Origin: Escherichia phage HZP2 | Reading direction: 5' to 3' (one strand) | Sequence record: NC_048164.1 | Length of the DNA: 32,448 bases | Shown: piece after piece, positions 1 to 32,448 of the stretch | Layout: every line of letters starts with the position of its first letter | How positions within the stretch are numbered: position 1 is the first letter of the stretch | Notes under the pieces: model-generated | Database searches by the model: none | What the model was told of the DNA's origin: nothing | What the model saw: the letters and a program-made list of their open reading frames with translations, nothing else | Made by a program: the position numbers and the translations under genes

Positions 1-174
1 CCTTTCGGCGGTAACAACTGGCGCGGCGACTACGCGCTTGGTGGTGGCGAGGTAATGAGTGGTATTACTATCGACCAGAAAGGTGGGAACACTAGGATGT
101 TCATTGATGGAATCTTTGCGAGAGCTATTTGGATTAGAGTGTTCAATGGACAATCTCGAGCCATATGGTCCCAA
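1..174 (+). CDS. tail fibre protein (gene 17 position), C-terminal fragment; 5' end lies outside the window
   Basis: Frame-1 open from window start to TGA at 172-174, directly upstream of the holin/terminase block where gene 17 sits in T7-like genomes. The C-terminal residues (..TRMFIDGIFARAIWIRVFNGQSRAIWSQ) do not match the T7 gp17 C-terminus as I recall it (..SRSVPNAIMVENE), suggesting a different receptor-binding tip. Confidence 0.55.
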
Positions 175-193
175 TGATTAATAAGGAGATAAT

Positions 194-598
194 ATGATAC
201 GTGTTTATGAGAAGTTTAAATGGGCCAAGGGTGAGCGCCTACAGGATGGGCGCTTCATAGCGAACATTGAGGACTCTACCGGCGAATCGTGGTATGACAT
301 TATGGTCAAACTCGATGAACTAGGAGAGGATCGCTGGGTAATTGGCACTCAACAATCTGGTTTCGTTTCGTGGGCCACAAACGGAAGCGTGAACGCTTCG
401 GCTCTTCCTGTAGATGGTGGCGATGTTATCGTGATTGACTCCATCCCTGAGGACATGGAGAAAGACTTCCGGTACTGGTGGTGGGATGGTTCGCAATTCT
501 TCAAGCAGGATAATGTCAAGTCAGAACAGAAGGAGCGCACAAAGGAGGACATTATGGCTGACCTCCTGAAACTTCAAGAAGAACTCAAGACACTATAA
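194..598 (+). CDS. hypothetical protein, possible tail-fibre assembly chaperone (Tfa-like); no T7 counterpart
   Basis: ATG at 194 preceded by AAGGAGA RBS; 134 aa. T7 has no gene between 17 and 17.5. The C-terminal segment (FRYWWWDGSQFFKQDNVKSEQKERTKEDIMADLL) loosely resembles the W-x-(D/N)G-x-W ... acidic/coiled C-terminal motif of lambda Tfa / P2 gpG-type chaperones; recognised by eye only. Confidence 0.5.
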   Translation: MIRVYEKFKWAKGERLQDGRFIANIEDSTGESWYDIMVKLDELGEDRWVIGTQQSGFVSWATNGSVNASALPVDGGDVIVIDSIPEDMEKDFRYWWWDGSQFFKQDNVKSEQKERTKEDIMADLLKLQEELKTL

Positions 599-607
599 GG
601 AGGTTAA

Positions 608-811
608 ATGTTATCTTTTGACTTCAACAACGAGGTCGTTAAGGCTGCACCGATTATTGGTACAGGGGTCGCTGACGGGGCGGCCCGACTATTTTGGGGG
701 CTATCGTTAAACGAATGGTTCTACGTTGCTGCTATCGCCTACACAGTGGTTCAGATTGGTGCCAAGGTAGTCGATAAGATGATTGACTGGAAGAAAGCCA
801 ATAAGGAGTGA
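608..811 (+). CDS. 17.5: type II holin (T7 gp17.5 homolog)
   Basis: 67 aa, MLSFDFNNEVVKAAPIIGTGVADGAARLFWGLSLNEWFYVAAIAYTVVQIGAKVVDKMIDWKKANKE, near-identical to T7 gp17.5; RBS TAAGGAGGT upstream. Confidence 0.93.
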   Translation: MLSFDFNNEVVKAAPIIGTGVADGAARLFWGLSLNEWFYVAAIAYTVVQIGAKVVDKMIDWKKANKE

Positions 812-816
812 TGAAT

Positions 817-1086
817 ATGGAAAAAGATAAGAGCCTTATCACGTTCTTAGAGATGTTGGACACTGCGATGGCACAGCGTATGCTTGCTGACCTTTCTGAC
901 CCTGAGCGGCGTTCTCCACAACTCTATAACGCCATCAACAAACTGTTAGACCGTCATAAGTTCCAGATTGGTAAGTTGCAACCTGATGAGCACATCTTGG
1001 GTGGCCTCGCCGGTGCTCTGGATGAGTACAAGTCTAAAGTTGGATACGATGGTCTCACTGATGACGACATTTACACTTTGCAGTGA
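817..1086 (+). CDS. 18: terminase small subunit (T7 gp18 homolog)
   Basis: 89 aa starting MEKDKSLITFLEMLDTAMAQRMLADLSD..., matching T7 gp18. The ORF-track start at 808 is a GTG extension; the ATG at 817 matches the T7 N-terminus. Confidence 0.92.
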   Translation: MEKDKSLITFLEMLDTAMAQRMLADLSDPERRSPQLYNAINKLLDRHKFQIGKLQPDEHILGGLAGALDEYKSKVGYDGLTDDDIYTLQ

Positions 1087-1130
1087 TATACTCAAGGTCT
1101 CCTACGGGTGGCCTTTATGAATGTCATTGG
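1086..1130 (+). promoter_or_regulatory. RNase III processing site (R18.5-like stem-loop)
   Basis: Motif ..ATACTCAAGGTCTCCTACGGGTGGCCTTTATGAATGTC.. is the conserved T7 RNase III site architecture (ACTCAAGGTC ... GGCCTTTATGA). Confidence 0.6.
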
Positions 1131-1145
1131 CATTTAGGAGGTACT

Positions 1146-1586
1146 ATGAGTCTATTCAATAAGTTGTTACCTTGGGTTCTAGCTGGGATGCTATTCGGAT
1201 GGGGATGGCACCTTGGGGCAGACTCAATGGACGCCAAGTGGAAACAGGAGGTACAGAATGAGTACGTTAAGAGAGTTGAGGCTACAGCGAGCACTCAAAG
1301 AGCACTCAATGAAATATCGGCTAAGTATCAAGAAGACCTTGCCGCGTTGGAAGGGAGCACTGATAGGATTATTTCTGATTTGCGTAGCGACAATAAGCGG
1401 CTGCTCGTCAGAGTCAAAACTACCGGAACCTCCGATGGTAAGTGTAGATTCGAGCCTGATGGTCGAGCCGAACTTGACGACCGAGATGCTAAACGTATTA
1501 TCGCAGTGACCCAGAAGGGTGACGCGTGGATTCGTGCGTTACAGGATACTATTCGTGAACTACAACGTAAGCAGGAAACCGAGTAA
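1146..1586 (+). CDS. 18.5: Rz-like i-spanin (T7 gp18.5 homolog)
   Basis: MSLFNKLLPWVLAGMLFGWGWHLGADSMDAKWKQEV... matches T7 gp18.5; start chosen at the ATG at 1146 with GGAGG RBS rather than the ORF-track GTG at 1083. Confidence 0.9.
   Translation: MSLFNKLLPWVLAGMLFGWGWHLGADSMDAKWKQEVQNEYVKRVEATASTQRALNEISAKYQEDLAALEGSTDRIISDLRSDNKRLLVRVKTTGTSDGKCRFEPDGRAELDDRDAKRIIAVTQKGDAWIRALQDTIRELQRKQETE
1258..1509 (+). CDS. 18.7: Rz1-like o-spanin lipoprotein (T7 gp18.7 homolog), embedded out of frame in 18.5
   Basis: MSTLRELRLQRALKEHSMKYRLSIKKTLPRWKGALIGLFLICVATISGCSSESKLPEPP... with lipobox (ISGC) and Pro-rich tail; embedded position typical of Rz1. Confidence 0.85.
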   Translation: MSTLRELRLQRALKEHSMKYRLSIKKTLPRWKGALIGLFLICVATISGCSSESKLPEPPMVSVDSSLMVEPNLTTEMLNVLSQ

Positions 1587-1595
1587 GGAGGTAAT

Positions 1596-3356
1596 GTGTC
1601 TACTCAGTCCAATCGTAATGCGCTCGTTGTGGCGCAACTAAAGGGTGACTTCGTGGCGTTCCTGTTCGTCTTATGGAAGGCGTTAAACCTACCAGTGCCA
1701 ACTAAGTGTCAAATCGACATGGCTAAGGTGCTGGCGAATGGAGACAACAAGAAGTTCATCCTACAGGCTTTCCGTGGTATCGGTAAGTCATTCATCACAT
1801 GTGCGTTCGTTGTGTGGTCCTTATGGAGGGACCCTCAGTTGAAGATACTTATCGTATCAGCTTCTAAAGAACGTGCAGACGCTAACTCCATATTCATCAA
1901 GAACATCATTGACCTGCTGCCGTTTCTCAGTGAGTTGAAGCCGAGACCCGGACAGCGTGACTCTGTGATTAGTTTTGATGTTGGCCCCGCTAGTCCTGAC
2001 CACTCGCCTAGTGTGAAATCAGTAGGTATCACTGGTCAGTTAACAGGTAGTCGTGCTGATATTATCATTGCGGATGACGTTGAGATTCCGTCTAACAGTG
2101 CTACTATGGGTGCCCGTGAGAAGCTATGGACTCTCGTTCAGGAGTTCGCTGCGTTACTTAAACCACTACCTACGTCTCGTGTTATCTACCTTGGTACCCC
2201 TCAGACTGAGATGACTCTCTATAAGGAACTTGAGGATAACCGTGGGTACACAACCATTATCTGGCCTGCTCTGTATCCAAGGACACACGAAGAGAACCTC
2301 TATTACTCACAGCGTCTTGCTCCTATGCTACGTGCTGAGTACGATGAGAACCCTGAGGCACTCGCTGGGACTCCTACAGACCCTGTTCGGTTCGACCGAG
2401 ACGACCTGCGTGAGCGTGAGTTGGAATACGGTAAGGCTGGCTTTACGCTACAGTTCATGCTTAACCCGAACCTGAGTGACGCTGAGAAGTACCCTCTGAG
2501 GCTCCGTGACGCTATCGTAGCGGTCTTAGACTTAGAGAAGGCACCGATGCATTACCAGTGGCTTCCGAACCGTCAGAACATCATTGAGGACCTTCCTAAC
2601 GTGGGCCTTAAGGGTGACGACCTACATACATACCATGAGTGCTCGAATAACTCTGGTCAGTATCAACAGAAGATTCTGGTCATTGACCCAAGTGGTCGTG
2701 GTAAGGACGAAACAGGTTACGCTGTGCTGTACACCCTCAACGGTTACATCTACCTAATGGAAGCTGGTGGTTTCCGTGACGGTTACTCCGATAAGACCCT
2801 TGAGTTGCTCGCTAAGAAAGCCAAGCAATGGGGAGTCCAGACGGTTGTCTACGAGAGTAACTTCGGTGATGGTATGTTTGGTAAGGTATTCAGTCCTATC
2901 CTTCTTAAACACCACAACTGCGCGATGGAGGAGATTCGTGCTCGTGGTATGAAGGAGATTCGTATTTGTGATACCCTTGAGCCAGTCATGCAGACTCACC
3001 GCCTTATCATTCGCGATGAGGTCATTAGGGCCGACTACCAGTCAGCTCGTGACGTAGACGGTAAACATGACGTTAAGTATTCACTATTCTACCAGATGAC
3101 CCGTATCACCCGTGAGAAAGGTGCTCTGGCTCATGATGACCGATTGGATGCCCTTGCGTTAGGCGTTGAGTATCTCCGTGAGTCCATGCAGTTGGATTCC
3201 GTTAAGGTCGAAGGTGAAGTGCTTGCTGACTTCCTTGAGGAACACATGATGCGTCCTACAGTTTCTGCTACCCACATCATTGAGATGTCTGTAGGAGGAG
3301 TTGATGTGTACTCTGAGGACGATGAGGGATACGGTACGTCTTTCATTGAGTGGTGA
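1596..3356 (+). CDS. 19: terminase large subunit / DNA maturase B (T7 gp19 homolog)
   Basis: 586 aa, near-identical to T7 gp19 ([24 protein letters not shown]...TSFIEW). GTG start at 1596 directly after GGAGG; T7 gene 19 also appears to start with GTG. Confidence 0.95.
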
Positions 3357-3393
3357 TTTATGAGGCCAAGGAAGGCCGCTTTAAGGAGGTAAT

Positions 3394-3837
3394 ATGATAA
3401 GCAAGAAGAAGTATGTTATCGATAAGGAGACTGGTTGCTGGAACTTTAGGGGATGTAAGACGAAGACTGGTTATGGTCGCATTCGTGTGAACGGAGTCCA
3501 TTGGATGGCCCACAGGTATTCCCTGAGTTGTCATCTAGGCAGACCGATAGCTGACGGAATGGTTGTGATGCACCTATGTGATAATCCTTCATGTGTTAAC
3601 CCTGAGCACCTTAAGGAAGGGACTCAGAAGGAGAACATAGAGGACTGCATCTCAAAAGGTCGTGCAACTAAGTCCACAGGTAAACGTGATGCAACTAAGA
3701 GAGACCCTAGCGAGGAACGTAAGGCTATAGTGATTCGAAGATACCATAAAGGCTGGACCGCAACGTCCATAGCGAGATACCATAAGCTCTCTGTGGCGTG
3801 GGTAAAGAGGGTCATTGAGGATTACCTAAGTGATTGA
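3394..3837 (+). CDS. free-standing HNH homing endonuclease (HNH motif plus C-terminal helix-turn-helix)
   Basis: 147 aa; GCWNF..GYGRIRVNG..HR....VVMHLCDNPSCVNPEHL is an HNH_3-type motif, same architecture as T7 gp7.7/gp5.3. Strong RBS TAAGGAGGT 7 nt upstream. T7 has no gene at this position. Confidence 0.85.
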   Translation: MISKKKYVIDKETGCWNFRGCKTKTGYGRIRVNGVHWMAHRYSLSCHLGRPIADGMVVMHLCDNPSCVNPEHLKEGTQKENIEDCISKGRATKSTGKRDATKRDPSEERKAIVIRRYHKGWTATSIARYHKLSVAWVKRVIEDYLSD

Positions 3838-3888
3838 TATTTGAAATTAGTGATACAGGTCTAAGTATATGATTACAGACCATTATTC

Positions 3889-3911
3889 TAATTCGACTCA
3901 CTATAGGGAGA
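3889..3911 (+). promoter_or_regulatory. T7 RNAP promoter (phiOR-like, right-end replication promoter)
   Basis: TAATTCGACTCACTATAGGGAGA, 21/23 match to the T7 class III consensus; positioned upstream of gene 19.5 as phiOR is in T7. Confidence 0.8.
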
Positions 3912-4002
3912 AGCCTACCTAAAGATTACTATAAGACTTAAAGTTACCTATAAGGTAGGTTGTTATTATTGTTAATACAACCAACATAAAGGGAGGAGAC
4001 TC

Positions 4003-4152
4003 ATGTTCCGCTTATTGTTGAACCTACTGCGGCATAGAGTCACCTATCGCTTTCTTGTGGTACTTTGTGCTGCCCTTGGGTACGCATCGCTTAATGGAGA
4101 CCTCAGTTCACTGGAGTCTGCCGTTTGCTCTTTACTCACTTGTAGTGATTAA
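4003..4152 (+). CDS. 19.5: gp19.5 homolog (small protein of unknown function)
   Basis: 49 aa MFRLLLNLLRHRVTYRFLVVLCAALGYASLNGDLSSLESAVCSLLTCSD, near-identical to T7 gp19.5; GGGAGGAG RBS. Not in the ORF track because it is under 60 aa. Confidence 0.85.
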   Translation: MFRLLLNLLRHRVTYRFLVVLCAALGYASLNGDLSSLESAVCSLLTCSD

Positions 4153-4392
4153 GGTCTTCCTGACCGACTGACGGCTCACCGAGGGATTCAGCGGTATGAT
4201 TGCATCACACCACTTCATCCCTATAGAGTCAAGTCCTAAGGTATACCCATAAAGAGCCTCTAATGGTCTATCCGTAAGGTCTATACCTAAAGATAGGCCA
4301 TCCTATCAGTGATGCCTAAAGAGTCGCTTAGAGAGGGCCTAAGGAGTCCCTAGAGGGTCCTTTAAAATATACCATAAAAATCTGAGTGACTA

Positions 4393-4562
4393 TCTCACAG
4401 TGTAAGCGCCCAAGGTTCCCCCCATAGGGGTCCCCAAAGTCACTCCTTTGGAGTGCCGGACCTTGAGGTGGACTTAAAGTGGGTCTTGAGGTGGACCGAA
4501 GGAGGGTCCTAGTGATACCTTGGGGAGTGTCTCCTTGTCCCTATCTGTTCAGCCTCTTAAAG
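4393..4562. repeat. genome terminal repeat (single copy, as in a concatemer junction or circularised assembly)
   Basis: Begins TCTCACAGTGTA.. like the T7 terminal repeat and ends near ..CCCTATCTGTTCAGCCTCTTAAAG; flanked upstream by CCTAAAG/CCTAAGG-type motifs and downstream by the left-end repeats and phiOL. Boundaries are inferred by T7 analogy and cannot be fixed from one copy. Confidence 0.6.
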
Positions 4563-4644
4563 TCACCTCCTAACGTCTATCCTAAGTCAACACCAACAGA
4601 ATAACCATAAAGGCCCCTCAAGTCAATACCCCATCTTAAAGATA

Positions 4645-4692
4645 ATCCTAACGACCATCCTAACGACCATCCTAACGACCATCCTAACGACC
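4645..4692. repeat. tandem direct repeat, 4 perfect copies of 12-bp unit ATCCTAACGACC (plus a degenerate fifth)
   Basis: Directly visible: ATCCTAACGACC x4 at 4645-4692 followed by ATCCTGATGATG; lies in the left-end non-coding region where T7 has an array of short CCTAAAG-containing repeats. Confidence 0.95.
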
Positions 4693-4747
4693 ATCCTGAT
4701 GATGCCTTGTCGTTACTTATAAAGAGATGACCAATAATCATTGTCTT

Positions 4748-4770
4748 TAATTCGACTCACTATAGGGAGA
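4748..4770 (+). promoter_or_regulatory. T7 RNAP promoter (phiOL-like, left-end)
   Basis: TAATTCGACTCACTATAGGGAGA, identical 23-mer to the phiOR-like promoter at 3889-3911; located just upstream of the host-promoter array like T7 phiOL. Confidence 0.8.
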
Positions 4771-4827
4771 GGAGACTACTTAAAGAGGGCCAGAGAGAGA
4801 TTAATCAAAATAATTTAAAAAAGAGTA

Positions 4828-4856
4828 TTGACTTAAAGAGCCTTAAGGGTTACTAT
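4828..4856 (+). promoter_or_regulatory. host sigma70 early promoter A1
   Basis: TTGACT - 17 bp - TACTAT; context AAAAGAGTATTGACTTAAAG matches the T7 A1 promoter. Confidence 0.8.
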
Positions 4857-4955
4857 TCATCTCGTCAACGGGACAACGGCCTAAAAGCCACTCCCCGAGA
4901 TACCGGGGTCAACCGGATAAGTAGACAGCTTGATAAGTCATACGAAAAACAAGCA

Positions 4956-4985
4956 TTGACAACACGCAGTAACATGCAGTAAGAT
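4956..4985 (+). promoter_or_regulatory. host sigma70 early promoter A2
   Basis: TTGACA - 18 bp - TAAGAT; context ACGAAAAACAAGCATTGACAACA matches T7 A2. Confidence 0.8.
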
Positions 4986-5079
4986 ACACAGCGCTAGGTA
5001 ACACTAGCAGCGCCAACCGGACGAACGGTGTCTTCTAGGTGACTCAAGCGCACCACGGCACACAAAGCAAACAAAACGG

Positions 5080-5108
5080 TTGACAACATGCAGTAAACAC
5101 GGTACGAT
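5080..5108 (+). promoter_or_regulatory. host sigma70 early promoter A3
   Basis: TTGACA - 17 bp - TACGAT; context AACAAAACGGTTGACAACATG..GGTACGATGTAC matches T7 A3. Confidence 0.8.
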
Positions 5109-5226
5109 GTACTACAAGCAGTAAGGGCGTAGGGATAGGAACCGAGAAACCTGCCCGTGACCCGCCAAGGATAAGGCACTAGCCATGAGTCGAATTCGGT
5201 CACTCATCGCATAAAAGAATAACAGG

Positions 5227-5255
5227 TTGACAGCCTCCTTTAAAAGCTGTAATAT
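5227..5255 (+). promoter_or_regulatory. additional host sigma70-type promoter (fourth in the tandem array)
   Basis: TTGACA - 17 bp (GCCTCCTTTAAAAGCTG) - TAATAT; sits ~147 bp downstream of A3, continuing the ~125-bp spacing of A1/A2/A3. Its downstream context (GTACCCACGAAATGACGGAACAGTGAGTCACCACACTGAAAGG) corresponds to the sequence that follows A3 in T7. Confidence 0.6.
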
Positions 5256-5443
5256 GTACCCACGAAATGACGGAACAGTGAGTCACCACACTGAAAGGTG
5301 ATGCGGTCTAACGAAACCTGACCAAAGACGCTCTTTAACAATCTGGTAAACGGCTCTTGAGTGTACACACGTAGCGGATAACTCAAGGGTATCGCAAGAT
5401 GCCCTTTATGATATCCACTAACAACTCTATGAGGTAACACACA

Positions 5444-5806
5444 ATGGCTATGTCTAACATGACTTATAACAACGTTTTCGATCACGCTTACGAAATGCTG
5501 AAAGAAAATATCCGTTATGATGACATTCGTGACACTGATGGTCTTGGGGACGCAATCCACATGGCAGCCGATAGCGCCGTTCCGCACTATTACAGCGACA
5601 TTTTCAGTGTAATGGCAAGCGAGGGCATTGACCTTGAGTTCGAGGATTCTGGTCTTATGCCGGACACCAAGGACGTAATCCGTATCCTGCAAGCACGTAT
5701 CTATGAGCAATTAACGATTGACCTCTGGGAAGACGCTGAGGACTTACTGGACGAGTATCTCGAGGAAGTCGAAGAGTCAGAAGAGTACGAGGAGGACGAA
5801 GAGTAA
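5444..5806 (+). CDS. ocr: Ocr (overcome classical restriction), DNA-mimic anti-restriction protein (T7 gp0.3 homolog)
   Basis: 120 aa [32 protein letters not shown]...acidic C-terminal tail ([14 protein letters not shown]); near-identical to T7 gp0.3. Confidence 0.95.
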
Positions 5807-5961
5807 TGGCTAACAACACCACGCAATACGGTCTGACCGCTCAAACTGTACTGTTTTATAGTGACATGGTGCGCTGTGGTTTTGACTGGTCGCTAGCAAT
5901 GGAACACCTTAAGGAACTGTACGAAAACAACAAGGCAATAGCCTTGGAGTCTGCTGAGTGA
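5806..5961 (+). CDS. 0.4: gp0.4 homolog (in T7 an FtsZ-inhibiting early protein)
   Basis: 51 aa [51 protein letters not shown]; ATG overlaps the ocr stop (TAATG); matches T7 gp0.4. Confidence 0.85.
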   Translation: MANNTTQYGLTAQTVLFYSDMVRCGFDWSLAMEHLKELYENNKAIALESAE

Positions 5962-6005
5962 TAGGCTCAAGGTCGCTCAATACGAGTGGCCTTTATGATT
6001 ATCAT
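5959..6005 (+). promoter_or_regulatory. RNase III processing site (R0.5-like)
   Basis: TGATAGGCTCAAGGTCGCTCAATACGAGTGGCCTTTATGATTATCA, conserved T7 RNase III site architecture. Confidence 0.6.
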
Positions 6006-6023
6006 TCTGAAACAGGTGTACCT

Positions 6024-6467
6024 ATGTCACAACAAGCTAAAACTTGCATAGCGTGCGGTGAGTTCAAGCCGTTGACGCAATACTACAAGAATGCCTCATC
6101 CCTTGATGGTCACATTGGGACGTGTAAGGCATGTAAGGCCAAACAACAAAGGGAACGAAGGGCACGGAAAAGCAACGCAGAGAGATACAAAAAGGAGGCA
6201 GCACGCCGCCGCGCCAATCATCTGCGAGCAAACTACGGGATAGAAGAGGAAACCTATCGCAAGATGTACGAAGAACAACATGGGGTCTGCGCCATATGCA
6301 AACAACCTGAGAGTATTGAGGGCAGGAGTCTCTGTGTGGACCATTCACATATTACAGGAGAGGTACGTGGGCTTCTATGCTCCAATTGCAACAGAGGGAT
6401 TGGCTTACTCAAGGACTCCCCAGAGTTGGTACGAAACGCTTTTCACTACTTAACCGGTAAACTATAG
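6024..6467 (+). CDS. endonuclease VII-family (HNH-like) nuclease with N-terminal Cys-rich zinc-ribbon-like region; occupies the position of T7 gene 0.5
   Basis: 147 aa; C-terminal YEEQHGVCAICKQPE..LCVDHSHITGEVRGLLCSNCNRGIG matches the T4 endonuclease VII (gp49) N-terminal catalytic motif (C-x2-C ... DH-x-H ... VRGLLC-x2-CN). N-terminus has CIACG...CKACK plus an Arg/Lys-rich linker. Start set at the ATG at 6024 (ORF-track start 5958 is a GTG extension across the RNase III site). Confidence 0.85.
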   Translation: MSQQAKTCIACGEFKPLTQYYKNASSLDGHIGTCKACKAKQQRERRARKSNAERYKKEAARRRANHLRANYGIEEETYRKMYEEQHGVCAICKQPESIEGRSLCVDHSHITGEVRGLLCSNCNRGIGLLKDSPELVRNAFHYLTGKL

Positions 6468-6710
6468 GATGCACATTATGAAACACTACGTTATGCCTAT
6501 CCACACCAAGAACGGCGTAACCATGAGGTAGCTGTAGATGTACTAGGAAGAACCAATAACGCTATGCTCTGGGTCAATATGCTCTCTGGGGACTTTAAGT
6601 CGCTTGAGGAGCGAATCGCGCTGCGCTGGCGTAATGCTGACCGCATGGCTATCGCTAATGGTCTTCCGCTAAACATTGATAAGCAACTTGACGCAATGCT
6701 AATGGGCTGA
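6468..6710 (+). pseudogene. remnant of the gene 0.6 / 0.7 (protein kinase) region: 0.6 start fused out of frame to the last ~60 codons of 0.7
   Basis: ATGCACATTATGAAACACTACGTTATGCCTATCCACAC (gp0.6 N-terminus MKHYVMPIH) runs into GAACGGCGTAACCATGAGGTAGCTGTAGATGTACTAGG... which encodes the T7 gp0.7 C-terminus ([24 protein letters not shown]...[12 protein letters not shown]) in a different frame; the kinase domain is absent. Confidence 0.75.
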
Positions 6711-6755
6711 TAGTCTTATCTTACAGGTCATCTGCGGGTGGCCTGAATAGATACG
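6708..6755 (+). promoter_or_regulatory. RNase III processing site (R1-like) upstream of gene 1
   Basis: TGATAGTCTTATCTTACAGGTCATCTGCGGGTGGCCTGAATAG, matches the T7 R1 region. Confidence 0.55.
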
Positions 6756-6779
6756 ATTCCTGACCGAAAGAGGTACAAA

Positions 6780-9431
6780 ATGAGCACGATTAACATCGCT
6801 AAGAACGATTTCTCTGACATCGAACTAGCCGCTATCCCGTTCAATACTCTGGCTGACCACTACGGTGAGCGTCTAGCTCGCGAGCAGTTGGCCCTTGAGC
6901 ATGAGTCTTACGAAATGGGTGAAGCACGTTTCCGCAAGATGTTTGAGCGTCAACTCAAGGCCGGTGAGGTTGCAGACAACGCTGCCGCTAAGCCTCTTAT
7001 TACTACCCTGCTCCCCAAGATGATTGCACGCATCAACGATTGGTTTGAGGAAGTGAAAGCTAAGCGTGGCAAACGTCCAACCGCTTTCCAGTTCCTGCAG
7101 GGAATCAAGCCGGAATCTGTAGCGTATATCACCATTAAGACTACTCTTGCTTGCCTAACGAGCGTGGACAATACAACCGTTCAGGCTGTAGCAAGCGCCA
7201 TCGGACGGGCTATCGAGGAAGAAGCTCGCTTCGGTAGAATCCGTGACCTAGAAGCTAAGCACTTCAAGAAAAACGTTGAGGAACAACTAAACAAGCGCGT
7301 AGGGCACGTCTATAAGAAGGCATTCATGCAGGTAGTCGAGGCTGATATGCTCTCTAAGGGTCTACTAGGTGGCGAGGCGTGGTCTTCATGGCACAAGGAA
7401 GACTCCATTCACGTAGGTGTGCGCTGCATTGAGATGCTCATTGAGTCCACCGGAATGGTTAGCCTGCACCGCCAAAATGCTGGCGTAGTGGGCCAAGACT
7501 CTGAGACTATCGAGCTGGCACACGAATACGCTGAGGCTATCGCAACCCGCGCTGGGGCACTGGCTGGCATCTCTCCGATGTATCAGCCTTGCATAGTCCC
7601 TCCTAAGCCTTGGACTGGTGTAACTGGTGGTGGCTACTGGGCCAACGGTCGCCGCCCTCTGGTACTGGTACGCACTCACAGCAAGAAGGCACTGATGCGC
7701 TACGAAGATGTTTACATGCCTGAGGTATACAAGGCGATCAACATTGCGCAAAACACCGCATGGAAAATCAACAAGAAAGTCCTAGCAGTCGCCAACGTGA
7801 TAACCAAGTGGAAGCACTGCCCAGTCGAGGACATCCCTTCGATTGAGCGTGAAGAACTCCCGATGAAACCGGAAGACATCGACACGAATCCTGAGGCTCT
7901 CACCGCTTGGAAACGTGCTGCCGCTGCTGTGTACCGTAAAGACAAGGCACGCAAGTCTCGCCGCATCAGCCTTGAGTTCATGCTTGAGCAAGCCAATAAG
8001 TTTGCGAACCGTAAGGCCATCTGGTTCCCTTACAACATGGACTGGCGTGGCCGTGTGTACGCTGTGTCAATGTTTAATCCGCAAGGTAACGACATGACCA
8101 AAGGTCTGCTGACACTGGCTAAAGGTAAACCAATCGGCAAGGAAGGATTTTACTGGCTGAAAATCCACGGGGCCAACTGCGCGGGGGTCGATAAGGTTCC
8201 ATTCCCTGAGCGCATCAAGTTCATTGAGGACAACCACGATAATATCATGGCGTGCGCTAAGTCTCCACTTGAAAACACTTGGTGGGCTGAGCAAGATTCT
8301 CCGTTCTGCTTCCTCGCGTTCTGCTTTGAGTACGCTGGGGTACAGCACCACGGATTGAGCTACAACTGCTCGCTGCCGCTGGCGTTCGATGGGTCTTGCT
8401 CTGGCATCCAGCACTTCTCCGCAATGCTCCGCGACGAGGTAGGTGGTCGTGCTGTTAACCTACTGCCTAGCGAAACCGTTCAGGACATCTACGGGATTGT
8501 TGCCAAGAAAGTCAACGAGATTCTGCAAGAGGATGCAATCAACGGGACCGATAACGAAGTGATTACCGTGACCGATGAGAACACGGGCGAAATCTCTGAG
8601 AAAATCAAGCTGGGTACTAAAGCACTGGCTGGTCAATGGTTGGCCTACGGTGTGACCCGTAGCGTCACTAAACGTTCAGTCATGACGCTGGCCTATGGTT
8701 CCAAAGAGTTCGGCTTCCGTCAGCAAGTTCTGGAGGATACCATACAGCCAGCTATTGATTCAGGCAAAGGTCTGATGTTCACCCAACCCAATCAGGCCGC
8801 TGGGTACATGGCTAAGCTGATTTGGGAATCTGTGAGCGTTACCGTAGTGGCTGCTGTAGAGGCCATGAACTGGCTCAAGTCTGCCGCTAAGTTGTTGGCT
8901 GCTGAGGTCAAAGATAAGAAGACTGGTGAGATTCTTCGCAAGCGTTGCGCGGTGTATTGGGTAACTCCTGATGGCTTCCCTGTGTGGCAGGAATACAAGA
9001 AGCCTATTCAGACTCGCTTGAACCTGATGTTCCTCGGTCAGTTCCGCTTACAGCCAACCATTAACACTAACAAGGATAGTGAGATTGATGCACACAAACA
9101 GGAGTCCGGTATTGCCCCTAACTTTGTACACAGCCAAGACGGTAGCCACCTGCGTAAGACTGTAGTGTGGGCACATGAGAAGTACGGAATCGAATCGTTT
9201 GCATTGATTCACGACTCCTTCGGGACCATTCCGGCTGACGCTGCCAACCTATTCAAGGCTGTTCGTGAGACTATGGTTGACACCTACGAGTCCTGCGATG
9301 TACTTGCAGACTTCTACAACCAGTTCGCTGACCAGTTACATGAGTCTCAACTTGATAAAATGCCAGCACTTCCGGCTAAAGGTAGCTTGAATTTACGAGA
9401 CATCTTAGAGTCAGACTTCGCGTTTGCGTAA
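6780..9431 (+). CDS. 1: single-subunit DNA-directed RNA polymerase (T7 gp1 homolog)
   Basis: 883 aa, near-identical to T7 RNAP over its whole length (MSTINIAKNDFSDIELAAIPFNTLADHYGERLAREQLALEHESYEMGEARF ... HDSFGT ... DFAFA). Confidence 0.98.
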   Translation: MSTINIAKNDFSDIELAAIPFNTLADHYGERLAREQLALEHESYEMGEARFRKMFERQLKAGEVADNAAAKPLITTLLPKMIARINDWFEEVKAKRGKRPTAFQFLQGIKPESVAYITIKTTLACLTSVDNTTVQAVASAIGRAIEEEARFGRIRDLEAKHFKKNVEEQLNKRVGHVYKKAFMQVVEADMLSKGLLGGEAWSSWHKEDSIHVGVRCIEMLIESTGMVSLHRQNAGVVGQDSETIELAHEYAEAIATRAGALAGISPMYQPCIVPPKPWTGVTGGGYWANGRRPLVLVRTHSKKALMRYEDVYMPEVYKAINIAQNTAWKINKKVLAVANVITKWKHCPVEDIPSIEREELPMKPEDIDTNPEALTAWKRAAAAVYRKDKARKSRRISLEFMLEQANKFANRKAIWFPYNMDWRGRVYAVSMFNPQGNDMTKGLLTLAKGKPIGKEGFYWLKIHGANCAGVDKVPFPERIKFIEDNHDNIMACAKSPLENTWWAEQDSPFCFLAFCFEYAGVQHHGLSYNCSLPLAFDGSCSGIQHFSAMLRDEVGGRAVNLLPSETVQDIYGIVAKKVNEILQEDAINGTDNEVITVTDENTGEISEKIKLGTKALAGQWLAYGVTRSVTKRSVMTLAYGSKEFGFRQQVLEDTIQPAIDSGKGLMFTQPNQAAGYMAKLIWESVSVTVVAAVEAMNWLKSAAKLLAAEVKDKKTGEILRKRCAVYWVTPDGFPVWQEYKKPIQTRLNLMFLGQFRLQPTINTNKDSEIDAHKQESGIAPNFVHSQDGSHLRKTVVWAHEKYGIESFALIHDSFGTIPADAANLFKAVRETMVDTYESCDVLADFYNQFADQLHESQLDKMPALPAKGSLNLRDILESDFAFA

Positions 9432-9439
9432 CGTCAAAT

Positions 9440-9462
9440 TAATACGACTCACTATAGAGGGA
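9440..9462 (+). promoter_or_regulatory. T7 RNAP promoter (phi1.1A-like)
   Basis: TAATACGACTCACTATAGAGGGA. Confidence 0.85.
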
Positions 9463-9505
9463 CAAACTCAAGGTCACTTAAACGGGTGGCCTTTTATGAT
9501 TGACC
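9463..9505 (+). promoter_or_regulatory. RNase III processing site (R1.1-like)
   Basis: CAAACTCAAGGTCACTTAAACGGGTGGCCTTTTATGATTGACC. Confidence 0.6.
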
Positions 9506-9515
9506 TTCTTCCGGT

Positions 9516-9538
9516 TAATACGACTCACTATAGGGAAG
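9516..9538 (+). promoter_or_regulatory. T7 RNAP promoter (phi1.1B-like)
   Basis: TAATACGACTCACTATAGGGAAG. Confidence 0.85.
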
Positions 9539-9616
9539 ACCTTAAGGTTTAACTTTAAGACCCTTAAGTGTTAATTAAAGATTTAAATTAAAGATTACTA
9601 ATAGAGGACTTTAAGT

Positions 9617-9745
9617 ATGCGTAACTTCGAAAAGATGACCAAACGTTCTAACCGTAACGCTCATGACTTCGAGGCAACCAAGGGTCGTAAGTTGAATAAG
9701 ACAAAGCGTGATCGCTCACATAAACGTAGCTGGGAGGGTCAGTAA
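9617..9745 (+). CDS. 1.1: gp1.1 homolog (small basic protein)
   Basis: 42 aa MRNFEKMTKRSNRNAHDFEATKGRKLNKTKRDRSHKRSWEGQ, matches T7 gp1.1. Confidence 0.85.
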   Translation: MRNFEKMTKRSNRNAHDFEATKGRKLNKTKRDRSHKRSWEGQ

Positions 9746-9746
9746 G

Positions 9747-9995
9747 ATGGGTCGTTTATACAGTGGGAACCTGAATGACTTCAAGGCTGCAACAAATAAG
9801 CTGTTTGAGTTGGACCTTGCGGTAATATGTGATGACTCGCATGAAGACGATGGGTATATTCGAGTCCGCATCGAAGACAGAGATGGAAACATGATTGACG
9901 GCAGAGCATTCATTCATTACGATGAAGACGTCCTGTACTCTATGGCAACCGCTTGGCTGAACCGTATGTACGACCAGTTGAAGGACTGGAAGTAA
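9747..9995 (+). CDS. 1.2: gp1.2 homolog (inhibitor of host dGTP triphosphohydrolase in T7)
   Basis: 82 aa MGRLYSGNLNDFKAATNKLFELDLAVI...MYDQLKDWK, homologous to T7 gp1.2; the ORF-track start at 9708 is an upstream extension overlapping 1.1. Confidence 0.85.
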   Translation: MGRLYSGNLNDFKAATNKLFELDLAVICDDSHEDDGYIRVRIEDRDGNMIDGRAFIHYDEDVLYSMATAWLNRMYDQLKDWK

Positions 9996-10015
9996 TACGA
10001 CTCACTAAAGGGACA
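9993..10015 (+). promoter_or_regulatory. T7 RNAP promoter (phi1.3-like)
   Basis: TAATACGACTCACTAAAGGGACA. Confidence 0.8.
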
Positions 10016-10058
10016 ATGCTTAAGGTCGCTCATTGAGTGGCCTTAGTCATTTAACCAA
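10014..10058 (+). promoter_or_regulatory. RNase III processing site (R1.3-like)
   Basis: CAATGCTTAAGGTCGCTCATTGAGTGGCCTTAGTCATTTAACC. Confidence 0.55.
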
Positions 10059-10073
10059 TAGGAGATAAACATT

Positions 10074-11120
10074 ATGATGAACATTAAGACCAACCCGTTT
10101 AAAGCAACGTCTTTCGTAGAGTCTGCCATTAAGAAAGCTCTGGACAACGCTGGGTATCTTATCGCTGACATTAAGTATGATGGTGTACGTGGTAATATCT
10201 GCGTAGACAATACTGCTAACAGTTGCTGGCTCTCTCGTGTATCTAAAACGATTCCGGCACTGGAGCACCTAAACGGATTTGATGCGCGCTGGAAGCGTCT
10301 TCTGAATGATGACCGTTGCTTCTACAAAGATGGCTTTATGCTGGATGGGGAACTAATGGTCAAGGGAGTAGACTTCAACACTGGGTCTGGCCTACTGCGC
10401 ACCAAATGGACCGACACTAAGAACCAAGAGTTCCACGAAGAGTTATTCGTTGAACCAGTCCGTAAGAAAGACAAGGTTCCCTTTAAGCTGCACACTGGGC
10501 ATCTGTGCGTCAAACTGTATGCTATCCTCCCGCTTCACGTTGTAGAGTCTGGAGAAGACTGCGACATCATGACACTTCTTATGCAGGAACACGTTAAGAA
10601 CATGCTGCCTCTGCTACAGGAATACTTCCCTGAAATTGAATGGCAAGCGGCTGAATCTTATGAGGTCTACGATATGGTAGAACTACAGCAACTGTATGAG
10701 AAGAAGCGTGAAGAAGGCCATGAGGGTCTCATTGTGAAAGACCCCATGGGAATCTATAAGCGAGGTAAGAAGTCCGGCTGGTGGAAGATGAAACCTGAGA
10801 ACGAGGCTGACGGCATTATCCAAGGTCTGGTATGGGGTACGGAGGGTCTGGCTAACGAAGGCAAAGTGATCGGCTTTGAGGTGCTTCTTGAGAGTGGTCG
10901 TGTAGTAAACGCCACAAACATCTCTCGCGCCTTAATGGACGAGTTCACTACCAGAGTCAAAGAGCACAAAGCCTCAAGGCAGAACCATGAGTACCTGAAC
11001 CCGTTCCATGGATGGGCCTGCCAGATTAGCTACATGGAGGAAACACCGGATGGCTCTCTGCGCCACCCATCGTTCGTATGTTTCCGTGGCACCGAGGATA
11101 ACCCTCAAGAGAAAATGTAA
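10074..11120 (+). CDS. 1.3: ATP-dependent DNA ligase (T7 gp1.3 homolog)
   Basis: 348 aa; MMNIKTNPFKA...IKYDGVRGN (adenylation motif KxDG) ... near-identical to T7 ligase but ~11 aa shorter. Confidence 0.95.
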   Translation: MMNIKTNPFKATSFVESAIKKALDNAGYLIADIKYDGVRGNICVDNTANSCWLSRVSKTIPALEHLNGFDARWKRLLNDDRCFYKDGFMLDGELMVKGVDFNTGSGLLRTKWTDTKNQEFHEELFVEPVRKKDKVPFKLHTGHLCVKLYAILPLHVVESGEDCDIMTLLMQEHVKNMLPLLQEYFPEIEWQAAESYEVYDMVELQQLYEKKREEGHEGLIVKDPMGIYKRGKKSGWWKMKPENEADGIIQGLVWGTEGLANEGKVIGFEVLLESGRVVNATNISRALMDEFTTRVKEHKASRQNHEYLNPFHGWACQISYMEETPDGSLRHPSFVCFRGTEDNPQEKM

Positions 11121-11127
11121 TCACACT

Positions 11128-11158
11128 GGCTCACCTTCGGGTGGGCCTTTCTGCGTTT
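11128..11158 (+). terminator. early-transcription terminator TE (intrinsic terminator for host RNAP)
   Basis: GGCTCACC-TTCG-GGTGGGCC hairpin followed by TTTCTGCGTTTA; identical in sequence context to T7 TE (CTGGCTCACCTTCGGGTGGGCCTTTCTGCGTTTA). Confidence 0.85.
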
Positions 11159-11180
11159 AATACGACTCACTATAGGAGAT
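11158..11180 (+). promoter_or_regulatory. T7 RNAP promoter (phi1.5-like), directly abutting TE
   Basis: TAATACGACTCACTATAGGAGAT. Confidence 0.85.
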
Positions 11181-11187
11181 ACACATA

Positions 11188-11277
11188 ATGATGTACTTAC
11201 TTCCACTACTAATCATCATCATAGGATGCCTTGCGCTTCACTATAGCGACGACGACATGCCTGATGGTCACGCTTAA
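11188..11277 (+). CDS. 1.5: small hydrophobic protein (T7 gp1.5-like, 29 aa)
   Basis: [29 protein letters not shown], between two T7 promoters as gene 1.5 is in T7; too short for the ORF track. Confidence 0.55.
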
Positions 11278-11297
11278 TACGACTCACTATAGGAGAC
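11275..11297 (+). promoter_or_regulatory. T7 RNAP promoter (phi1.6-like)
   Basis: TAATACGACTCACTATAGGAGAC. Confidence 0.85.
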
Positions 11298-11302
11298 ACT
11301 AT

Positions 11303-11566
11303 ATGTTCAGACTTCATTTCAACAAAAGTCTTAAGAATTTCACTGTTCGCCGTGCTGACCGTTCAATCGTATGTGCGAGCGAACGCCGAGCTAAGTTACC
11401 TCTTATTGGTGACACAGTTCCTTTGGCGCCGAGCGTCCACATCATTATCACTCGTGGTGACTTCGAGAAAGCAATAGACAAGAAACGTCCGGTTCTTAGT
11501 GTGGCAGTGACCCGCTTCCCGTTCATCCGTCTGTTACTCAAACGTATCAAGGAGGTGTTCTTATGA
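11303..11566 (+). CDS. 1.6: gp1.6 homolog
   Basis: 87 aa [87 protein letters not shown], matches T7 gp1.6; the ORF-track start at 11231 is an extension. Confidence 0.88.
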
Positions 11567-11830
11567 GCAAAGACATGGTAAACCAACCTGCCACTAAATC
11601 AATCGAAGGTGTCACTAAGCCTTCCCATTACATGCTGTTTGACGACATTGAGGCTATCGAAGTGATTGCCCGTTCGATGACCTGTGAGCAGTTCAAAGGT
11701 TATTGCTTCGGGAACGTCTTAAAATACAGACTACGTGCTGGTAAGAAGTCCGAACTGGCTTACTTAGAGAAGGACATGGCGAAAGCTGGGTTCTATGGTG
11801 AACTGTACGAGAAACATAAGGATAAGTGCT

Positions 11831-11844
<14 letters not shown>
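11563..11844 (+). CDS. 1.7: gp1.7 homolog, short form (C-terminal domain only; T7 gp1.7 is a nucleoside monophosphate kinase)
   Basis: 93 aa; residues [58 protein letters not shown] match the C-terminal half of T7 gp1.7 (196 aa); the N-terminal ~100 aa of the T7 protein have no counterpart here. Confidence 0.8.
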
Positions 11845-12164
<320 letters not shown>

Positions 12165-12167
<3 letters not shown>

Positions 12168-12187
12168 TACGACTCACTATTGGGGAA
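12165..12187 (+). promoter_or_regulatory. T7 RNAP promoter (phi2.5-like)
   Basis: TAATACGACTCACTATTGGGGAA. Confidence 0.8.
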
Positions 12188-12232
12188 GACTCCCTCTGAG
12201 AAACTAAACGAAACCTAAAGGAGATTAACATT

Positions 12233-12934
12233 ATGGCTAAGAAGATTTTCACCTCTGCGCTGGGTACTGCTGAGCCTTACGCATACATCGCTAAGCCGGA
12301 CTACGGTAACGAAGAGCGTGGCTTTGGGAACCCTCGTGGTATCTTTAAAGTTGACCTGACCATTCCCAACAAAGACCCGCGTTGTCAACGCATGGTCGAT
12401 GAAATCGTGAAGTGCCACGAAGAGGCTTATGCTGCTGCCGTTGAGGAATATGAGGCCAACCCGCCGGTAGTAGCTCGTGGTAAGAAGAAACCTATTGAAC
12501 CTTATGAGGGAGACATGCCGTTCATTGATAATGGTGACGGTACGACTACCTTTAAGTTCAAGTGCTACGCTTCCTTCCAAGACAAGAAGACCAAAGAGAC
12601 CAAGCACATCAATCTGGTTGTGGTTGACTCCAAAGGTAAGAAGATGGAAGACGTGCCGATCATTGGTGGCGGCTCTAAGCTGAAAGTCAAGTATTCGCTG
12701 GTCCCGTACAAGTGGAACAACGCTGTAGGTGCGAGCGTTAAGCTGCAATTGGAATCCGTTATGTTGGTCGAACTGGCTACCTTTGGTGGCGGTGAAGACG
12801 ATTGGGCTGACGAAGTTGAAGAGAACGGCTATGTTGCCTCTGGTTCTGCCAAAGCGAGCAAACCACGCGACGAAGAAAGCTGGGACGAAGACGACAGTGA
12901 GTCCTACGAAGAAGACGAAGACGGAGACTTCTAA
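12233..12934 (+). CDS. 2.5: single-stranded DNA-binding protein (T7 gp2.5 homolog)
   Basis: 233 aa MAKKIFTSALGTAEPYAYIAKPDYGNEERGFGNPRG... with acidic C-terminal tail ..EDEDGDF characteristic of gp2.5. Confidence 0.95.
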   Translation: MAKKIFTSALGTAEPYAYIAKPDYGNEERGFGNPRGIFKVDLTIPNKDPRCQRMVDEIVKCHEEAYAAAVEEYEANPPVVARGKKKPIEPYEGDMPFIDNGDGTTTFKFKCYASFQDKKTKETKHINLVVVDSKGKKMEDVPIIGGGSKLKVKYSLVPYKWNNAVGASVKLQLESVMLVELATFGGGEDDWADEVEENGYVASGSAKASKPRDEESWDEDDSESYEEDEDGDF

Positions 12935-13390
12935 GTGGCTGGCGCATACGCTGCGCGTGGAATCAGAAAGGTCGGGACATTCCGTTCCGGCCTAGAAGAT
13001 AAAGTCTCTAAGCAGCTAGAGGGTAAGGGTATCAAGTTCGACTATGAACTGTGGAAAATCCCTTACGTTGTCCCTGCGAGTAACCATGTCTACACTCCAG
13101 ACTTCCTGCTGCCTAACGGAATCTTTATTGAAACCAAAGGTTTATGGGAGAGTGACGACCGAAAGAAACACTTACTGATTCGCGAACAGTTTCCCGAACT
13201 GGACATCCGTCTGGTATTCTCAAGCTCACGCACCAAGCTGTACAAAGGGTCTCCGACCAGTTACGGTGAGTGGTGCGAGAAGCACGGCATACTGTTTGCT
13301 GACAAATTAATTCCGGTAGAATGGCTCAAAGAACCTAAAAAGGAGGTGCCATTTGACAAGTTAAAGCAATCTAAGGGAGGAAAGAAATAA
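12935..13390 (+). CDS. 3: endonuclease I, Holliday-junction resolvase (T7 gp3 homolog)
   Basis: 151 aa ..AGAYAARGIRKVGTFRSGLEDKVSKQLEGKGIKFDYELWKIPYVVPASNHVYTPDFLLPNGIFIETKG... matches T7 gp3. Apparent GTG start at 12935 immediately after the gp2.5 stop, with GGAGA ~8 nt upstream. Confidence 0.9.
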   Translation: MAGAYAARGIRKVGTFRSGLEDKVSKQLEGKGIKFDYELWKIPYVVPASNHVYTPDFLLPNGIFIETKGLWESDDRKKHLLIREQFPELDIRLVFSSSRTKLYKGSPTSYGEWCEKHGILFADKLIPVEWLKEPKKEVPFDKLKQSKGGKK

Positions 13391-13845
13391 TGGCTCGTGT
13401 ACAGTTTAAACCACGTGAATCTACTGACGCAATCTTTGTCCACTGCTCTGCTACTAAGCCAAGTCAGAATGTAGGTGTCCGTGAGATTCGTCAGTGGCAT
13501 AAAGAGCAAGGTTGGCTTGATGTGGGGTATCACTTTATCATCAAGCGCGATGGTACCGTGGAGGAAGGCCGAGATGAGATGGCTGTGGGTTCTCACGCCA
13601 AGGGTCACAACCATAACTCAATCGGTGTCTGCCTCGTTGGTGGCATTGACGATAAAGGTAAGTTCGAAGCTAACTTTACGCCAGCCCAAATGCAATCCCT
13701 CCGCTCACTGCTTGTCACACTACTGGCTAAGTATAAAGGCGCTGTTCTTCGAGCGCATCACGATGTGGCTCCGAAGGCTTGCCCTTCGTTCGACCTTAAA
13801 CGTTGGTGGGAGACGAACGAACTGGTCACGTCAGACCGTGGCTAA
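13390..13845 (+). CDS. 3.5: lysozyme / N-acetylmuramoyl-L-alanine amidase and RNAP inhibitor (T7 gp3.5 homolog)
   Basis: 151 aa MARVQFKPRESTDAIFVHCSATKPSQNVGVREIRQWHKEQGWLDVGYHFIIKRDGTVEEG..., near-identical to T7 lysozyme. Confidence 0.95.
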   Translation: MARVQFKPRESTDAIFVHCSATKPSQNVGVREIRQWHKEQGWLDVGYHFIIKRDGTVEEGRDEMAVGSHAKGHNHNSIGVCLVGGIDDKGKFEANFTPAQMQSLRSLLVTLLAKYKGAVLRAHHDVAPKACPSFDLKRWWETNELVTSDRG

Positions 13846-13846
13846 T

Positions 13847-13869
13847 TAATTGAACTCACTATAGGGAGA
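13847..13869 (+). promoter_or_regulatory. T7 RNAP promoter (phi3.8-like)
   Basis: TAATTGAACTCACTATAGGGAGA. Confidence 0.8.
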
Positions 13870-13905
13870 CCACAACGGTTTCCCTTTAAACACAAGGAGG
13901 AATCT

Positions 13906-16066
<2,161 letters not shown>

Positions 16067-16084
16067 AAGGATTCTTGACGATTT

Positions 16085-16107
16085 CAATACGACTCACTAA
16101 AGGAGAC
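16085..16107 (+). promoter_or_regulatory. T7 RNAP promoter (phi4.3-like)
   Basis: CAATACGACTCACTAAAGGAGAC. Confidence 0.8.
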
Positions 16108-16112
16108 ACATC

Positions 16113-16325
16113 ATGTTTAAACTGATTAAGAAATTAGGCCAACTGCTGGTTCGTATGTACAACGTGGAAGCCAAACGTCTGAACGATGAGGCCCGTAAAG
16201 AGGCCACACAGTCACGCGCTCTGGCTATTCGCTCCAACGAACTGGCTGACAGTGCATCAAATAAAGTTACCGAGGCCGCTCGTGTAGCTAATCAAGCTCA
16301 ACAGCTTTCCAAATTCTTTGAGTAA
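16113..16325 (+). CDS. 4.3: gp4.3 homolog
   Basis: 70 aa MFKLIKKLGQLLVRMYNVEAKRLNDEARKEATQSRALAIRSNELADSASNKVTEAARVANQAQQLSKFFE, matches T7 gp4.3. Confidence 0.88.
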   Translation: MFKLIKKLGQLLVRMYNVEAKRLNDEARKEATQSRALAIRSNELADSASNKVTEAARVANQAQQLSKFFE

Positions 16326-16344
16326 TTAAACAGGAGAAACTACC

Positions 16345-16614
16345 ATGACACAAGTAGCTGAAACTATCCGTCTATCCGATACCGCAGACCAATGGAACCG
16401 CCGAGTTCACATCAACGTTCGTAACGGAAAGGCTACCATGGTTTACCGCTGGAAGGACTCTAAGTCCTCTAAGAATCACACTCAGCGTATGACGTTGACG
16501 GACGAGCAAGCACTGCGTCTGGTCAATGCACTTACCAAAGCTGCCGTGACCGCAATCCATGAGGCTGGTCGCGTCAATGAAGCTATGGCTATCCTCGACA
16601 AGATTGATAGCTAA
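16345..16614 (+). CDS. 4.5: gp4.5 homolog
   Basis: 89 aa MTQVAETIRLSDTADQWNRRVHINVRNGKATMVYRWKD..., matches T7 gp4.5. Confidence 0.88.
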   Translation: MTQVAETIRLSDTADQWNRRVHINVRNGKATMVYRWKDSKSSKNHTQRMTLTDEQALRLVNALTKAAVTAIHEAGRVNEAMAILDKIDS

Positions 16615-16617
16615 GAG

Positions 16618-16660
16618 TGGTATACTCAAGGTCGCCTTAGTGGTGGCCTTCATGAATACT
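16618..16660 (+). promoter_or_regulatory. RNase III processing site (R4.7-like)
   Basis: GTGGTATACTCAAGGTCGCCTTAGTGGTGGCCTTCATGAATACT. Confidence 0.55.
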
Positions 16661-16681
16661 ATTCAACTCACTATAGGAGAT
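16659..16681 (+). promoter_or_regulatory. T7 RNAP promoter (phi4.7-like)
   Basis: CTATTCAACTCACTATAGGAGAT. Confidence 0.75.
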
Positions 16682-16687
16682 ATTATC

Positions 16688-17095
16688 ATGCGTGACCCTA
16701 AAGTTATCAAAGCAGAAATCGCTAAACTGGAAGCTGAACTTGAGGACGTTAAGTACCATGAAGCCAAGACTCGCTCCGCTGTTCACATTTTGAAGAACTT
16801 AGGGTGGACTTGGACACGACAGGCTGGCTGGAAGAAGCCGGAAGTTTACAAGCTGAGCCACAAGGTGTTTGATAAGGACACTATGACCCACATCAAGGCT
16901 GGTGATTGGGTTAAGGTTGACATGGTAGTTGTTGGTGGATATGGCTATGTCCGCTCAGTGAGTGGTAAATATGCACAAGTGTCATACATCACAGGTGTTA
17001 CTCCACGAGGAGCAATCGTTGCAGACAAGACCAACATGATTCACACAGGCTTCTTGACGGTTGTCTCGTATGAAGATATTGTTAAGTCACGATAA
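16688..17095 (+). CDS. 4.7: gp4.7 homolog
   Basis: 135 aa MRDPKVIKAEIAKLEAELEDVKYHEAKTRSAVHILKNLGWTWTRQAGWKKPEV..., matches T7 gp4.7; ORF-track start 16559 is an extension through the RNase III site and promoter. Confidence 0.88.
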   Translation: MRDPKVIKAEIAKLEAELEDVKYHEAKTRSAVHILKNLGWTWTRQAGWKKPEVYKLSHKVFDKDTMTHIKAGDWVKVDMVVVGGYGYVRSVSGKYAQVSYITGVTPRGAIVADKTNMIHTGFLTVVSYEDIVKSR

Positions 17096-17113
17096 TCAAT
17101 AGGAGAAATCAAT

Positions 17114-19072
17114 ATGATCGTTTCTGACATCGAAGCTAACGCCCTCTTAGAGAGCGTCACTAAGTTCCACTGCGGGGTTATCTACGACTACTCCACCGCT
17201 GAGTACGTAAGCTACCGTCCGAGTGACTTCGGTGCGTATCTGGATGCGCTGGAAGCCGAGGTTGCACGAGGCGGTCTTATTGTGTTCCACAACGGTCACA
17301 AGTATGACGTTCCAGCATTGACCAAACTGGCTAAGTTACAGCTTAACCGTGAGTTCCACCTACCCCGTGAGAACTGTATTGACACACTTGTGTTGTCACG
17401 CTTGATTCACTCAAACCTGAAAGACACCGATATGGGTCTTCTGCGTTCCGGTAAACTTCCGGGTAAACGCTTTGGGTCTCACGCTTTGGAGGCGTGGGGC
17501 TATCGCTTAGGTGAAATGAAGGGTGAATACAAAGATGACTTTAAGCGTATGCTTGAAGAACAAGGTGAAGAATACGTTGACGGCATGGAGTGGTGGAACT
17601 TCAACGAAGAGATGATGGCCTATAACGTTCAGGACGTTGTGGTCACTAAGGCTCTCCTTGAGAAGCTACTCTCTGACAAACATTACTTCCCTCCTGAGAT
17701 TGACTTTACGGACGTAGGCTACTCTACGTTCTGGTCAGAATCCCTTGAGGCCGTTGATGTTGAACATCGTGCTGCGTGGCTACTCGCTAAGCAAGAGCGA
17801 AATGGATTCCCATTTGACACGAAAGCAATCGAAGAGTTGTACGTAGAGTTGGCTGCCCGCCGCTCTGAGTTGCTCCGCAAATTGACCGAAACGTTCGGCT
17901 CGTGGTATCAGCCTAAGGGTGGCACAGAAATGTTCTGCCATCCGAGGACTGGTAAGCCATTACCTAAATATCCTCGCATTAAGACACCTAAAGTTGGTGG
18001 TATCTTTAAGAAGCCTAAGAACAAGGCACAGCGAGAGGGCCGTGAGCCTTGTGAACTGGATACCCGTGAATACGTTGCTGGTGCTCCATATACTCCTGTA
18101 GAGCACGTAGTGTTTAACCCTTCGTCCCGTGACCACATTCAGAAGAAACTTCAAGAGGCTGGATGGGTCCCCACGAAGTACACCGATAAGGGTGCGCCTG
18201 TGGTGGACGATGAGGTACTCGAAGGAGTACGTGTAGATGACCCTGAGAAGCAAGCCGCTATCGACCTTATTAAAGAATACCTGATGATTCAGAAGAGAAT
18301 CGGTCAGTCTGCTGAGGGAGACAAGGCATGGCTTCGTTACGTTGCTGAGGATGGTAAAATTCATGGTTCTGTTAACCCTAATGGAGCAGTTACGGGTCGT
18401 GCTACCCATGCGTTCCCAAACCTTGCGCAAATTCCGGGTGTACGTTCTCCTTATGGTGAGCAGTGCCGCGCTGCTTTTGGCGCTGAACATCACTTAGATG
18501 GACTTACAGGTAAGCCTTGGGTTCAGGCTGGTATAGACGCCTCCGGTCTGGAGTTACGTTGCTTGGCCCACTTTATGGCTCGCTTTGATAACGGTGAGTA
18601 CGCTCACGAGATTCTTAATGGTGACATTCACACTAAGAATCAGATAGCTGCCGAATTGCCTACCCGTGATAACGCCAAGACGTTCATCTATGGGTTCCTT
18701 TATGGTGCTGGTGATGAGAAGATTGGGCAGATTGTTGGTGCTGGCAAAGAACGCGGTAAGGAACTCAAGAAGAAATTCCTTGAGAACACTCCAGCGATTG
18801 CTGCACTCCGAGAGTCTATCCAACAGACACTCGTTGAGTCATCTCAGTGGGTAGCTGGTGAACAGCAAGTCAAGTGGAAACGCCGCTGGATTAAAGGACT
18901 TGATGGGCGCAAAGTCCATGTCCGTAGTCCTCATGCTGCCCTGAACACCTTGCTGCAATCTGCTGGTGCTCTTATCTGCAAACTGTGGATTATCAAGACC
19001 GAAGAGATGCTCTTAGAGAAAGGCTTGAAGCATGGCTGGGATGGGGACTTTGCGTACATGGCATGGGTGCAT
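17114..19072 (+). CDS. 5: DNA polymerase (T7 gp5 homolog), exon 1 (residues 1-653)
   Basis: [36 protein letters not shown]... near-identical to T7 gp5 up to ..[13 protein letters not shown]. The frame then runs into non-homologous KLSHCAH-stop, while the missing 51 C-terminal residues of gp5 are encoded at 19674-19829. Confidence 0.95.
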
Positions 19073-19673
19073 AAACTATCTCATTGTGCACATTAAATCT
19101 GGTGAACTCGGTGAAACCCTTCTAGGGCAATACCGAGCCAAGCCATAGGGAGGATATATGAGAGGCAAGAAGTTAATCCTTGCGACCACAGAGAGTGGTT
19201 GTATCATCCCTACGTCACACAAACTTAATACTGATGGTTATTTCCGAAAGAAGACGAACGGTGTCCTAGAGATGTATCACAGGACAGTCTGGAAGGAACA
19301 CTACGGAGATATACCAGAAGGGTATGAAGTAGACCACAAGTGTAGGAACAGGGCGTGCTGTAACGTAGAGCACCTCCAGTTATTAGAAGGTTCTGAGCAT
19401 ACAGTCAAGACAAACAGGGAACGATACGCTGACCGTAAAGAGTCCGCGAAGGAACACTGGTTGGAGACTGGATGTACAGGAACACACTTAGGTGAGAAGT
19501 TTGGTGTAACGTTCTCTGCCGCTTGTAAGTGGATTAGAGAGTGGAAGGCGTAGAGACTATCCGAAAGGAGTAGGGCCGAGGGTGAGATTCCCTCGTTACC
19601 CGAAGCGCCAGACAGTCAACTCAAAGGCTGATGATATAGTCCGACACTCCTAGCAATAGGAGAATACAGAAAG
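19073..19673 (+). mobile_element. group I self-splicing intron (601 nt) interrupting DNA polymerase gene 5
   Basis: Exon 1 ends in U (..GUGCAU) and an internal guide-like GTGCAC at 19086-19091 can pair with it with a terminal U.G wobble (P1). P7-like pairing GACTAT (19555-19560) / ATAGTC (19636-19641) with a GAAA tetraloop hairpin between. Intron ends in G (..CAGAAAG) directly before exon 2 GATGAGATT. Joining 19072 to 19674 restores the exact T7 gp5 sequence WVH/DEIQVGC. Confidence 0.85.
19158..19553 (+). CDS. intron-encoded HNH homing endonuclease
   Basis: 131 aa; EGYEVDHKCRNRACCNVEHLQL (HNH motif) with C-terminal helix-turn-helix-like segment; GGGAGG RBS; in a different frame from gene 5; stop TAG lies just before the P7 element. 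Confidence 0.85.
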   Translation: MRGKKLILATTESGCIIPTSHKLNTDGYFRKKTNGVLEMYHRTVWKEHYGDIPEGYEVDHKCRNRACCNVEHLQLLEGSEHTVKTNRERYADRKESAKEHWLETGCTGTHLGEKFGVTFSAACKWIREWKA

Positions 19674-19829
19674 GATGAGATTCAGGTAGGTTGTCGTACC
19701 GAAGAGATTGCTCAGGTGGTCATTGAGACTGCACAGGAAGCGATGCGCTGGGTAGGAGACCACTGGAACTTCCGGTGTCTTCTGGATACCGAAGGTAAGA
19801 TGGGTCCTAATTGGGCTGTATGTCACTAA
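19674..19829 (+). CDS. 5: DNA polymerase (T7 gp5 homolog), exon 2 (C-terminal 51 residues)
   Basis: DEIQVGCRTEEIAQVVIETAQEAMRWVGDHWNFRCLLDTEGKMGPNWAVCH-stop, equals the T7 gp5 C-terminus; no start codon of its own (hence absent from the ORF track). Exon 1 plus exon 2 = 704 aa, the length of T7 gp5. Confidence 0.9.
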   Translation, partial: DEIQVGCRTEEIAQVVIETAQEAMRWVGDHWNFRCLLDTEGKMGPNWAVCH

Positions 19830-19848
19830 TTCTATAGGAGAAATTATT

Positions 19849-20148
19849 ATGGCTATGACCAAGAAATTTAAAGTGTCCTTCGACGTTACCGCTAAGATGA
19901 CATCTGACGTTCAGGCAATCTTAGAGAAAGATATGCTGCACCTGTGTAAGCAGGTTGGCTCCGGTGCTATTGTTCCTAACGGCAAGCAGAAAGAGATGAT
20001 TGTTCAGTTCCTGACTCATGGTATGGAAGGGGTGATGACCTTCATTGTTCGCACAACATTCCGTGAGGCTATCAAGGAAATGAACGAAGAGTATGTCGAT
20101 AAGGACTCCTTCAAGTTATCTCCTACCACTGTACGGGAGGTGTTCTAA
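19849..20148 (+). CDS. 5.5: gp5.5 homolog (H-NS-binding protein in T7)
   Basis: 99 aa MAMTKKFKVSFDVTAKMTSDVQAILEKDMLHLCKQVGSG..., matches T7 gp5.5. Confidence 0.9.
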   Translation: MAMTKKFKVSFDVTAKMTSDVQAILEKDMLHLCKQVGSGAIVPNGKQKEMIVQFLTHGMEGVMTFIVRTTFREAIKEMNEEYVDKDSFKLSPTTVREVF

Positions 20149-20357
20149 TGTCCGACTACCTGAAAGTGCTGCAAGCAATCAAAAGTTGCCCTAAGACTTT
20201 CCAGTCCAACTATGTACGGAACAATGCGAGCCTCGTAGCGGAGGCCGCTTCCCGTGGTCACATCTCATGTCTGACCACAAGTGGACGAAACGGTGGTGCT
20301 TGGGAAATCACTGCTTCTGGTACTCGCTTTCTGAAACGAATGGGAGGGTGTGTCTGA
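20148..20357 (+). CDS. 5.7: gp5.7 homolog
   Basis: 69 aa MSDYLKVLQAIKSCPKTFQSNYVRNNASLVAEAASRGHISCLTTSGRNGGAWEITASGTRFLKRMGGCV, matches T7 gp5.7. Confidence 0.9.
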   Translation: MSDYLKVLQAIKSCPKTFQSNYVRNNASLVAEAASRGHISCLTTSGRNGGAWEITASGTRFLKRMGGCV

Positions 20358-20515
20358 TGATACGTGACACTGTAACAATTCCTCGTGATGCGTGGAACGA
20401 TATGCAGGGTTATATTGATTCTCTGGAACGTGAGAACGATAGCCTTAAGAACCAACTTATGGAAGCTGACGAGTACGTGGCTGAACTAGAGGAGAAACTT
20501 AATGGCGCTTCTTGA
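20357..20515 (+). CDS. 5.9: gp5.9 homolog (RecBCD inhibitor in T7)
   Basis: 52 aa MIRDTVTIPRDAWNDMQGYIDSLERENDSLKNQLMEADEYVAELEEKLNGAS, matches T7 gp5.9; ATG overlaps the 5.7 stop (TGATG). Confidence 0.85.
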   Translation: MIRDTVTIPRDAWNDMQGYIDSLERENDSLKNQLMEADEYVAELEEKLNGAS

Positions 20516-21404
20516 CCTAAAACAATTCTACGAGTTACGTGAAGGCTGTGACGACAAGGGTATCCTCGTTATGGACGGTGACTGGTTGGTCTTCCAAGCG
20601 ATGAGTGCTGCTGAGTTTGATGCCTCATGGGAGGAAGAGATTTGGCACCGCTGCTGTGACCACGCTAAGGCACGTCAGATTCTTGAGGATTCCATCAAGT
20701 CCTACGAGACCCGCAAGAAGGCTTGGGTAGGCGCTCCGATTGTCCTTGCGTTCACAGATAGTGTCAACTGGCGTAAAGAACTGGTAGACCCTAACTACAA
20801 GGCTAACCGTAAGGCCACGAAGAAACCTGTAGGTTACTTTGAGTTCCTTGAGGCTCTCTTTGAGCGTGAAGAGTTCTACTGCATTCGTGAGCCTATGCTT
20901 GAGGGAGATGACGTTATGGGAGTGATTGCTTCCAATCCGTCTGCCTTCGGTGCCCGTAAAGCTGTAATTATCTCATGCGATAAGGACTTTAAGACAATCC
21001 CTAACTGCGACTTCCTATGGTGTACCACTGGTAACATTCTGACTCAGACCGAAGAGTCCGCTGACTGGTGGCACCTCTTCCAGACAATCAAGGGTGACAT
21101 TACCGATGGTTACTCAGGGATTGCCGGATGGGGCGATACTGCCGAGTACTTCTTGAATAACCCGTTCATAACCGAGCCTAAAACGTCTGTGCTTAAGTCT
21201 GGTAAGAATAAGGGGCAGGAGGTAACTAAGTGGGTTAAGCGTGACCCTGAGCCACATGAGACGCTCTGGGACTGCATTAAGTCCATCGGAGCGAAGGCTG
21301 GCATGACCGAAGAGGATGTCATCAAGCAGGGCCAAATGGCTCGAATCCTACGGTTCAATGAGTACAACTTTATTGACAAGGAGATTTACCTGTGGAGACC
21401 GTAG
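20502..21404 (+). CDS. 6: 5'-3' exonuclease (T7 gp6 homolog)
   Basis: 300 aa MALLDLKQFYELREGCDDKGILVMDGDWLVFQAMSAAEFD..., near-identical to T7 gp6. Confidence 0.95.
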   Translation: MALLDLKQFYELREGCDDKGILVMDGDWLVFQAMSAAEFDASWEEEIWHRCCDHAKARQILEDSIKSYETRKKAWVGAPIVLAFTDSVNWRKELVDPNYKANRKATKKPVGYFEFLEALFEREEFYCIREPMLEGDDVMGVIASNPSAFGARKAVIISCDKDFKTIPNCDFLWCTTGNILTQTEESADWWHLFQTIKGDITDGYSGIAGWGDTAEYFLNNPFITEPKTSVLKSGKNKGQEVTKWVKRDPEPHETLWDCIKSIGAKAGMTEEDVIKQGQMARILRFNEYNFIDKEIYLWRP

Positions 21405-21505
21405 CGTATATTGGCATTGGTCTTTGTGTTCTCGGAATGGGCCTCATTGCGTGGGGCCTTTGGGACTTAGCCCGAATAATCAAGTCGTTACACGACATTA
21501 AGTGA
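21392..21505 (+). CDS. 6.3: gp6.3-like small membrane protein
   Basis: 37 codons from GTG at 21392: (M)ETVAYIGIGLCVLGMGLIAWGLWDLARIIKSLHDIK; same size and position as T7 gene 6.3. Start codon is uncertain (no in-frame ATG before residue 16). Confidence 0.5.
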   Translation: METVAYIGIGLCVLGMGLIAWGLWDLARIIKSLHDIK

Positions 21506-21506
21506 T

Positions 21507-21568
21507 AAACTCAAGGTCCCTAAATTAATACGACTCACTATAGGGAGATAGGGGCCTTTATGATTATT
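21507..21568 (+). promoter_or_regulatory. RNase III processing site (R6.5-like) enclosing the phi6.5 promoter
   Basis: AAACTCAAGGTCCC ... GGGGCCTTTATGATTA flanks the promoter, as in T7 R6.5. Confidence 0.55.
21526..21548 (+). promoter_or_regulatory. T7 RNAP promoter (phi6.5-like), consensus class III sequence
   Basis: TAATACGACTCACTATAGGGAGA exact consensus. Confidence 0.9.
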
Positions 21569-21602
21569 ACTTTAAGATTTAACTCTAAGAGGAATCTTTA
21601 TT

Positions 21603-21857
21603 ATGCTAACACCTATTAACCATTTACTTAAGAACCCTAACGATATTCCAGACGTGCCTCGTGCAACCGCTGAGTATCTACAGGTTCGATTCAACCATGC
21701 GTACCTCGAAGCGTCTGGTCATATAGGATTTATGCGTGCTAGTGGTTGTAGTGAAGCCCACATCTTGGGTTTCATTCAGGGCCTACAGTATGCCTCTAAC
21801 ATCATTGACGAGATTGAGATGCGCAAGGAACAACTAAGAGAAGATGGGGAGGATTGA
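21603..21857 (+). CDS. 6.5: gp6.5 homolog
   Basis: 84 aa [84 protein letters not shown], matches T7 gp6.5. Confidence 0.9.
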
Positions 21858-21861
21858 CCTT

Positions 21862-22128
21862 ATGTGTTTCTCACCGAAAGTTAAAGTTCCGAAGATGGAT
21901 ACCAATCAGGTTCGAGCCGTTGAACCAGCGCCTCTGACCCAAGAAGTCTCAGGCGTGGAGTTCGGTGGGTCTTCTGATGAGACGGATACCGAGGGCACCG
22001 AAGTGTCTGGACGCAAAGACCTCAAGGTCGAACGCGACGATTCCGTAGCGAAGTCTAAAGCCGCTGGTTCTGGCTCTGCTCGTATGAAATCTTCAATCCG
22101 TAAGTCTGCATTCGGAGGTAAGAAGTAA
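21862..22128 (+). CDS. 6.7: gp6.7 homolog (virion-associated small protein)
   Basis: 88 aa MCFSPKVKVPKMDTNQVRAVEPAPLTQEVSGVEFGGSSDETDTEGTEVSGRKDLKVERDDSVAKSKAAGSGSARMKSSIRKSAFGGKK, matches T7 gp6.7. Confidence 0.88.
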   Translation: MCFSPKVKVPKMDTNQVRAVEPAPLTQEVSGVEFGGSSDETDTEGTEVSGRKDLKVERDDSVAKSKAAGSGSARMKSSIRKSAFGGKK

Positions 22129-22529
22129 TGTCTGAGTTCACATGTGTGGAGGCGAAAAGTCGCTTCCGTGCAATCCAATGGACTGTAGAGCGCCTTGGGT
22201 TGCCTAAGGGATTCGAAGGACACTTTATTGGTTACAGCCTCTACGTTGACGAAGTTATGGACATGTCTGGTTGTCACGAAGAGTACATTCTGGACTCTAC
22301 CGGAAAACATGTAGCGTACTTCGCGTGGTGCGTAAGCTGTGACATTCACCATAAAGGTGACATTCTGGATATAACGTCCGTTGTCATTAATCCTGAGGCA
22401 GACTCTAGGGGCTTACAGCGATTCTTAGCGAAACGCTTTAAGTGCCTTGCAGAACTCCACGATTGCGATTGGGTGTCTCGTTGTAAACATGAAGGCGAGA
22501 CAATGCGTGTATACTTTAAGGAGGTATAA
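22128..22529 (+). CDS. 7: gp7 homolog (host-range protein)
   Basis: 133 aa MSEFTCVEAKSRFRAIQWTVERLGLPKGFEGHFIGYSLYVDEVMDMSGCHEEY..., matches T7 gp7. Confidence 0.9.
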   Translation: MSEFTCVEAKSRFRAIQWTVERLGLPKGFEGHFIGYSLYVDEVMDMSGCHEEYILDSTGKHVAYFAWCVSCDIHHKGDILDITSVVINPEADSRGLQRFLAKRFKCLAELHDCDWVSRCKHEGETMRVYFKEV

Positions 22530-22532
22530 GTT

Positions 22533-22847
22533 ATGGGTAAGAAAATTAAGAAGGCCGTGAAGAAAGTCACTAAGTCCGTTAAGAAAGCCGTGAAGAAAGT
22601 TACCAAGGAAGTGGCTCGTCCGGTTAAACAGGTTGCTGGTGGTCTGGCCGGTGGTACTGGTGAGGCGCAAGTAGTGGAAGTTCCACAGGCTGCTGCAACT
22701 CCTGCTGCACAGATTGTTGACGTACCTGAGAAAGAGGTTTCCACTGAGGACGAAGCACAGACCGAAAGCGGACGTAAGAAAGCCCGTGCTGGTGGTAAGA
22801 AGTCCCTGAGCGTGGCTCGTAGCTCCGGTGGTGGAATCAATATTTAA
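22533..22847 (+). CDS. 7.3: gp7.3 homolog (tail/adsorption-associated protein)
   Basis: 104 aa MGKKIKKAVKKVTKSVKKAVKKVTKEVARPVKQVAGGLAGGTGEAQVVEV..., Lys-rich repeats as in T7 gp7.3. Confidence 0.9.
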   Translation: MGKKIKKAVKKVTKSVKKAVKKVTKEVARPVKQVAGGLAGGTGEAQVVEVPQAAATPAAQIVDVPEKEVSTEDEAQTESGRKKARAGGKKSLSVARSSGGGINI

Positions 22848-22861
22848 ACAGGAGGTGACAC

Positions 22862-24472
22862 ATGGCTGAGAAGCGTACAGGTCTAGCCGAGGAAGGAGCT
22901 AAGTCGGTCTATGAACGATTGAAGAACGACCGTGCCCCATACGAGACTCGCGCCCAAAACTGCGCTCAGTACACCATTCCGTCCCTCTTCCCTAAGGACT
23001 CCGATAACGCATCTACAGACTACACAACTCCGTGGCAAGCTGTAGGCGCTCGCGGTCTCAATAACTTGGCCTCTAAGCTCATGCTGGCACTCTTCCCTAT
23101 GCAAACGTGGATGAAGCTGACCATCTCTGAGTTTGAGGCCAAACAGTTACTGGATGACCCCGATGGACTCGCTAAGGTTGATGAGGGTCTCTCAATGGTA
23201 GAGCGTATAATCATGAACTACATTGAGTCTAACAGCTACCGAGTGACTCTCTTTGAGGCTCTCAAGCAGTTAGTCGTTGCTGGTAACGTACTGCTGTACC
23301 TACCGGAACCAGAAGGGTCGAACTACAATCCCATGAAGCTGTACCGCTTGTCTTCTTATGTGGTCCAACGAGACGCATTCGGCAACGTTCTGCAAATGGT
23401 GACTCGCGACCAGATAGCTTTCGGGGCACTCCCTGAGGATGTCCGTAAGGCTGTAGAAGGTCAAGGTGGTGAGAAGAAACCTGATGAGACCATTGATGTG
23501 TACACTCACATTTATATGGACGAGGAATCAGGAGAGTATCTCCGCTACGAAGAGGTTGAAGGTATGGAGGTCCAAGGTTCAGATGGGTCGTACCCTAAAG
23601 AGGCTTGTCCATACATCCCGATTCGAATGGTTCGACTAGATGGTGAATCCTATGGTCGTTCGTACATCGAGGAATACTTAGGCGACTTACGGTCCCTTGA
23701 GAATCTCCAAGAGGCTATCGTTAAGATGTCCATGATTAGCTCTAAGGTTATCGGCTTAGTGAATCCTGCTGGTATTACCCAGCCACGCCGACTGACCAAA
23801 GCTCAGACTGGTGACTTCGTTACTGGTCGTCCAGAAGACATCTCGTTCCTCCAACTGGAGAAGCAAGCAGACTTTACTGTGGCTAAGGCCGTCAGTGACG
23901 CTATCGAGGCTCGCCTTTCGTTTGCCTTTATGTTGAACTCTGCTGTTCAGCGCACTGGTGAACGTGTGACCGCCGAAGAGATTCGGTATGTCGCTTCTGA
24001 GCTTGAAGATACTTTAGGTGGTGTCTACTCAATCCTTTCTCAAGAATTACAATTGCCTCTGGTACGAGTGCTCTTGAAGCAACTACAAGCCACGCAACAG
24101 ATTCCTGAGTTACCTAAGGAAGCCGTAGAGCCAACTATTAGTACAGGTCTGGAAGCAATCGGTCGTGGTCAAGACCTTGATAAGCTGGAACGCTGTGTCT
24201 CTGCATGGGCTGCTCTGGCCCCTATGCGTGATGACCCAGACATTAACCTTGCGATGATTAAGTTACGCATTGCTAACGCTATCGGTATTGACACTTCTGG
24301 CATCCTTCTTACCGAAGAGCAGAAGCAACAGAAGATGGCGCAACAGTCTGTGCAAATGGGTATGGATAATGGTGCTGCTGCGCTTGGTCAAGGTATGGCT
24401 GCTCAGGCTACAGCTTCACCTGAGGCTATGGCTGCTGCCGCTGATTCCGTTGGTTTACAGCCGGGCATTTAA
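22862..24472 (+). CDS. 8: head-to-tail connector / portal protein (T7 gp8 homolog)
   Basis: 536 aa MAEKRTGLAEEGAKSVYERLKNDRAPYETRAQNCAQYTIPSLFPKDSDNASTDYTTPWQAVGARGLNNLASKLMLALFP..., near-identical to T7 gp8. Confidence 0.97.
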   Translation: MAEKRTGLAEEGAKSVYERLKNDRAPYETRAQNCAQYTIPSLFPKDSDNASTDYTTPWQAVGARGLNNLASKLMLALFPMQTWMKLTISEFEAKQLLDDPDGLAKVDEGLSMVERIIMNYIESNSYRVTLFEALKQLVVAGNVLLYLPEPEGSNYNPMKLYRLSSYVVQRDAFGNVLQMVTRDQIAFGALPEDVRKAVEGQGGEKKPDETIDVYTHIYMDEESGEYLRYEEVEGMEVQGSDGSYPKEACPYIPIRMVRLDGESYGRSYIEEYLGDLRSLENLQEAIVKMSMISSKVIGLVNPAGITQPRRLTKAQTGDFVTGRPEDISFLQLEKQADFTVAKAVSDAIEARLSFAFMLNSAVQRTGERVTAEEIRYVASELEDTLGGVYSILSQELQLPLVRVLLKQLQATQQIPELPKEAVEPTISTGLEAIGRGQDLDKLERCVSAWAALAPMRDDPDINLAMIKLRIANAIGIDTSGILLTEEQKQQKMAQQSVQMGMDNGAAALGQGMAAQATASPEAMAAAADSVGLQPGI

Positions 24473-24492
24473 TACGACTCACTATAGGGAGA
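24470..24492 (+). promoter_or_regulatory. T7 RNAP promoter (phi9-like), overlapping the gene 8 stop
   Basis: TAATACGACTCACTATAGGGAGA exact consensus. Confidence 0.9.
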
Positions 24493-24571
24493 CCTCATCT
24501 TTGAAATGAGCGATGACAAGAGGTTGGAGTCCTCGGTCTTCCTGTAGTTCAACTTTAAGGAGATAACAATA

Positions 24572-25495
24572 ATGGCTGAATCTAATGCTGATGTATACGC
24601 GTCCTTTGGCGTAAACTCCGCTGTGATGTCTGGTGGTTCCGTTGAGGAACACGAGCAGAATATGCTGGCTCTGGATGTTGCTGCCCGTGATGGCGATGAT
24701 GCAATCGAGTTAGCGTCTGACGAAGTGGAAACTGAGCGTGACCTGTATGACAACTCTGACCCATTCGGTCAAGAGGACGATGAGGGACGCATTCAGGTTC
24801 GCATTGGTGATGGTTCTGAGCCGACTGATGTGGACACTGGGGAAGAAGGTTTTGATGGCACAGAAGGTTCCGAAGAGTTTACTCCGCTTGGTGAAACTCC
24901 AGAAGAACTGGTAGCCGCCTCTGAGCAACTTGGTGAGCACGAAGAGGGCTTCCAAGAGATGATTAACATTGCTGCCGAGCGCGGTATGAGTGCTGAGACC
25001 ATTGAGGCAATCCAGCGCGAGTACGAGGAGAACGAAGAGTTATCCGATGCGTCATACGCTAAGCTGGCTGAAATTGGCTACACTAAGGCTTTCATCGACT
25101 CGTACATTCGCGGTCAAGAAGCTCTGGTGGAGCAGTACGTCAACAGTATCGTTGAGTACGCTGGTGGTCGTGAACGTTTTGACGCACTGTATAATCACCT
25201 TGAGACTCACAACCCTGAGGCTGCACAATCGCTGGACAACGCGTTGACGAATCGCGACTTAGCGACCGTTAAGGCCATCATCAACTTGGCTGGTGAGTCT
25301 CGTGCTAAGGCGTTCGGTCGTAAGCCAACTCGTAGTGTAACCAGTCGAGCTATTCCGGCTAAACCTCAAGCTACTAAGCGTGAAGGGTTTGCTGACCGTA
25401 GCGAGATGATTAAGGCTATGAGTGACCCTCGGTATCGCACTGATGCAAACTATCGCCGTCAAGTCGAACAGAAAGTGATCGACTCGAACTTCTGA
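24572..25495 (+). CDS. 9: capsid assembly / scaffolding protein (T7 gp9 homolog)
   Basis: 307 aa MAESNADVYASFGVNSAVMSGGSVEEHEQNMLALDVAARDGDDAIELASDEVETERDLYDNSDPFGQEDDEG..., acidic, matches T7 gp9. Confidence 0.95.
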   Translation: MAESNADVYASFGVNSAVMSGGSVEEHEQNMLALDVAARDGDDAIELASDEVETERDLYDNSDPFGQEDDEGRIQVRIGDGSEPTDVDTGEEGFDGTEGSEEFTPLGETPEELVAASEQLGEHEEGFQEMINIAAERGMSAETIEAIQREYEENEELSDASYAKLAEIGYTKAFIDSYIRGQEALVEQYVNSIVEYAGGRERFDALYNHLETHNPEAAQSLDNALTNRDLATVKAIINLAGESRAKAFGRKPTRSVTSRAIPAKPQATKREGFADRSEMIKAMSDPRYRTDANYRRQVEQKVIDSNF

Positions 25496-25508
25496 TAGAC
25501 TCTGAAAT

Positions 25509-25531
25509 TAATACGACTCACTATAGGGAGA
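25509..25531 (+). promoter_or_regulatory. T7 RNAP promoter (phi10-like), strong late promoter
   Basis: TAATACGACTCACTATAGGGAGA followed by the stem-loop and the gene 10 RBS (AAGAAGGAGACATACATATG), as in the T7 phi10 leader. Confidence 0.92.
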
Positions 25532-25593
25532 CCATAACAGTTTCCCTTTAGAAATCATTCTTTGTTTAACTTTCTTAAGAAGGAGACATACAT

Positions 25594-26634
25594 ATGGCTA
25601 ACATGACTGGTGGACAGCAACTGGGTACTAACCAAGGTAAAGGCGTAAGCACTGGTGGTGCAGATAAACTGGCGCTGTTCTTGAAGGTATTTGGCGGTGA
25701 GGTTCTTACTGCATTCGCTCGCACCTCCGTGACCACTTCTCGCCACATGGTCCGTTCCATCTCCAGCGGTAAATCCGCTCAGTTCCCTGTTCTGGGTCGC
25801 ACTCAGGCAGCGTACCTGGCTCCGGGTGAGAACCTCGACGATAAACGAAAAGACATCAAGCACACCGAGAAGGTCATCACCATTGATGGTCTCCTGACGG
25901 CTGACGTTCTGATTTACGACATTGAGGACGCGATGAATCACTATGACGTTCGCTCTGAGTACACCTCTCAGTTAGGTGAATCTCTGGCGATGGCTGCGGA
26001 CGGTGCTGTTCTGGCTGAGATTGCTGGTCTGTGTAACTTGACGAGCACCCTTAACGAGAACATTGAGGGCCTAGGCAGTGCCACTGTGATTGAGACCACT
26101 CAGAACAAGGATGCACTTACCGACCAAGTTGCGCTGGGTAAGGAGATTATTGCAGCTCTGACCAAGGCTCGTGCAGCTCTTACCAAGAACTACGTTCCGG
26201 CTGCTGACCGTGTGTTCTACTGTGACCCAGATAGCTACTCTGCGATTCTGGCAGCACTGATGCCTAATGCTGCAAACTACGCTGCACTGATTGACCCTGA
26301 GAAGGGTTCTATCCGCAACGTTATGGGCTTTGAGGTTGTAGAAGTTCCTCACCTCACTGCTGGTGGCGCTGGCACCTCTCGCGCGGATACCACTAATCAG
26401 AAGCACGCCTTCCCTGCCTCTAGTGACGGTGGTACTACCAAGGTTGCTAAGGACAACGTTATCGGCCTGTTCATGCACCGCTCTGCGGTAGGTACTGTTA
26501 AGCTGCGTGACTTGGCTCTGGAGCGTGCTCGTCGAGCTAACTTCCAAGCTGACCAAATCATCGCGAAGTACGCAATGGGTCACGGCGGTCTGCGCCCAGA
26601 AGCTGCTGGTGCTGTGGTTTTCAAGGGGGAGTAA
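25594..26634 (+). CDS. 10A: major capsid protein 10A (T7 gp10A homolog)
   Basis: 346 aa MANMTGGQQLGTNQGKGVSTGGADKLALFLKVFGGEVLTAFARTSVTTSRHMVRSISSGKSAQFPVLGRTQAAYLAPGENLDDKR..., near-identical to T7 gp10A. Confidence 0.98.
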   Translation: MANMTGGQQLGTNQGKGVSTGGADKLALFLKVFGGEVLTAFARTSVTTSRHMVRSISSGKSAQFPVLGRTQAAYLAPGENLDDKRKDIKHTEKVITIDGLLTADVLIYDIEDAMNHYDVRSEYTSQLGESLAMAADGAVLAEIAGLCNLTSTLNENIEGLGSATVIETTQNKDALTDQVALGKEIIAALTKARAALTKNYVPAADRVFYCDPDSYSAILAALMPNAANYAALIDPEKGSIRNVMGFEVVEVPHLTAGGAGTSRADTTNQKHAFPASSDGGTTKVAKDNVIGLFMHRSAVGTVKLRDLALERARRANFQADQIIAKYAMGHGGLRPEAAGAVVFKGE

Positions 26635-26792
26635 TGCAGGAAGTGACCTCAACGGTCGCTGCTAGTACCGAAGAGGTAAGCATTACTGCCGAAGAGAGTC
26701 TAACTCCAGCACAAAAAGCTGCCCGTACACGCGCTGCTAACAAAGCCCGAAGGGAAGCAGAGTTGGCTGCTGCTGCCGCTGCTGAGTAATAA

Positions 26793-26840
26793 CTAGCATA
26801 ACCCCTTGGGGCCTCTAAACGGGTCTTGAGGGGTTTTTTG
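26793..26840 (+). terminator. T7 RNAP terminator Tphi
   Basis: CTAGCATAACCCCTTGGGGCCTCTAAACGGGTCTTGAGGGGTTTTTTG, GC-rich hairpin plus U6 tract, identical to the T7 Tphi terminator as I recall it. Confidence 0.92.
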
Positions 26841-26857
26841 CTGAAAGGAGGAACTAT

Positions 26858-27448
26858 ATGCGCTCATACGATATGAACGTTGAGACTGCCGCTGAGTTAT
26901 CCGCTGTGAATGACATTCTGGCATCTATCGGTGAACCTCCGGTATCGACGCTTGAGGGTGACTCAAACGCAGACGTAGCGAACGCTCGACGTATTCTCAA
27001 CAAGATTAACAGACAGATTCAGTCGCGTGGCTGGACGTTCAACATTGAGGAAGGTATTACTCTTCTTCCTGACGTTTACTCCAACCTGATTGTATACAGC
27101 GACGACTACCTATCACTAATGGCTACCTCTGGTCAGTCAGTCTATGTCAACCGTGGTGGTTATGTATATGACCGAACGAGTCAATCGGACCGCTTTGAGT
27201 CTGGCATCACTGTTAACATTATCCGTCTACGAGACTACGACGAGATGCCTGAGTGCTTCCGCTACTGGATTGTCACTAAGGCTTCCCGTCAGTTCAACAA
27301 CCGATTCTTTGGGGCACCAGAAGTAGAGGGTGTACTTCAAGAAGAGGAAGACGAGGCTCGACGTCTCTGTATGGAGTACGAAGTAGACTATGGTGGCTTC
27401 AATATGCTGGACGGTGACGCATTCACTTCTGGCCTACTGACTCGCTAA
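26858..27448 (+). CDS. 11: tail tubular protein A / gatekeeper (T7 gp11 homolog)
   Basis: 196 aa [66 protein letters not shown]..., matches T7 gp11. Confidence 0.97.
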
Positions 27449-27468
27449 TAAGTATTAAGGAGGCTCTA

Positions 27469-29856
27469 ATGGCACTCATTAGCCAATCAATTAAGAACTT
27501 GAAGGGTGGTATCAGTCAACAGCCTGACATCCTTCGTTATCCAGACCAAGGGTCACGCCAAGTTAATGGTTGGTCTTCGGAGACCGAGGGCCTCCAAAAG
27601 CGTCCACCAATGGTTTTCCTTAAGACCCTTTGTGGTAGTGGCGACTTAGGTGCTGCACCCTATATCCACCTGATTAACCGTGATGAGAACGAACAGTATT
27701 ACGCTGTGTTCACTGGTACAGGAATCCGTGTGTTCGACCTTGCTGGGAATGAGAAGCAGGTACGTTACCCAACAGATGGCTCTTCCTATATCCAAACAGC
27801 TAACCCTAGGAATGACCTGAGGATGGTAACTGTGGCCGACTACACTTTCATCGTTAACAGGAATGTCCGTGTTACAAGGAACGGTGATGCTGTTAACCTA
27901 TCAGGATTTAACCCCAAGCAGGACGCTTTGATAAACGTTCGCGGTGGTCAATACGGTAGAACATTGCAAATCATGATTAATGGTGGTACGCAAGCGTCCT
28001 ATCAGATTCCTGATGGTTCACAGCCAGCCCACGTTAATAATACTGACGCTCAATGGTTGGCAGAAGAGTTGGCTCGTCAGTGTAGGGCAAATACGCCCGG
28101 ATGGGCGTTCCACGTTGGACAGGGTTACATCCACATTGTAGCACCTGCTGGTCAACAGATTGATTCCCTCATGACGAAGGACGGATACGCTGACCAGTTG
28201 ATTAATCCTGTTACTCATTATGCTCAGTCGTTCTCTAAGTTGCCACCTAACGCTCCTGATGGGTACATGGTGAAAATCGTAGGGGATGCCTCGAAGTCTG
28301 CTGACCAGTATTACGTTAGGTATGATGCACAGCGAAAGGTATGGGTCGAGACACTAGGTTGGAACGTTAACAATCATCTTCTGTGGGATACGATGCCTCA
28401 CGCGCTGGTTCGCGCTTCTGATGGTAATTTTGAGTTCAGATGGCTTGAGTGGACCCCTAAAACATGTGGCGATGATGACACAAACCCGTGGCCCTCCTTC
28501 GTGGACTCCACAATCAACGATGTGTTCTTCTTCCGTAACCGTTTAGGTTTCCTTAGTGGGGAGAATATCATCTTGAGTAGAACCGCGAAGTATTTCAACT
28601 TCTACCCAGCGTCAATAGCAAACCTGAGCGACGATGACCCTATCGACGTGGCTGTTAGTACCAACCGAATAGCAATCCTTAAGTACGCCGTTCCGTTCTC
28701 TGAGGAGTTACTTATCTGGTCTGATGAAGCCCAATTCGTGCTGACAGCTTCCGGCACCCTTACGTCGAAATCAGTAGAGTTGAACCTAACTACTCAGTTT
28801 GATGTGCAGGACCGAGCGAGGCCGTTCGGGATTGGTCGTAACGTTTACTTTGCGAGTCCAAGGTCCAGCTTTACGTCCATCCATCGGTACTACGCAGTGC
28901 AGGATGTGAGTTCCGTTAAGAACGCTGAGGACATTACAGCGCACGTTCCGAACTACATACCTAATGGTGTGTACAGTATCTGCGGCTCAGGAACTGAGAA
29001 CTTCTGTTCGGTCCTATCTCATGGGGACCCAAGCAAAATCTTCATGTACAAATTTCTGTACCTCAATGAAGAGTTGAGGCAACAGTCATGGTCGCATTGG
29101 GATTTTGGGGAAAACACACAGGTGTTAGCGTGTCAATCCATCAACTCGGATATGTACATTATCCTGCGTAATGAGTTCAATACGTTCCTAGCAAGGGTAT
29201 CCTTTACGAAGAATGCCATTGACTTACGTGGTGAGCCTTATCGTGCCTTTATGGATATGAAGATTCGCTATACGATTCCATCTGGGACGTATAACGATGA
29301 TGCCTATGAGACTGCCATTAACTTGTACAGTATCTATGGAGCAACCTTTGGACGAGGGAAGATTACAGTTCTGGAACCTGATGGTAAGATTAATGAATTT
29401 GAACAACCTCAGGCTGGTTGGAACACTGACCCTTGGTTGCGACTGAGCGGTAACTTAGATGGTAAGACTGTGTTCGTAGGGTTCAACATCAACTTCGTCT
29501 ATGAGTTCTCTAAGTTCCTCATCAAGCAGACTGCCGACGATGGGTCTACCTCCACGGAAGACATAGGTCGCTTACAGTTACGCCGAGCGTGGGTTAACTA
29601 TGAGAATTCTGGTACGTTCGATATTTACGTCGAGAACCAATCGTCTAACTGGAAGTACACTATGGCTGGTGCTCGATTAGGTTCGAATACACTGAGGGCT
29701 GGGAGATTGAACCTAGGGACTGGACAGTATCGCTTCCCTGTAGTCGGTAACGCTAAGTACAACACTGTGTACATTGCATCCACTGAGACTACCCCACTGA
29801 ATATCATTGGGTGTGGCTGGGAAGGTAACTACTTACGGAGAAGCTCCGGTATCTAA
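27469..29856 (+). CDS. 12: tail tubular protein B / nozzle (T7 gp12 homolog)
   Basis: 795 aa MALISQSIKNLKGGISQQPDILRYPDQGSRQVNGWSSETEGLQKRPP..., matches T7 gp12. Confidence 0.97.
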   Translation: MALISQSIKNLKGGISQQPDILRYPDQGSRQVNGWSSETEGLQKRPPMVFLKTLCGSGDLGAAPYIHLINRDENEQYYAVFTGTGIRVFDLAGNEKQVRYPTDGSSYIQTANPRNDLRMVTVADYTFIVNRNVRVTRNGDAVNLSGFNPKQDALINVRGGQYGRTLQIMINGGTQASYQIPDGSQPAHVNNTDAQWLAEELARQCRANTPGWAFHVGQGYIHIVAPAGQQIDSLMTKDGYADQLINPVTHYAQSFSKLPPNAPDGYMVKIVGDASKSADQYYVRYDAQRKVWVETLGWNVNNHLLWDTMPHALVRASDGNFEFRWLEWTPKTCGDDDTNPWPSFVDSTINDVFFFRNRLGFLSGENIILSRTAKYFNFYPASIANLSDDDPIDVAVSTNRIAILKYAVPFSEELLIWSDEAQFVLTASGTLTSKSVELNLTTQFDVQDRARPFGIGRNVYFASPRSSFTSIHRYYAVQDVSSVKNAEDITAHVPNYIPNGVYSICGSGTENFCSVLSHGDPSKIFMYKFLYLNEELRQQSWSHWDFGENTQVLACQSINSDMYIILRNEFNTFLARVSFTKNAIDLRGEPYRAFMDMKIRYTIPSGTYNDDAYETAINLYSIYGATFGRGKITVLEPDGKINEFEQPQAGWNTDPWLRLSGNLDGKTVFVGFNINFVYEFSKFLIKQTADDGSTSTEDIGRLQLRRAWVNYENSGTFDIYVENQSSNWKYTMAGARLGSNTLRAGRLNLGTGQYRFPVVGNAKYNTVYIASTETTPLNIIGCGWEGNYLRRSSGI

Positions 29857-29885
29857 CTACTAACGGTTCTCCCTATGGTGACAAT

Positions 29886-29908
29886 TAATACGACTCACTA
29901 TAGGGAGA
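29886..29908 (+). promoter_or_regulatory. T7 RNAP promoter (phi13-like)
   Basis: TAATACGACTCACTATAGGGAGA exact consensus. Confidence 0.9.
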
Positions 29909-29935
29909 ACAATACGACTACGGGAGGGTTTTCTT

Positions 29936-30352
29936 ATGATGATTATAAGACCTACTAAAAGTACAGACTTTGAGGTATTCACTCCGGCTCACCATGACAT
30001 TCTTGAAGCTAAGGCTGCTGGTATTGAGCCGAGTTTCCCAGATGCTTCCGAGTGTGTCACGTTGAGCCTCTATGGGTTCCCTCTAGCCATTGGTGGTAAT
30101 TGCGGGGACCAATGCTGGTTCGTAACGAGCGACCAAGTGTGGAGACTTAGTGGAAAAGCTAAGCGAGAGTTCCGTAAGTTAATCATGGAGTATCGCGATA
30201 AGATGCTTGAGAAGTATGATACTCTTTGGAATTACGTGTGGGTAGGCAATACGTCTCACATTCGTTTCCTCAAGACTATCGGTGCGGTATTCCACGAAGA
30301 GTATACACGAGATGGTCAATTTCAATTATTCACAATAACGAAAGGAGGGTGA
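29936..30352 (+). CDS. 13: internal virion protein A (T7 gp13 homolog)
   Basis: 138 aa MMIIRPTKSTDFEVFTPAHHDILEAKAAGIEPSFPDASECVTLSLYGFPLAIGGNCGDQCWFVTSDQVWRLSGKAKR..., matches T7 gp13. Confidence 0.93.
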   Translation: MMIIRPTKSTDFEVFTPAHHDILEAKAAGIEPSFPDASECVTLSLYGFPLAIGGNCGDQCWFVTSDQVWRLSGKAKREFRKLIMEYRDKMLEKYDTLWNYVWVGNTSHIRFLKTIGAVFHEEYTRDGQFQLFTITKGG

Positions 30353-30354
30353 TT

Positions 30355-30933
30355 ATGTGTTGGCCTGCCGCAATTCCAATTGCATTAGCTGGCGCTCAGG
30401 CTGTAGGTAGTCAGTACGCTCAAGCTAAAATGATAGCCTCACAGACAGCCGCTGGTCGTCGTCAAGCCTTTGAACTTATGAAGCAGACGAACATCCAGAA
30501 TGCTGACCTATCGTTGCAAGCTCGAAGTAAACTTGAGGAAGCGTCCGCTGAGTTGACCTCACAGAACATGCAGAAGGTTCAAGCTATGGGGTCTATCCGA
30601 GCAGCTATCGGAGAGAGTATGCTTGAAGGTTCCTCAATGGACCGCATTAAGCGAGTAACTGAAGGACAGTTCATTCGGGAAGCCAATATGGTAACTGAGA
30701 ACTATCGCCGTGACTACCAAGCAATCTTCGCACAGCAACTTGGTGGTACTCAAAGTGCTGCAAGCCAGATTAGCGAAATCTATAAGGGCGAACAGAAACA
30801 GAAGAGTAAGCTACAGATGGTTCTTGACCCGCTGGTGGTCATGGGGTCAGCTGCTGCTAGTGCTTATGCAGACGGTAAGTTCGACTCTAAGGAACCTATT
30901 GTTGCCGCTAAAGGTACTAAGACTGGGAGGTAA
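30355..30933 (+). CDS. 14: internal virion / ejection protein B (T7 gp14 homolog)
   Basis: 192 aa from the ATG at 30355 (MCWPAAIPIALAGAQAVGSQYAQAKMIASQTAAGRRQAFELMKQ...), GGAGGG RBS; ORF-track start 30226 is an extension overlapping gene 13. Confidence 0.93.
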   Translation: MCWPAAIPIALAGAQAVGSQYAQAKMIASQTAAGRRQAFELMKQTNIQNADLSLQARSKLEEASAELTSQNMQKVQAMGSIRAAIGESMLEGSSMDRIKRVTEGQFIREANMVTENYRRDYQAIFAQQLGGTQSAASQISEIYKGEQKQKSKLQMVLDPLVVMGSAAASAYADGKFDSKEPIVAAKGTKTGR

Positions 30934-30939
30934 TACATT

Positions 30940-32448
30940 ATGAGTAAAATTGAATCTGCCCTTCAAGCAGCACAACCGGGACTCTCTCGGTTACGTAGTG
31001 GCGCTGGTGGTATGGGCTATCGTGCAGCAACCACTCAGGCTGAACAGCCAAGGTCAAGCCTATTGGATACCATTGGTCGATTCGCTAAGGCCGGAGCCGA
31101 CATGTATGCTGCTAAGGAGCAACGTGCTCGTGACCTAGCTGACGAACGCTCTAATGAGATTATCCGTAAGTTGACTCCTGAGGAACGCAGAGAGGCACTG
31201 AATAACGGGTCCCTCCTGATACAGGATGACCCATACGCTATGGAAGCACTTAAAGTCAAGACTGGTCGTAACGCCGCATATCTGCTTGATGATGACGTCA
31301 TGCAGAAGATCAGAGCGGGTGTCTTCACTACTCGCGAAGAGATGGAACAGTATCGCCATAGTCGTCTTCAAGAGGGCGCTAAGGCATACGCTGAGCAGTT
31401 CGGTATCGACCCTAATGACGTTGACTATCAGCGTGGTTTCAACGAGGACATCACTGAGCGTAACATCGCACTGTATGGTGCTCACGATAGCATCTTGAGT
31501 CAACAAGCTCAGAAGGGTGCCTTGATTAACAGTAGGGTTGAACTTAACAGCGTCCTTAAAGACCCTGACATGCTTCGCCGTCCAGACTCTGCGGACTTCT
31601 TTGAGAGCTATATCTCAAACGGACTAGTTACTGGGTCGATACCAAGTGACGCTCAGGCTACACAGTTAATCAGCCAAGCGTTTAGTGACGCATCTAATCG
31701 TGCTGGTGGTGCTGACTTCTTGATGCGTGTTGGCGACAAGAAGGTAACACTCTACGGAGCCACTACGACCTATAAGGAACTCATGGGTGAGGAGCAGTGG
31801 AATGCCCTTATGGTGACAGCACAGAGAGCACAATATGACAACGATGCAAAACTGAACGAGAAGTTTCAGCTTGACGTTAACTCTGCGTTGCTTATGGATG
31901 ACCCTAGAGTTGGCTGGGAGAAGCTCCTTGGAATCAAGGCCGAGTTAGATAAGAACCAGCCGGGAGAACAAATGACACCACAGCGAGCTACTTTAATAGC
32001 TGCGCAGGAGCAACTTCGGGCTAAGATGGTTGAGTGGACTAAGAATGAGGCAAAAGCTCTTGACGAGGCTCAAAAGGCCGATAATAAGTTCAAGGTAATA
32101 GACGCTCAATACCAGAAACGCATTAACGGTGAGTGGGTATCTACAGACTTTAAGGACATGCCCACTAACGAAAATACTGGTGAGTTCAAACATAGCGATA
32201 TGGTGAACTACGCTAACAAAAAGCTGGCTGACATCGACGCTATGGACATCCCAGATGGAGCAAAGGATAGGCTTAAACTTCAATACTTGCAGTCAGACTC
32301 TAAGGATGGGCCATTCAGGACTGCAATAGGAACGATGGTTCAGGACGCAGCTCAGGAGTGGTCTTCTTCTGTGATGAACGGTAAGTTAGCAGATAAGACT
32401 CCAGCGATGGATGCCTTACGCAGAATCCGTAACGCAGACCCATACCTA
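30940..32448 (+). CDS. 15: internal virion / ejection protein C (T7 gp15 homolog), 3'-truncated by the window end
   Basis: Open frame from the ATG at 30940 to the window end (503 codons): MSKIESALQAAQPGLSRLRSGAGGMGYRAATTQAEQPRSSLLDTIGRFAKAGADMY... matches the T7 gp15 N-terminal two thirds. Absent from the ORF track because it has no stop inside the window. Confidence 0.95.
   Translation, partial: MSKIESALQAAQPGLSRLRSGAGGMGYRAATTQAEQPRSSLLDTIGRFAKAGADMYAAKEQRARDLADERSNEIIRKLTPEERREALNNGSLLIQDDPYAMEALKVKTGRNAAYLLDDDVMQKIRAGVFTTREEMEQYRHSRLQEGAKAYAEQFGIDPNDVDYQRGFNEDITERNIALYGAHDSILSQQAQKGALINSRVELNSVLKDPDMLRRPDSADFFESYISNGLVTGSIPSDAQATQLISQAFSDASNRAGGADFLMRVGDKKVTLYGATTTYKELMGEEQWNALMVTAQRAQYDNDAKLNEKFQLDVNSALLMDDPRVGWEKLLGIKAELDKNQPGEQMTPQRATLIAAQEQLRAKMVEWTKNEAKALDEAQKADNKFKVIDAQYQKRINGEWVSTDFKDMPTNENTGEFKHSDMVNYANKKLADIDAMDIPDGAKDRLKLQYLQSDSKDGPFRTAIGTMVQDAAQEWSSSVMNGKLADKTPAMDALRRIRNADPYL

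Follow-up and report, generated by a model that had tools for sequence, protein, structure and literature searches.

The small open reading frames (ORFs) 19.2 and 19.3 of phage T7 lie within gene 19, and the 1983 T7 sequence paper of Dunn and Studier reportedly listed them as possible genes on the criteria of an ORF and a ribosome-binding site. In T7 (NC_001604), gene 19 occupies 37370..39130, 19.2 occupies 38016..38273 (offsets 646-903 within gene 19) and 19.3 occupies 38553..38726 (offsets 1183-1356). The two ORFs are annotated in T7, 13a and phiA1122, and among the GenBank phage records of 20 relatives only that of 13a annotates them. Published descriptions vary: a table for phage SH5 gives a '19.2' of 56 aa and a '19.3' of 42 aa, matched to the 77-aa 19.2 and the 42-aa 19.3 of phiYeO3-12, and another published table matches a 41-aa ORF to the 55-aa gp19.2 of K1F. 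The differing lengths and starts are consistent with annotators calling whichever ORF is open at the locus. In the openly searchable full-text literature, no expression, ribosome-profiling or proteomic data on 19.2 or 19.3 were found, and what that literature otherwise offers are similarity-based annotation tables and statements of the 'hypothetical' kind. The matter is one of annotation hygiene, as both ORFs are listed in records as 'hypothetical proteins', gave rise to two Pfam DUFs and two PHROGs, and are now and then proposed as lysis factors.

A comparable arrangement is that of 18.7 within 18.5 (Rz1/Rz type), a proven same-strand overlap in which a late gene likewise encloses a small +1-frame ORF completely, on the same transcript. 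The PHROG family of 18.7 is annotated as an Rz-like spanin (lysis), whereas the families of 19.2 and 19.3 are not. This pair served as a positive control. Its coordinates in the window, by which is meant the whole stretch of DNA analysed here (32,448 nucleotides of Escherichia phage HZP2, NC_048164.1), are:

1146..1586: 18.5, i-spanin (PHROG 1327)
1258..1509: 18.7, o-spanin (PHROG 4306), nested in 18.5 in the +1 frame

The window is a genome segment of a T7-like phage (Teseptimavirus-type) and contains counterparts of both 19.2 and 19.3. In all likelihood these ORFs arise as by-products of coding for the terminase and are not protein-coding genes kept by selection; they are known, historically annotated ORFs that very probably are not functional genes.

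Counterparts of 19.2 and 19.3 in the window

The host gene of both ORFs is the orthologue of T7 gene 19, to which it is 93.1% identical in nucleotides and 98.5% in amino acids; identity to many other Teseptimavirus terminase genes is 93-96% at the nucleotide level. Its product matches Pfam Terminase_6N at aa 60-204 and Pfam Terminase-T7_RNaseH-like at aa 363-470 (9.9e-40). T7-type promoters gave no matches within gene 19 (the closest lies at 3889), and sigma-70-like and terminator-like matches in the gene are at or below shuffle expectation. The features of the locus are:

1596..3356, + strand: terminase large subunit gene (T7 gene 19 orthologue), 586 aa, GTG start, containing both small ORFs entirely
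2230..2475, + strand: +1-frame ORF, counterpart of T7 19.2, 81 aa from TTG 2230, nested in gene 19
2232..2244, + strand: Shine-Dalgarno sequence and start of 19.2, consisting of GAGGA (2232-2236), 5 nt and GTG (2242-2244), the same as in T7
2242..2475, + strand: T7-equivalent portion of the 19.2 ORF, 77 aa, GTG start
2766..2781, + strand: site of the T7 19.3 ribosome-binding site and start, reading GGTGG (2766-2770) and ACG (2779-2781)
2767..2952, + strand: +1-frame ORF, counterpart of T7 19.3, 61 aa from GTG 2767, with a T7-equivalent span of 2779..2952

A sequence-only reading had reported two ORFs in an alternative + frame of gene 19, at 2230-2475 (81 aa) and 2767-2952 (61 aa), and had placed them at roughly the T7 19.2 and 19.3 offsets. 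Both are present as it described them, and the T7 coordinates, the alignment and the family matches bear out the placement. Within gene 19 the 19.2 counterpart spans offsets 634-879 and the 19.3 counterpart offsets 1171-1356. The T7-equivalent start of 19.2 is GTG 2242 (offset 646, corresponding to T7 38016) and not TTG 2230. The 19.2 ORF matches PF17571 (DUF5477) over its full length (1-77/77) with 137.3 bits (cut-off 25; E=1.9e-40) and PHROG 8982 with 4e-39, and the 19.3 ORF matches PF17554 (DUF5466) with 107.9 bits (cut-off 25; E=2.9e-31) and PHROG 8173 with 3.6e-25. Functions are assigned to none of these families, which would seem to exist only through propagation of the 1983 ORF calls. 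The window ORFs thus correspond to T7 19.2 and 19.3 in both position and sequence, and are already catalogued.

Alignment with T7 brings out both likenesses and differences. The 19.2 ORF shares with T7 19.2 (NP_042011) the host gene, the +1 frame, the position of the GTG and the upstream GAGGA, and 64 of the 77 aligned residues are identical. However, it stops eight codons sooner, at 2473 (stop codon 2473-2475, offset 877-879), where T7 reads on to 2497, and 13/77 alternative-frame residues are changed as against 1/77 in the terminase over the same span. The terminase codons GAG GAT AAC CGT GGG (E-D-N-R-G) supply the GAGGA and GTG, and to judge from its letters the GAGGA-N5-GTG is a plausible initiation site that is intact in the window. 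The 19.3 ORF has its frame and stop (2950-2952, offset 1354-1356, corresponding to T7 38724-38726) in common with T7 19.3 (NP_042012), and 47 of the 57 aligned residues are identical; the remaining 10/57 alternative-frame residues are changed, whereas the terminase has no change over the same span. The start signals of 19.3 also differ. T7 has GGAGG, 7 nt and an ATG at offset 1183 that spans GAT and the next G. In the window the Shine-Dalgarno sequence is weakened to GGTGG, and the terminase-synonymous change of GAT to GAC has turned the ATG into ACG, so that the canonical start is gone. The 61-aa ORF opens only from an upstream GTG, at 2767 or 2776, in a poor ribosome-binding context.

Synonymous change in the terminase gene

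Both small ORFs are in the terminase +1 frame, with each alternative codon made up of positions 2 and 3 of a terminase codon and position 1 of the next. Any change at a terminase third position therefore alters position 2 of an alternative codon, and hence the alternative-frame amino acid. Synonymous change was followed in 80 terminase loci (IMG/VR) and 20 further T7-group genes (GenBank phage records), which gave a nearly gapless codon alignment. Changes were counted by Fitch parsimony on NJ trees, and the expectation, matched for amino acid, was taken from the remaining codons of the gene (bootstrap 95% CI).

No drop in terminase synonymous change over 19.2 or 19.3 was detected, either in 99 genes or in the 32 T7-group genes. 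Over 19.2, the observed/expected ratio is 1.55 in the T7 group (285 changes vs 184 expected; 95% CI 1.21-1.96) and 1.40 in the 99 genes (CI 1.21-1.62). Over 19.3, it is 0.94 in the T7 group, with a CI (0.59-1.39) that is compatible with a slight fall of ~20-40% in the synonymous rate, and 0.97 in the 99 genes (CI 0.78-1.23); across the gene sets tried it ranges from 0.94 to 1.06. Tree-free pairwise synonymous diversity over 19.2 is 1.52 times expectation, in line with the parsimony counts. The corresponding value for 19.3 is 0.78 times expectation (32 genes, P=0.065), which is well inside the normal scatter of the gene (0.29-1.97 per 25-codon window).

The control behaves differently. It was limited to 15 alignable taxa because 18.5 is too diverged beyond the T7 group (8-14% identity, automatic extraction). 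In these taxa the 18.5 codons overlapped by 18.7 have a synonymous observed/expected ratio of 0.26 (38 vs 146.5, P<0.0003) and the 18.5 codons that are not overlapped one of 0.90; on the same 15 taxa the ratio is 1.30 for 19.2 and 1.01 for 19.3. The mean pairwise identities in the 15 taxa are:

18.7: alternative frame 0.88, host gene 0.88
19.2: alternative frame 0.67, terminase 0.95
19.3: alternative frame 0.79, terminase 0.96

The 18.7 ORF thus combines a strong synonymous footprint with alternative-frame identity at the level of its host, and 19.2 and 19.3 have neither. The alternative-frame identity of 19.2 stays at 0.67-0.73 across gene sets, and in the T7 group 94% of equal-length +1-frame windows in the gene are more conserved than 19.2. 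The sequence-only reading had looked to the terminase synonymous sites for a decision, and no excess constraint is found there, the ratios being 1.40-1.55 for 19.2 and 0.94-0.97 for 19.3, against 0.26 for the 18.7 control.

The ratios above one over 19.2 call for an account of their own. If 19.2 were translated and evolving fast as an overlapping gene, whether because of its youth or through diversifying selection, its turnover would lift the terminase synonymous rate. The rate over 2242-2472 does significantly exceed the average of the gene (T7 group 1.55, Klebsiella-phage clade 1.56, overall 1.40), and the T3-like clade, in which the frame is broken at 2257, has a smaller excess (1.21, not significant). 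However, the raised stretch (~2226-2430) has the same limits whether the ORF of a clade ends at 2473 or 2608, and the excess therefore tracks a region of the terminase and not the ORF. That stretch also has slightly more nonsynonymous terminase change (139 vs 122 expected; 15 vs 9.4 in the T7 group), which points to a less constrained or recombination-prone segment between the Pfam matches at aa 60-204 and aa 363-470. In addition, the final third of the ORF (2436-2472) falls in a low-diversity segment, and the frame gives no independent sign of expression. A diversifying 19.2 gene is accordingly considered very improbable.

Starts, stops and open frames among relatives

The decay of starts, frames and signals within the T7 group was surveyed in 32 unique genes. 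The 19.2 GTG is kept in all 32, the GAGGA is weakened to GAAGA in eight, and the frame is uninterrupted over 2242-2472 in 31. Thirty of these genes have the 19.2 stop at 2473; in T7 and Salmonella phage C2 it lies at 2497. In ESh1, a stop at 2257 closes the frame five codons past the start (codon 6). For 19.3, the ATG is present in 30/32 genes and reads ACG in the window and in IME390/PHB20, while the GGAGG has become GGTGG in about 10/32. Premature 19.3 stops occur at 2905 in 13a and EG1, cutting the frame to 42 aa, and at 2923 in locus L013; locus L005 lacks the 2950 stop.

Beyond the T7 group, breaks in the 19.2 frame occur in loci L014 (at 2407), L020 (at 2317 and 2335), L021 and L079, and in all T3-like genes, where a stop lies at 2257 and AAC AAA GGG occupies the site of the T7-group 19.2 GTG. 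A stop at 2800 cuts the 19.3 frame of the T3-like genes, and one at 2905 that of most of the remaining genes outside the T7 group. In the Klebsiella-phage clade the 19.2 frame is open as far as 2608, and with a synonymous ratio of 1.56 there this openness is not due to constraint. Unlike functional same-strand overlapping phage genes, then, 19.2 and 19.3 do not keep frame and start intact across related clades.

Within the T7 group, the 19.2 frame has gained fewer stops than a neutral model predicts (1 vs 5.7 expected, P=0.02), and the gene as a whole matches that model (53 observed vs 56.5 expected). Alternative codons one terminase-synonymous step away from a +1 stop are available in both ORFs, at 2362, 2422 and 2461 in 19.2 and at 2809 and 2905 in 19.3. 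The deficit was rejected as a sign of selection, as open stretches that carry no annotation have an equal or stronger one: 2536-2734 has no stop gains vs 4.9 expected (P=0.007), and 2044-2209 has three vs 6.3 expected. The deficit arises because the stretches were picked for being open in present-day sequences, i.e. from ascertainment.

These observations bear on the suggestion of the sequence-only reading that preservation of the ORFs in a diverged relative is weak evidence that they are real. The suggestion finds no support, given that synonymous constraint is lacking and the T7 start of 19.3 is lost here. Nor is the phage very diverged from T7 (93% nt and 98.5% aa identity in the terminase), and with so small a divergence preservation of the ORFs carries little weight. 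The apparent conservation in T7 relatives results from a terminase that is ~98% identical across the group and from the recent co-descent of the genomes. The caveat entered at the same time, that overlapping frames are constrained by the terminase sequence anyway, turns out to be the whole explanation.

It is unlikely that 19.2 and 19.3 are true overlapping small genes in the T7 group, with products (accessory proteins of lysis or of the membrane, for instance) made from ribosome-binding sites inside the late gene 19 mRNA. Their annotation in three phages, the existence of Pfam and PHROG families and the presence of GTG, GAGGA and an open 19.2 frame in most T7-group genomes speak for such genes, as does the nature of the peptides, which are basic and moderately hydrophobic (pI 9.9-11.9, GRAVY 0.33-0.35). 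A 'potential lysis function' has also been stated, although speculatively (PMC8365609, citing Nguyen and Kang 2014). Against this, the synonymous ratios of 0.94-1.55 are far from the 0.26 of the true overlapping gene 18.7, and the alternative-frame peptides diverge much faster than the terminase. Viable natural knock-outs exist, namely ESh1 for 19.2 and, for 19.3, the truncated frames of 13a, EG1 and L013 and the missing ATG of the window and IME390/PHB20; those in ESh1, 13a, EG1 and IME390 already hint that loss is without effect. Both frames are also interrupted in other Studiervirinae clades. The peptide composition, rich in Leu, Ser, Thr, Arg and Val and of high pI, in our judgement resembles that of out-of-frame translation. 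Were the ORFs true genes, a model phage would gain two more overlapping genes, but the evidence points the opposite way. The result indicates ORFs without protein-level selection, which should be neither propagated as genes nor used as candidates unless expression data exist.

The stop-poor +1 frame of the terminase gene

The by-product reading would account for the ORFs through the composition of the gene itself. The codon usage of the phage leaves the +1 frame naturally poor in stops: a stop arises there only where T at position 2 and A or G at position 3 of one terminase codon meet A or G at the start of the next. The terminase gene contains 21 stops in the +1 frame vs 74 in the +2 frame, and NTA codons, which are needed for TAA or TAG in the +1 frame, are scarce (26/586). 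In a frame so poor in stops, ORFs of 60-80 codons arise readily. Start-like signals such as GAGGA-N5-GTG are likewise written by terminase codons (E-D-N-R-G). We infer that no functional protein is made from the 19.2 and 19.3 frames. Some adventitious translation at a low level may start at the 19.2 GAGGA-GTG, but would be under no detectable selection.

Ribosomes that undergo a programmed frameshift in the terminase gene might also land in the open +1 stretches, which would give truncated isoforms with an altered C terminus, much as with T7 10A/10B. Programmed frameshifting is known in T7-like phages from another gene (10B), and long +1 open stretches extend from 2044 to 2950. However, a trans-frame product would constrain synonymous sites at and past the shift, which is not seen, and conserved stops at 2212, 2497-2533 and 2755 break the open stretches. 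Moreover, the known T7 frameshifts are -1 and would enter the stop-rich frame with its 74 stops. This possibility can be given hardly any weight.

In 5000 permutations of synonymous codons within the terminase gene, which preserve both the protein and the codon usage, the longest +1 ORF reaches at least 81 aa in 22.9% of shuffles, and two or more +1 ORFs of at least 61 aa are present in 23.7%. Two small ORFs in the terminase gene are no more than chance yields, and are unremarkable. Similarly, the 20.9 kb of long ORFs across the window contain ten nested same-strand ORFs of at least 60 aa, all ten in the +1 frame, a density at which ~0.84 would be expected in a gene of 1.76 kb. Antisense nested ORFs of at least 60 aa number 32 across the window, and include one of 81 aa within the terminase gene (2754..2999).

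Synonymous constraint in the spanin overlap and along the terminase gene

The spanin overlap served as the positive control for the synonymous-constraint analysis of the terminase large-subunit gene, gene 19 (1596-3356), in which two +1-frame ORFs occupy the positions of T7 19.2 and 19.3.

Spanin genes
1146-1586, + strand: 18.5, i-spanin (PHROG 1327)
1258-1509, + strand: 18.7, o-spanin (PHROG 4306), overlapping 18.5 in its +1 frame

Synonymous suppression is very strong within the overlap, with a ratio of observed to amino-acid-matched expected changes of 0.26 versus 0.90 outside it, and 18.5/18.7 is a genuine overlapping spanin pair. Along gene 19, synonymous variability is uneven. It reaches 1.2-2.0 times the gene average at 2226-2430 (T7-like clade, Klebsiella-phage clade and the pooled set), while among the 32 genes of the T7 group it is only 0.29-0.57 at 2436-2585 and 0.42 at 2451-2585 (P<0.001). 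This pattern, which does not track the ORF boundaries, may reflect mosaicism through recombination, or constraint that varies from one region to another.

Nested ORFs in the +1 frame

Throughout the window, every ORF of 60 aa or more that is nested within a long + strand ORF on the same strand lies in the +1 frame (10/10). These ten include 18.7 and the two in gene 19 (2230-2475 and 2767-2952).

Remaining seven nested +1-frame ORFs, all on the + strand
7915-8097
12477-12683
14982-15221
17919-18101
18666-18854
24990-25247
27144-27326

Compared with synonymous shuffles, the +2 frame of gene 19 has an excess of stops (74 versus 54.7 +/- 4.5 predicted) and the +1 frame a slight deficit (21 versus 26.5 +/- 2.8). 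Further claims of hidden +1-frame genes within the window require equal caution.

Neighbouring genes and the genome-end junction

Other features
194-598, + strand: 134-aa ORF with a match to a family of tail fiber assembly proteins (PHROG 136, 4.2e-07)
3394-3837, + strand: HNH homing-endonuclease-like gene, 147 aa (PHROG 6254, 3.1e-60; Pfam HNH_3 and HTH_23)
4462-4508: 23-mer tandem repeat, two copies, junction region
4645-4697: tandem repeat ATCCTAACGACC, 4.4 copies, junction region

The 134-aa ORF lies directly upstream of the holin gene (608-811), whereas T7 has no gene between 17 and 17.5; the tail-fibre module thus differs between the two phages. The HNH-like gene, probably a mobile insertion, is flanked by the terminase gene and a phiOR-type T7 promoter (3889). 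T7 lacks a gene here, whereas phage 13a has a gene annotated as gp19.4 in the corresponding position. A 444-nt 'hypothetical protein' occupies it in several relatives: AH67C600_Q5, CQ615, JB01, ESh6, PHB20, pO111 and CICC 80001.

At 3889-4770 the window passes from the right end of a genome of T7 type, with genes 17.5-19 and the phiOR-like promoter, into the left end, with a phiOL-like promoter at 4748 and an RNA polymerase-size ORF at 6780-9431. The window therefore includes the junction between the two genome ends, as expected of an assembly that is permuted or concatemeric.

Follow-up and report, generated by a model that had tools for sequence, protein, structure and literature searches.

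I-HmuI, the nuclease whose known structure comes closest to that of the protein discussed here, is a monomeric, strand-specific nickase. T7 itself has the HNH genes 2.8, 3.8 and 7.7, which have been treated as homing endonucleases (bioRxiv 10.1101/2025.09.07.674715). In phage 13a (EU734174 / NC_011045) a gene 19.4 is annotated, followed by phiOR and gene 19.5. The gene is named 'HNH endonuclease' in RefSeq and 'putative homing endonuclease' by the authors of the BASEL collection. Our search of the literature yielded no paper that deals with 'gp19.4' or 'gene 19.4' in T7-like phages, and no cleavage site or biochemical test for any member at the gene 19/19.5 locus. T7 uses phiOR as a secondary origin of replication (PMC8373140), and packaging signals lie toward the gene 19.5 end of the genome (PMC9860248).

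The window, that is, the whole stretch of 32,448 nucleotides from Escherichia phage HZP2 (NC_048164.1) that was analysed, is a T7-like (Teseptimavirus) genome read across its genome ends. It carries an HNH gene after gene 19. This gene is a known and widespread occupant of its slot, ordinary in T7 relatives and not new, and the locus matters little beyond correct annotation. It is nevertheless a clean example of the way in which genomes of the T7 group differ mainly by homing-endonuclease cassettes in fixed slots. Four refinements are offered here: the true borders of the cassette (3363-3979), the replacement of an allele that includes phiOR, strong constraint combined with a recent lateral copy, and an exchanged DNA-binding domain.

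The gene and its surroundings

The features of the locus are collected in Table 1. Gene 19 aligns with T7 gene 19 over all of its 1758 nt, with no internal stop; its stop codon occupies 3354-3356, and the HNH ORF begins 37 nt past it. A reading of the same DNA made from the sequence alone (the sequence-only reading) had described an ORF of 147 codons with HNH and helix-turn-helix parts and an excellent ribosome-binding site right after the terminase stop. ORF, ribosome-binding site and domains are all borne out, and AAGGAGGT is kept in 12 of 12 carrier genomes. Past gene 19.5 the genome ends are reached, and then follow phiOL, gene 0.3 (ocr) and gene 1 (6780-9431); the genome end is about 0.6 kb from the HNH ORF. 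Neither before nor behind this ORF is there a sigma-70 promoter or a terminator beyond chance expectation, and zero Rfam families match at gathering score in the whole window. As nothing of this kind separates the HNH ORF from gene 19, its product is probably late, made by read-through of class III transcripts.

Table 1. Coordinates of features at the gene 19/19.5 locus of phage HZP2, in positions of the window
Feature	Position	Strand	Remarks
Gene 19 (large terminase)	1596..3356	+	586-aa ORF; left flank, outside the mobile block
617-nt block ('haplotype B') replacing 229 nt of T7	3363..3979	+	Break points from local alignment to T7
Inverted repeat GGCC-AAGGAA-GGCC	3364..3377	+	Just past the gene 19 stop
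Ribosome-binding site AAGGAGGT	3383..3390	+	Direct reading of the sequence; 3 nt before the ATG
Putative HNH homing endonuclease gene, positional equivalent of 13a gene 19.4	3394..3837	+	147 aa + stop
Nuclease domain, residues 1-90	3394..3663	+	Beta-beta-alpha metal finger; H60, N81; zinc ligands C15, C62, C67, H72
Basic flexible linker, residues 91-104	3664..3705	+	pLDDT 60-77 over residues 91-110
Three-helix helix-turn-helix DNA-binding domain, residues 105-147	3706..3834	+	HTH_23; exchanged in the 13a/Vi06 allele
phiOR-type T7 RNA polymerase promoter TAATTCGACTCACTATAGGGAGA	3889..3911	+	Same place annotated phiOR in 13a
A+T-rich stretch downstream of phiOR	3912..3979	+	T7-like layout, strongly diverged sequence, highly conserved among carriers
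Gene 19.5	4003..4152	+	49-aa ORF, DUF5465 match; right flank, outside the block

Several small features of the neighbourhood deserve a word. The inverted repeat just past the gene 19 stop, with four base pairs and a six-base loop, is kept in both types of interval, and alignments display compensatory changes in it: GACC..GGTC in T7, TGCC..GGCA in JacobBurckhardt, GGCC..GGCC in the window. A mini-ORF of ten codons (3360-3392), which ends just before the HNH start and whose first 3 nt belong to the flank common with T7, was judged not meaningful. Likewise, a T7-promoter-like 15-mer lies antisense inside the HNH gene (3725-3739, minus strand), where it reads, but for one mismatch, as the promoter core in reverse complement; since synonymous changes break it in other alleles, we judged it a chance resemblance. 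The phiOR of the window and its phiOL (4748-4770) are identical 23-mers, with T replacing A at the fifth base. The same T is present in phiOR of the non-carriers Yep_15 and AnnaIndermaur, so that this base does not go with the nuclease gene. Just upstream of phiOL, near the left genome end, five tandem copies of the 12-nt unit CCATCCTAACGA occupy 4631-4702.

A replaced interval

The sequence-only reading saw the gene as inserted, with a feature end at 3920, into an interval that would be short and non-coding in T7. Non-coding it is, with phiOR (T7 and phiA1122 have zero ORFs between genes 19 and 19.5), but not particularly short, as it measures 258 nt. Similarity to T7 ends between 3362 and 3363, 6 nt past the gene 19 stop, and resumes between 3979 and 3980, 23 nt before the start of gene 19.5. 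What the alignment with the T7 interval displays is not a plain insertion: the 617 nt in the window stand in the place of 229 nt in T7, and the limit at 3920 was arbitrary, the foreign block reaching 3979. That the flanking intergenic sequence differs from T7 was correctly seen, and between the break points the two phages have in common only phiOR (22 of 23 bases) and a faint similarity of layout. The block comprises the HNH gene, a phiOR of its own and a diverged downstream stretch.

The sequence to the right of the ORF (3838-4002) is found only in records that also hold the HNH ORF. An 'empty' interval of the carrier type is absent from 50,697 phage records, and in IMG/VR the seven loci with a carrier-type flank all hold the full ORF. 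The two intervals being so diverged, and the right part never occurring without the ORF, the locus has two alleles, and the nuclease gene travels with a rewritten phiOR-proximal sequence. In other words, the cassette replaces this sequence and is not merely placed beside phiOR.

In six non-carriers phiOR and about 160 nt downstream are almost invariant, and carriers have their own, equally conserved version. In the non-carriers this stretch is more conserved than the adjoining coding sequence (about 95% identical), which could result from strong functional constraint or from a recent sweep.

The protein

The sequence-only reading had proposed an HNH endonuclease with a DNA-binding tail, and this is upheld. 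Pfam HNH_3 covers residues 39-81 (E 9.5e-9, 35.2 bits for a cut-off of 24.8) and HTH_23 residues 104-145 (27.4 bits, cut-off 24.6), while PHROG 6254, 'HNH endonuclease', matches end to end (3e-60). The pattern H-x-C-x4-C-x4-H-x8-N can be read directly, as catalytic histidine and asparagine together with a zinc site of the Cys3His kind. Across 48 aligned homologues C15, G26, H40, H60, C62, N64, C67, N69, P70, H72, L73 and N81 are invariant, among them the residues for catalysis and zinc binding.

Sequence search of solved structures yields a weak match to I-HmuI alone (E 0.75), and comparison of folds was therefore needed. The AlphaFold model (mean pLDDT 89.7) has a beta-rich N-terminal domain, a low-confidence linker (residues 91-110) and a three-helix C-terminal domain. 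Residues 51-90 of the nuclease domain are modelled at pLDDT 87-95, with strands 57-60 and 73-76 and a helix at 78-87; the C-terminal helices span 105-118, 123-130 and 134-146. With Foldseek the first PDB match is I-HmuI (probability 1.00), then comes I-PpoI (0.94), and the C-terminal tail matches the helix-turn-helix domains of Fis and resolvase. H60 and N81 align with the catalytic histidine and asparagine of I-HmuI. Fold, catalytic residues and a separate DNA-binding module all place the protein in the HNH_3 (I-HmuI-like) His-Me-finger group. From these features we infer that it is a nuclease and, as a protein of 147 residues with a single active site, it would be likelier to nick than to cut both strands.

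Divergence between the protein of the window and that of 13a is confined to residues 105-147. The nuclease domain and the flanks of the two alleles are nearly the same. This is an exchange of the DNA-binding domain, and it may alter target preference.

Carriers and non-carriers

A query of 1.5 kb around the site finds matches in 189 phage records, and its whole length is present in 28. The 646-nt interval itself is covered to at least 80% in 29 records, corresponding to about 23 distinct phages. Seventeen have the allele of the window, at 90.5-99.8% nucleotide identity: AH67C600_Q5, HZ2R8, pO111, CQ615, Yep_9, ESh6, CICC 80001, JB01, IME390, N30, 3A_8767, JeanTinguely, LNA7, YpYeO9, PDP351P2, Yanou and PHB20. 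The deposited protein of AH67C600_Q5 is 100% identical to that of the window. Five others, 13a, Vi06, CHRF_10025, CHRF_10027 and Sal_R1S, have the 13a-type allele, and Yersinia phage Rambo is one further carrier. Beyond these, an HNH ORF of about 150 codons stands directly past gene 19 and before a promoter in both Berlin (Berlinvirus) and fPS-59 (Helsettvirus).

When natural isolates are ranked by similarity to the window over 25 kb, the gene is present in 12 of the nearest 25. Its absence was checked directly in ESh1, Yep_15, AnnaIndermaur, JacobBurckhardt, T7 and phiA1122; other isolates were scored as non-carriers from their absence among the matches of the interval query.

Phage Vi06 adds a curiosity. 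Beside its 19.4-type gene it has a second HNH ORF (611-1153 of its locus) inside gene 19, which is annotated as interrupted; the terminase region would thus be a repeated landing place for HNH genes.

An old gene, recently copied

We examined ten carrier loci, and each has an intact HNH ORF. Over 36 pairs its mean dN is 0.023 and its mean dS 0.305, with a dN/dS of 0.07, so that the gene is under strong purifying selection; gene 19 of the same genomes has a dS of 0.310 and a ratio of 0.03. As the dS of the two genes match, the nuclease gene is as old as the diversity of the phages, and is no fresh arrival. The idea of a recent or unusual insertion in the HZP2 genome, put forward in the sequence-only reading, is abandoned on this ground and because the same gene with the same junctions recurs in about 23 phages, as gp19.4 in 13a. 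With so many carriers of the same gene at the same site among close T7 relatives, its presence is largely typical of the lineage.

The mobility suspected in that reading is supported, in another form. The window and AH67C600_Q5 are identical over 662 nt (3330-3991), the longest identical tract in 3.8 kb, and this tract coincides with the block. Just to its left there are 26 differences in 630 nt (about 4%). At that density the chance of a run of 662 nt free of differences is roughly e^-27, by our own arithmetic. The block is not intrinsically invariant, as other pairs of carriers differ by 5-9% within it. The tract is the mark of a lateral copy that was made recently and took along very little of the flanks. 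HZ2R8 displays one difference from the window in 3276-3992, and in recent pairs the shared tracts reach 12-90 nt past the block. The gene is thus present or absent at one fixed site in close relatives, with signs of lateral copying, as is expected of a mobile gene.

The flanks tell of mixing. We sought a column that would tell carriers from non-carriers and found none, either in 1750 nt of gene 19 or in a 492-nt alignment of the right flank, which begins 23 nt ahead of the start of gene 19.5 and reaches the start of the terminal repeat. In sliding windows the flanks are as alike between the two classes as they are within each of them, giving no sign of class-wide co-conversion. It follows that recombination has erased any older linkage. 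It also follows that the immunity of carriers, and any target, must lie in the replaced interval.

How the block may spread, and why it may be kept

We regard it as probable that the gene is a free-standing HNH_3 homing endonuclease cassette, made of a His-Me finger and a helix-turn-helix domain, which spreads as a 617-nt block by homing. Its protein would have a single His-Me-finger active site, stabilised by a zinc site like that of I-PpoI, and connected by the basic linker to the helix-turn-helix domain, from which sequence recognition would come. In a mixed infection with a relative that has the T7-type interval, the enzyme would nick or cut that interval. The likeliest target would be the very conserved phiOR-proximal stretch that is replaced in carriers. 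The break would then be repaired from the carrier genome by the recombination machinery of T7, and repair would copy the whole block with a flank of only tens of bases. Two points temper this account: the conserved flanks could let the block move by ordinary homologous recombination, with no need of a cut, and a general signal of co-conversion across all carriers is lacking.

A dS of 0.31 under strong constraint exceeds what a simple cycle of invasion and decay would predict, which suggests that the gene may also benefit the phage. The nuclease might be kept because it cripples co-infecting T7-type relatives, in interference competition, through cuts near their phiOR, origin or packaging region, or because it blunts a host defence by binding DNA. 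A dN/dS of 0.07 over a divergence as deep as that of gene 19 speaks for such a benefit, as do HNH ORFs in the same slot in three genera and the role of phiOR as a secondary origin (PMC8373140). Furthermore, catalytically dead T7 gp3.8 is reported to weaken GAPS4 defence (bioRxiv 10.1101/2025.09.07.674715), and anti-defence by DNA binding has been reported for other phage HNH homing endonucleases. Against it, the gene is missing from about half of the close relatives, and continued homing in a mixed population could alone maintain selection. We think it rather unlikely that a benefit of this kind is what keeps the nuclease; the proposal overlaps with homing, and the two are not mutually exclusive.

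One may go further, and quite speculatively, to consider the two versions of the interval as competing alleles of the phiOR origin, and possibly of a packaging-signal region, with the nuclease kept as a weapon against the rival allele. If this unlikely view were true, the nuclease would spread itself and at the same time lower the yield of competitors in mixed infections, and the exchange of DNA-binding domains would reflect an arms race over target recognition.

It is very improbable that the gene encodes a relic without activity, or no more than a DNA-binding regulator, riding with an alternative phiOR allele in a block spread by ordinary recombination alone. The block does always travel with its own phiOR region, its flanks are freely recombined, and the catalytic mutant H77A of bas24_0090, a homing endonuclease of another phage, still hindered GAPS4-mediated protection (bioRxiv 10.1101/2025.09.07.674715). 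Yet the catalytic and zinc residues are all invariant, no other part of the protein is as conserved as the nuclease domain, and dN/dS is 0.07.

Finally, the sequence-only reading had pointed to the place of the nuclease next to the packaging and terminus region. It is scarcely credible that the protein assists DNA packaging or the formation of ends as an accessory nuclease, in the manner of HK97 gp74. The gene does directly follow the large terminase gene, some 0.6 kb from the genome end, and HNH genes beside terminase genes are a familiar theme (PMC3592412). But the domain is HNH_3 with a helix-turn-helix and not the short PF01844 type, of which Pfam finds no match, and T7 and many relatives lack the gene though their gene 19/19.5 flanks are about 94-96% identical to the window. 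Its presence is tracked by no polymorphism of gene 19, of gene 19.5 or of the first part of the terminal repeat, nor by the alleles of gene 18 (small terminase), the nearest gene 18 being that of WW2, which is not among the carrier records.

To return to homing, the gene is very old, is strongly constrained and has had its DNA-binding domain swapped, and this combination makes the locus a convenient test case to tell a purely selfish gene from one used in competition between phages. The BASEL collection holds carrier and non-carrier phages from one sewage source. The proposal that phage homing endonucleases might also act in competition or anti-defence (bioRxiv 10.1101/2025.09.07.674715) is the sole route by which this locus would gain greater interest.

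Other putative mobile nucleases in the window

The DNA polymerase gene 5 is split (17114-19826): residues 1-653 of T7 gp5 have their match at 17114-19072 and residues 654-704 at 19674-19826. The insert of 600 nt gives a full-length match to a group I intron model (19063-19663; E 3.7e-7 at 35.3 bits, under the gathering score), and it holds an HNH_3 ORF of 131 codons (19158-19553). It is probably the known type of mobile intron of T7-like polymerase genes, and we rejected the idea that its ORF is a homologue of gene 5.3.

The kinase domain of gp0.7 is missing in the region 5958-6707. Only residues 293-359 of T7 gp0.7 are left (6507-6707), behind a remnant of gene 0.6A. In the place of the kinase domain stands an ORF of 169 codons (5958-6467) with an Endonuclease VII domain match (2.1e-24), which may be another mobile nuclease. 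At the position of gene 3.8 an ORF of 162 codons (13906-14394) combines HNH_3 with a weak AP2 match and is 49% identical to T7 gp3.8. The window thus has at least three genes of the HNH_3 type and one of the Endonuclease VII type, with the slots of T7 genes 2.8, 5.3 and 7.7 empty; these three T7 genes are absent from the window.

Comparison with known systems

The HNH proteins of the HK97 gp74 type, helpers of the terminase in cos phages, resemble the present one in being encoded beside a terminase gene. They belong to another HNH subfamily; the protein of the window has an extra DNA-binding domain, is found in a phage with terminal repeats and not cos ends, and is dispensable in close relatives. 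A terminase-associated packaging function of this type was rejected, as PF01844 is lacking, relatives with a nearly identical terminase are without the gene, and there is no linkage to gene 18 or 19.

With I-PpoI (His-Cys box, PDB 1a74) the protein shares the spacing H-x-C-x4-C-x4-H-x8-N and a structural probability of 0.94. No second zinc site or dimer interface is evident, and the likeness is that of the active-site scaffold only. Membership of the His-Cys box family was not retained: PF05551, the zinc loop of the I-PpoI type, scores 26.3 bits, just below its cut-off of 27, and the first zinc motif alone can be read.

I-HmuI (PDB 1u3e), an intron-encoded nicking enzyme of Bacillus phage SPO1, is the best match in fold: it is monomeric and has a His-Me finger followed by a C-terminal helix-turn-helix. 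It is without the cysteine zinc site, its similarity in sequence is weak, and it is encoded in an intron, whereas the gene of the window is free-standing.

Closer to home, T7 gp7.7 is 46% identical over 79 residues (15-93), in the nuclease domain, which answers to the relationship that the sequence-only reading had suspected, and gp2.8 is 39% identical over about 80 residues of that domain. They share the type of nuclease, the pattern C-x..H-x-C-x4-C-x4-H..N and a helix-turn-helix tail. Their genes occupy other genome sites, and no similarity was detected between their C-terminal domains and that of the window protein. That reading had also noticed, rightly, that HZP2 has no endonuclease at the 7.7 position, where gene 7.3 (22533-22847) abuts gene 8 (from 22862) and gene 7.7 is missing. 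When T7 gp7.7 is used as a query, its matches in the window are limited to the 19.4 ORF and the ORF of the gene 5 intron. With a different site and a similarity confined to residues 15-93, the gene does not qualify as an orthologue of gene 7.7. The window protein, gp7.7 and gp2.8 are old paralogues and not recent copies of one another, and with their different C-terminal domains they lend no support to the recent move from the 7.7 site that had been envisaged.

The true counterparts lie in the same slot. AH67C600_Q5, HZ2R8, pO111, CICC 80001, N30 and JeanTinguely have identical or nearly identical ORFs there. Gene 19.4 of 13a also stands between gene 19 and phiOR, with the same junctions and the same ribosome-binding site; its product is 68% identical overall and about 91% over residues 1-90, and differs, as in Vi06, in a C-terminal DNA-binding domain of different sequence.

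Follow-up and report, generated by a model that had tools for sequence, protein, structure and literature searches.

The left end of the Escherichia phage HZP2 genome (NC_048164.1) raises the question of what occupies the interval between the third early host promoter, A3, and the first early gene, ocr, where an extra segment is encountered at positions 5109-5262 of the window (the whole stretch of 32,448 nt that was analysed). It can be asked whether this segment is a peculiarity of HZP2, whether it adds a promoter to the early array, and what its non-promoter half may do. The reading favoured here, to which we assign a probability of about 0.7, is that the segment is a two-part early-transcription cassette common to many Studiervirinae, composed of a conserved leader block that may act as RNA and a putative fourth promoter (P4), with three-promoter arrays such as that of T7 plausibly arising by loss.

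The early promoter array of HZP2 and its extra segment

The window is a permuted T7-like genome in which the right-end genes, including a 586-aa gene 19-type ORF, reach approximately 4390, and the T7 left-end motif TCTCACAGTGTA begins at 4393. From there the elements follow in the order phiOL, four sigma70-type promoters, ocr and gene 1 (6780-9431). The T7-type phage promoter phiOL (~4749-4771) is located just before the host-type promoters. The first early gene, ocr (gene 0.3; 5444-5806, plus strand), is a 120-aa ORF that aligns with T7 gene 0.3 and whose counterpart is annotated as Ocr in the records of relatives. Over 4750-5450 the nearest database relative is Escherichia phage HZ2R8, at 94% identity.

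The four promoters are all on the plus strand. A1 (4828-4856, TTGACT-17-TACTAT, 9/12 in the promoter scan) and A2 (4956-4985, TTGACA-18-TAAGAT, 10/12) align with their T7 namesakes, and A3 (5080-5108, TTGACA-17-TACGAT, 10/12) would start at ~5116 if, as at T7 A3, transcription begins at the eighth nucleotide after the -10 hexamer. These are followed by P4 (5227-5255, TTGACA-17-TAATAT, 10/12), for which a start at 5262-5264 is predicted. The -35 hexamers begin at 4828, 4956, 5080 and 5227, giving spacings of 128, 124 and 147 bp; repeat family D2, which links the core of A3 with that of P4, yields the same 147 bp between them. Within 4780-5443, three plus-strand promoters scoring at least 10/12 were observed against 0.05 expected from dinucleotide shuffles, none of 1000 of which reached three. 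The earlier note had described four tandem early promoters at ~125-147 bp spacing, with a TTGACA-17-TAATAT element at 5227-5255; the scan recovers this element, and the scan and the repeat family together bear out the tandem layout.

The wild-type T7 reference (NC_001604) has annotated starts at 498 (A1), 626 (A2) and 750 (A3), with gene 0.3 at 925. When the left ends are aligned, HZP2 carries ~147-150 bp (roughly 5117-5262) that have no counterpart in T7, where the sequence runs straight from GATGTACCAC into ATGAAACGACAGTGAGTC; the extra block of HZP2 sits between the two, and in HZ2R8 GATGTACCAC is found at both block ends. The distance from the A3 start to the ATG of the first gene is 175 nt in T7 versus ~328 nt in HZP2. 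The A3 cores of the two phages differ by two mismatches, and P4 is therefore the additional promoter; the sequence that follows P4 in HZP2 is the sequence that follows A3 in T7. The earlier note had proposed both the extra ~150-bp segment after A3 and this likeness of downstream context, and the alignment confirms the two proposals as well as the note's picture of the T7 A3 to 0.3 interval. Direct repeats of ATGTAC (family D2, plus strand) are located in the -10/start regions of A3 (5107-5112) and P4 (5254-5259).

P4 and the distribution of the cassette

P4 points rightward and occupies genome coordinates 835-863, which places it in the first ~1 kb, after phiOL and ahead of the ocr start codon (ATG at 5444). 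An A-rich stretch, AAAAGAATAACAGG, adjoins its -35 hexamer on the upstream side, and A1-A3 are likewise A-rich there. Among 19 distinct copies the -35 TTGACA is unchanged, the spacer is 17 bp except for one of 16 bp, and the -10 is TAAGAT, TAAGCT or TAATAT (the last in the HZP2 window only), with positions T1, A2 and T6 kept in 19/19.

On these features P4 is very probably a fourth early host promoter. It is highly improbable that it is a chance or decayed consensus match unused by RNA polymerase, which would leave three working promoters as in T7. Such a reading can point to a -10 hexamer that matches the consensus at only 4/6 positions in HZP2 and at 3/6 in the TAAGCT copies of Berlinvirus and Kayfunavirus, to the absence of an extended -10 (TG), and to the full-text literature, in which transcription-start data for P4 were found for none of the carriers. 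However, a perfect -35 would then have stayed invariant in 19 distinct copies next to a spacer of optimal length (17 bp) and a -10 that always keeps T1, A2 and T6. In addition, P4 equals A2 and A3 in its match to the consensus (10/12 each), and the T7 orthologs of these two are annotated E. coli promoters. In the record of phage BA14 the curators labelled the P4 ortholog (834-870) 'host RNAP promoter'. Phages N30, YenP_WX1 and K1F have each retained a P4-type -10 in their single last promoter, and phage PDP351P2 keeps a P4-type core as one of only two promoters.

In T7, ~850 bp of the genome enters the cell, and host transcription from A1-A3 then pulls in the remaining early region (PMC4517105); because T7 brings in this length before host transcription, P4 would stand at about the entry boundary. 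As the gene-proximal member of an A1, A2, A3, P4 array used by E. coli RNA polymerase, P4 would give a fourth initiation site ~147 bp past A3, upstream of a shared leader with a boxA-type element. The array would fire right after the leading ~850 bp has entered, and its transcription would both express the early genes and draw the remaining early region into the cell. P4 may also alter the strength of early transcription. As a fourth promoter it matters little, being one more copy of a well-understood element that is already in public genomes.

The segment 5109-5262 was found by a sensitive search in 44 GenBank phage records, at 92.6-98% identity and in one place per record. The cassette is polymorphic, with four Studiervirinae genera contributing at least 44 carrier genomes in the database, and the segment is not a peculiarity of this genome. 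The carriers include HZ2R8, CICC 80001, IME390, EG1 and C5 in Teseptimavirus, BA14, 285P, P483 and P694 in Berlinvirus, and SH3, ST31 and Hafnia phage yong1 in Kayfunavirus, along with one phage classified in Przondovirus, Klebsiella phage K35PH164C3. Further carriers are 13 IMG/VR contigs and five metagenome contigs, all of them T7-like genomes of ~40 kb. Most relatives, including T7, have no cassette, and its presence is patchy inside genera (Berlin, K1F and T7 are without the block). The first genes differ among carriers (ocr, SAM hydrolase and others), and the cassette is therefore taken to be self-contained.

In the record of BA14 (EU734171) the label 'host RNAP promoter' is given four times, to 460-496, 595-631, 685-722 and 834-870, and the four-promoter layout had therefore already been recognised by the BA14 annotators. 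This annotation is the sole prior record of the layout that came to light: full-text searches turned up neither a description of a fourth early promoter nor one of the leader, and host promoters are not a topic of the SH3 paper. The fourth promoter cassette is thus an already known kind of element, real and not new. A sensitive-mode search of 5,426 E. coli genomes and 72,556 plasmids gave no match to the block, and a host or plasmid origin was rejected on this ground. A single GTDB hit (Flavobacterium), one soil contig and two IMG/VR contigs were set aside as chance 20-mer or gapped-pattern matches without wider similarity.

Conservation and possible function of the leader block

The remainder of the cassette consists of a conserved non-promoter leader block of ~102-105 nt (5125-5226, plus strand), which lies upstream of P4 and would occur only in transcripts started at A1-A3. 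When HZP2 and BA14 are aligned (23.7 kb at 71% identity), the best stretch of 110 columns is 5137-5245, at 97.3%, and the next best, inside a gene, reaches 90.9%. For HZP2 and SH3 (70% overall) the block stretch again stands at 97.3% and the next best at 89.1%, and for BA14 and SH3 the corresponding values are 96.4% and 86.4%. In three inter-genus pairs with an overall identity of ~70%, the leader block is the top 110-nt stretch genome-wide.

Divergence was expressed as differences per site over all pairs among 19 distinct carriers, within and between genus groups. The leader block differs by 2.0% within groups and 5.0% between them, compared with 4.4% and 11.6% for the P4 core, 6.3% and 45.8% for the A3-like core, and 17% and 48.6% for the 174 nt of leader that come next. 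At both levels the block changes ~10-fold slower than adjacent non-coding DNA. In the Berlinvirus group it differs by 1.0% and both flanks by ~27%; among Teseptimavirus carriers there is no extra conservation of the block (2.2% versus 1.3% for the downstream leader).

Horizontal exchange certainly contributes to the identity of the block, and it is possible, if rather doubtful, that exchange explains all of it. Under that explanation the leader would be functionless and would have hitch-hiked with a promoter cassette recently passed between phages by homologous recombination during co-infection. This agrees with the patchy presence of the cassette in each genus and with K35PH164C3, which is classified as Przondovirus but is mosaic at the locus, its leader being of Teseptimavirus type (89.5% identity). 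From genus to genus the P4 spacer hardly changes whereas the A3 spacer is free, a pattern that fits recent exchange as easily as function. Searches for diverged copies (three viral scans, a metagenome scan and a genome scan) gave near-identical copies only, within the limits set by their exact seeds, and the stability of the predicted leader fold is at chance level. Recent transfer accounts less well for the genus-specific substitutions in the block, for a between-group divergence (5.0%) that exceeds the within-group value (2.0%), for the Berlinvirus block at 1% beside flanks at ~27%, and for variable sites that avoid disrupting the predicted pairs. Within and between groups alike, block divergence amounts to roughly 0.1 of flank divergence, which a slower rate, that is, constraint, fits better than a single recent transfer.

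If the leader is constrained, the constraint may act on its RNA. The segment contains an inverted repeat (5182-5210, plus strand) with arms GCCATGAGT and ACTCATCGC and inner sequence CGAATTCG; the 9-nt arms (5182-5190/5202-5210) are complementary at 8/9 positions around an 11-nt loop, with an EcoRI site, GAATTC, at 5192-5197 inside the hairpin. The inverted repeat that the earlier note had reported around GAATTC does exist, one base away from where it had been placed. Its predicted energy is -9.2 kcal/mol. An equal or better inverted repeat arose in 163 of 2000 shuffles of the 154-nt segment (8%), and significance of the repeat by itself was rejected for this reason. The hairpin, in which the earlier note had seen a possible regulatory structure, draws its support from conservation and one compensated pair, and not from its pairing alone.

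Three helices are common to the MFE fold and the alignment fold, namely 5125-5139 paired with 5150-5163 (helix 1, 5125-5163 on the plus strand, with loop AACCGAGAAA), 5164-5166 with 5175-5177, and 5182-5193 with 5200-5210. Folding of the segment, to which the earlier note had pointed, was not more stable than that of shuffles (MFE z -1.05 for 5115-5226; 30 of 200 shuffles as stable), and an exceptional RNA fold was rejected. Across 16 distinct sequences the 25 predicted pairs are formed in 99.3% of cells, and two are compensated. At pair 5125/5163, 11 copies have G-C and five (Kayfunavirus) have U-A; pair 5185/5207, which is never broken, is A-U in seven copies, G-U in six and G-C in three; and the C or U at 5128 always stands opposite G. 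Each of the two compensated pairs looks like a single evolutionary event, most predicted pairs never vary, and one G-U pair is broken (G/A) in three copies. The covariation score was reached by one of 500 shuffles, for a structure derived from this same sequence. The G-U states suit plus-strand RNA only, and not the minus strand or duplex symmetry, and the two compensated pairs hint at a plus-strand RNA fold.

The block may instead be conserved as DNA, although this is unlikely. It would then serve as an upstream activating region of P4, covering -37 to -140 as in rrn P1, in which the A-rich 5212-5223 would be UP-like and a dimeric factor, from host or phage, would recognise the palindrome near -67. 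Block and promoter P4 always move as one unit, A-rich sequence adjoins the -35 here as it does at A1-A3, the palindrome is centred at ~5195-5196, ~67 bp upstream of the predicted P4 start, and the symmetric change from A-T to G-C keeps the dyad. However, the commonest variant of this arm pair is G-T (6/16 copies), which is asymmetric in a duplex and acceptable in RNA, and the C/U opposite G at 5128 likewise suits RNA. The P4-type core of PDP351P2 occurs without the block, no known factor consensus was recognised in the block by eye, and factor sites rarely constrain ~100 consecutive bases.

Coding functions account poorly for the block. Two minus-strand ORFs, at 5112-5207 and 4994-5203 (31 and 69 aa), are broken by a 1-nt indel in BA14 and P483, and a protein-coding block was rejected; where the records of ESh1, ESh6 and Baskent_phicoli_1 show a 'hypothetical protein' across the block, this is probably over-annotation. 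A leader peptide of nine codons, MSRIRSLIA (ATG at 5185, TAA at 5212-5214), whose translation would be the conserved property, is very unlikely. A candidate RBS, TAAGG (5172-5176), precedes its ATG by 8 nt; position 5185 is A or G, which leaves ATG or GTG in 16/16 distinct copies, and the stop is kept in 15/16. Yet EG1 has lost the stop (TAA to CAA), three copies carry an Ile-to-Thr change, and the start codon and part of the RBS are buried in predicted helices. The peptide ORF covers only 30 of the ~102 conserved nt and therefore cannot explain the conservation of 5125-5184.

Several established kinds of element were also considered. An Rfam 15 scan of 4600-5600 with E values up to 10 gave nothing in 5109-5262, and ARAGORN found no tRNA or tmRNA in the block. 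An intrinsic terminator or attenuator was rejected, as the hairpin at 5182-5210 is followed by ATAAAAGAATAA without a T-run, and a scan of both strands of 5109-5262 gave no terminator-like site. An RNase III site of the T7 R0.3 type was rejected as well, the hairpin of ~10 pairs including a mismatch being too short (~20 bp or more are needed). Descent of the block from a duplicated A1-A2 or A2-A3 spacer had been suggested by the motifs CCGAGAnACC and GGATAAG, which seemed by eye to be common to the block and the spacers; it was rejected, as local alignment scored no higher than shuffles (z 0.15 and -0.33). By eye, no convincing match to CRP, LexA, Fis or IHF sites was seen in the block.

Downstream of all four promoters the common leader carries a boxA-type element, GCTCTTTAACA (5330-5340, plus strand), which agrees at every position with the boxA consensus GYTCTTTAANA (PMC5725501); nowhere else in the 32-kb window does this consensus occur. 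Nine phages from four genera carry the element unchanged. In T7 the R0.3 RNase III site presumably lies at ~890, in a region that aligns downstream of the block, at ~5350-5420 in HZP2. Since the conserved boxA and R0.3, the latter assumed from T7 homology, separate the cassette from ocr, RNA of the cassette would probably be cleaved from the ocr mRNA. The earlier note had placed the segment in the 5' leader of that mRNA; in the mature leader it would then probably be absent.

Our working view is that the leader has stayed almost unchanged wherever the cassette occurs most likely because it works as a structured plus-strand RNA that folds into two or three hairpins. A bolder reading, less likely than not, would make it a sequence-constrained functional ncRNA of T7-group phages, produced by the upstream promoters alone during the first minute after infection and near-invariant across four genera whose genomes otherwise share ~70% identity. 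Such an RNA might act on the host polymerase as it transcribes, shield the long early leader that is not translated, or counter host defence. The non-promoter half of the cassette, as the most conserved stretch between genera in three pairs, is a cheap and well-defined experimental target, and the near-invariance of ~102 nt of leader across genera is the modestly interesting feature that merits a bench experiment.

Array size variation and comparison with known systems

The number of early promoters varies among carriers. Four are found in HZP2, HZ2R8, BA14, 285P and P483, three in K35PH164C3, and two strong predicted promoters in the Kayfunavirus carriers; P4 is always the last, ~147 bp after an A3-like promoter. 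The array of the Teseptimavirus PDP351P2 is limited to A1 and a second promoter in which the upstream region of A2 runs into a P4-type core. In the three-promoter phages N30 and YenP_WX1 the last promoter consists of the A3 -35 and spacer with a P4-type TAAGAT -10, followed by the P4-type downstream sequence GTACCACGAAATGACGGAACAG; T7 and AH67C600_Q5 retain the TACGAT of A3. In K1F, a Kayfunavirus without the block, an A3-like spacer is joined to a P4-type TAAGCT and to P4-type downstream sequence. The joints in N30, WX1, T7 and K1F map to the ATGTAC repeat region, with crossover points that vary by phage.

T7 tends to delete between short repeats. The chimeric last promoters look like deletion joints between promoter repeats, and for this reason the cassette is read here as old and repeatedly lost, and not as an insertion specific to HZP2; the three-promoter state of T7 would plausibly be a loss. 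The earlier note's description of the segment as 'inserted' is therefore probably wrong as to polarity, given that three-promoter relatives have these joint-like promoters. The cassette is flanked by short direct repeats, one in the -10/start region of each of A3 and P4, and recombination between promoter repeats could delete it or other units to give arrays of two, three or four. The early promoter array of T7-like phages would in this manner vary in copy number between two and four, and the textbook T7 would probably represent a reduced form, which bears on the modelling and engineering of early transcription and of transcription-driven genome entry.

An example of a cis-acting leader RNA that modifies RNA polymerase is put of phage HK022. 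Leaders of the put type resemble the predicted leader RNA of HZP2 as promoter-proximal, two-hairpin RNAs of ~70-100 nt, made soon after initiation, with conserved loops and stems; the HZP2 leader has no sequence or model match to them (no Rfam hit), and membership is not claimed. The E. coli rrn control region offers a second parallel, as both systems have strong tandem sigma70 promoters that read into a leader with a perfect boxA consensus and a conserved region of ~100 bp upstream of a promoter. The likeness is one of layout alone, the HZP2 block being without sequence similarity to E. coli genomes.

The closest counterpart is the fourth promoter of BA14, which is orthologous to P4. Block and promoter are ~94-97% identical to those of HZP2, and the promoter lies ~149 bp after an A3-like promoter and just as far from the left end of the genome (834 versus 835). 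The two differ in the -10 hexamer (TAAGCT in BA14, TAATAT in HZP2), in a 1-nt insertion in the predicted loop of the BA14 block, and in the first gene, which is of the 0.3 SAM hydrolase type in BA14 and ocr in HZP2. The BA14 record annotates the promoter alone and is silent on the conserved leader.

The T7 promoters A1-A3 share with P4 their orientation, their location between phiOL and gene 0.3, their hexamer quality, the A-rich upstream flank and a similar tandem spacing of roughly 125 bp. The P4 spacer is unrelated in sequence to the spacers of A1-A3, and paralogy of the inter-promoter spacers was not detectable; A3 and P4 have in common the -10-to-start motif (G)ATGTAC(C)AC. T7 has three such promoters and nothing matching 5117-5262, whereas HZP2 has four.

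Variation of the early promoter array

Within the promoter array, the fourth early host promoter (P4, 5227-5255) carries the -10 hexamer TAATAT, which among the 19 distinct copies of the cassette is found in the window only, the remaining copies having TAAGAT or TAAGCT. The P4 region of the window also contains an extra C (5250-5262, GTACCCAC) that is encountered elsewhere only in EG1 and in one metagenome contig (L031).

The copy number of the early promoter array differs between phages. The Teseptimavirus PDP351P2 has two promoters (587-739 of its record), A1 and a P4-type core that is fused to the A2 upstream region. The last promoter is chimeric in N30 and YenP_WX1 (both at about 400-480) and in K1F (568-597), where an A3-type -35 element and spacer are joined to a P4-type -10 element and downstream sequence. 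These fused and chimeric promoters look like deletion joints with differing crossover points. Klebsiella phage vB_Kpl_K35PH164C3 is a Przondovirus by classification, and its first gene is a 0.3 of the SAM hydrolase or methyltransferase type; at 592-945 it has the cassette and downstream leader, which share 88-89.5% identity with the Teseptimavirus-type leader of the window. Its left end is a clear mosaic.

Small "hypothetical protein" genes have been annotated over the cassette in GenBank records ON528715 (ESh1), ON528719 (ESh6) and PP766721 (Baskent_phicoli_1). The indel pattern among the homologs argues that these are over-predictions.

Elements of the early leader

The early leader contains, 3′ of all four promoters, a boxA-type element (GCTCTTTAACA, 5330-5340) that matches the consensus GYTCTTTAANA (PMC5725501) perfectly; no second match occurs anywhere in the 32 kb of the window. 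This element is unchanged across nine phages from four genera, including T7, and its perfect match and invariance suggest Nus-factor (rrn-type) handling of the early transcripts made by the host polymerase.

A 9-nt perfect complement, GGTGACTCA and TGAGTCACC (5038-5046 with 5279-5287), flanks A3, the cassette leader and P4, and an 8/9 pairing of 5279-5287 with the right arm of the conserved hairpin (GGTCACTCA, 5202-5210) is also feasible. Long-range or alternative pairing is possible in transcripts that start at A1 or A2. The invariant loop of the same hairpin holds an EcoRI site (GAATTC, 5192), located on the DNA that is first to enter the cell; the 32.4-kb window has three such sites (5192, 14190 and 29604), whereas about 8.4 would be expected from base composition.

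Layout of the window and left-end repeats

The order of the window is permuted, with right-end genes at 1-4392, among them a gene 19-type ORF of 586 aa (1596-3356), followed directly by a T7-type left end that begins at 4393 with TCTCACAGTGTA. This arrangement resembles either a junction in a concatemer or an assembly that has been circularised. The left-end non-coding region includes a 23-mer present twice in tandem (4462-4508) and 4.4 exact tandem copies of ATCCTAACGACC (4645-4697), and these repeats are probably the counterpart of the series of short repeats near the T7 left end.

Follow-up and report, generated by a model that had tools for sequence, protein, structure and literature searches.

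A probable homing-type nuclease gene and a separate repeat-bounded deletion in genes 0.6 and 0.7 of the early region of Escherichia phage HZP2

The gene 0.7 product of bacteriophage T7 consists of a protein kinase domain (residues 1-242) and a host shut-off (SO) domain (residues 243-359), and the T7 kinase disarms many bacterial defences (PMC13645617). Gene 0.7 is dispensable in T7, and deletions in it are often seen when the phage is serially transferred, gp0.7 being deleterious in rich media (PMC2680503); in one described case, 1,489 bp were deleted from gene 0.3 to gene 0.7 at a 10-bp homology (PMC8923235). The DHHRN nucleases, which are defined by a central D-H-x-H motif, an arginine downstream of it, an asparagine behind the second cysteine pair and the flanking zinc ligands CX2-4C and CX2C, comprise an endonuclease group and a resolvase group (PMC6083498). 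Here we describe the early region of Escherichia phage HZP2, in which a gene of the DHHRN type lies directly upstream of the remains of genes 0.6 and 0.7.

The window, i.e. the whole stretch of DNA that was analysed, is the entire GenBank record of HZP2 (NC_048164.1; 32,448 bp), which represents an incomplete genome: it extends from the end of gene 17 to a point inside gene 15, with about 7 kb absent. As far as can be judged from the sequence, the absent part must hold genes 15-17 and leaves no space for a kinase gene. The genome had been assembled with Velvet, SSPACE and GapFiller, and the junctions discussed below are read solely from the assembled sequence. HZP2 was isolated from wastewater on the wild multidrug-resistant pig E. 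coli HZA135, in a procedure with two overnight enrichments and at least four rounds of plaque purification. The ORF coordinates in the published table of HZP2 agree with those in the record; the nuclease is listed there as hypothetical, and the missing kinase is not mentioned. HZP2 is a T7-like coliphage, and the region studied is its host-transcribed early operon. The closest relative is phage HZ2R8 (NC_047923; 94-98% nucleotide identity in the flanks).

The features of the region are collected in Table 1. Three sigma-70-like promoters are located upstream of the early genes (4956-5255), and no T7 promoter was found between 4748 and 9440. The nuclease gene thus sits on the host-transcribed early mRNA, between R0.5 and the start of gene 0.6. 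It would be transcribed from promoters A1-A3 and excised from the early transcript at R0.5 and R1, and its product would be translated from the gene's own Shine-Dalgarno sequence. The RNase III site that the initial annotation had described as retained upstream of the nuclease ORF is indeed of the T7 type, both by its fold (-25.5 kcal/mol, z -3.0) and by its alignment with R0.5 of T7.

Table 1. Features of the HZP2 early region and its immediate neighbours (positions in the 32,448-bp window).
Feature	Position	Strand	Evidence
Gene 0.3 (Ocr DNA mimic), intact, left neighbour	5444-5806	+	Pfam PF08684 ocr, E 2.3e-61
Gene 0.4, intact, 51 aa	5806-5961	+	ORF list; product identical to HZ2R8 gp0.4; 98% nucleotide identity
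R0.5 RNase III processing hairpin	5956-6007	+	Alignment with T7 R0.5 and both HZ2R8 copies; fold
Nuclease gene, Endonuclease VII-motif (DHHRN) HNH family, 147 aa, free-standing	6024-6467	+	Pfam PF02945
Truncated gene 0.6, 17 codons, ATG 6478, stop 6529-6531	6478-6531	+	tblastn with gp0.6; direct reading
Deletion junction, single 11-bp repeat copy CAAGAACGGCG	6507-6517	+	blastn break-points, flank comparison
Gene 0.7 remnant, last 67 codons and stop	6507-6710	+	tblastn; ORF list
R1 RNase III processing hairpin, precedes gene 1	6712-6758	+	Fold, -24.4 kcal/mol, z -2.6
Gene 1, T7-type RNA polymerase, 883 aa, right neighbour	6780-9431	+	ORF list; annotated homologues

The nuclease ORF is intact, with an ATG start, a Shine-Dalgarno sequence (AGGTG, 6014-6018) and a TAG stop codon (6465-6467). 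The 147-aa product matches the Pfam family Endonuclease_7 (PF02945) with an E-value of 1.5e-24 and a score of 86 bits (cut-off 23.6), and the identical protein is named 'endonuclease VII [Escherichia phage HZP2]' at NCBI; an exact-protein look-up in the contig index gave no match. An N-terminal zinc ribbon with four cysteines (C8, C11, C34, C37) is followed by a basic helical linker, and the ribbon and the basic helices presumably bind DNA. The C-terminal beta-beta-alpha-metal domain contains C89, C92, D106, H107, H109, R115, C119, C122 and N123, all of which are invariant in an alignment of 47 homologous sequences, and comprises the five DHHRN residues together with both cysteine pairs of the family definition (PMC6083498); no zinc ligand or catalytic residue is lacking. 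Over the catalytic motif, the protein aligns with the PDB sequences of T4 endonuclease VII and Hpy99I; the same two enzymes were the best structural matches in a Foldseek search with the AlphaFold model (pLDDT 92). The endonuclease VII motif and the Cys-rich, basic N-terminal region that the initial annotation had recognised in this ORF are thereby both substantiated. At the codon level, the gene is under purifying selection (dN/dS about 0.16 versus HZ2R8, with 12 codons changed synonymously and 6 non-synonymously).

The motif occupies residues 89-123 of 147, and the protein ends 24 residues past N123. We placed it in the endonuclease group of the DHHRN family rather than among the resolvases because the C-terminal position of the motif leaves no room for a T4-like extension; as expected for this group, HZP2 encodes a separate junction resolvase, the T7-type endonuclease I (Phage_endo_I; 12935-13390, E 6.7e-82). 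A role as a Holliday-junction resolvase of the T4 type was rejected on these grounds, i.e. the C-terminal motif, the missing long C-terminal part and the presence of endonuclease I.

The nuclease gene had been taken to replace gene 0.5, which is accurate with regard to its position relative to T7 only: HZ2R8 also lacks gene 0.5, and in phage CQ615 and Logan contig L018 the nuclease gene coexists with 0.5 and 0.6. No match to a T7-type gp0.5 was detected by tblastn in the 32,448-bp record, and the possibility that ORF 6024-6467 is a diverged gp0.5 was rejected, since it encodes a 147-aa nuclease recognised by Pfam, as opposed to the hydrophobic gp0.5 of about 47-52 aa, whose gene lies between R0.5 and 0.6. 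Instead of a T7-type 0.5, HZ2R8 possesses a T3-type ORF of 66 aa and a second R0.5 copy in front of the nuclease gene. The 319 bp with this ORF, which lie between the two R0.5 copies, are absent in HZP2, whose single R0.5 matches copy 1 of HZ2R8 in its left half and copy 2 in its right flank; the copies have a 21-nt core in common (GAGTGGCCTTTATGATTATCA, at 5984-6004 in HZP2). Recombination between two R0.5-like copies would be the simplest explanation of the 319-bp difference, which may be a loss in HZP2 or a gain in HZ2R8. In principle, a short-k assembly might also pass over the 319-bp segment because of the 21-nt exact core.

The whole region is covered by only 3 of 197 related records, and a search for related loci in viral contigs yielded only HZ2R8 itself and distant homologues. 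Many phages of the T7, T3 and KP32 types have a homologue of the nuclease gene beside gene 0.7, and its position varies: upstream of 0.6 in HZ2R8, between 0.6 and 0.7 in WX1, CQ615 and L018, just upstream of 0.7 in the T3-like phages 31 and ESh12, and downstream of a short kinase gene in L017. The copy in PDP351P2 is N-terminally truncated, is joined to 0.6 in frame and carries a frameshift, and the gene is absent from T7 and ESh6. Sporadic presence, variable insertion points and a decayed copy form the pattern of a homing gene. Both the family membership and this patchy distribution suggest that the HZP2 nuclease is likely a homing endonuclease, a possibility already raised in the initial annotation and supported by the family assignment and the invariant catalytic residues. 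By analogy to F-CphI and intron-encoded relatives in T7-like phages, the enzyme most likely cuts the genomes of related phages without the gene near 0.5-0.7 in mixed infections, and recombinational repair would then copy the nuclease gene into the cut genome.

Compared to HZ2R8, exactly 1,010 bp are absent in HZP2 downstream of the nuclease gene, as determined from blastn break-points and a comparison of the flanks. The sequence CAAGAACGGCG is present twice in HZ2R8, once in 0.6 and once in 0.7 (positions 2927 and 3937 of L001, i.e. 1,010 bp apart), and only once in HZP2. Within the 2.35-kb early region of HZ2R8, the two differences to HZP2 fall on two repeat families, D1, with the 21-nt exact core, and D8 (11 nt), which is the longest other exact dispersed repeat listed in that region, and the sizes tally (319 + 1,010 = 1,329 = 2,830 - 1,501). 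As in a repeat-mediated deletion, one repeat copy is retained and only non-essential early genes are affected. The exact junction had no match in viral contigs (searched with a 37-mer) or in metagenome contigs (searched with a 25-mer).

The deletion removed most of gene 0.6 and, from gp0.7, the entire kinase domain together with the first, basic half of the SO domain. The stub of 0.6 encodes the same first 13 residues as in HZ2R8 before its frame crosses the junction to a stop codon. The remnant of 0.7 (67 residues, 6507-6707) is 95.5% identical to residues 287-353 of HZ2R8 gp0.7 (tblastn) and corresponds approximately to residues 293-359 of the T7 kinase, i.e. the distal half of the SO domain. 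A start codon of the remnant's own is lacking; the first in-frame ATG (6564) would give a product of 48 aa, for which, as for gp0.4, there is no Pfam family. The retained tail is a dead remnant. Of the combination that characterises gp0.7 (T7K), a kinase domain with a DPV motif followed by an SO domain, HZP2 thus keeps only a part of the latter, and tblastn detected no other kinase-like sequence in the 32,448-bp record. A kinase gene elsewhere in the genome was rejected in view of this negative search and the correspondence of the absent part to genes 15-17.

These results agree with the initial annotation in that the start of 0.6 is fused out of frame to the tail of 0.7 (the frame of ATG 6478 stops after 17 codons) and that the kinase and most of the host-shutoff protein are missing; the tail itself, which had been put at about 60 codons, comprises 67. 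The tail and the nuclease ORF share a reading frame, with both start coordinates divisible by 3 and a single TAG in between. That this might be coincidence had been considered from the outset, and it is so in the sense that the shared frame follows arithmetically from the deletion length of 1,010 bp, with a prior chance of 1 in 3; no sign of a function for it was seen.

We consider the early region of HZP2 to show two ordinary features, a selfish homing-type nuclease gene and a separate repeat-mediated deletion in 0.6/0.7, and assign this reading a probability of roughly 0.8. The 1,010 bp would have been removed by recombination or replication slippage between the 11-bp repeats of an HZ2R8-like ancestor, and selection for the deletion may have acted in nature, or else while the phage was being enriched and plaque-purified. 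Remodelling of this sort is nothing out of the ordinary: each of its two components occurs commonly among phages of this group and in passaged T7. The two features might instead be causally linked, with the nuclease of HZP2 or of a co-infecting phage having broken the 0.6-0.7 region and annealing at the 11-bp repeat having produced the deletion. The left end of the deletion lies only 40-50 bp past the stop codon of the nuclease gene, and the several slots that homologues occupy around 0.6/0.7 plausibly mark the cutting zone of the family; moreover, double-strand breaks are said to stimulate deletion between direct repeats in T7, as reportedly found by Kong and Masker in 1994. However, the same type of deletion arises readily in T7 strains without such a nuclease, and HZ2R8 has the same nuclease gene yet an intact 0.7, which makes this link quite unlikely. 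Selection by the natural host is likewise unlikely to have been the cause. A defence system of pig E. coli that is triggered by gp0.7 or by shut-off, such as a ShosTA-like system, would allow kinase-less variants to escape: gp0.7 triggers ShosTA, T7 escapers carry mutations in 0.7, and deletions between repeats within 0.7 arose under ShosTA selection (PMC11961720); HZP2 was, after all, isolated on a wild multidrug-resistant pig strain. On the other hand, the kinase is a broad anti-defence factor whose loss would be expected to carry a cost on most wild strains (PMC13645617), and the deletion is accounted for equally well by selection in passages through rich medium. Taking both proposals as one, we give little credence to a deletion that was either caused by an adjacent mobile nuclease, cutting in 0.6-0.7 with repair at a microhomology, or selected by a gp0.7-sensing host; if true, a selfish element would, via recurrent destruction of the kinase, shape which T7-like phages keep T7K.

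A further reading regards the nuclease as a working accessory protein, which breaks down the DNA of the host or of competitors or serves as a second resolvase, or which is extended by read-through of the TAG in suppressor hosts. It accords with the purifying selection on the gene, with its predicted expression among anti-host early genes and with the in-frame 0.7 tail that follows a single TAG. It is nevertheless very unlikely: the motif that ends 24 residues before the C-terminus points to the endonuclease group (PMC6083498), endonuclease I already serves as resolvase, and close relatives carry the gene only patchily, one of them as a decayed copy. An amber read-through fusion of nuclease and 0.7 tail was rejected in particular, since the common frame is a product of the deletion and the TAG is the normal stop codon of the gene in HZ2R8, where an unrelated frame follows downstream. 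The least probable reading is that one or both deletions are assembly artefacts and that the true phage has an early region like that of HZ2R8. The record is incomplete and was built with Velvet, SSPACE and GapFiller, and a repeat that contains a 21-nt exact core marks the limits of the 319-bp difference; yet assembly k-mers and scaffold overlaps are normally longer than the 11-bp repeat, the flanks carry scattered substitutions relative to HZ2R8, as expected of a real, distinct genome, and deletions of this type are biologically common.

Under the preferred reading of two independent events, both of a kind already well known in T7 relatives, the consequences beyond a correct annotation are small. 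Kinase-less HZP2 and kinase-bearing HZ2R8 are well suited, as a natural pair, to studying what a phage loses and gains by having the kinase on wild E. coli, because the T7 kinase disarms defences, with Retron-Eco9, DarTG1, Dnd and QatABCD being sensitive to it, while gp0.7 triggers ShosTA. The nuclease clade, which clusters around 0.6/0.7, is also a reasonable target for mapping homing sites in T7-like phages.

Among known systems, the homing endonucleases of the F-CphI/DHHRN type (Fang et al. 2018, PMC6083498) share with the HZP2 nuclease the same C-terminal motif (CX2C...DHxH...R...CX2C-N). As in the endonuclease group of that study, the HZP2 gene is free-standing and patchily distributed in T7-like podoviruses, and HZP2 has a separate endonuclease I; in contrast to F-CphI and the enzyme of Yersinia phage Berlin, which are intron-associated, the gene is not linked to an intron. 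T4 endonuclease VII (gp49; PDB 1EN7, 2QNC) has the same zinc-bound beta-beta-alpha-metal core, with D40, H41, H43, R54, N62 and four cysteines aligning with the HZP2 residues, but its motif is N-terminal (approximately residues 9-70 of 157) and followed by about 95 residues in a domain-swapped dimer, whereas that of HZP2 is C-terminal, behind the zinc ribbon. Hpy99I (PDB 3FC3), the best PDB match (sequence E 7.7e-07, Foldseek E 1.3e-04), also carries its nuclease domain C-terminally, behind an N-terminal domain; it is, however, a bacterial restriction-modification enzyme, and with an overall TM of 0.24 only the catalytic domain is comparable.

In HZ2R8, the nuclease gene sits at the equivalent site ahead of 0.6 (95.9% identity at the amino-acid level), and the stretch with the 0.7 tail and R1 (6518-6779) is 98.9% identical to that of HZP2; unlike HZP2, HZ2R8 has complete genes 0.6 and 0.7 as well as an additional 66-aa ORF with an R0.5 copy on either side. 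Its record carries no annotation for the nuclease gene. The early-region deletions of T7 isolates K and P and of the natural relatives YpP-R and phiA1122 resemble that of HZP2 in the loss of 0.7 at short direct repeats with retention of a C-terminal tail and R1. In isolate K, 0.6 is joined to the distal part of 0.7, as in HZP2; isolate P lacks an annotated 0.7 and retains only 24% of the kinase, YpP-R has a 0.7 remnant of 86 aa, and phiA1122 keeps only residues 319-353. The HZP2 deletion differs from these in its ends, the 11-bp repeat CAAGAACGGCG, and in its out-of-frame junction, which gives no fusion protein, and HZP2 is a wastewater isolate, whereas the T7 deletion mutants include long-term laboratory lines.

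The early region of Escherichia phage HZP2 encodes a homing-type nuclease with a DHHRN/Endonuclease VII motif, followed by the remnant of a dispensable kinase gene that has undergone repeat-mediated deletion. The nuclease ORF, the R0.5 RNase III site, the start of gene 0.6 and the 0.7 tail in the nuclease frame, all reported in the initial annotation, are present as described. No T7 promoter was found within 4748-9440, and three strong sigma-70-like promoters are located immediately upstream of ocr, which places the whole stretch in the host-transcribed early operon. The nuclease is the sole substantial ORF on the R0.5-R1 messenger after RNase III processing. In the ORF table of the HZP2 source paper, it appears as ORF 10 (6024-6467, 'hypothetical protein') and the RNA polymerase as ORF 11 (6780-9431).

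Features of the HZP2 record and of related early regions
Feature	Record	Position	Strand	Remarks
Nuclease ORF	HZP2	6024-6467	+	147 aa; AGGTG Shine-Dalgarno 5 bases upstream
R0.5 RNase III hairpin	HZP2	5956-6007	+	aligns with T7 R0.5; folds as typical two-stem hairpin
R1 RNase III hairpin	HZP2	6712-6758	+	second such fold, ahead of gene 1
Gene 0.6 stub	HZP2	start 6478	+	stop after 17 codons
gp0.7 remnant	HZP2	from 6507	+	last 67 residues, same frame as the nuclease ORF
Truncated record ends	HZP2	1-600 and 30940-32448		tail-fibre C-terminal codons; open gene 15 frame
Intron flanks	HZP2	17114-19072 and about 19676-19829	+	
Intron HNH_3 endonuclease ORF	HZP2	19158-19553		
Polymerase, last 59 residues	HZP2	19650-19826		downstream of intron
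Free-standing HNH gene	HZP2	3394-3837	+	HNH_3 + HTH_23; right after terminase large subunit gene
Free-standing HNH gene	HZP2	13906-14394	+	HNH_3 + AP2; between amidase/lysozyme and primase-helicase genes
Decayed nuclease	PDP351P2 (L014)	1048-1359		0.6 fused in frame to nuclease C-terminal half (from ...NHLKTNYGI)
Early region	ENA contig k119_237121 (L017)	1416-3186		more distant, T3-like

The proposed Endonuclease VII-type identity of the nuclease was confirmed by its match to Pfam Endonuclease_7 (E 1.5e-24) and by searches of PDB sequences, in which the catalytic core of T4 endonuclease VII aligned with residues 75-131 and the restriction enzyme Hpy99I with residues 88-143. Across 47 aligned homologues, C34, C37, C89, C92, D106, H107, H109, R115, G116, L118, C119, C122, N123 and G127 are invariant and C8 and C11 almost so; the conserved cysteines predict an N-terminal four-cysteine zinc ribbon. 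The CX2C-DHxH-R-CX2C-N signature, which defines the "DHHRN" homing endonucleases with F-CphI as type (Fang et al., PMC6083498), is complete. According to the same study, the motif is N-terminal in the resolvase group and C-terminal in the endonuclease group, whose podoviruses additionally encode T7 endonuclease I; HZP2 has both features of the latter group (motif at residues 89-123 of 147; endonuclease I at 12935-13390). The AlphaFold model obtained from the alignment was confident (pLDDT 92), with Hpy99I and T4 endonuclease VII as top PDB matches, followed by the HNH domains of Cas9, McrA and Cap5. The name "endonuclease VII" is already on the NCBI protein record.

HZP2 (MK542821) is a T7-like phage from pig-farm wastewater. 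Its record is circularly permuted and incomplete, starting in the last tail-fibre codons and ending within gene 15, so that about 7 kb (the remainder of gene 15, gene 16 and most of gene 17) are absent; the genome was deposited as 'complete' though truncated, and the source paper's sole comment is that its structural module ranks as 'the shortest'. Within the phage collection, HZ2R8, from the same study, is the nearest genome (~94% identity). Stretch 1-595 of HZP2 showed no similarity to HZ2R8. A 134-aa ORF without a Pfam match (194-598, +) lies between the tail-fibre end and a gene 18-sized ORF (808-1086).

BLAST comparison of HZP2 5400-6900 with HZ2R8 yielded three collinear blocks separated by two gaps, both on the HZ2R8 side, and the gap sum (319 + 1,010 = 1,329) equals the length difference between the two regions. 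The first junction falls inside the R0.5 site. At 2038-2424 of its record (L001), HZ2R8 contains a tandem pair of 68-nt R0.5 copies (81% identical, 319 bp apart) that bracket a 66-aa ORF; the T3-like Klebsiella phage 31 has a homologue of this ORF downstream of its SAMase gene. The single R0.5 of HZP2 matches copy 1 in its left part and copy 2 in its right flank, with a shared 21-nt core (5984-6004). The conserved processing hairpins seem to serve as recombination joints between T7-type and T3-type early modules. The second junction is the 11-mer CAAGAACGGCG, present once in HZP2 (6507-6517) and twice in HZ2R8, where the gene 0.7 copy lies 1,010 bp downstream of the one in gene 0.6. Both junction repeats appear in a repeat scan of the HZ2R8 early region, as D1 and D8, the latter being the longest exact dispersed repeat besides the D1 core.

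The 1,010-bp loss removed all of gene 0.6 past its first 13 codons and, as initially proposed, the kinase (gp0.7 domain limits per PMC13645617). The first start codon of the 0.7 tail is ATG 6564, and the tail is best regarded as a dead remnant. The HZ2R8 frames and the deletion length account for its sharing the nuclease frame (prior chance 1/3); the intervening TAG is the ordinary nuclease stop in HZ2R8 also.

The early regions of T7-, T3- and KP32-type phages of Escherichia, Yersinia, Shigella and Klebsiella commonly contain nuclease homologues (66-77% identity). The gene lies upstream of 0.6 in HZ2R8 and HZP2, between 0.6 and 0.7 in WX1, CQ615 and a Logan contig (L018), and directly upstream of 0.7 in the T3-like phages Klebsiella phage 31 and ESh12; it is absent from T7 and ESh6. 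The metagenomic contig L017 represents a further arrangement of the clade relative to the kinase: after a 244-aa kinase without shut-off domain come a 64-aa membrane-like ORF, the nuclease homologue, an 83-aa ORF and the RNA polymerase gene. The copy in Teseptimavirus PDP351P2 has lost its N-terminus and is frameshifted right after the DHSH motif, ahead of the second cysteine pair; its downstream 0.7 is intact. Such patchy presence, shifting slots and decay are expected of a free-standing homing gene, and we infer that the HZP2 nuclease cleaves DNA and homes. The notion that it replaces gene 0.5 holds only by position relative to T7; the window lacks a T7-type gp0.5, but CQ615 and L018 carry the nuclease together with 0.5 and 0.6. 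The gene differs from the HZ2R8 copy (L001 2444-2887, unannotated in RefSeq) synonymously at 12 codons and non-synonymously at 6; the dN/dS of ~0.16 indicates that it is maintained by selection.

Three further HNH-type nuclease genes, one intron-encoded and two free-standing, bring the number in the record to four. A group I intron (19063-19663, +) interrupts the DNA polymerase gene after ...AYMAWVH; it matches the Rfam Intron_gpI model over its full length with 35.3 bits, short of the gathering score of 50 (E 4.5e-07). A shortened polymerase and an 'endonuclease' are given in the published table, without the intron, which resembles a known T7-like phage intron (Bonocora and Shub 2004, as cited in PMC6083498).

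The kinase deletion might have arisen from a break by a nuclease of this family and its repair at the microhomology. Only the proximity of nuclease gene and deletion (40-50 bp) and the clustering of the family around 0.6 and 0.7 suggest this; however, HZ2R8 has the same nuclease gene with an intact kinase, and T7 produces the same kind of deletion without the nuclease. A host defence that senses gp0.7 could conceivably have selected the deletion, since ShosTA is triggered by Gp0.7 and repeat-mediated gene 0.7 deletions arose under that pressure (PMC11961720), whereas the kinase otherwise acts broadly against defences (PMC13645617). The Velvet assembly of HZP2 is incomplete, and the exact deletion junction was absent from the viral and metagenomic contig collections searched; an assembly artefact is unlikely for an 11-bp repeat and of greater concern for the 319-bp segment.

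Repeat-mediated deletion of 0.7 agrees with the isolation history of HZP2, as two overnight enrichments in liquid culture and four or more rounds in which large clear plaques were picked, in LB, are conditions that favour such mutants. The exact end points are new, as is the absence of the kinase, which the source paper does not mention, and the HZP2/HZ2R8 pair could serve as a natural comparison with and without kinase. The initial reading was essentially right, and both of its components are of known kinds. Sequence records offer several cases: in T7 isolate K, 0.6 is fused to the distal part of 0.7; isolate P, in which 0.7 is not annotated, keeps only 24% of the kinase, Yersinia pestis phage YpP-R an 86-aa remnant, and phiA1122 only residues 319-353. 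A CRISPR escaper with a 0.7 deletion has also been obtained (PMC5389539).

Follow-up and report, generated by a model that had tools for sequence, protein, structure and literature searches.

A common terminator-promoter junction without gene 1.4 at the predicted early/middle gene boundary of the T7-like Escherichia phage HZP2

The DNA considered here is a stretch of 32,448 nucleotides from Escherichia phage HZP2 (NC_048164.1), hereinafter the window, and the locus of interest is the compact tract between the gene for the ATP-dependent DNA ligase and gene 1.6, all elements of which lie on the plus strand. The ligase gene, gene 1.3 (10074..11120, 348 aa), is the last of the early (class I) genes; the open reading frame matches the Pfam families DNA_ligase_A_M (8e-36) and DNA_ligase_C (2e-47), and its counterparts in related phages are annotated as ligases. 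The ligase stop codon ends at 11120 and is followed, from 11128, by the hairpin of the predicted terminator TE (11128..11147), an 8-bp, G+C-rich stem (GGCTCACC and GGTGGGCC) with a TTCG loop, recognised from its fold and its identity to T7, and then by an interrupted T-tract, TTTCTGCGTTT (11148..11158). The final T of this tract, at 11158, doubles as base -17 of phi1.5, a predicted class II phage promoter, TAATACGACTCACTATAGGAGAT, that extends from -17 to +6 (11158..11180) and has its +1 at the G in position 11175. Next comes gene 1.5 (11188..11277, 29 aa; phrog_12128, E = 3.6e-20), the product of which combines a hydrophobic N-terminus with an acidic tail and is conserved in the relatives. 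The packing is tight on both sides of this gene: the GGAGA at +1 to +5 of phi1.5 doubles as its ribosome-binding site, and its TAA stop codon forms the first 3 nt of the next class II promoter, phi1.6 (11275..11297, +1 at 11292), behind which gene 1.6 (11303..11566) encodes an 87-aa protein of the BC10 family (Pfam BC10, 6e-23; phrog_1777, 1e-41). Gene 1.5 is the sole open reading frame between the two promoters, and the list of open reading frames agrees with a preliminary description of the locus in placing one 29-aa frame alone ahead of phi1.6.

The window belongs to a T7-like phage of the genus Teseptimavirus: its first 25 kb show 94% identity over 91% of the length to phage HZ2R8 and are similarly close to Yersinia phage vB_YenP_WW2, Shigella phage ESh6 and phage CICC 80001. 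The same genome that carries phi1.5 encodes the cognate single-subunit RNA polymerase (6780..9431, 883 aa; Pfam RNA_pol, 3e-109, and RPOL_N, 1.6e-33), and the 23-bp T7 promoter consensus occurs, with at most 3 mismatches, at 11 sites in the window where 0 are expected by chance; besides phi1.5, 13 more promoter-like sites are found in the window on the same strand. The window is either circularly permuted or crosses a concatemer junction. A 586-aa open reading frame at 1596-3356 is a candidate, by size alone, for the large terminase subunit, two TAATTCGACTCACTATAGGGAGA promoters resembling phiOR and phiOL lie at 3889 and 4748, ahead of the early region, and the first ~595 bases of the window are unmatched in its closest relatives.

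TE can be identified by direct comparison. Positions 11121-11159 of the window and 7555-7593 of T7, a segment that includes the annotated TE (7588), are identical at 39 of 39 positions, and the location directly after the ligase gene 1.3 is that of the annotated TE in T7, 13a, R, T3 and EcoDS1. Folded as RNA, the element reaches -17.6 kcal/mol (z = -3.44), and only one in 200 shuffled sequences folds as well. Among the relatives, the loop differs (TTCG, GAAA, TTAG or TTCT) and the stem is unchanged, a pattern that fits selection acting on the hairpin and not on the loop sequence. TE went unlisted in a generic terminator scan owing to the interruption in its T-tract, which the T7 TE shares, and the call is therefore based on the fold and on the match to the T7 element; an Rfam scan of 10800-11800, with E up to 1, matched no family and thus detected no known structured RNA at the junction. 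We regard TE, then, as a predicted intrinsic terminator for the host RNA polymerase, its activity being suggested by its identity with the T7 terminator. When position 7588 of T7 is transferred to the window by the offset between the two ligase stop codons (11120 and 7554), release of the host enzyme should occur near 11154, 4 bases before phi1.5.

The promoters are equally easy to recognise. A 22-mer, TAATACGACTCACTATAGGAGA, is present in exact form at 11158-11179 and again at 11275-11296, with 0 occurrences expected by chance. Positions 11158-11180 follow the T7 class II consensus from -17 to +2, including the conserved core TAATACGACTCACTATAG, and depart from it at +3 to +6 exactly as T7 phi1.5 and phi1.6 do (GGAGA); the homologous sites are annotated as phi1.5 in T7, 13a and R, and phi1.6 is likewise annotated in all three. 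Accordingly labelled here, phi1.5 is a predicted phage promoter, with its activity presumed from identity with the T7 element. At -2, both phi1.5 and phi1.6 of the window have the consensus T where T7 has A, which suggests that they are, if anything, nearer to consensus strength than the T7 promoters.

Alignment of the window with T7 (NC_001604) reveals a single difference of layout. The two are identical to the end of the ligase gene and across TE; a single 169-nt gap follows, and identity returns at promoter base -17, so the arrangement in T7 is not that of the window: the two share TE (39 nt identical) and, in matching order, homologous copies of phi1.5, gene 1.5, phi1.6 and gene 1.6, whereas between the T-tract and promoter base -17 T7 carries a further 169 bp that encode gp1.4. 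This segment, T7 7592-7760 (its placement has 2 nt of freedom because TA is repeated at both ends), consists of a 16-nt leader, TATAAGGAGACACTTT, and the 51 sense codons of gene 1.4, the TAA stop of which coincides with the first three bases of T7 phi1.5. The preliminary description had placed a small gene, 1.4, between TE and phi1.5 in T7, and the T7 annotation bears this out (TE at 7588, gene 1.4 at 7608..7763, phi1.5 at 7778). It had further proposed that the gene is absent here and that TE directly adjoins phi1.5; the 169-nt gap and the sharing of one T between tract and promoter are in full agreement, and all of its coordinates hold on direct reading of the sequence. No homologue of gp1.4 was detected elsewhere in the 32-kb window, part of a genome ~7 kb longer (best tblastn hit at E = 0.14, noise; no blastn hit). 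In T7, gp1.4 is a hydrophobic protein of 51 aa that falls into phrog_17655, a family without an assigned function; we found no discussion of gene 1.4 in the literature.

What finds no support is the suggestion that the junction records the loss of gene 1.4 or is in any way unusual. A 67-nt query spanning the junction retrieved it in one uninterrupted piece from 39 GenBank phage records, or ~29 distinct isolates after removal of RefSeq duplicates, and T3, EcoDS1 and K11 are without gene 1.4 as well. Among the carriers are phiA1122, YpP-Y, YpP-R, YpsP-G, Yersinia phages R and Y, 13a and C5, and also N30, IME390, CICC 80001, 3A_8767, HZ2R8, ESh6 and WW2. The record of 13a (EU734174) has TE at 6304-6323 and phi1.5 at 6334-6356, with gene 1.5, phi1.6 and gene 1.6 behind them; TE and phi1.5 are annotated in the same way in Yersinia phage R (JX000007), and terminator and promoter features are listed under the same junction match in Yersinia phage Y. 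The abutment of TE and phi1.5 is, therefore, real, ordinary, and already known and annotated in public genomes. The junction CCTTTCTGCGTTTAATACGACTCAC is invariant when the window is aligned with HZ2R8, R and 13a, and the order of ligase gene, TE, phi1.5, gene 1.5, phi1.6 and gene 1.6 in 13a, R, phiA1122 and other Teseptimavirus members is that of the window. Only point differences separate the window from the group of 13a and R, namely a few substitutions in gene 1.5 and, in both phi1.5 and phi1.6, the base at -2, which is T in the window (CACTATAGG) and A in that group (CACTAAAGG).

More distant relatives show variations on the same plan. In T3 (NC_003298, Teetrevirus), with TE at 7646-7667 and phi1.5 at 7683-7705, the promoter lies within 15 nt and gene 1.4 is absent, although, unlike the window, T3 has promoters of T3-type specificity, no phi1.6 before gene 1.6, and a gene 1.5 of 25 aa. 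EcoDS1 (Kayfunavirus) has a promoter 27 nt after TE and no gene 1.4. In K11 (Przondovirus), also without gene 1.4, the promoter begins at the ligase stop codon and is followed by an unannotated open reading frame similar to gene 1.5. Thus, in these three phages, a phage promoter is found 0-27 nt from TE or from the ligase stop. The exact TE hairpin is present in 41 contigs of IMG/VR, mostly from unrelated phages that share a generic hairpin; five of these contigs are T7-like, and four of the five correspond to isolates already in GenBank. One IMG/VR contig (L004) has the same TE hairpin, then 8 nt, a promoter of another specificity, and a 24-aa open reading frame similar to gene 1.5. From the layouts of T3, EcoDS1, K11 and this contig, we conclude that the usual arrangement in the subfamily is a promoter shortly after the early terminator and no gene 1.4.

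By comparison, gene 1.4 is rare. When the T7 stretch running from TE to phi1.5 served as the query in a sensitive DNA search, the gene was detected in only 55 records, of which 41 are T7 and its laboratory derivatives and the remaining 14 represent 12 natural isolates (ESh1, ESh3, Bas103, Bas104, Pila, UFV01, 04922B, EG1, ESh2, 64795_ec1, AV103 and vB_YpYeO9). A tblastn search with gp1.4 yields the same picture with fewer matches; the DNA counts are used here because that search missed carriers such as 04922B and EG1. Neighbour-joining trees of the two flanks, one from the final 340 nt of the ligase gene and one from the initial 135 nt of gene 1.6, both intermix carriers and non-carriers of gene 1.4, and we therefore consider the gene to be a presence/absence accessory cassette, the two alleles of which have evidently been reshuffled among these phages by recombination. 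This recombination makes the history of the particular genome studied here unreadable from the trees or the distribution. The genomes without gene 1.4 all have the same junction and those with it all have the same pair of junctions, which points to one original event. TE is retained in more than 100 T7 records but gene 1.4 in only 41, so many of the sequenced laboratory lines may lack the gene. The one clone that was inspected, T7_110S (MZ375254; locus L049, 940-975), has gene 1.4 deleted, and the deletion also replaces bases -16 and -15 of phi1.5 (CTTTTACGACTCAC). A paper on genome reduction (PMC9825161) mentions neither this clone nor gene 1.4.

In which direction did the change go? The most economical reading, and in our view a quite probable one, is that the tight junction between TE and the promoter came first and that a subset of Teseptimavirus later acquired gene 1.4 by insertion; T7 then represents a minority state that is probably derived. 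The direction of the indel is something that we infer, with the proviso that a deletion between the 2-nt TA repeats would yield an identical junction. This very point underlies the alternative of secondary loss, under which the ancestor possessed gene 1.4, the gene was removed through a deletion from one TA microhomology to the other or else through recombination of phi1.5 with a promoter that formerly preceded gene 1.4, and the deletion allele subsequently spread through recombination. Such a course is compatible with a number of observations: the TA repeats at the ends of the T7 insert would produce exactly the junction of the window; the leader of gene 1.4, AAGGAGACACTWTATG, copies that of phi1.6 and resembles the 3' part of a promoter, so that an ancestor with a promoter before gene 1.4 could have lost the gene by recombination; the junction in ESh1, equivalent to a promoter minus 13 nt, suggests that a promoter did once precede the gene; the deletion is tolerated in one laboratory T7 clone; and the flank trees interleave the two kinds of phages. 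Nevertheless, we consider secondary loss unlikely. The identical junction in all genomes without gene 1.4 speaks for a single event and not for recurrent loss, the gene is found nowhere beyond a subset of Teseptimavirus, and in four outgroup lineages that are without it a promoter lies near TE or the ligase stop, a spacing that a deletion would have to recreate by chance.

One could also ask whether the junction was created during assembly, by the collapse of two 23-bp promoter copies with the gene between them dropped, a concern that the many near-identical promoter copies in the window and the circular permutation of the contig make legitimate. This explanation appears extremely improbable, given that ~29 independently sequenced isolates have the junction, the Sanger-era phiA1122 and 13a among them; moreover, no promoter precedes gene 1.4 in the phages that have it, and hence there is no repeat pair to collapse.

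Taken together with the insertion of gene 1.4 in a minority of phages as the preferred reading, the comparison makes it very plausible that the junction is where the early genes of a Teseptimavirus ordinarily give way to the middle genes, in the form of the common allele without gene 1.4. On the basis of established knowledge of T7 and of homology, the host RNA polymerase would transcribe the early genes through the ligase gene and terminate at TE, with release near 11154, and the phage RNA polymerase (6780..9431), itself a product of the early region, would then start at phi1.5 (the G at 11175) and at phi1.6, leading to the expression of genes 1.5, 1.6 and those downstream. TE is not expected to stop transcripts that the phage enzyme initiates at the upstream promoters (9440, 9516 and 9993). 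In T7, gene 1.4 would be a 169-bp accessory cassette, inserted exactly at the 5' edge of phi1.5 and using the TAA of the promoter as its stop codon, and the alleles with and without it would have been swapped among these phages by recombination. All that the terminator requires (the hairpin plus the initial 7-9 nt of the tract) lies upstream of the indel and all that the promoter requires (-17 to +6) downstream; therefore, gaining or removing gene 1.4 should affect neither TE nor phi1.5.

In itself, this result matters little, other than to correct the habit of taking T7 as the reference state: a junction without gene 1.4 is the norm among the relatives of T7, and gene 1.4, an accessory present in a minority of these phages, can be done without in at least one sequenced T7 clone from the laboratory. 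When the window is annotated, its terminator and promoter can take the labels TE and phi1.5 through direct homology.

The interval between TE and gene 1.6 differs among these phages in its complement of tiny open reading frames. T3 has gene 1.5 only, with one promoter; the window and 13a have gene 1.5 flanked by two promoters; T7 has genes 1.4 and 1.5; EFA-2 and C5 (loci L047 and L037) have gene 1.5 and a 64-aa open reading frame inserted exactly before phi1.6; and Bas103 has gene 1.4, gene 1.5 and a paralogue of gene 1.5 behind a visibly decayed promoter, TTGACGACACCACTAAGGAGATAC. In the last phage (locus L055, 690-840), the paralogue is in tandem with gene 1.5 and encodes 38 aa (MTYLMPLL...DDDDDDTQDDHA), and the promoter copy before it is mutated and apparently dead. 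In every case in the interval, the stop codon of the tiny open reading frame is a TAA at bases -17 to -15 of the next promoter; this applies to gene 1.5 in the window, gene 1.4 in T7, the 64-aa frame of EFA-2 and C5 and the gene 1.5 paralogue of Bas103 (shared TAA at 11275-11277 in the window, 1362-1364 in L001, 767-769 in L047 and 838-840 in L055). The indels in the interval are exact modules, each comprising a leader and sense codons, at the 5' edge of a promoter. Exactly two copies of the 16-mer AAGGAGACACTWTATG are present in 10 of the 12 loci with gene 1.4, at the starts of genes 1.4 and 1.6, and a single one in Bas103, in ESh1 and in phages without gene 1.4 (copies at 1196-1211 and 1494-1509 in L001 and at 412-427 in L051-L054). 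In ESh1, the junction GCGTTTATAGGAGG equals a promoter minus the 13 nt between TA repeats.

Tentatively, and with rather more doubt than conviction, we suggest that the interval from TE to gene 1.6 is a hotspot in which open reading frames for tiny membrane proteins are gained, duplicated and lost as promoter-bounded modules, that the leader of T7 gene 1.4 is what remains, after decay, of the promoter still lying against TE in the window, and that the promoters serve as sites of recombination. As an origin for the T7 junction, a single deletion in an intact promoter works exactly in ESh1 alone; because the other phages need one extra base change, the decayed promoter is put forward here as a hypothesis. 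Exact small-ORF modules whose stop codon is also part of the following promoter could be used to study promoter-guided modular exchange in T7-like phages. Small lesions of phi1.6 are seen in certain relatives: in Serratia phage Pila (locus L052, 675-700), a 12-nt partial duplication of the 5' end of the promoter, CTAATATTCCTAATACGAC, and in ESh2 (locus L045, 800-830), CTAATACGACTAACTAAAGG.

Two further observations concern the genes that follow. In Teseptimavirus, gp1.5 (11188-11277 in the window) displays a lipobox-like motif, (I/V)(I/V)GC, for example I-I-G-C, after the hydrophobic N-terminus; a lipoprotein nature as a property of the whole family was rejected, given that the homologues in T3, K11 and the IMG/VR contig have no cysteine at this place. 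Gene 1.7 of the window (11563-11844) encodes only 93 aa, which match the DUF3310 half, at the C-terminus, of T7 gp1.7, a nucleotide kinase, and cover positions 86-173 of the 175 positions of the phrog_2585 profile; the N-terminal half is missing in the window and likewise in EFA-2, a second difference from T7 in this part of the genome.

Follow-up and report, generated by a model that had tools for sequence, protein, structure and literature searches.

In phage T7 (NC_001604), the GTG that directly follows the stop codon of the SSB gene 2.5 opens gene 2.8, which encodes an HNH protein of 139 aa. Gene 3, which encodes endonuclease I, follows with its own ATG, a strong SD (GGGAGG) and a 20-nt overlap with the end of 2.8. 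The product of the inserted gene, gp2.8, matches the Pfam family HNH_3. Proteins of this family are usually mobile, and we know of no demonstration of homing or cleavage activity for gp2.8. T7 genes 2.8, 3.8 and 7.7 have been described as free-standing HNH homing-endonuclease genes located between conserved genes, with 2.8 being treated as a dispensable, deletable homing endonuclease (bioRxiv 10.1101/2025.09.07.674715, 2025 preprint). In our search of the literature on T7 gene 2.8, this preprint was the only work found to mention the gene.

Other relatives are organized differently at this position. Phage T3 (NC_003298) and most other Studiervirinae are devoid of 2.8, and their gene 3 starts at the gene 2.5 stop, with the ATG overlapping the stop by one base (TAATG) and gene 3 in another frame. 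In Escherichia phage 13a (EU734174) and Yersinia phage vB_YenP_WW2 (OP161219), which also lack gene 2.8, a gp3 of 151 aa is annotated from a GTG directly after the gene 2.5 stop. Here, we compared the corresponding junction of Escherichia phage HZP2 with these systems, using a DNA stretch of 32,448 nt (NC_048164.1), in the following referred to as the window. The window is a genome segment of a Teseptimavirus, i.e., of the T7 genus.

Results

The SSB and endonuclease I genes of HZP2 are directly adjacent

The junction and its surroundings in the window comprise the following features:

12165..12187, + strand: T7-type promoter phi2.5, TAATACGACTCACTATTGGGGAA (differs from the T7 consensus at 3 positions; chance expectation, 0 matches)
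12233..12934, + strand: gene 2.5, SSB, 233 aa (ORF list; Pfam SBB_T7, PF21265, E 2.9e-86)
12923..12927, + strand: SD-like GGAGA within the last gene 2.5 codons, GAC GGA GAC TTC (DGDF)
12932..12934, + strand: TAA, stop codon of gene 2.5 (direct reading, ORF list)
12935..12937, + strand: GTG, start codon of gene 3 (direct reading; alignment; annotated gp3 start in 13a and vB_YenP_WW2)
12935..13390, + strand: gene 3, endonuclease I (Holliday-junction resolvase by homology), 151 aa, GTG start (ORF list, Pfam, PDB)
13390..13845, + strand: gene 3.5, amidase/lysozyme (90.8% nucleotide identity to T7 gene 3.5)
13847..13869, + strand: T7-type promoter phi3.8, closing the 2.5-3-3.5 block (matched in relative position by the annotated phi3.8 of T7)
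13906..14394, + strand: ORF with HNH_3 and AP2 domains, 162 aa, at the gene 3.8 position (ORF list, Pfam)

Read directly, the sequence across the junction is GAC GGA GAC TTC TAA GTG GCT GGC GCA TAC GCT GCG CGT GGA ATC, in which the stop codon of gene 2.5 (12932-12934) and the start codon of gene 3 (12935-12937) are adjacent with 0 bases in between. The original prediction had placed the gene 3 GTG immediately behind the gene 2.5 stop, a GGAGA upstream of it, and gene 2.8 outside of this genome. Direct reading and the ORF list agree on the adjacency of the two codons, and the GGAGA is located at 12923-12927 with a spacer of 7 nt (CTTCTAA) to the GTG. The absence of gene 2.8 is likewise confirmed, as there is no base between TAA and GTG. 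Neither a gene 2.8-like ORF or sequence nor any other HNH ORF or remnant was found where genes 2.5 and 3 of the window meet. The interval 12926-12943, to which the prediction had pointed, takes in the last part of the SD together with the stop and start codons.

Gene 2.5 terminates in an acidic tail (...SYEEDEDGDF) with Phe as the final residue, which fits an SSB of the T7 gp2.5 type with a fold domain and a tail. At the other end of gene 3, the ATG of gene 3.5 overlaps the gene 3 stop in a classical TAATG arrangement. Genes 2.5 and 3 lie in one reading frame and are a single TAA apart (12233 and 12935 both leave a remainder of 2 on division by 3). T7 genes 2.5 and 2.8 likewise share a frame with one TAA in between. 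Compared to the TAATG relatives, the window has one extra base and an A-to-G change, resulting in TAA/GTG and in the same frame for both genes. As gene 3 of these relatives is in a different frame, the frame shared by genes 2.5 and 3 is probably incidental.

The gene 3 product belongs to the Phage_endo_I family by homology

The gene 3 ORF matches the Pfam family Phage_endo_I (PF05367) with an E value of 6.7e-82, its residues 1-149 aligning to profile positions 1-148 of 149, and it also matches full-length T7 endonuclease I (PDB 2PFJ, E 8.4e-87). The catalytic residues of T7 endonuclease I are E20, D55, E65 and K67; the aligned residues E21, D56, E66 and K68 of the window are identical (contexts GLEDKV, YTPDFLLP and FIETKG). 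An alignment to T7 gp3 from residue 2 onward had been predicted and is indeed observed (A2, G3), followed by a one-residue indel after these two positions (MAGAYAARGIRKV in the window vs MAG-YGAKGIRKV in T7 gp3). By homology, the gene 3 product is a member of the Phage_endo_I family and a Holliday-junction resolvase.

Gene 3 has a single usable canonical start, GTG 12935

An upstream extension of the gene 3 ORF is blocked by the gene 2.5 stop, the in-frame codon directly before the GTG. Downstream of GTG 12935, the next in-frame ATG, GTG or TTG is a GTG at codon 138, and a search for an alternative usable in-frame start in gene 3 yielded none before this codon. A start codon is present at the homologous position in all 38 aligned related junctions (38/38). 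Codons 2-12 of gene 3 are conserved as protein across clades, and the indels in this part of the alignment are in frame only. Judged from the sequence, no canonical start other than GTG 12935 is usable, and this start is as secure as sequence analysis allows. The start codon of the original prediction is thereby supported, the more so as 13a and WW2 annotate the same GTG.

Two other routes to endonuclease I have to be weighed against initiation at this codon. The enzyme might begin downstream at a non-canonical codon, e.g., at ATC codon 10 or CTG codon 39, with the GTG being left unused. In line with this, the combination of GTG and a 4-bp SD makes for a weak site, and T7 endonuclease I crystallised without residues 1-11 folds (PDB 1M0D and 1FZR, residues 12-149). 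However, ATG, GTG and TTG are all missing in frame before codon 138, and no SD was found upstream of the candidate near-cognate codons between GTG 12935 and codon 138. In addition, codons 2-12 are conserved at the protein level and the homologous position is a start codon in every relative, which together render a downstream start very improbable. Even more remote is the production of endonuclease I, in part or as a whole, as an SSB fusion by readthrough of the TAA, a route that we practically dismiss. The two ORFs do share a frame, as such a fusion would require, but TAA with a following G terminates efficiently in enterobacteria, and T7 gp2.5, whose tail is functionally important, needs its free C-terminal Phe for function. 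Moreover, frame sharing is not conserved, since most relatives exhibit TAATG and have gene 3 in the other frame.

Genes 2.5, 3 and 3.5 lie between two T7-type promoters, and gene 3 has a weak SD

The position of phi2.5 in the window equals that of the annotated phi2.5 of T7 and 13a. A consensus scan identified no T7-type promoter between phi2.5 (12165) and phi3.8 (13847), and neither a sigma-70 promoter nor a terminator was found when scanning the gene 2.5/3 junction. As they are flanked by T7-type promoters and lack an internal promoter or terminator at the junction, genes 2.5, 3 and 3.5 are expected to be co-transcribed. Across the window, eleven T7-consensus promoters occur on the + strand (3889-29908), confirming the T7-type RNA polymerase specificity of the phage. 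Perfect T7 promoter 23-mers start at four positions (21526, 24470, 25509 and 29886), and the T7-type promoters at 3889 and 4748 carry TAATTCGACTCAC.

The predicted duplex between the gene 3 SD and the 3' end of the 16S rRNA comprises 4 bp (-6.6 kcal/mol) and is the weakest among genes 2.5, 3 and 3.5. The corresponding values are -8.7 kcal/mol for gene 2.5 and -11.3 kcal/mol for gene 3.5 of the window, and -13.1 kcal/mol for gene 3 of T7. The SD site of gene 3 is doubly constrained, because it is situated inside the codons for the functionally important SSB tail DGDF. At the gene 3 start, no significant RBS-sequestering RNA structure was detected (MFE -21.5 kcal/mol, z-score -0.04); such a structure would argue for a dependence on upstream translation.

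The original prediction had also suggested a tight translational coupling of SSB and resolvase. The junction has the structure of a coupled pair, with adjacent stop and start codons, the SD inside gene 2.5, and promoter and terminator missing between the genes. Together with the weak SD and the lack of an intervening structure, this anatomy makes coupling of genes 2.5 and 3 plausible. The anatomical part of the claim stands, whereas the coupling itself we infer from it. In such a scenario, the phi2.5 transcript would carry genes 2.5, 3 and 3.5 together, and gene 3 would be translated from GTG 12935 with a modest SD (GGAG) inside the SSB D-G-D-F codons. Ribosomes would probably reach the GTG via termination and reinitiation after the highly expressed gene 2.5, in addition to weak de novo binding. 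The GTG and the 4-bp SD may keep the nuclease output low, and the outcome would be that a potentially toxic nuclease is supplied in small amounts linked to SSB.

A junction without gene 2.8 is the rule among the relatives of HZP2

The 1.3 kb around the junction are 98.7% identical to Yersinia phage vB_YenP_WW2 and 92-97% identical to many Escherichia, Salmonella, Shigella and Yersinia phages. The junctions of 13a and WW2 are identical to that of the window (TTCTAAGTGGCTGGCGCATA), and WW2 is 100% identical to it over the 80-nt junction. Apart from scattered point differences, both phages exhibit the same architecture as the window. Using the 80-nt junction as a probe at a threshold of at least 90% identity, we found the contiguous GTG junction in 49 phage records. 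An exact match to the junction GAYTTYTAAGTGGCTGG was obtained for 18 IMG/VR contigs; the T7-type junction running into 2.8 was found in 7 IMG/VR contigs, and the degenerate TAATG-overlap pattern matched 74.

Junction states were surveyed across 38 aligned related loci. The most frequent state was TAATG (17/38), and 13 of the 38 loci displayed TAA/GTG as in the window. TAA/ATG was present in a single locus, and a 2-nt spacer separated the genes in two. An inserted gene as in T7 was found at the junction in 4/38 loci (L026, L036, L037 and L041), while one locus (L040) has a spacer of 45 nt. Absence of 2.8 is thus the rule in the genus and among the wider relatives, and T7 is the exception. The arrangement of HZP2 is therefore already known: it is annotated in 13a, WW2 and dozens of Teseptimavirus genomes and is analogous to that of T3. 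Being the standard SSB-resolvase layout of T7 relatives, which is already annotated in curated records, the HZP2 junction matters little alone.

Different HNH genes occupy the gene 2.5/3 junction of other phages

The free-standing HNH insertions of T7, L026, L036, L037 and L041 occupy exactly the gene 2.5/3 junction, for which the window represents the empty site. Locus L041 derives from a much more distant phage and has a 2.8 ortholog (74% identical) at the same site, whose start codon is the ATG within a TAATG junction. Compared with T7, this indicates that the endonuclease gene takes whichever start codon gene 3 has in insert-free relatives. Three further, different HNH genes are located at the same site in L026, L036 and L037. 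In L040, the 45-nt spacer between genes 2.5 and 3 (1456-1500) has the translation SQSTISNIKGGKTW, which resembles the C-terminus of the junction HNH proteins, and it is followed by an SD (GGGAGG) and an ATG of its own for gene 3. This spacer appears to be the scar of a lost homing-endonuclease gene.

The window has no such gene at the junction but possesses one with HNH_3 and AP2 domains at the 3.8 position. The ORF (13906-14394) is located just after phi3.8 and extends up to the gene 4 start region. Its C-terminal part of about 100 aa is 49% identical to T7 gp3.8, and the N-terminal part is longer and different. With 2.8 being absent and this ORF being present, HZP2 lacks an endonuclease gene of the 2.8 type and possesses a variant of the 3.8 type.

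Extra sequence is also found between genes 3 and 3.5 in L017, an IMG/VR contig (about 1955-2400), and in L038 (about 1945-2215). As read from the alignment, that of L017 appears to encode an HNH-like motif (...EWTGAFHKNGYGV...). The gene 3/3.5 gap of L017 would be another insertion point for endonuclease genes, one gene downstream.

Mosaic structure points to a gain of gene 2.8 in T7

T7 and the window encode the same gene 3 enzyme family and have the gene 2.5 tail, TAA, GTG and GGAGA in common: in T7, the shared GTG, which follows the shared TAA and is preceded by an identical GGAGA, is the start codon of gene 2.8. At this boundary, T7 reads GACGGAGACTTCTAAGTGG followed by AACTGCGG and the window GACGGAGACTTCTAAGTGG followed by CTGGCGCA; the identity extends through TAAGTGG and ends at the next base. 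The nucleotide identity between window and T7 amounts to 91.9% in gene 2.5 and 90.8% in gene 3.5, compared to 72.1-72.6% in gene 3. On its right side, this T7-divergent block ends about 15 nt upstream of the gene 3 stop codon.

Gene 3 of the window is about 95% identical to that of the clade members L005, L010, L014 and L017. T7 gene 3 is the outlier version, as its identity to every one of the 19 other loci compared is 66-74%. A search of these 19 loci for a close donor of the T7 2.8+3 block was negative, as none exceeds 74% identity in gene 3. A T7-type gene 3 (at least 90% nucleotide identity) is present in 114 records and gp2.8 (at least 95% amino acid identity) in 112, nearly all of them T7 strains or derivatives plus a few named isolates, e.g., KKE5P and SYGE1. 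Gene 2.8 and the T7-type gene 3 form one linked block.

These comparisons suggest that the window keeps the original junction of its clade and that 2.8 probably came into T7 along with a foreign gene 3. As a whole, we consider it highly likely that HZP2 has a homing-endonuclease-free junction with a GTG-initiated gene 3, and that 2.8 was gained by T7 and not lost in HZP2; distribution and mosaic structure, rather than a rooted phylogeny, are the basis of this polarity. According to this explanation, the HNH homing-endonuclease-like gene 2.8 would have entered the T7 junction along with the divergent gene 3. It would use the resident GTG and SD, while its 3' end would supply the strong SD (GGGAGG) and the ATG for gene 3. 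The gene 3 start codon of the window stands where relatives have ATG, with TAATG in the wider group, TAAATG in one relative and TAAGTG in the HZP2 clade.

The original prediction had instead interpreted the absence of 2.8 as a deletion. If so, an ancestor of HZP2 would have possessed 2.8 and lost it by recombination between the TGG behind the 2.8 start (GTGG) and the TGG at the gene 3 start (ATGG), by which the 2.8 start codon was fused to gene 3. TGG is indeed present at both ends of T7 2.8 (TAAG-TGG-AACT ... GACA-TGG-CAGG), and a microhomology deletion between the two would produce a GTG-initiated gene 3; L040 also appears to show that an HNH gene can be lost at this junction. However, after a simple loss of 2.8 a T7-like gene 3 would be expected to remain, but gene 3 of the window is 72% identical to that of T7 between flanks of about 91% identity, and is thus not the T7 gene minus 2.8. 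A 45-nt scar as in L040 was not found in the window, which aligns contiguously with the endonuclease-less relatives. The arrangement without 2.8 is the majority inside and outside the genus, and relatives without an endonuclease gene provide a plausible ATG-to-GTG series (TAATG, TAAATG, TAAGTG). Furthermore, T7-like records show a strict linkage of 2.8 to the divergent gene 3. Taken together with the GTG shared by both genes and the HNH_3 membership of gp2.8, this leaves the predicted deletion in HZP2 unsupported, and we regard it as unlikely. The chances are similarly low that the HZP2 junction originated either from a precise deletion or from a replacement via recombination with an endonuclease-less phage.

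A gain in T7 would make the reference phage an atypical member of its group, with the 2.8+3 segment as a mosaic insertion that reuses resident start signals. T7 2.8 would then be a natural example of how a free-standing homing-endonuclease gene slots into a gene boundary with the expression of its neighbour unbroken. The reuse of the gene 3 start signals by 2.8 and the mosaic replacement of gene 3 fit a homing event with co-conversion, a reading of the T7 2.8+3 segment for which no statement was found in the literature searched. More tentatively, and with some doubt on our side, the empty TAA/GTGG/CTGG junction might be the natural target of a gp2.8-type HNH endonuclease, or lie beside it, with T7 gene 3 as the co-converted, cleavage-immune flank. 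In this case, homing would have handed the resident start codon and SD of gene 3 to the endonuclease and provided gene 3 with a new start. If true, the gene 3 region of HZP2-like phages would be selectively converted or excluded by T7 in mixed infections.

Annotation of gene 3 in related records

Because its GTG start directly follows a stop codon, gene 3 has remained uncalled or was misnamed in some genomes. In HZ2R8 (MG832642, L004, 1083-1538; also NC_047923), an intact endonuclease I gene is unannotated in both GenBank and RefSeq. The gene is named 'antirepressor KilAC domain-containing protein' in PVN09 (MZ220766) and 'lysin' in WX1 (OP168920). The record of Enterobacter phage KNP3 (KX452696 / IMG/VR contig 2974600192, 44,911 bp; L019, L100 and L136) contains both a TAAGTGGCTGG and a TAATGGCTGG junction. 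The presence of two SSB/endonuclease I junctions in one record suggests that it is a chimeric assembly of two T7-like phages or contains a duplication.

Follow-up and report, generated by a model that had tools for sequence, protein, structure and literature searches.

Gene 5 of Escherichia phage HZP2, which encodes the T7-type DNA polymerase, is interrupted at positions 19073-19673 by a stretch of DNA that is, with high confidence, a mobile group I intron of subgroup IA2 placed between the codons for His653 and Asp654. This element is the ΦI/W31-type gene 5 intron that has already been described, and it is common in T7 relatives; known since 2004 and widespread in this way, it is an ordinary element. 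The window, i.e., the whole stretch of DNA analyzed, is the sequence record NC_048164.1 (32,448 nt). Within it, the interrupted gene is made up of the following parts:

17114..19072, plus strand: exon 1 of gene 5 (DNA polymerase), 653 codons, ending in ..AYMAWVH; its last base is U19072
19073..19673, plus strand: group I intron, subgroup IA2, 601 nt, based on the RF00028 match, covariation and the published length of the ΦI/W31 introns (PMC1995217)
19148..19153, plus strand: Shine-Dalgarno-like GGAGGA, 4 nt ahead of the start codon of the intron open reading frame (ORF) and kept in relatives
19158..19553, plus strand: HNH homing endonuclease ORF, a homologue of I-TslI, 131 aa, with matches to HNH_3 and phrog_6254 and 85% identity to I-TslI
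19674..19829, plus strand: exon 2 of gene 5, 51 codons (DEIQVGC..NWAVCH) followed by the stop codon

The interruption is visible in the translations. The ORF of the T7-type polymerase runs from 17114 to 19096, and after ..AYMAWVH it continues with KLSHCAH and a stop codon. The rest of the protein is encoded downstream, where the translation of 19674-19829 is DEIQVGCRTEEIAQVVIETAQEAMRWVGDHWNFRCLLDTEGKMGPNWAVCH, again followed by a stop. When 19072 is joined to 19674 in silico, a gene of 2115 nt encoding 704 amino acids is obtained, and its product aligns with the T7 gp5 chains 6n7w/2ajq over residues 1-704 without any gap (1652 bits). T7 itself has no gene 5 intron: in its genome (NC_001604), the 60-nt flanks found upstream and downstream of the HZP2 insert directly adjoin each other, with nothing between them. 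The predicted spliced junction of HZP2 is ..GGGTGCAT/GATGAGATT.., where the slash marks the junction, and the intron-less gene of T7 reads GGGTACAT/GATGAAATCC at the same site. This junction was placed by ungapped matching; a global MAFFT alignment against the intron-less alleles put the 601-nt gap at the wrong position. With regard to the protein, the insertion point falls in the HDE of motif C. T7 DNA polymerase has two catalytic aspartates, of which Asp654 is one. These results bear out the reading given in the initial annotation, namely that the polymerase frame is lost after 19072, that the last 51 residues of gp5 are encoded 601 nt downstream with no start codon of their own, that a 704-aa polymerase is rebuilt by joining the two pieces, and that T7 is free of the insert.

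How, then, is the polymerase produced from such a gene? One answer would be that the interruption is dealt with at the level of translation or of the protein, through an intein, ribosomal bypassing or a frameshift, and not by RNA splicing; nothing specific speaks in favor of this, and its probability is close to nil. The insert is out of frame, a stop codon is reached seven codons past the junction, and its length of 601 nt cannot be divided by three. No intein motifs are present, and HNH_3 is the only domain that Pfam finds. The longest known translational bypass, that of T4 gene 60, covers 50 nt, so that a bypass of 601 nt would exceed it more than 10-fold.

Another answer would be that a selfish insertion has split the gene permanently, and that the polymerase consists of two associating polypeptides. 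There is a precedent for such “genes in pieces” in a phage ribonucleotide reductase gene split by a homing endonuclease gene, and separate polymerase CDSs are annotated in several GenBank records, e.g., AH67C600_Q5, DT115P1 and PT2; these split annotations, however, come from automatic pipelines. In HZP2, the frame of exon 2 contains no ATG, GTG or TTG ahead of the GTG at 19716, and two in-frame TGA codons stand just upstream of the exon, at 19629 and 19632. Exon 2 therefore has no usable start codon, and the C-terminal piece, including the catalytic Asp654, is not translatable on its own. A further point is that the interruption has a ribozyme fold supported by covariation, as detailed below, for which a plain insertion would have no need. 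We consider a polymerase in two pieces highly improbable, and the interpretation that accounts for the sequence is an intron that is removed from the RNA.

The structural elements of this intron, read in the 5' to 3' direction, are the following:

19067..19091, plus strand: P1, formed between UUGUGCAC (19084-19091) and the stretch 19067-19074, which consists of exon GUGCAU and intron AA; from the sequence and minimum free energy (MFE) folding
19080..19084, plus strand: P10 guide CUCAU, which pairs with exon 2 AUGAG (19675-19679); from the sequence
19098..19104, plus strand: 5' strand of P3, UCUGGUG, which pairs with CGCCAGA at 19606-19612; 100% paired, with changes on both sides in five of seven pairs
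19108..19136, plus strand: P4 (19108-13 with 19131-36) enclosing P5 (19117-20 with 19124-27); from covariation and MFE folding
19137-39, plus strand: 5' strand of P6, which pairs with 19547-49; C:G becomes U:A in ECBP2 and Vp_R1
19143-45, plus strand: 5' strand of P6a, which pairs with 19542-44 and whose loop holds the ORF
19555..19560, plus strand: 5' strand of P7, GACUAU, which pairs with AUAGUC at 19636-19641; 100% paired, with two pairs swapped in Arash
19561..19601, plus strand: P7.1 (CC-GAAA-GG, 19561-68), GUA linker (19570-72) and P7.2 (19573-19601); from covariation and MFE folding
19613..19630, plus strand: P8 hairpin, with changes on both sides in four of five pairs
19647..19662, plus strand: P9, a hairpin capped by a GCAA tetraloop; six of its six pairs are changed on both sides

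P1 consists of 8 bp and has the wobble U19072·G19086 at the 5' splice site; exon 1 therefore ends in U. The GUGCAC guide occupies 19086-19091 and starts at the 14th base of the intron, and the terminal G (omega G) is G19673, at the 3' splice site. P7 crosses P3 and forms a pseudoknot, J4/5 and J5/4 are A-rich, and P2 is absent from the structure as read from the HZP2 sequence and its relatives. Thus, the hallmarks listed in the initial annotation (exon ending in U, GTGCAC from the 14th base, the GACTAT/ATAGTC pairing and the terminal G) are all found where it had put them. As for the subgroup, IA2 introns are recognized by P7.1 and P7.2 being linked by G-U-A (PMC3428280), and the HZP2 intron has P7.1, the GUA and P7.2, with the two helices paired in the relatives as well. 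No T7 promoter was found within the intron or just upstream of it when up to three mismatches were allowed. GGGAGGA at 19147-53 was considered as a promoter and rejected, being the ribosome-binding site of the intron ORF.

The fold can be tested on other phages. A query of 205 nt, corresponding to the intron without its ORF, matched 59 phage records, among which 39 hold at least 80% of the ribozyme. The covariation set contains 13 introns, their cores aligned and 51 pairs counted: that of HZP2 and those of 12 relatives, i.e., 13a, Bas102, K1F, CHRF_10037, Aeromonas PT2, Klebsiella RCIP0053 and RCIP0099, Edwardsiella DT115P1, ECBP2, Vibrio Vp_R1, Salmonella Arash and Rhizobium RHph_N3_13. In these 13 introns, standard pairs fill 96.7% of the cells of the named structure versus 38-43% when the 3' partners are slid by 1-3 columns, a percentage in which the named structure is favored over the slid controls by having been derived from the HZP2 sequence itself. 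Changes on both sides of a pair are seen in 30 of the 51 pairs, against 5-10 in the slid controls, and they are most numerous in P3, P8 and P9; since these compensatory changes sit in the other sequences, they are free of the bias just mentioned. The covariation score is 0.424, the mean of the shuffled alignments is 0.160, and none of 500 shuffles reached the value observed. When the ORF-deleted intron is folded by MFE, P1, P4, P5, P7.1, P7.2, P8 and P9 are obtained independently (z = -2.6).

The two helices that include exon bases vary together with the exons. In ECBP2 and Vp_R1, the P1 pairing is formed by exon AUGCAU and guide GUGCAU, so that the exon change from G to A is matched by a change from C to U in the guide. 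Similarly, the P10 pairing CUCAU/AUGAG of HZP2 is replaced by guide UUCAU and exon AUGAA in Bas102, PT2 (AhaPT2) and ECBP2, a C:G pair giving way to U:A. Compared with T7, HZP2 has the synonymous changes GTA>GTG at -3 and GAA>GAG at +6, each of which adds one pair to P1 or P10.

The Rfam covariance-model search, which had been proposed as a check on the initial annotation, gave a divided answer. A scan of the whole 32,448-nt sequence at the gathering scores found nothing. In E-value mode, RF00028 matches 19063-19663 over the full model (positions 1-253) with 35.3 bits and E = 3.5e-7; the default scan is empty because this match falls under the RF00028 gathering score of 50 bits. The low score is probably the cost of the ∼400-nt ORF insertion, given that the ORF-less relatives all exceed the gathering score (Rhizobium, 83.6 bits; RCIP0099, 70.6 bits; Arash, 58.9 bits) and the ORF-bearing ones, at 27-45 bits, all remain under it. 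In the HZP2 match, cmscan puts the ORF insertion slightly wrong. Other weak Rfam matches in the region, to gyrA RNA (E = 9.9) and archaeal RNase P (E = 0.43), were set aside as chance. The group I identity proposed at the outset is consequently backed by covariation, by MFE folding and by a full-length model match.

The arrangement is far from being confined to HZP2. The flanking exons match 368 phage records, and the whole arrangement is found in 23 of them; furthermore, the HZP2 region is 96-99% identical to that of about a dozen independently sequenced viable phages. The intron was not found in 5,426 complete E. coli genomes and is thus not prophage-borne there.

These data also bear on the idea that the HZP2 copy is inactive or decayed, or an assembly artefact, with gene 5 being a pseudogene in a defective or misassembled genome. 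The assembly does look incomplete, as gp15, gp16 and gp17 are missing (PMC7598189), and a copy that appears decayed occurs in Citrobacter phage NS1. On the other side, all the helices of the HZP2 intron are intact, its ORF is full-length with the HNH motif, and the region is 96-99% identical to that of the viable phages just cited. A defective copy is, in our judgment, very unlikely, and an intact mobile intron is the interpretation retained here.

The NS1 copy deserves a short description of its own. It lies at 395-1003 of MN715150. Its P7 is broken by a G>C change (AUACUC), its P7.1 is broken as well, and P6 contains an insertion; the 5' exon is disrupted, and no polymerase exon follows the terminal G. 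Either the intron is decaying, or this stretch, close to where the record starts, was poorly assembled.

The ORF sits between the two strands of P6a, i.e., in the P6a loop, and its frame differs from that of exon 1; a 131-aa HNH ORF in another frame had indeed been pointed out initially. The catalytic motif is that of the HNH (His-Me finger) enzymes: the HNH_3 domain of Pfam covers residues 40-82 with 61.3 bits (cut-off 24.8; E = 6.6e-17), PHROG assigns the protein to phrog_6254, “HNH endonuclease” (3.9e-46), and there is a weak helix-turn-helix match at residues 105-129. The protein was compared with I-TslI of phage ΦI (AAV53690.1): the two are 85% identical over all 131 residues and fall in the same 90% cluster. 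The last 12 nt of the ORF, comprising the ..Trp-Lys-Ala codons and the UAG stop, extend over the 3' strands of both P6a and P6, which agrees with the invariant ..WIREWK[A/V/Q] ending of the protein in all relatives. A sequence search against PDB chains returned nothing at E <= 1, I-HmuI included. T7 gp5.3 was considered as a relative of the ORF product and rejected (E = 9.1).

The comparison with known systems starts from the gene 5 intron that was reported in 2004 for phages ΦI and W31 (Bonocora & Shub, as cited in a passage of PMC3428280). In the table of PMC1995217, the DNA polymerase introns of both phages are listed with 601 nt and a 131-aa HNH ORF, I-TslI; the entries on them in PMC3428280 give subgroup IA2, Pol I site 881 and an ORF in P6a, and the same source cites Bonocora and Shub (2004) for their guanosine-dependent self-splicing. 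I-TslI is counted among the intron-encoded homing nicking enzymes (PMC8845596). The HZP2 intron resides in the same host gene and at the same site, E. coli Pol I position 881, where it separates the His codon of motif C from the Asp codon, and resembles these introns in its 601 nt, its 131-aa ORF in P6a, its IA2 subgroup and the absence of P2. It differs in that it comes from another phage isolate and that its endonuclease diverges by 15% in amino acids from I-TslI. ΦI and W31 (AY769989 and AY769990) were compared through their published properties and the I-TslI protein, with phage 13a taken as the nucleotide surrogate. The kinship with the ΦI/W31 introns, pointed to in the initial annotation, is therefore well founded.

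Further copies are found at the same site in 13a (EU734174), K1F (DQ111067) and Bas102 (PQ850620), whose ribozymes are 98.6%, 91% and 95.7% identical to that of HZP2, respectively. In all three, gene 5 is annotated as a join of two pieces with an internal endonuclease CDS. K1F differs in belonging to another genus (Kayfunavirus), in its diverged exons and in the length of its intron, 598 nt.

Phage T3 offers a different situation: its gene 5 is uninterrupted, and gene 5.3, directly downstream, is a free-standing HNH gene and not part of an intron. The 5.3 product is 48% identical to the HZP2 intron ORF over residues 6-94 (E = 2e-31), and it lacks the C-terminal ∼35 residues, which in HZP2 overlap P6a/P6 and include the weak helix-turn-helix match. 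The T3 5.3 endonuclease is reportedly called F-TslI by Bonocora and Shub (2009). The term “collaborative homing” is cited in a passage of PMC10448857. At the corresponding place, HZP2 has no counterpart of T7 gene 5.3: gp5 stops at 19829 and gp5.5 starts 20 nt farther on (19829-19849), where T3 has its HNH gene.

More distant parallels are the introns of SPO1, SP82 and Bastille (I-HmuI, I-HmuII and I-BasI) and of cyanophage Pf-WMP3 (I-PfoP3I), in which, as in HZP2, a group I intron with an HNH homing (nicking) endonuclease occupies the gene of a family A polymerase. Here the insertion is at Pol I position 674, whereas it is at 881 in HZP2. The Pf-WMP3 intron is also of subgroup IA2 with its ORF in P6a (PMC3428280), and the ORF of the SPO1 intron is in P8 (PMC3073962).

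Has the intron moved? The comparison of HZP2 with the Kayfunavirus-like BUCT788 is instructive in this respect. In windows of 50 nt, the introns are 94-100% identical and the exons only 40-70%, and the high identity reaches ∼40 nt into each exon. Such a pattern indicates lateral transfer and is what homing with co-conversion should leave behind.

The insertion site itself comes in two forms. HZ2R8 (MG832642), an intron-less sister described together with HZP2 in one study (PMC7598189), has a gene 5 that is 97.1% identical to that of HZP2, and its exon 2 is identical for about 140 nt. Within 30 nt of the junction, just two positions distinguish them, -3 and the final base of the exon, HZ2R8 having GTACAC/GAT and HZP2 GTGCAT/GAT. 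T3 and Pipis, both of which carry a free-standing HNH homologue, read CAC/GA at this site like HZ2R8, versus CAT/GA, the site of T3 being ATACAC/GACGAA. Judging from these alleles, CAC/GA may be a cleavage-resistant form of the site, and HZP2 and HZ2R8 could make up a natural pair of donor and resistant recipient for homing of the I-TslI type.

With these elements, a mechanism can be proposed. Gene 5 would be transcribed as a single pre-mRNA, whose intron would fold into P1-P10. An external guanosine would attack after U19072, at the U·G wobble of P1, and the freed exon would then attack after G19673, aligned by P10, to give the mRNA of the normal 704-aa polymerase. The ORF in the P6a loop, with its own ribosome-binding site, would encode an HNH endonuclease of the I-TslI type, which is expected to cut or nick polymerase alleles that lack the intron when related phages infect the same cell. 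With the intron-bearing copy as the repair template, the intron would then be transferred along with a few tens of bases of the flanking exons. Self-splicing and endonuclease activity are ascribed to HZP2 by analogy with the family and with the published work on ΦI and W31.

The practical value of these findings lies in annotation, because many related records mis-split gene 5: the polymerase appears there in truncated form, together with a “hypothetical protein” and a second, very small polymerase CDS. The intron is not mentioned in the HZP2 paper (PMC7598189). The right annotation of HZP2 gene 5 is join(17114..19072,19674..19829), with an intron feature and a CDS for the I-TslI-like endonuclease. 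In addition, the element adds one more homing intron to those known in a catalytic motif of an essential phage gene, and it can be used to trace recent genetic exchange between T7-like phages; it opens no new question.

Two of the ORF-less relatives reside at other sites. In Salmonella phage Arash (OQ632216), a 271-nt relative at 1338-1608 (RF00028, 58.9 bits) interrupts motif B (..AKSVTF/GLLYGA..) of the family A polymerase of a jumbo phage. The annotation divides this polymerase into two proteins, “polymerase nu” and “polymerase theta”, and splicing in silico restores one ORF of 518 aa. A GGAGG ribosome-binding site, an ATG and a remnant of 16 codons are still present in the P6a loop (L6a) of the Arash intron, which suggests that this loop once held an endonuclease gene and lost it. 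In Rhizobium phage RHph_N3_13 (MN988507), a ribonucleotide reductase gene is annotated as two halves. A related group I intron at about 1426-1675 (RF00028, 83.6 bits) follows the N-terminal one, and a separate ORF, annotated as an Srd-like sigma-factor decoy, lies between the two. A tentative view, which we hold with some reserve, is that this intron lineage has moved between target sites and host genes, cycling through the gain and loss of endonuclease genes.

HZP2 has two other HNH ORFs, both on the plus strand. The first, at 3394-3837, is free-standing, encodes 147 aa and directly follows the large terminase gene; it also belongs to phrog_6254 and is 40% identical to the intron-encoded enzyme over the N-terminal 80 residues. 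It may represent a second homing endonuclease, with the terminase as its neighbor or its target. The other, at 13906-14394 (162 aa; phrog_99, E = 5e-54), is situated shortly before the primase/helicase gene, with a T7-promoter-like site ahead of it at 13847-13869.

As for the genome as a whole, the HZP2 sequence (1-32448) is a circularly permuted T7-like genome that begins with the terminase, continues with the early genes as far as gp14 and then returns to the genes for tail-fibre assembly, terminase and spanin, with landmarks at 30226-30933 (a gp14-like ORF), 30934-32448, 194-598 and 808-3356. The internal core and tail fibre proteins gp15, gp16 and gp17 are absent from these 32,448 nt, and missing proteins were remarked on in the HZP2 paper (PMC7598189). 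The record, 32.4 kb in length versus about 39-40 kb in relatives, is probably incomplete or misjoined. Two identical T7-promoter-like sites (TAATTCGACTCACTATAGGGAGA) occur at 3889-3911 and 4748-4770, 859 nt apart and downstream of the terminase and HNH genes; if the assembly is permuted, this is where the genome ends and the terminal repeat would be expected.

Follow-up and report, generated by a model that had tools for sequence, protein, structure and literature searches.

The gene 7.3–gene 8 junction of HZP2

We analysed a 32,448-nt stretch of the Escherichia phage HZP2 genome (NC_048164.1; hereafter the window), about 32.4 kb of a genome of roughly 39–40 kb, whose sequence identifies it as a piece of a T7-like (Teseptimavirus) genome. 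The upstream of the two ORFs that meet at the junction studied here (Table 1) was assigned to gp7.3 because Pfam VirionAssem_T7 matches it over its full length, and the downstream ORF to the gp8 portal because it matches Head-tail_con. Gene 7.3 ends in TAA at 22845–22847, gene 8 starts with ATG at 22862, and the spacer between them, ACAGGAGGTGACAC, contains the gene 8 Shine–Dalgarno (SD) sequence AGGAGGT at 22850–22856. Both flanking ORFs are intact and full length. The synteny around the junction is that of the T7 annotation, with the genes in the canonical order 6.5-6.7-7-7.3-8-9. An earlier sequence-only reading of this DNA had counted 14 nt between the gp7.3 stop and the gp8 start; the sequence and the ORF table show that both this length and its coordinates are exact.

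The same reading had stated that T7 encodes an HNH endonuclease of ~130 aa, gene 7.7, between genes 7.3 and 8. The RefSeq T7 record (NC_001604) confirms the gene order, the size and the family, listing gene 7 at 19130–19531, 7.3 at 19535–19834, 7.7 at 19848–20240 and 8 at 20240–21850; gene 7.7, with 393 nt and 130 aa, is annotated 'HNH endonuclease' and matches Pfam HNH_3 (2.6e-13). The T7 coordinates given for it (~19100–19600) were off by about 700 nt and correspond to gene 7. Alignment of the window with T7, the check that had been proposed, leaves a single clean gap, about 393 nt long, whose place in the window is exactly the boundary of the spacer and the gene 8 ATG. The window shares its 7.3/8 flanks, insertion point and gene order with the 7.7 locus of T7 and with the orthologues of phages phiA1122, YpP-Y, YpP-R and YpsP-G, R and Y but, unlike that locus, lacks the 393-nt ORF and has an alternative haplotype at the 5' end of gene 8.

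Searches with tblastn and blastn found no 7.7 orthologue elsewhere in the window. The best tblastn matches to gp7.7 were paralogous HNH cores with 46–49% and 33–41% identity, the closest being that of the gene at 3394–3837, at only 46–49% over the HNH core. Genes 15–17.5 of HZP2 lie outside the window, and no HNH gene is annotated over the counterpart of this part in phage HZ2R8, the nearest relative over the whole window (94.2% identity over 91%, 25 kb).

Table 1. Positions of the features discussed. Coordinates are those of the window unless another record is named.
Feature	Position	Strand	Evidence or remark
Gene 7.3, virion/tail assembly protein, 104 aa	22533..22847	+	ORF; Pfam VirionAssem_T7, E 1.7e-47, full length
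14-nt intergenic spacer	22848..22861	+	Sequence read directly
Gene 8, portal/head–tail connector, 536 aa	22862..24472	+	ORF; Pfam Head-tail_con, E 1.6e-112
Gene 8 5' tract with all 14 occupancy-diagnostic sites	22873..22987	+	Alignment; bipartition ranking; IMG/VR scans
Free-standing HNH_3 + HTH_23 gene	3394..3837	+	Pfam; directly after the terminase large subunit gene (1596..3356)
Endonuclease VII-domain ORF, 169 aa	5958..6467		Pfam PF02945, 2.1e-24; between ocr and the RNA polymerase gene
HNH_3 + AP2 gene	13906..14394	+	Pfam; at the T7 3.8 site, upstream of the primase/helicase ORF (14348..16066), whose start it overlaps
602-nt insertion that interrupts the DNA polymerase gene, with HNH_3 ORF 19158..19553	19072..19673	+	Pfam HNH_3, 6.6e-17
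Indel 1, window versus HZ2R8			0.7 kinase, about 1 kb, HZ2R8 only
Indel 2, window versus HZ2R8			251-nt stretch in HZ2R8 only, just upstream of the Endonuclease VII ORF
Indel 3, window versus HZ2R8			277 nt in gene 1.7
Indel 4, window versus HZ2R8	13888–14541		HNH_3 + AP2 gene
Indel 5, window versus HZ2R8	19072–19673		Polymerase insertion with HNH_3 ORF
Indel 6, window versus HZ2R8			7.7 gene of HZ2R8
ESh6-type HNH gene at the 7.3/8 site	Locus L006 (ESh6), 2551–2952		Further loci L028–L031
Junction of PDP351P2 (OZ035763.1)	Locus L025, 1801–2002		Clean 14-nt empty spacer with T7-type gene 8 haplotype
7.7 deletion of T7_300L (MZ375291.1)	Locus L026, about 1640–1680		Laboratory-evolved T7; spontaneous

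Distribution of endonuclease genes at the 7.3/8 site

A homing endonuclease gene (HEG) occupies the junction in T7, YpP-Y, HZ2R8, C5, LNA7, ESh6, ESh2 and pO111. The junction is empty in the Teseptimavirus phages Yep_9, EG1, NC-A, WW2, N30, JeanTinguely, CICC 80001 and IME390. The 14-nt spacing recurs in all eight of these empty junctions, as annotated or read, and is exact in Yep_9, EG1, WW2, CICC 80001, JeanTinguely and N30; the spacer sequence is identical to that of the window or differs by 1 nt in a total of 11 other empty phages and contigs. These HEG-free genomes also share the SD sequence and the gene 8 haplotype of the window, to which they are 92–95% identical in this region, although their other nuclease genes differ. 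In phages T3 and K11, too, gene 8 directly follows gene 7.3 with no HEG between them.

Window positions 22100–23400 matched 197 phage records by megablast (best identity 95.3%), and most of the non-T7 records among them align in one piece and therefore have no insert there. With a query made from the empty junction, coverage reached 80% or more in about 818 of 975 Studiervirinae records, a count that still includes about 110 occupied records whose two matching pieces were joined by BLAST. DNA of the HZ2R8 7.7 gene, used as a query, matched 115 phage records, nearly all of them laboratory T7, the remaining carriers being the Yersinia pestis phages phiA1122, YpP-Y, YpP-R and YpsP-G/R/Y together with HZ2R8, C5 and LNA7. 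The T7-type gene is confined to T7 and its Y. pestis relatives. Because most Studiervirinae records cover the empty junction, T3 and K11 are empty and 7.7 DNA occurs in only ~115 records, absence of 7.7 is the norm among T7 relatives and T7 is the exception.

The occupants fall into three HNH_3 lineages. The HZ2R8-type gene (HZ2R8, C5 and LNA7) is 68.5% identical to T7 7.7 in nucleotide sequence and 71% in amino acid sequence, and the ESh6-type gene (ESh6, ESh2 and pO111) encodes a protein 47% identical to T7 gp7.7. All are cassettes of 393–402 nt that encode an HNH_3 nuclease followed by a C-terminal helix-turn-helix (HTH); the HZ2R8 and ESh6 types match HNH_3 at 7.4e-16 and 1.8e-12, and their HTH matches are weak, below the Pfam cut-offs. 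At ~70% nucleotide identity, ESh6-type copies also occupy the 7.3/8 site of Escherichia phage Tarrare and of the Klebsiella Teetrevirus VAC1. The occurrence of this lineage in Teseptimavirus (ESh6, ESh2, pO111 and Tarrare) as well as in a Teetrevirus suggests that it has spread between genera. HNH genes of at least three lineages recurrently occupy the 7.3/8 site. Occupancy is sporadic and does not follow the backbone phylogeny, since HZ2R8 is occupied and more distant relatives are empty.

Structure of the occupied allele

Comparison of the window with T7, HZ2R8 and Yep_9 across the junction shows how the occupied allele is built. In HZ2R8, C5 and LNA7 the sequence runs from ...AGGAGGTGACAC into ATGGAG...(393 nt)...CATATCTA and then into ATGGCTGAG, whereas in the window ...AGGAGGTGACAC is followed directly by ATGGCTGAG. 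The 393-nt HEG ORF is inserted between ...GGTGACAC and ATGGCT, giving boundaries of the form ...GGTGACAC / ATGG...TA / ATGGCT, and the two alleles are therefore related by a precise indel in which the inserted unit is the ORF alone. In the T7 and HZ2R8 types, the HEG takes over the ribosome-binding site that belongs to gene 8 where the junction is empty. In all types, the last codons of the HEG (...TWRHI and stop, ACATGGAGRCAYATYTAATG) provide gene 8 with a new GGAG and with a TAATG stop/start overlap. The 5' junction of the ESh6 type differs in that its ATG overlaps the 7.3 stop codon as ATGA and the spacer is replaced; its 3' junction is the same. Because the insert consists of the ORF only and the RefSeq T7 record annotates no promoter between phi6.5 and gene 8, the HEG is a promoter-less cassette.

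A gene 8 haplotype linked to occupancy

We aligned window positions 21600–24480 with the corresponding sequences of six occupied phages (T7, YpP-Y, HZ2R8, C5, LNA7 and ESh6) and six other empty phages. The alignment has 502 variable columns, of which 14 have non-overlapping alleles in the occupied and empty groups. All 14 of these diagnostic sites fall at window positions 22873–22987, within the first 126 nt of gene 8; the 1,260 nt upstream and roughly 1,500 nt further downstream in the same alignment contain no such site. Almost all are at third codon positions, with the tightest cluster at 22873–22894. When all 4,082 bipartitions of the 13 sequences with a smaller group of 2–6 are ranked by number of diagnostic sites, the occupied/empty split comes first. 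The most variable stretch of the aligned region lies elsewhere, in the Ala/Gly/Val-rich centre of gp7.3 (22600–22699), with 42 variable sites per 100 nt and short indels; its variation does not follow HEG occupancy.

The haplotype carried by the window, termed 'empty' (E), is that of 11 of the 12 empty genomes examined. All six occupied phages agree throughout the first 39 nt of gene 8, and the window departs from them at 8 of these positions; relative to T7, it has these 8 differences and a total of 26 in the first 129 nt. ESh2 and pO111, which carry the third HEG type, also have the occupied-type (O) haplotype. In IMG/VR, all five contigs with an occupied-type 30-mer have a HEG upstream and all seven with the empty-type 30-mer have the 14-nt spacer, a concordance of 12/12 contigs of which only three are independent metagenomic sequences. 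Within the first 141 nt of gene 8, two members of the T3 group, VAC1 with a HEG and T3 without one, show four differences, of which three are at nucleotides 12–27. The linkage is correlative and drawn from ~20 related genomes that are not phylogenetically independent.

The HZ2R8 genome is a mosaic around this tract. Its markers upstream of the site (8 diagnostic sites) place HZ2R8 with the window, EG1, WW2 and Yep_9, and those at the 5' end of gene 8 place it with T7. Through position 22861, and again after 23151, its identity to the window is 95–98%, the variable 7.3 centre (90%) excepted. Across 22862–23150, by contrast, it is 94–100% T7-like and only 76–85% window-like, the exception being a 60-nt stretch (22991–23050) in which it resembles both about equally. 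In ESh6 the T7-like tract is patchy, covering 22862–22900 and 22941–22990 and ending near 22990.

These patterns point to 22873–22987 as a putative co-conversion tract that would hold the target of the endonuclease or the determinants of immunity. Immunity cannot depend on every part of the tract, because its second cluster (22948–22987) is of the 'empty' type in Tarrare and VAC1, which carry a HEG and are more distant. We therefore rejected this cluster as a general immunity determinant; its alleles are probably hitch-hiking rather than functional.

Exceptions to the linkage and a laboratory deletion

We searched the phage collection for recombinant alleles using chimeric queries. A query joining the 3' end of 7.7 to the E haplotype retrieved no natural record of a HEG combined with that haplotype, the best matches being T7 itself at 87%. 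The reverse chimera had one natural match, the Teseptimavirus PDP351P2, which has the same spacer as the window next to an O haplotype. PDP351P2 is a candidate for a 'resistant, HEG-free' allele or, alternatively, for precise loss of a HEG. Its 7.3 stop codon is TGA rather than TAA. Because PDP351P2 is empty with an occupied-type haplotype, the haplotype link is one-directional and not absolute: an empty phage may have the resistant-type sequence but no carrier has the sensitive type, which is the asymmetry predicted by self-immunity.

The collection also contains T7_300L, in which the deletion of 7.7 is imprecise. Unlike in the window, the last 23 nt of 7.7 are kept, including the GGAG that serves gene 8.

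Other nuclease genes in the window

T7 has four such genes: 2.8, 3.8 and 7.7, all HNH_3, and 5.3, which is of the PD-(D/E)XK type (PDDEXK_5). The window lacks 2.8, 5.3 and 7.7. Where 2.8 would lie, the last position of gp2.5, 12934, directly adjoins the first of endonuclease I, 12935, and in place of 5.3 only 20 nt separate the end of the polymerase gene from the start of gp5.5 (19829–19849).

The sequence-only reading had placed the HNH genes of the window at new sites. This is so for the gene after the terminase and for the ORF within the polymerase gene but not for the HNH_3 + AP2 gene, which is at the T7 3.8 site. The gene after the terminase is shared with HZ2R8, where it is annotated as an HNH endonuclease (2887..3330), and T7 has no nuclease gene there. 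The gene at the 3.8 site differs from T7 gp3.8, which has HNH_3 only, and the window segment that contains it has no counterpart in HZ2R8, which has just 205 nt at that place.

The 602-nt polymerase insertion is precisely absent from HZ2R8. The polymerase ORF (17114..19096) breaks off after ...AYMAWVH, and its C-terminal end resumes by 19716..19829. Rfam searches at gathering thresholds gave no match in the window; in a permissive local search, the full group I intron model RF00028 matched 19063–19663 with 35.3 bits (E 3.9e-7), below the gathering score of 50. Mobile group I introns have been reported in the polymerase genes of T7-like phages, and on these sequence features the insertion is probably one of them.

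The Endonuclease VII-domain ORF is also present, unannotated, in HZ2R8. It could be another free-standing nuclease, because an Endonuclease VII-type family of homing endonucleases has been described (F-CphI; PMC6083498).

In total, the window and HZ2R8 differ by six large indels (Table 1), three of which are the presence or absence of a nuclease gene or intron. The window lacks the gene 0.7 protein kinase (6467–6780, against HZ2R8 6283–7281), which takes up about 1 kb in HZ2R8 and in T7; only about 300 nt lie between the Endonuclease VII ORF and the RNA polymerase gene. Relative to T7, the window is circularly permuted: positions 1–6800 run from an Rz-like spanin (1083..1586) through the terminase and the HNH_3 + HTH gene to ocr (5444..5806). 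The intervening ~1.6 kb (3838–5443) has no plus-strand ORF of at least 60 aa and presumably holds the genome ends and early promoters.

Origin of the empty junction

We consider it likely that positions 22848–22861 are the unoccupied allele of a recurrent site for free-standing HNH HEGs, into which 7.7-type nucleases home by intronless homing. In the T4 form of this process, the enzyme cuts a conserved neighbouring gene in a genome without the HEG, repair copies the HEG and co-converts its flanks, and target polymorphisms protect the carriers (PMC2988022; PMC2790892). Several T4 seg and mob genes are promoter-less cassettes, and one HEG can replace another at a site, as SegH/Hef do for mobC/mobE (PMC2988022). 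The HEGs at 7.3/8 resemble the T4 seg and mob genes in being promoter-less, sporadic and intergenic between conserved essential genes, as with MobE between nrdA and nrdB or SegG between genes 32 and 59. They differ in the distance over which they would act, the putative tract lying 10–130 nt from the insertion point where the T4 free-standing enzymes typically act over hundreds of base pairs; moreover, HZP2 presents the empty allele and the T4 examples are carriers. HEGs are also found at recombination boundaries next to essential genes in ICP1 and other phages (Barth, Dunham and Seed 2023; PMC10448857). ICP1 and the 7.3/8 site have in common a HEG beside an essential structural gene, here the portal gene, and a switch of phylogenetic signal at the HEG position; they differ in phage group and HEG families, and the boundary here is a short tract rather than an island of >10 kb.

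By analogy with the T4 seg and mob genes, the endonuclease would be expected to cut a HEG-free allele in gene 8 during mixed infection. The cut would then be repaired with the HEG-bearing genome as template, so that the HEG and neighbouring gene 8 sequence are copied into the recipient; carriers would be protected by polymorphisms in the target. The missing gene, the precise indel, the HNH family of the occupants, their sporadic distribution and the localized haplotype linkage are observations; that gp7.7 cleaves, where in gene 8 it does so and which way the gene moved are inferred from them. The HZP2 lineage most likely never received a HEG, or regained the empty state through recombination with an empty phage, and the 5' end of its gene 8 is predicted to be a cleavable haplotype and thus a sensitive recipient, because the window combines the empty spacer with the E haplotype seen in nearly all of the empty genomes. 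More tentatively, and at somewhat less than even confidence, the tract at 22873–22987, in nucleotides 12–130 of the portal gene, and most tightly 22873–22894, may hold a recognition or cleavage site common to the T7-, HZ2R8- and ESh6-type HNH lineages, which would compete for one homing site in at least two genera (Teseptimavirus and Teetrevirus); the window would then be the cleavage-sensitive allele and PDP351P2 a 'resistant but empty' stage of the HEG life cycle.

The absence of 7.7 could instead be a derived state, the HZP2 lineage having once carried the gene and deleted it. The nearest overall relative, HZ2R8, has 7.7; models of the HEG life cycle include loss; 7.7 is dispensable (PMC12153263); and the empty spacer of PDP351P2 next to an occupied-type gene 8 could itself record a precise loss. 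However, a simple deletion from an HZ2R8-like ancestor would retain the occupied-type tract, as in PDP351P2, whereas in the window a canonical spacer is followed by the E haplotype, and the one spontaneous deletion in the database, T7_300L, left part of 7.7 behind. Furthermore, HZ2R8 groups with the window upstream of the site and only its gene 8 5' tract is foreign, which points to gain in HZ2R8. Secondary loss is therefore unlikely, and a lineage that was never invaded is the likelier history. An error of assembly, or relocation of 7.7 elsewhere in the HZP2 genome, can hardly be credited. The window does cover only part of the genome and is circularly permuted, but the junction has the same form in a total of more than ten independently sequenced phages and metagenomic contigs, its flanking ORFs are intact, the in-window similarities to gp7.7 are to paralogous HNH cores (33–49% identity) and the HZ2R8 annotation has no HNH gene in genes 15–17.5.

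The two haplotypes might also be unconnected with endonuclease targeting and have arisen as co-adapted contexts for translation initiation, one for an SD-dependent start and the other for a TAATG-coupled start, with the absence of 7.7 being neutral and spread by ordinary recombination. The first cluster of diagnostic sites covers codons 4–11, where mRNA structure affects initiation, the upstream context does differ between the empty and occupied states, and a benefit other than nuclease activity, in anti-defence, has been reported for T7 homing endonucleases. We nevertheless regard this explanation as highly improbable, given that the tract extends to +126 nt, and to ~+290 nt in HZ2R8, far past the initiation region, and that PDP351P2, a sequenced phage genome, pairs an independent SD start with the O haplotype. 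The occupation of one site by three lineages of HNH_3 proteins with DNA-binding domains is, moreover, the pattern of competing HEGs. For the synonymous differences of the first cluster taken alone, however, adjustment of gene 8 initiation to two upstream contexts could be an explanation.

Against the homing explanation, the literature searched contains no report of cleavage, nicking or homing activity of gp7.7, and the protein could therefore be inactive or domesticated. One preprint deletes T7 2.8, 3.8 and 7.7 as 'three homing endonucleases' and reports that catalytically dead gp3.8 attenuated GAPS4 defence and that T7 lacking all three genes was outcompeted under GAPS4 (bioRxiv 10.1101/2025.09.07.674715). 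Because this work gives the T7 homing endonucleases an anti-defence role, selection rather than homing could maintain 7.7.

Implications

The absence of 7.7 from HZP2 is an ordinary HEG-free allele, the majority state among T7 relatives and one already visible in public annotations. T7-like and T4-like phages are well known to be mosaic in part through variation in their homing endonuclease content, and the sequence-only reading's view of this absence as presence/absence polymorphism typical of homing endonucleases is supported by the sporadic carriage, the precise indel and the signature of a conversion tract in the flank. What is new, if only mildly, is a linkage of haplotype to occupancy that is sharply confined to the 5'-most 126 nt of the portal gene.

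The junction also bears on the design of engineered T7, in which 7.7 is treated as dispensable and the 7.3/8 locus is used for payloads (PMC12153263). For a clean payload design, the natural empty junction is the 14-nt SD spacer, and the HEG, where present, supplies its own coupling signal for gene 8. For the T7-like phages themselves, the haplotype linkage predicts where endonucleases of the gp7.7 site act: at the 5' end of gene 8.
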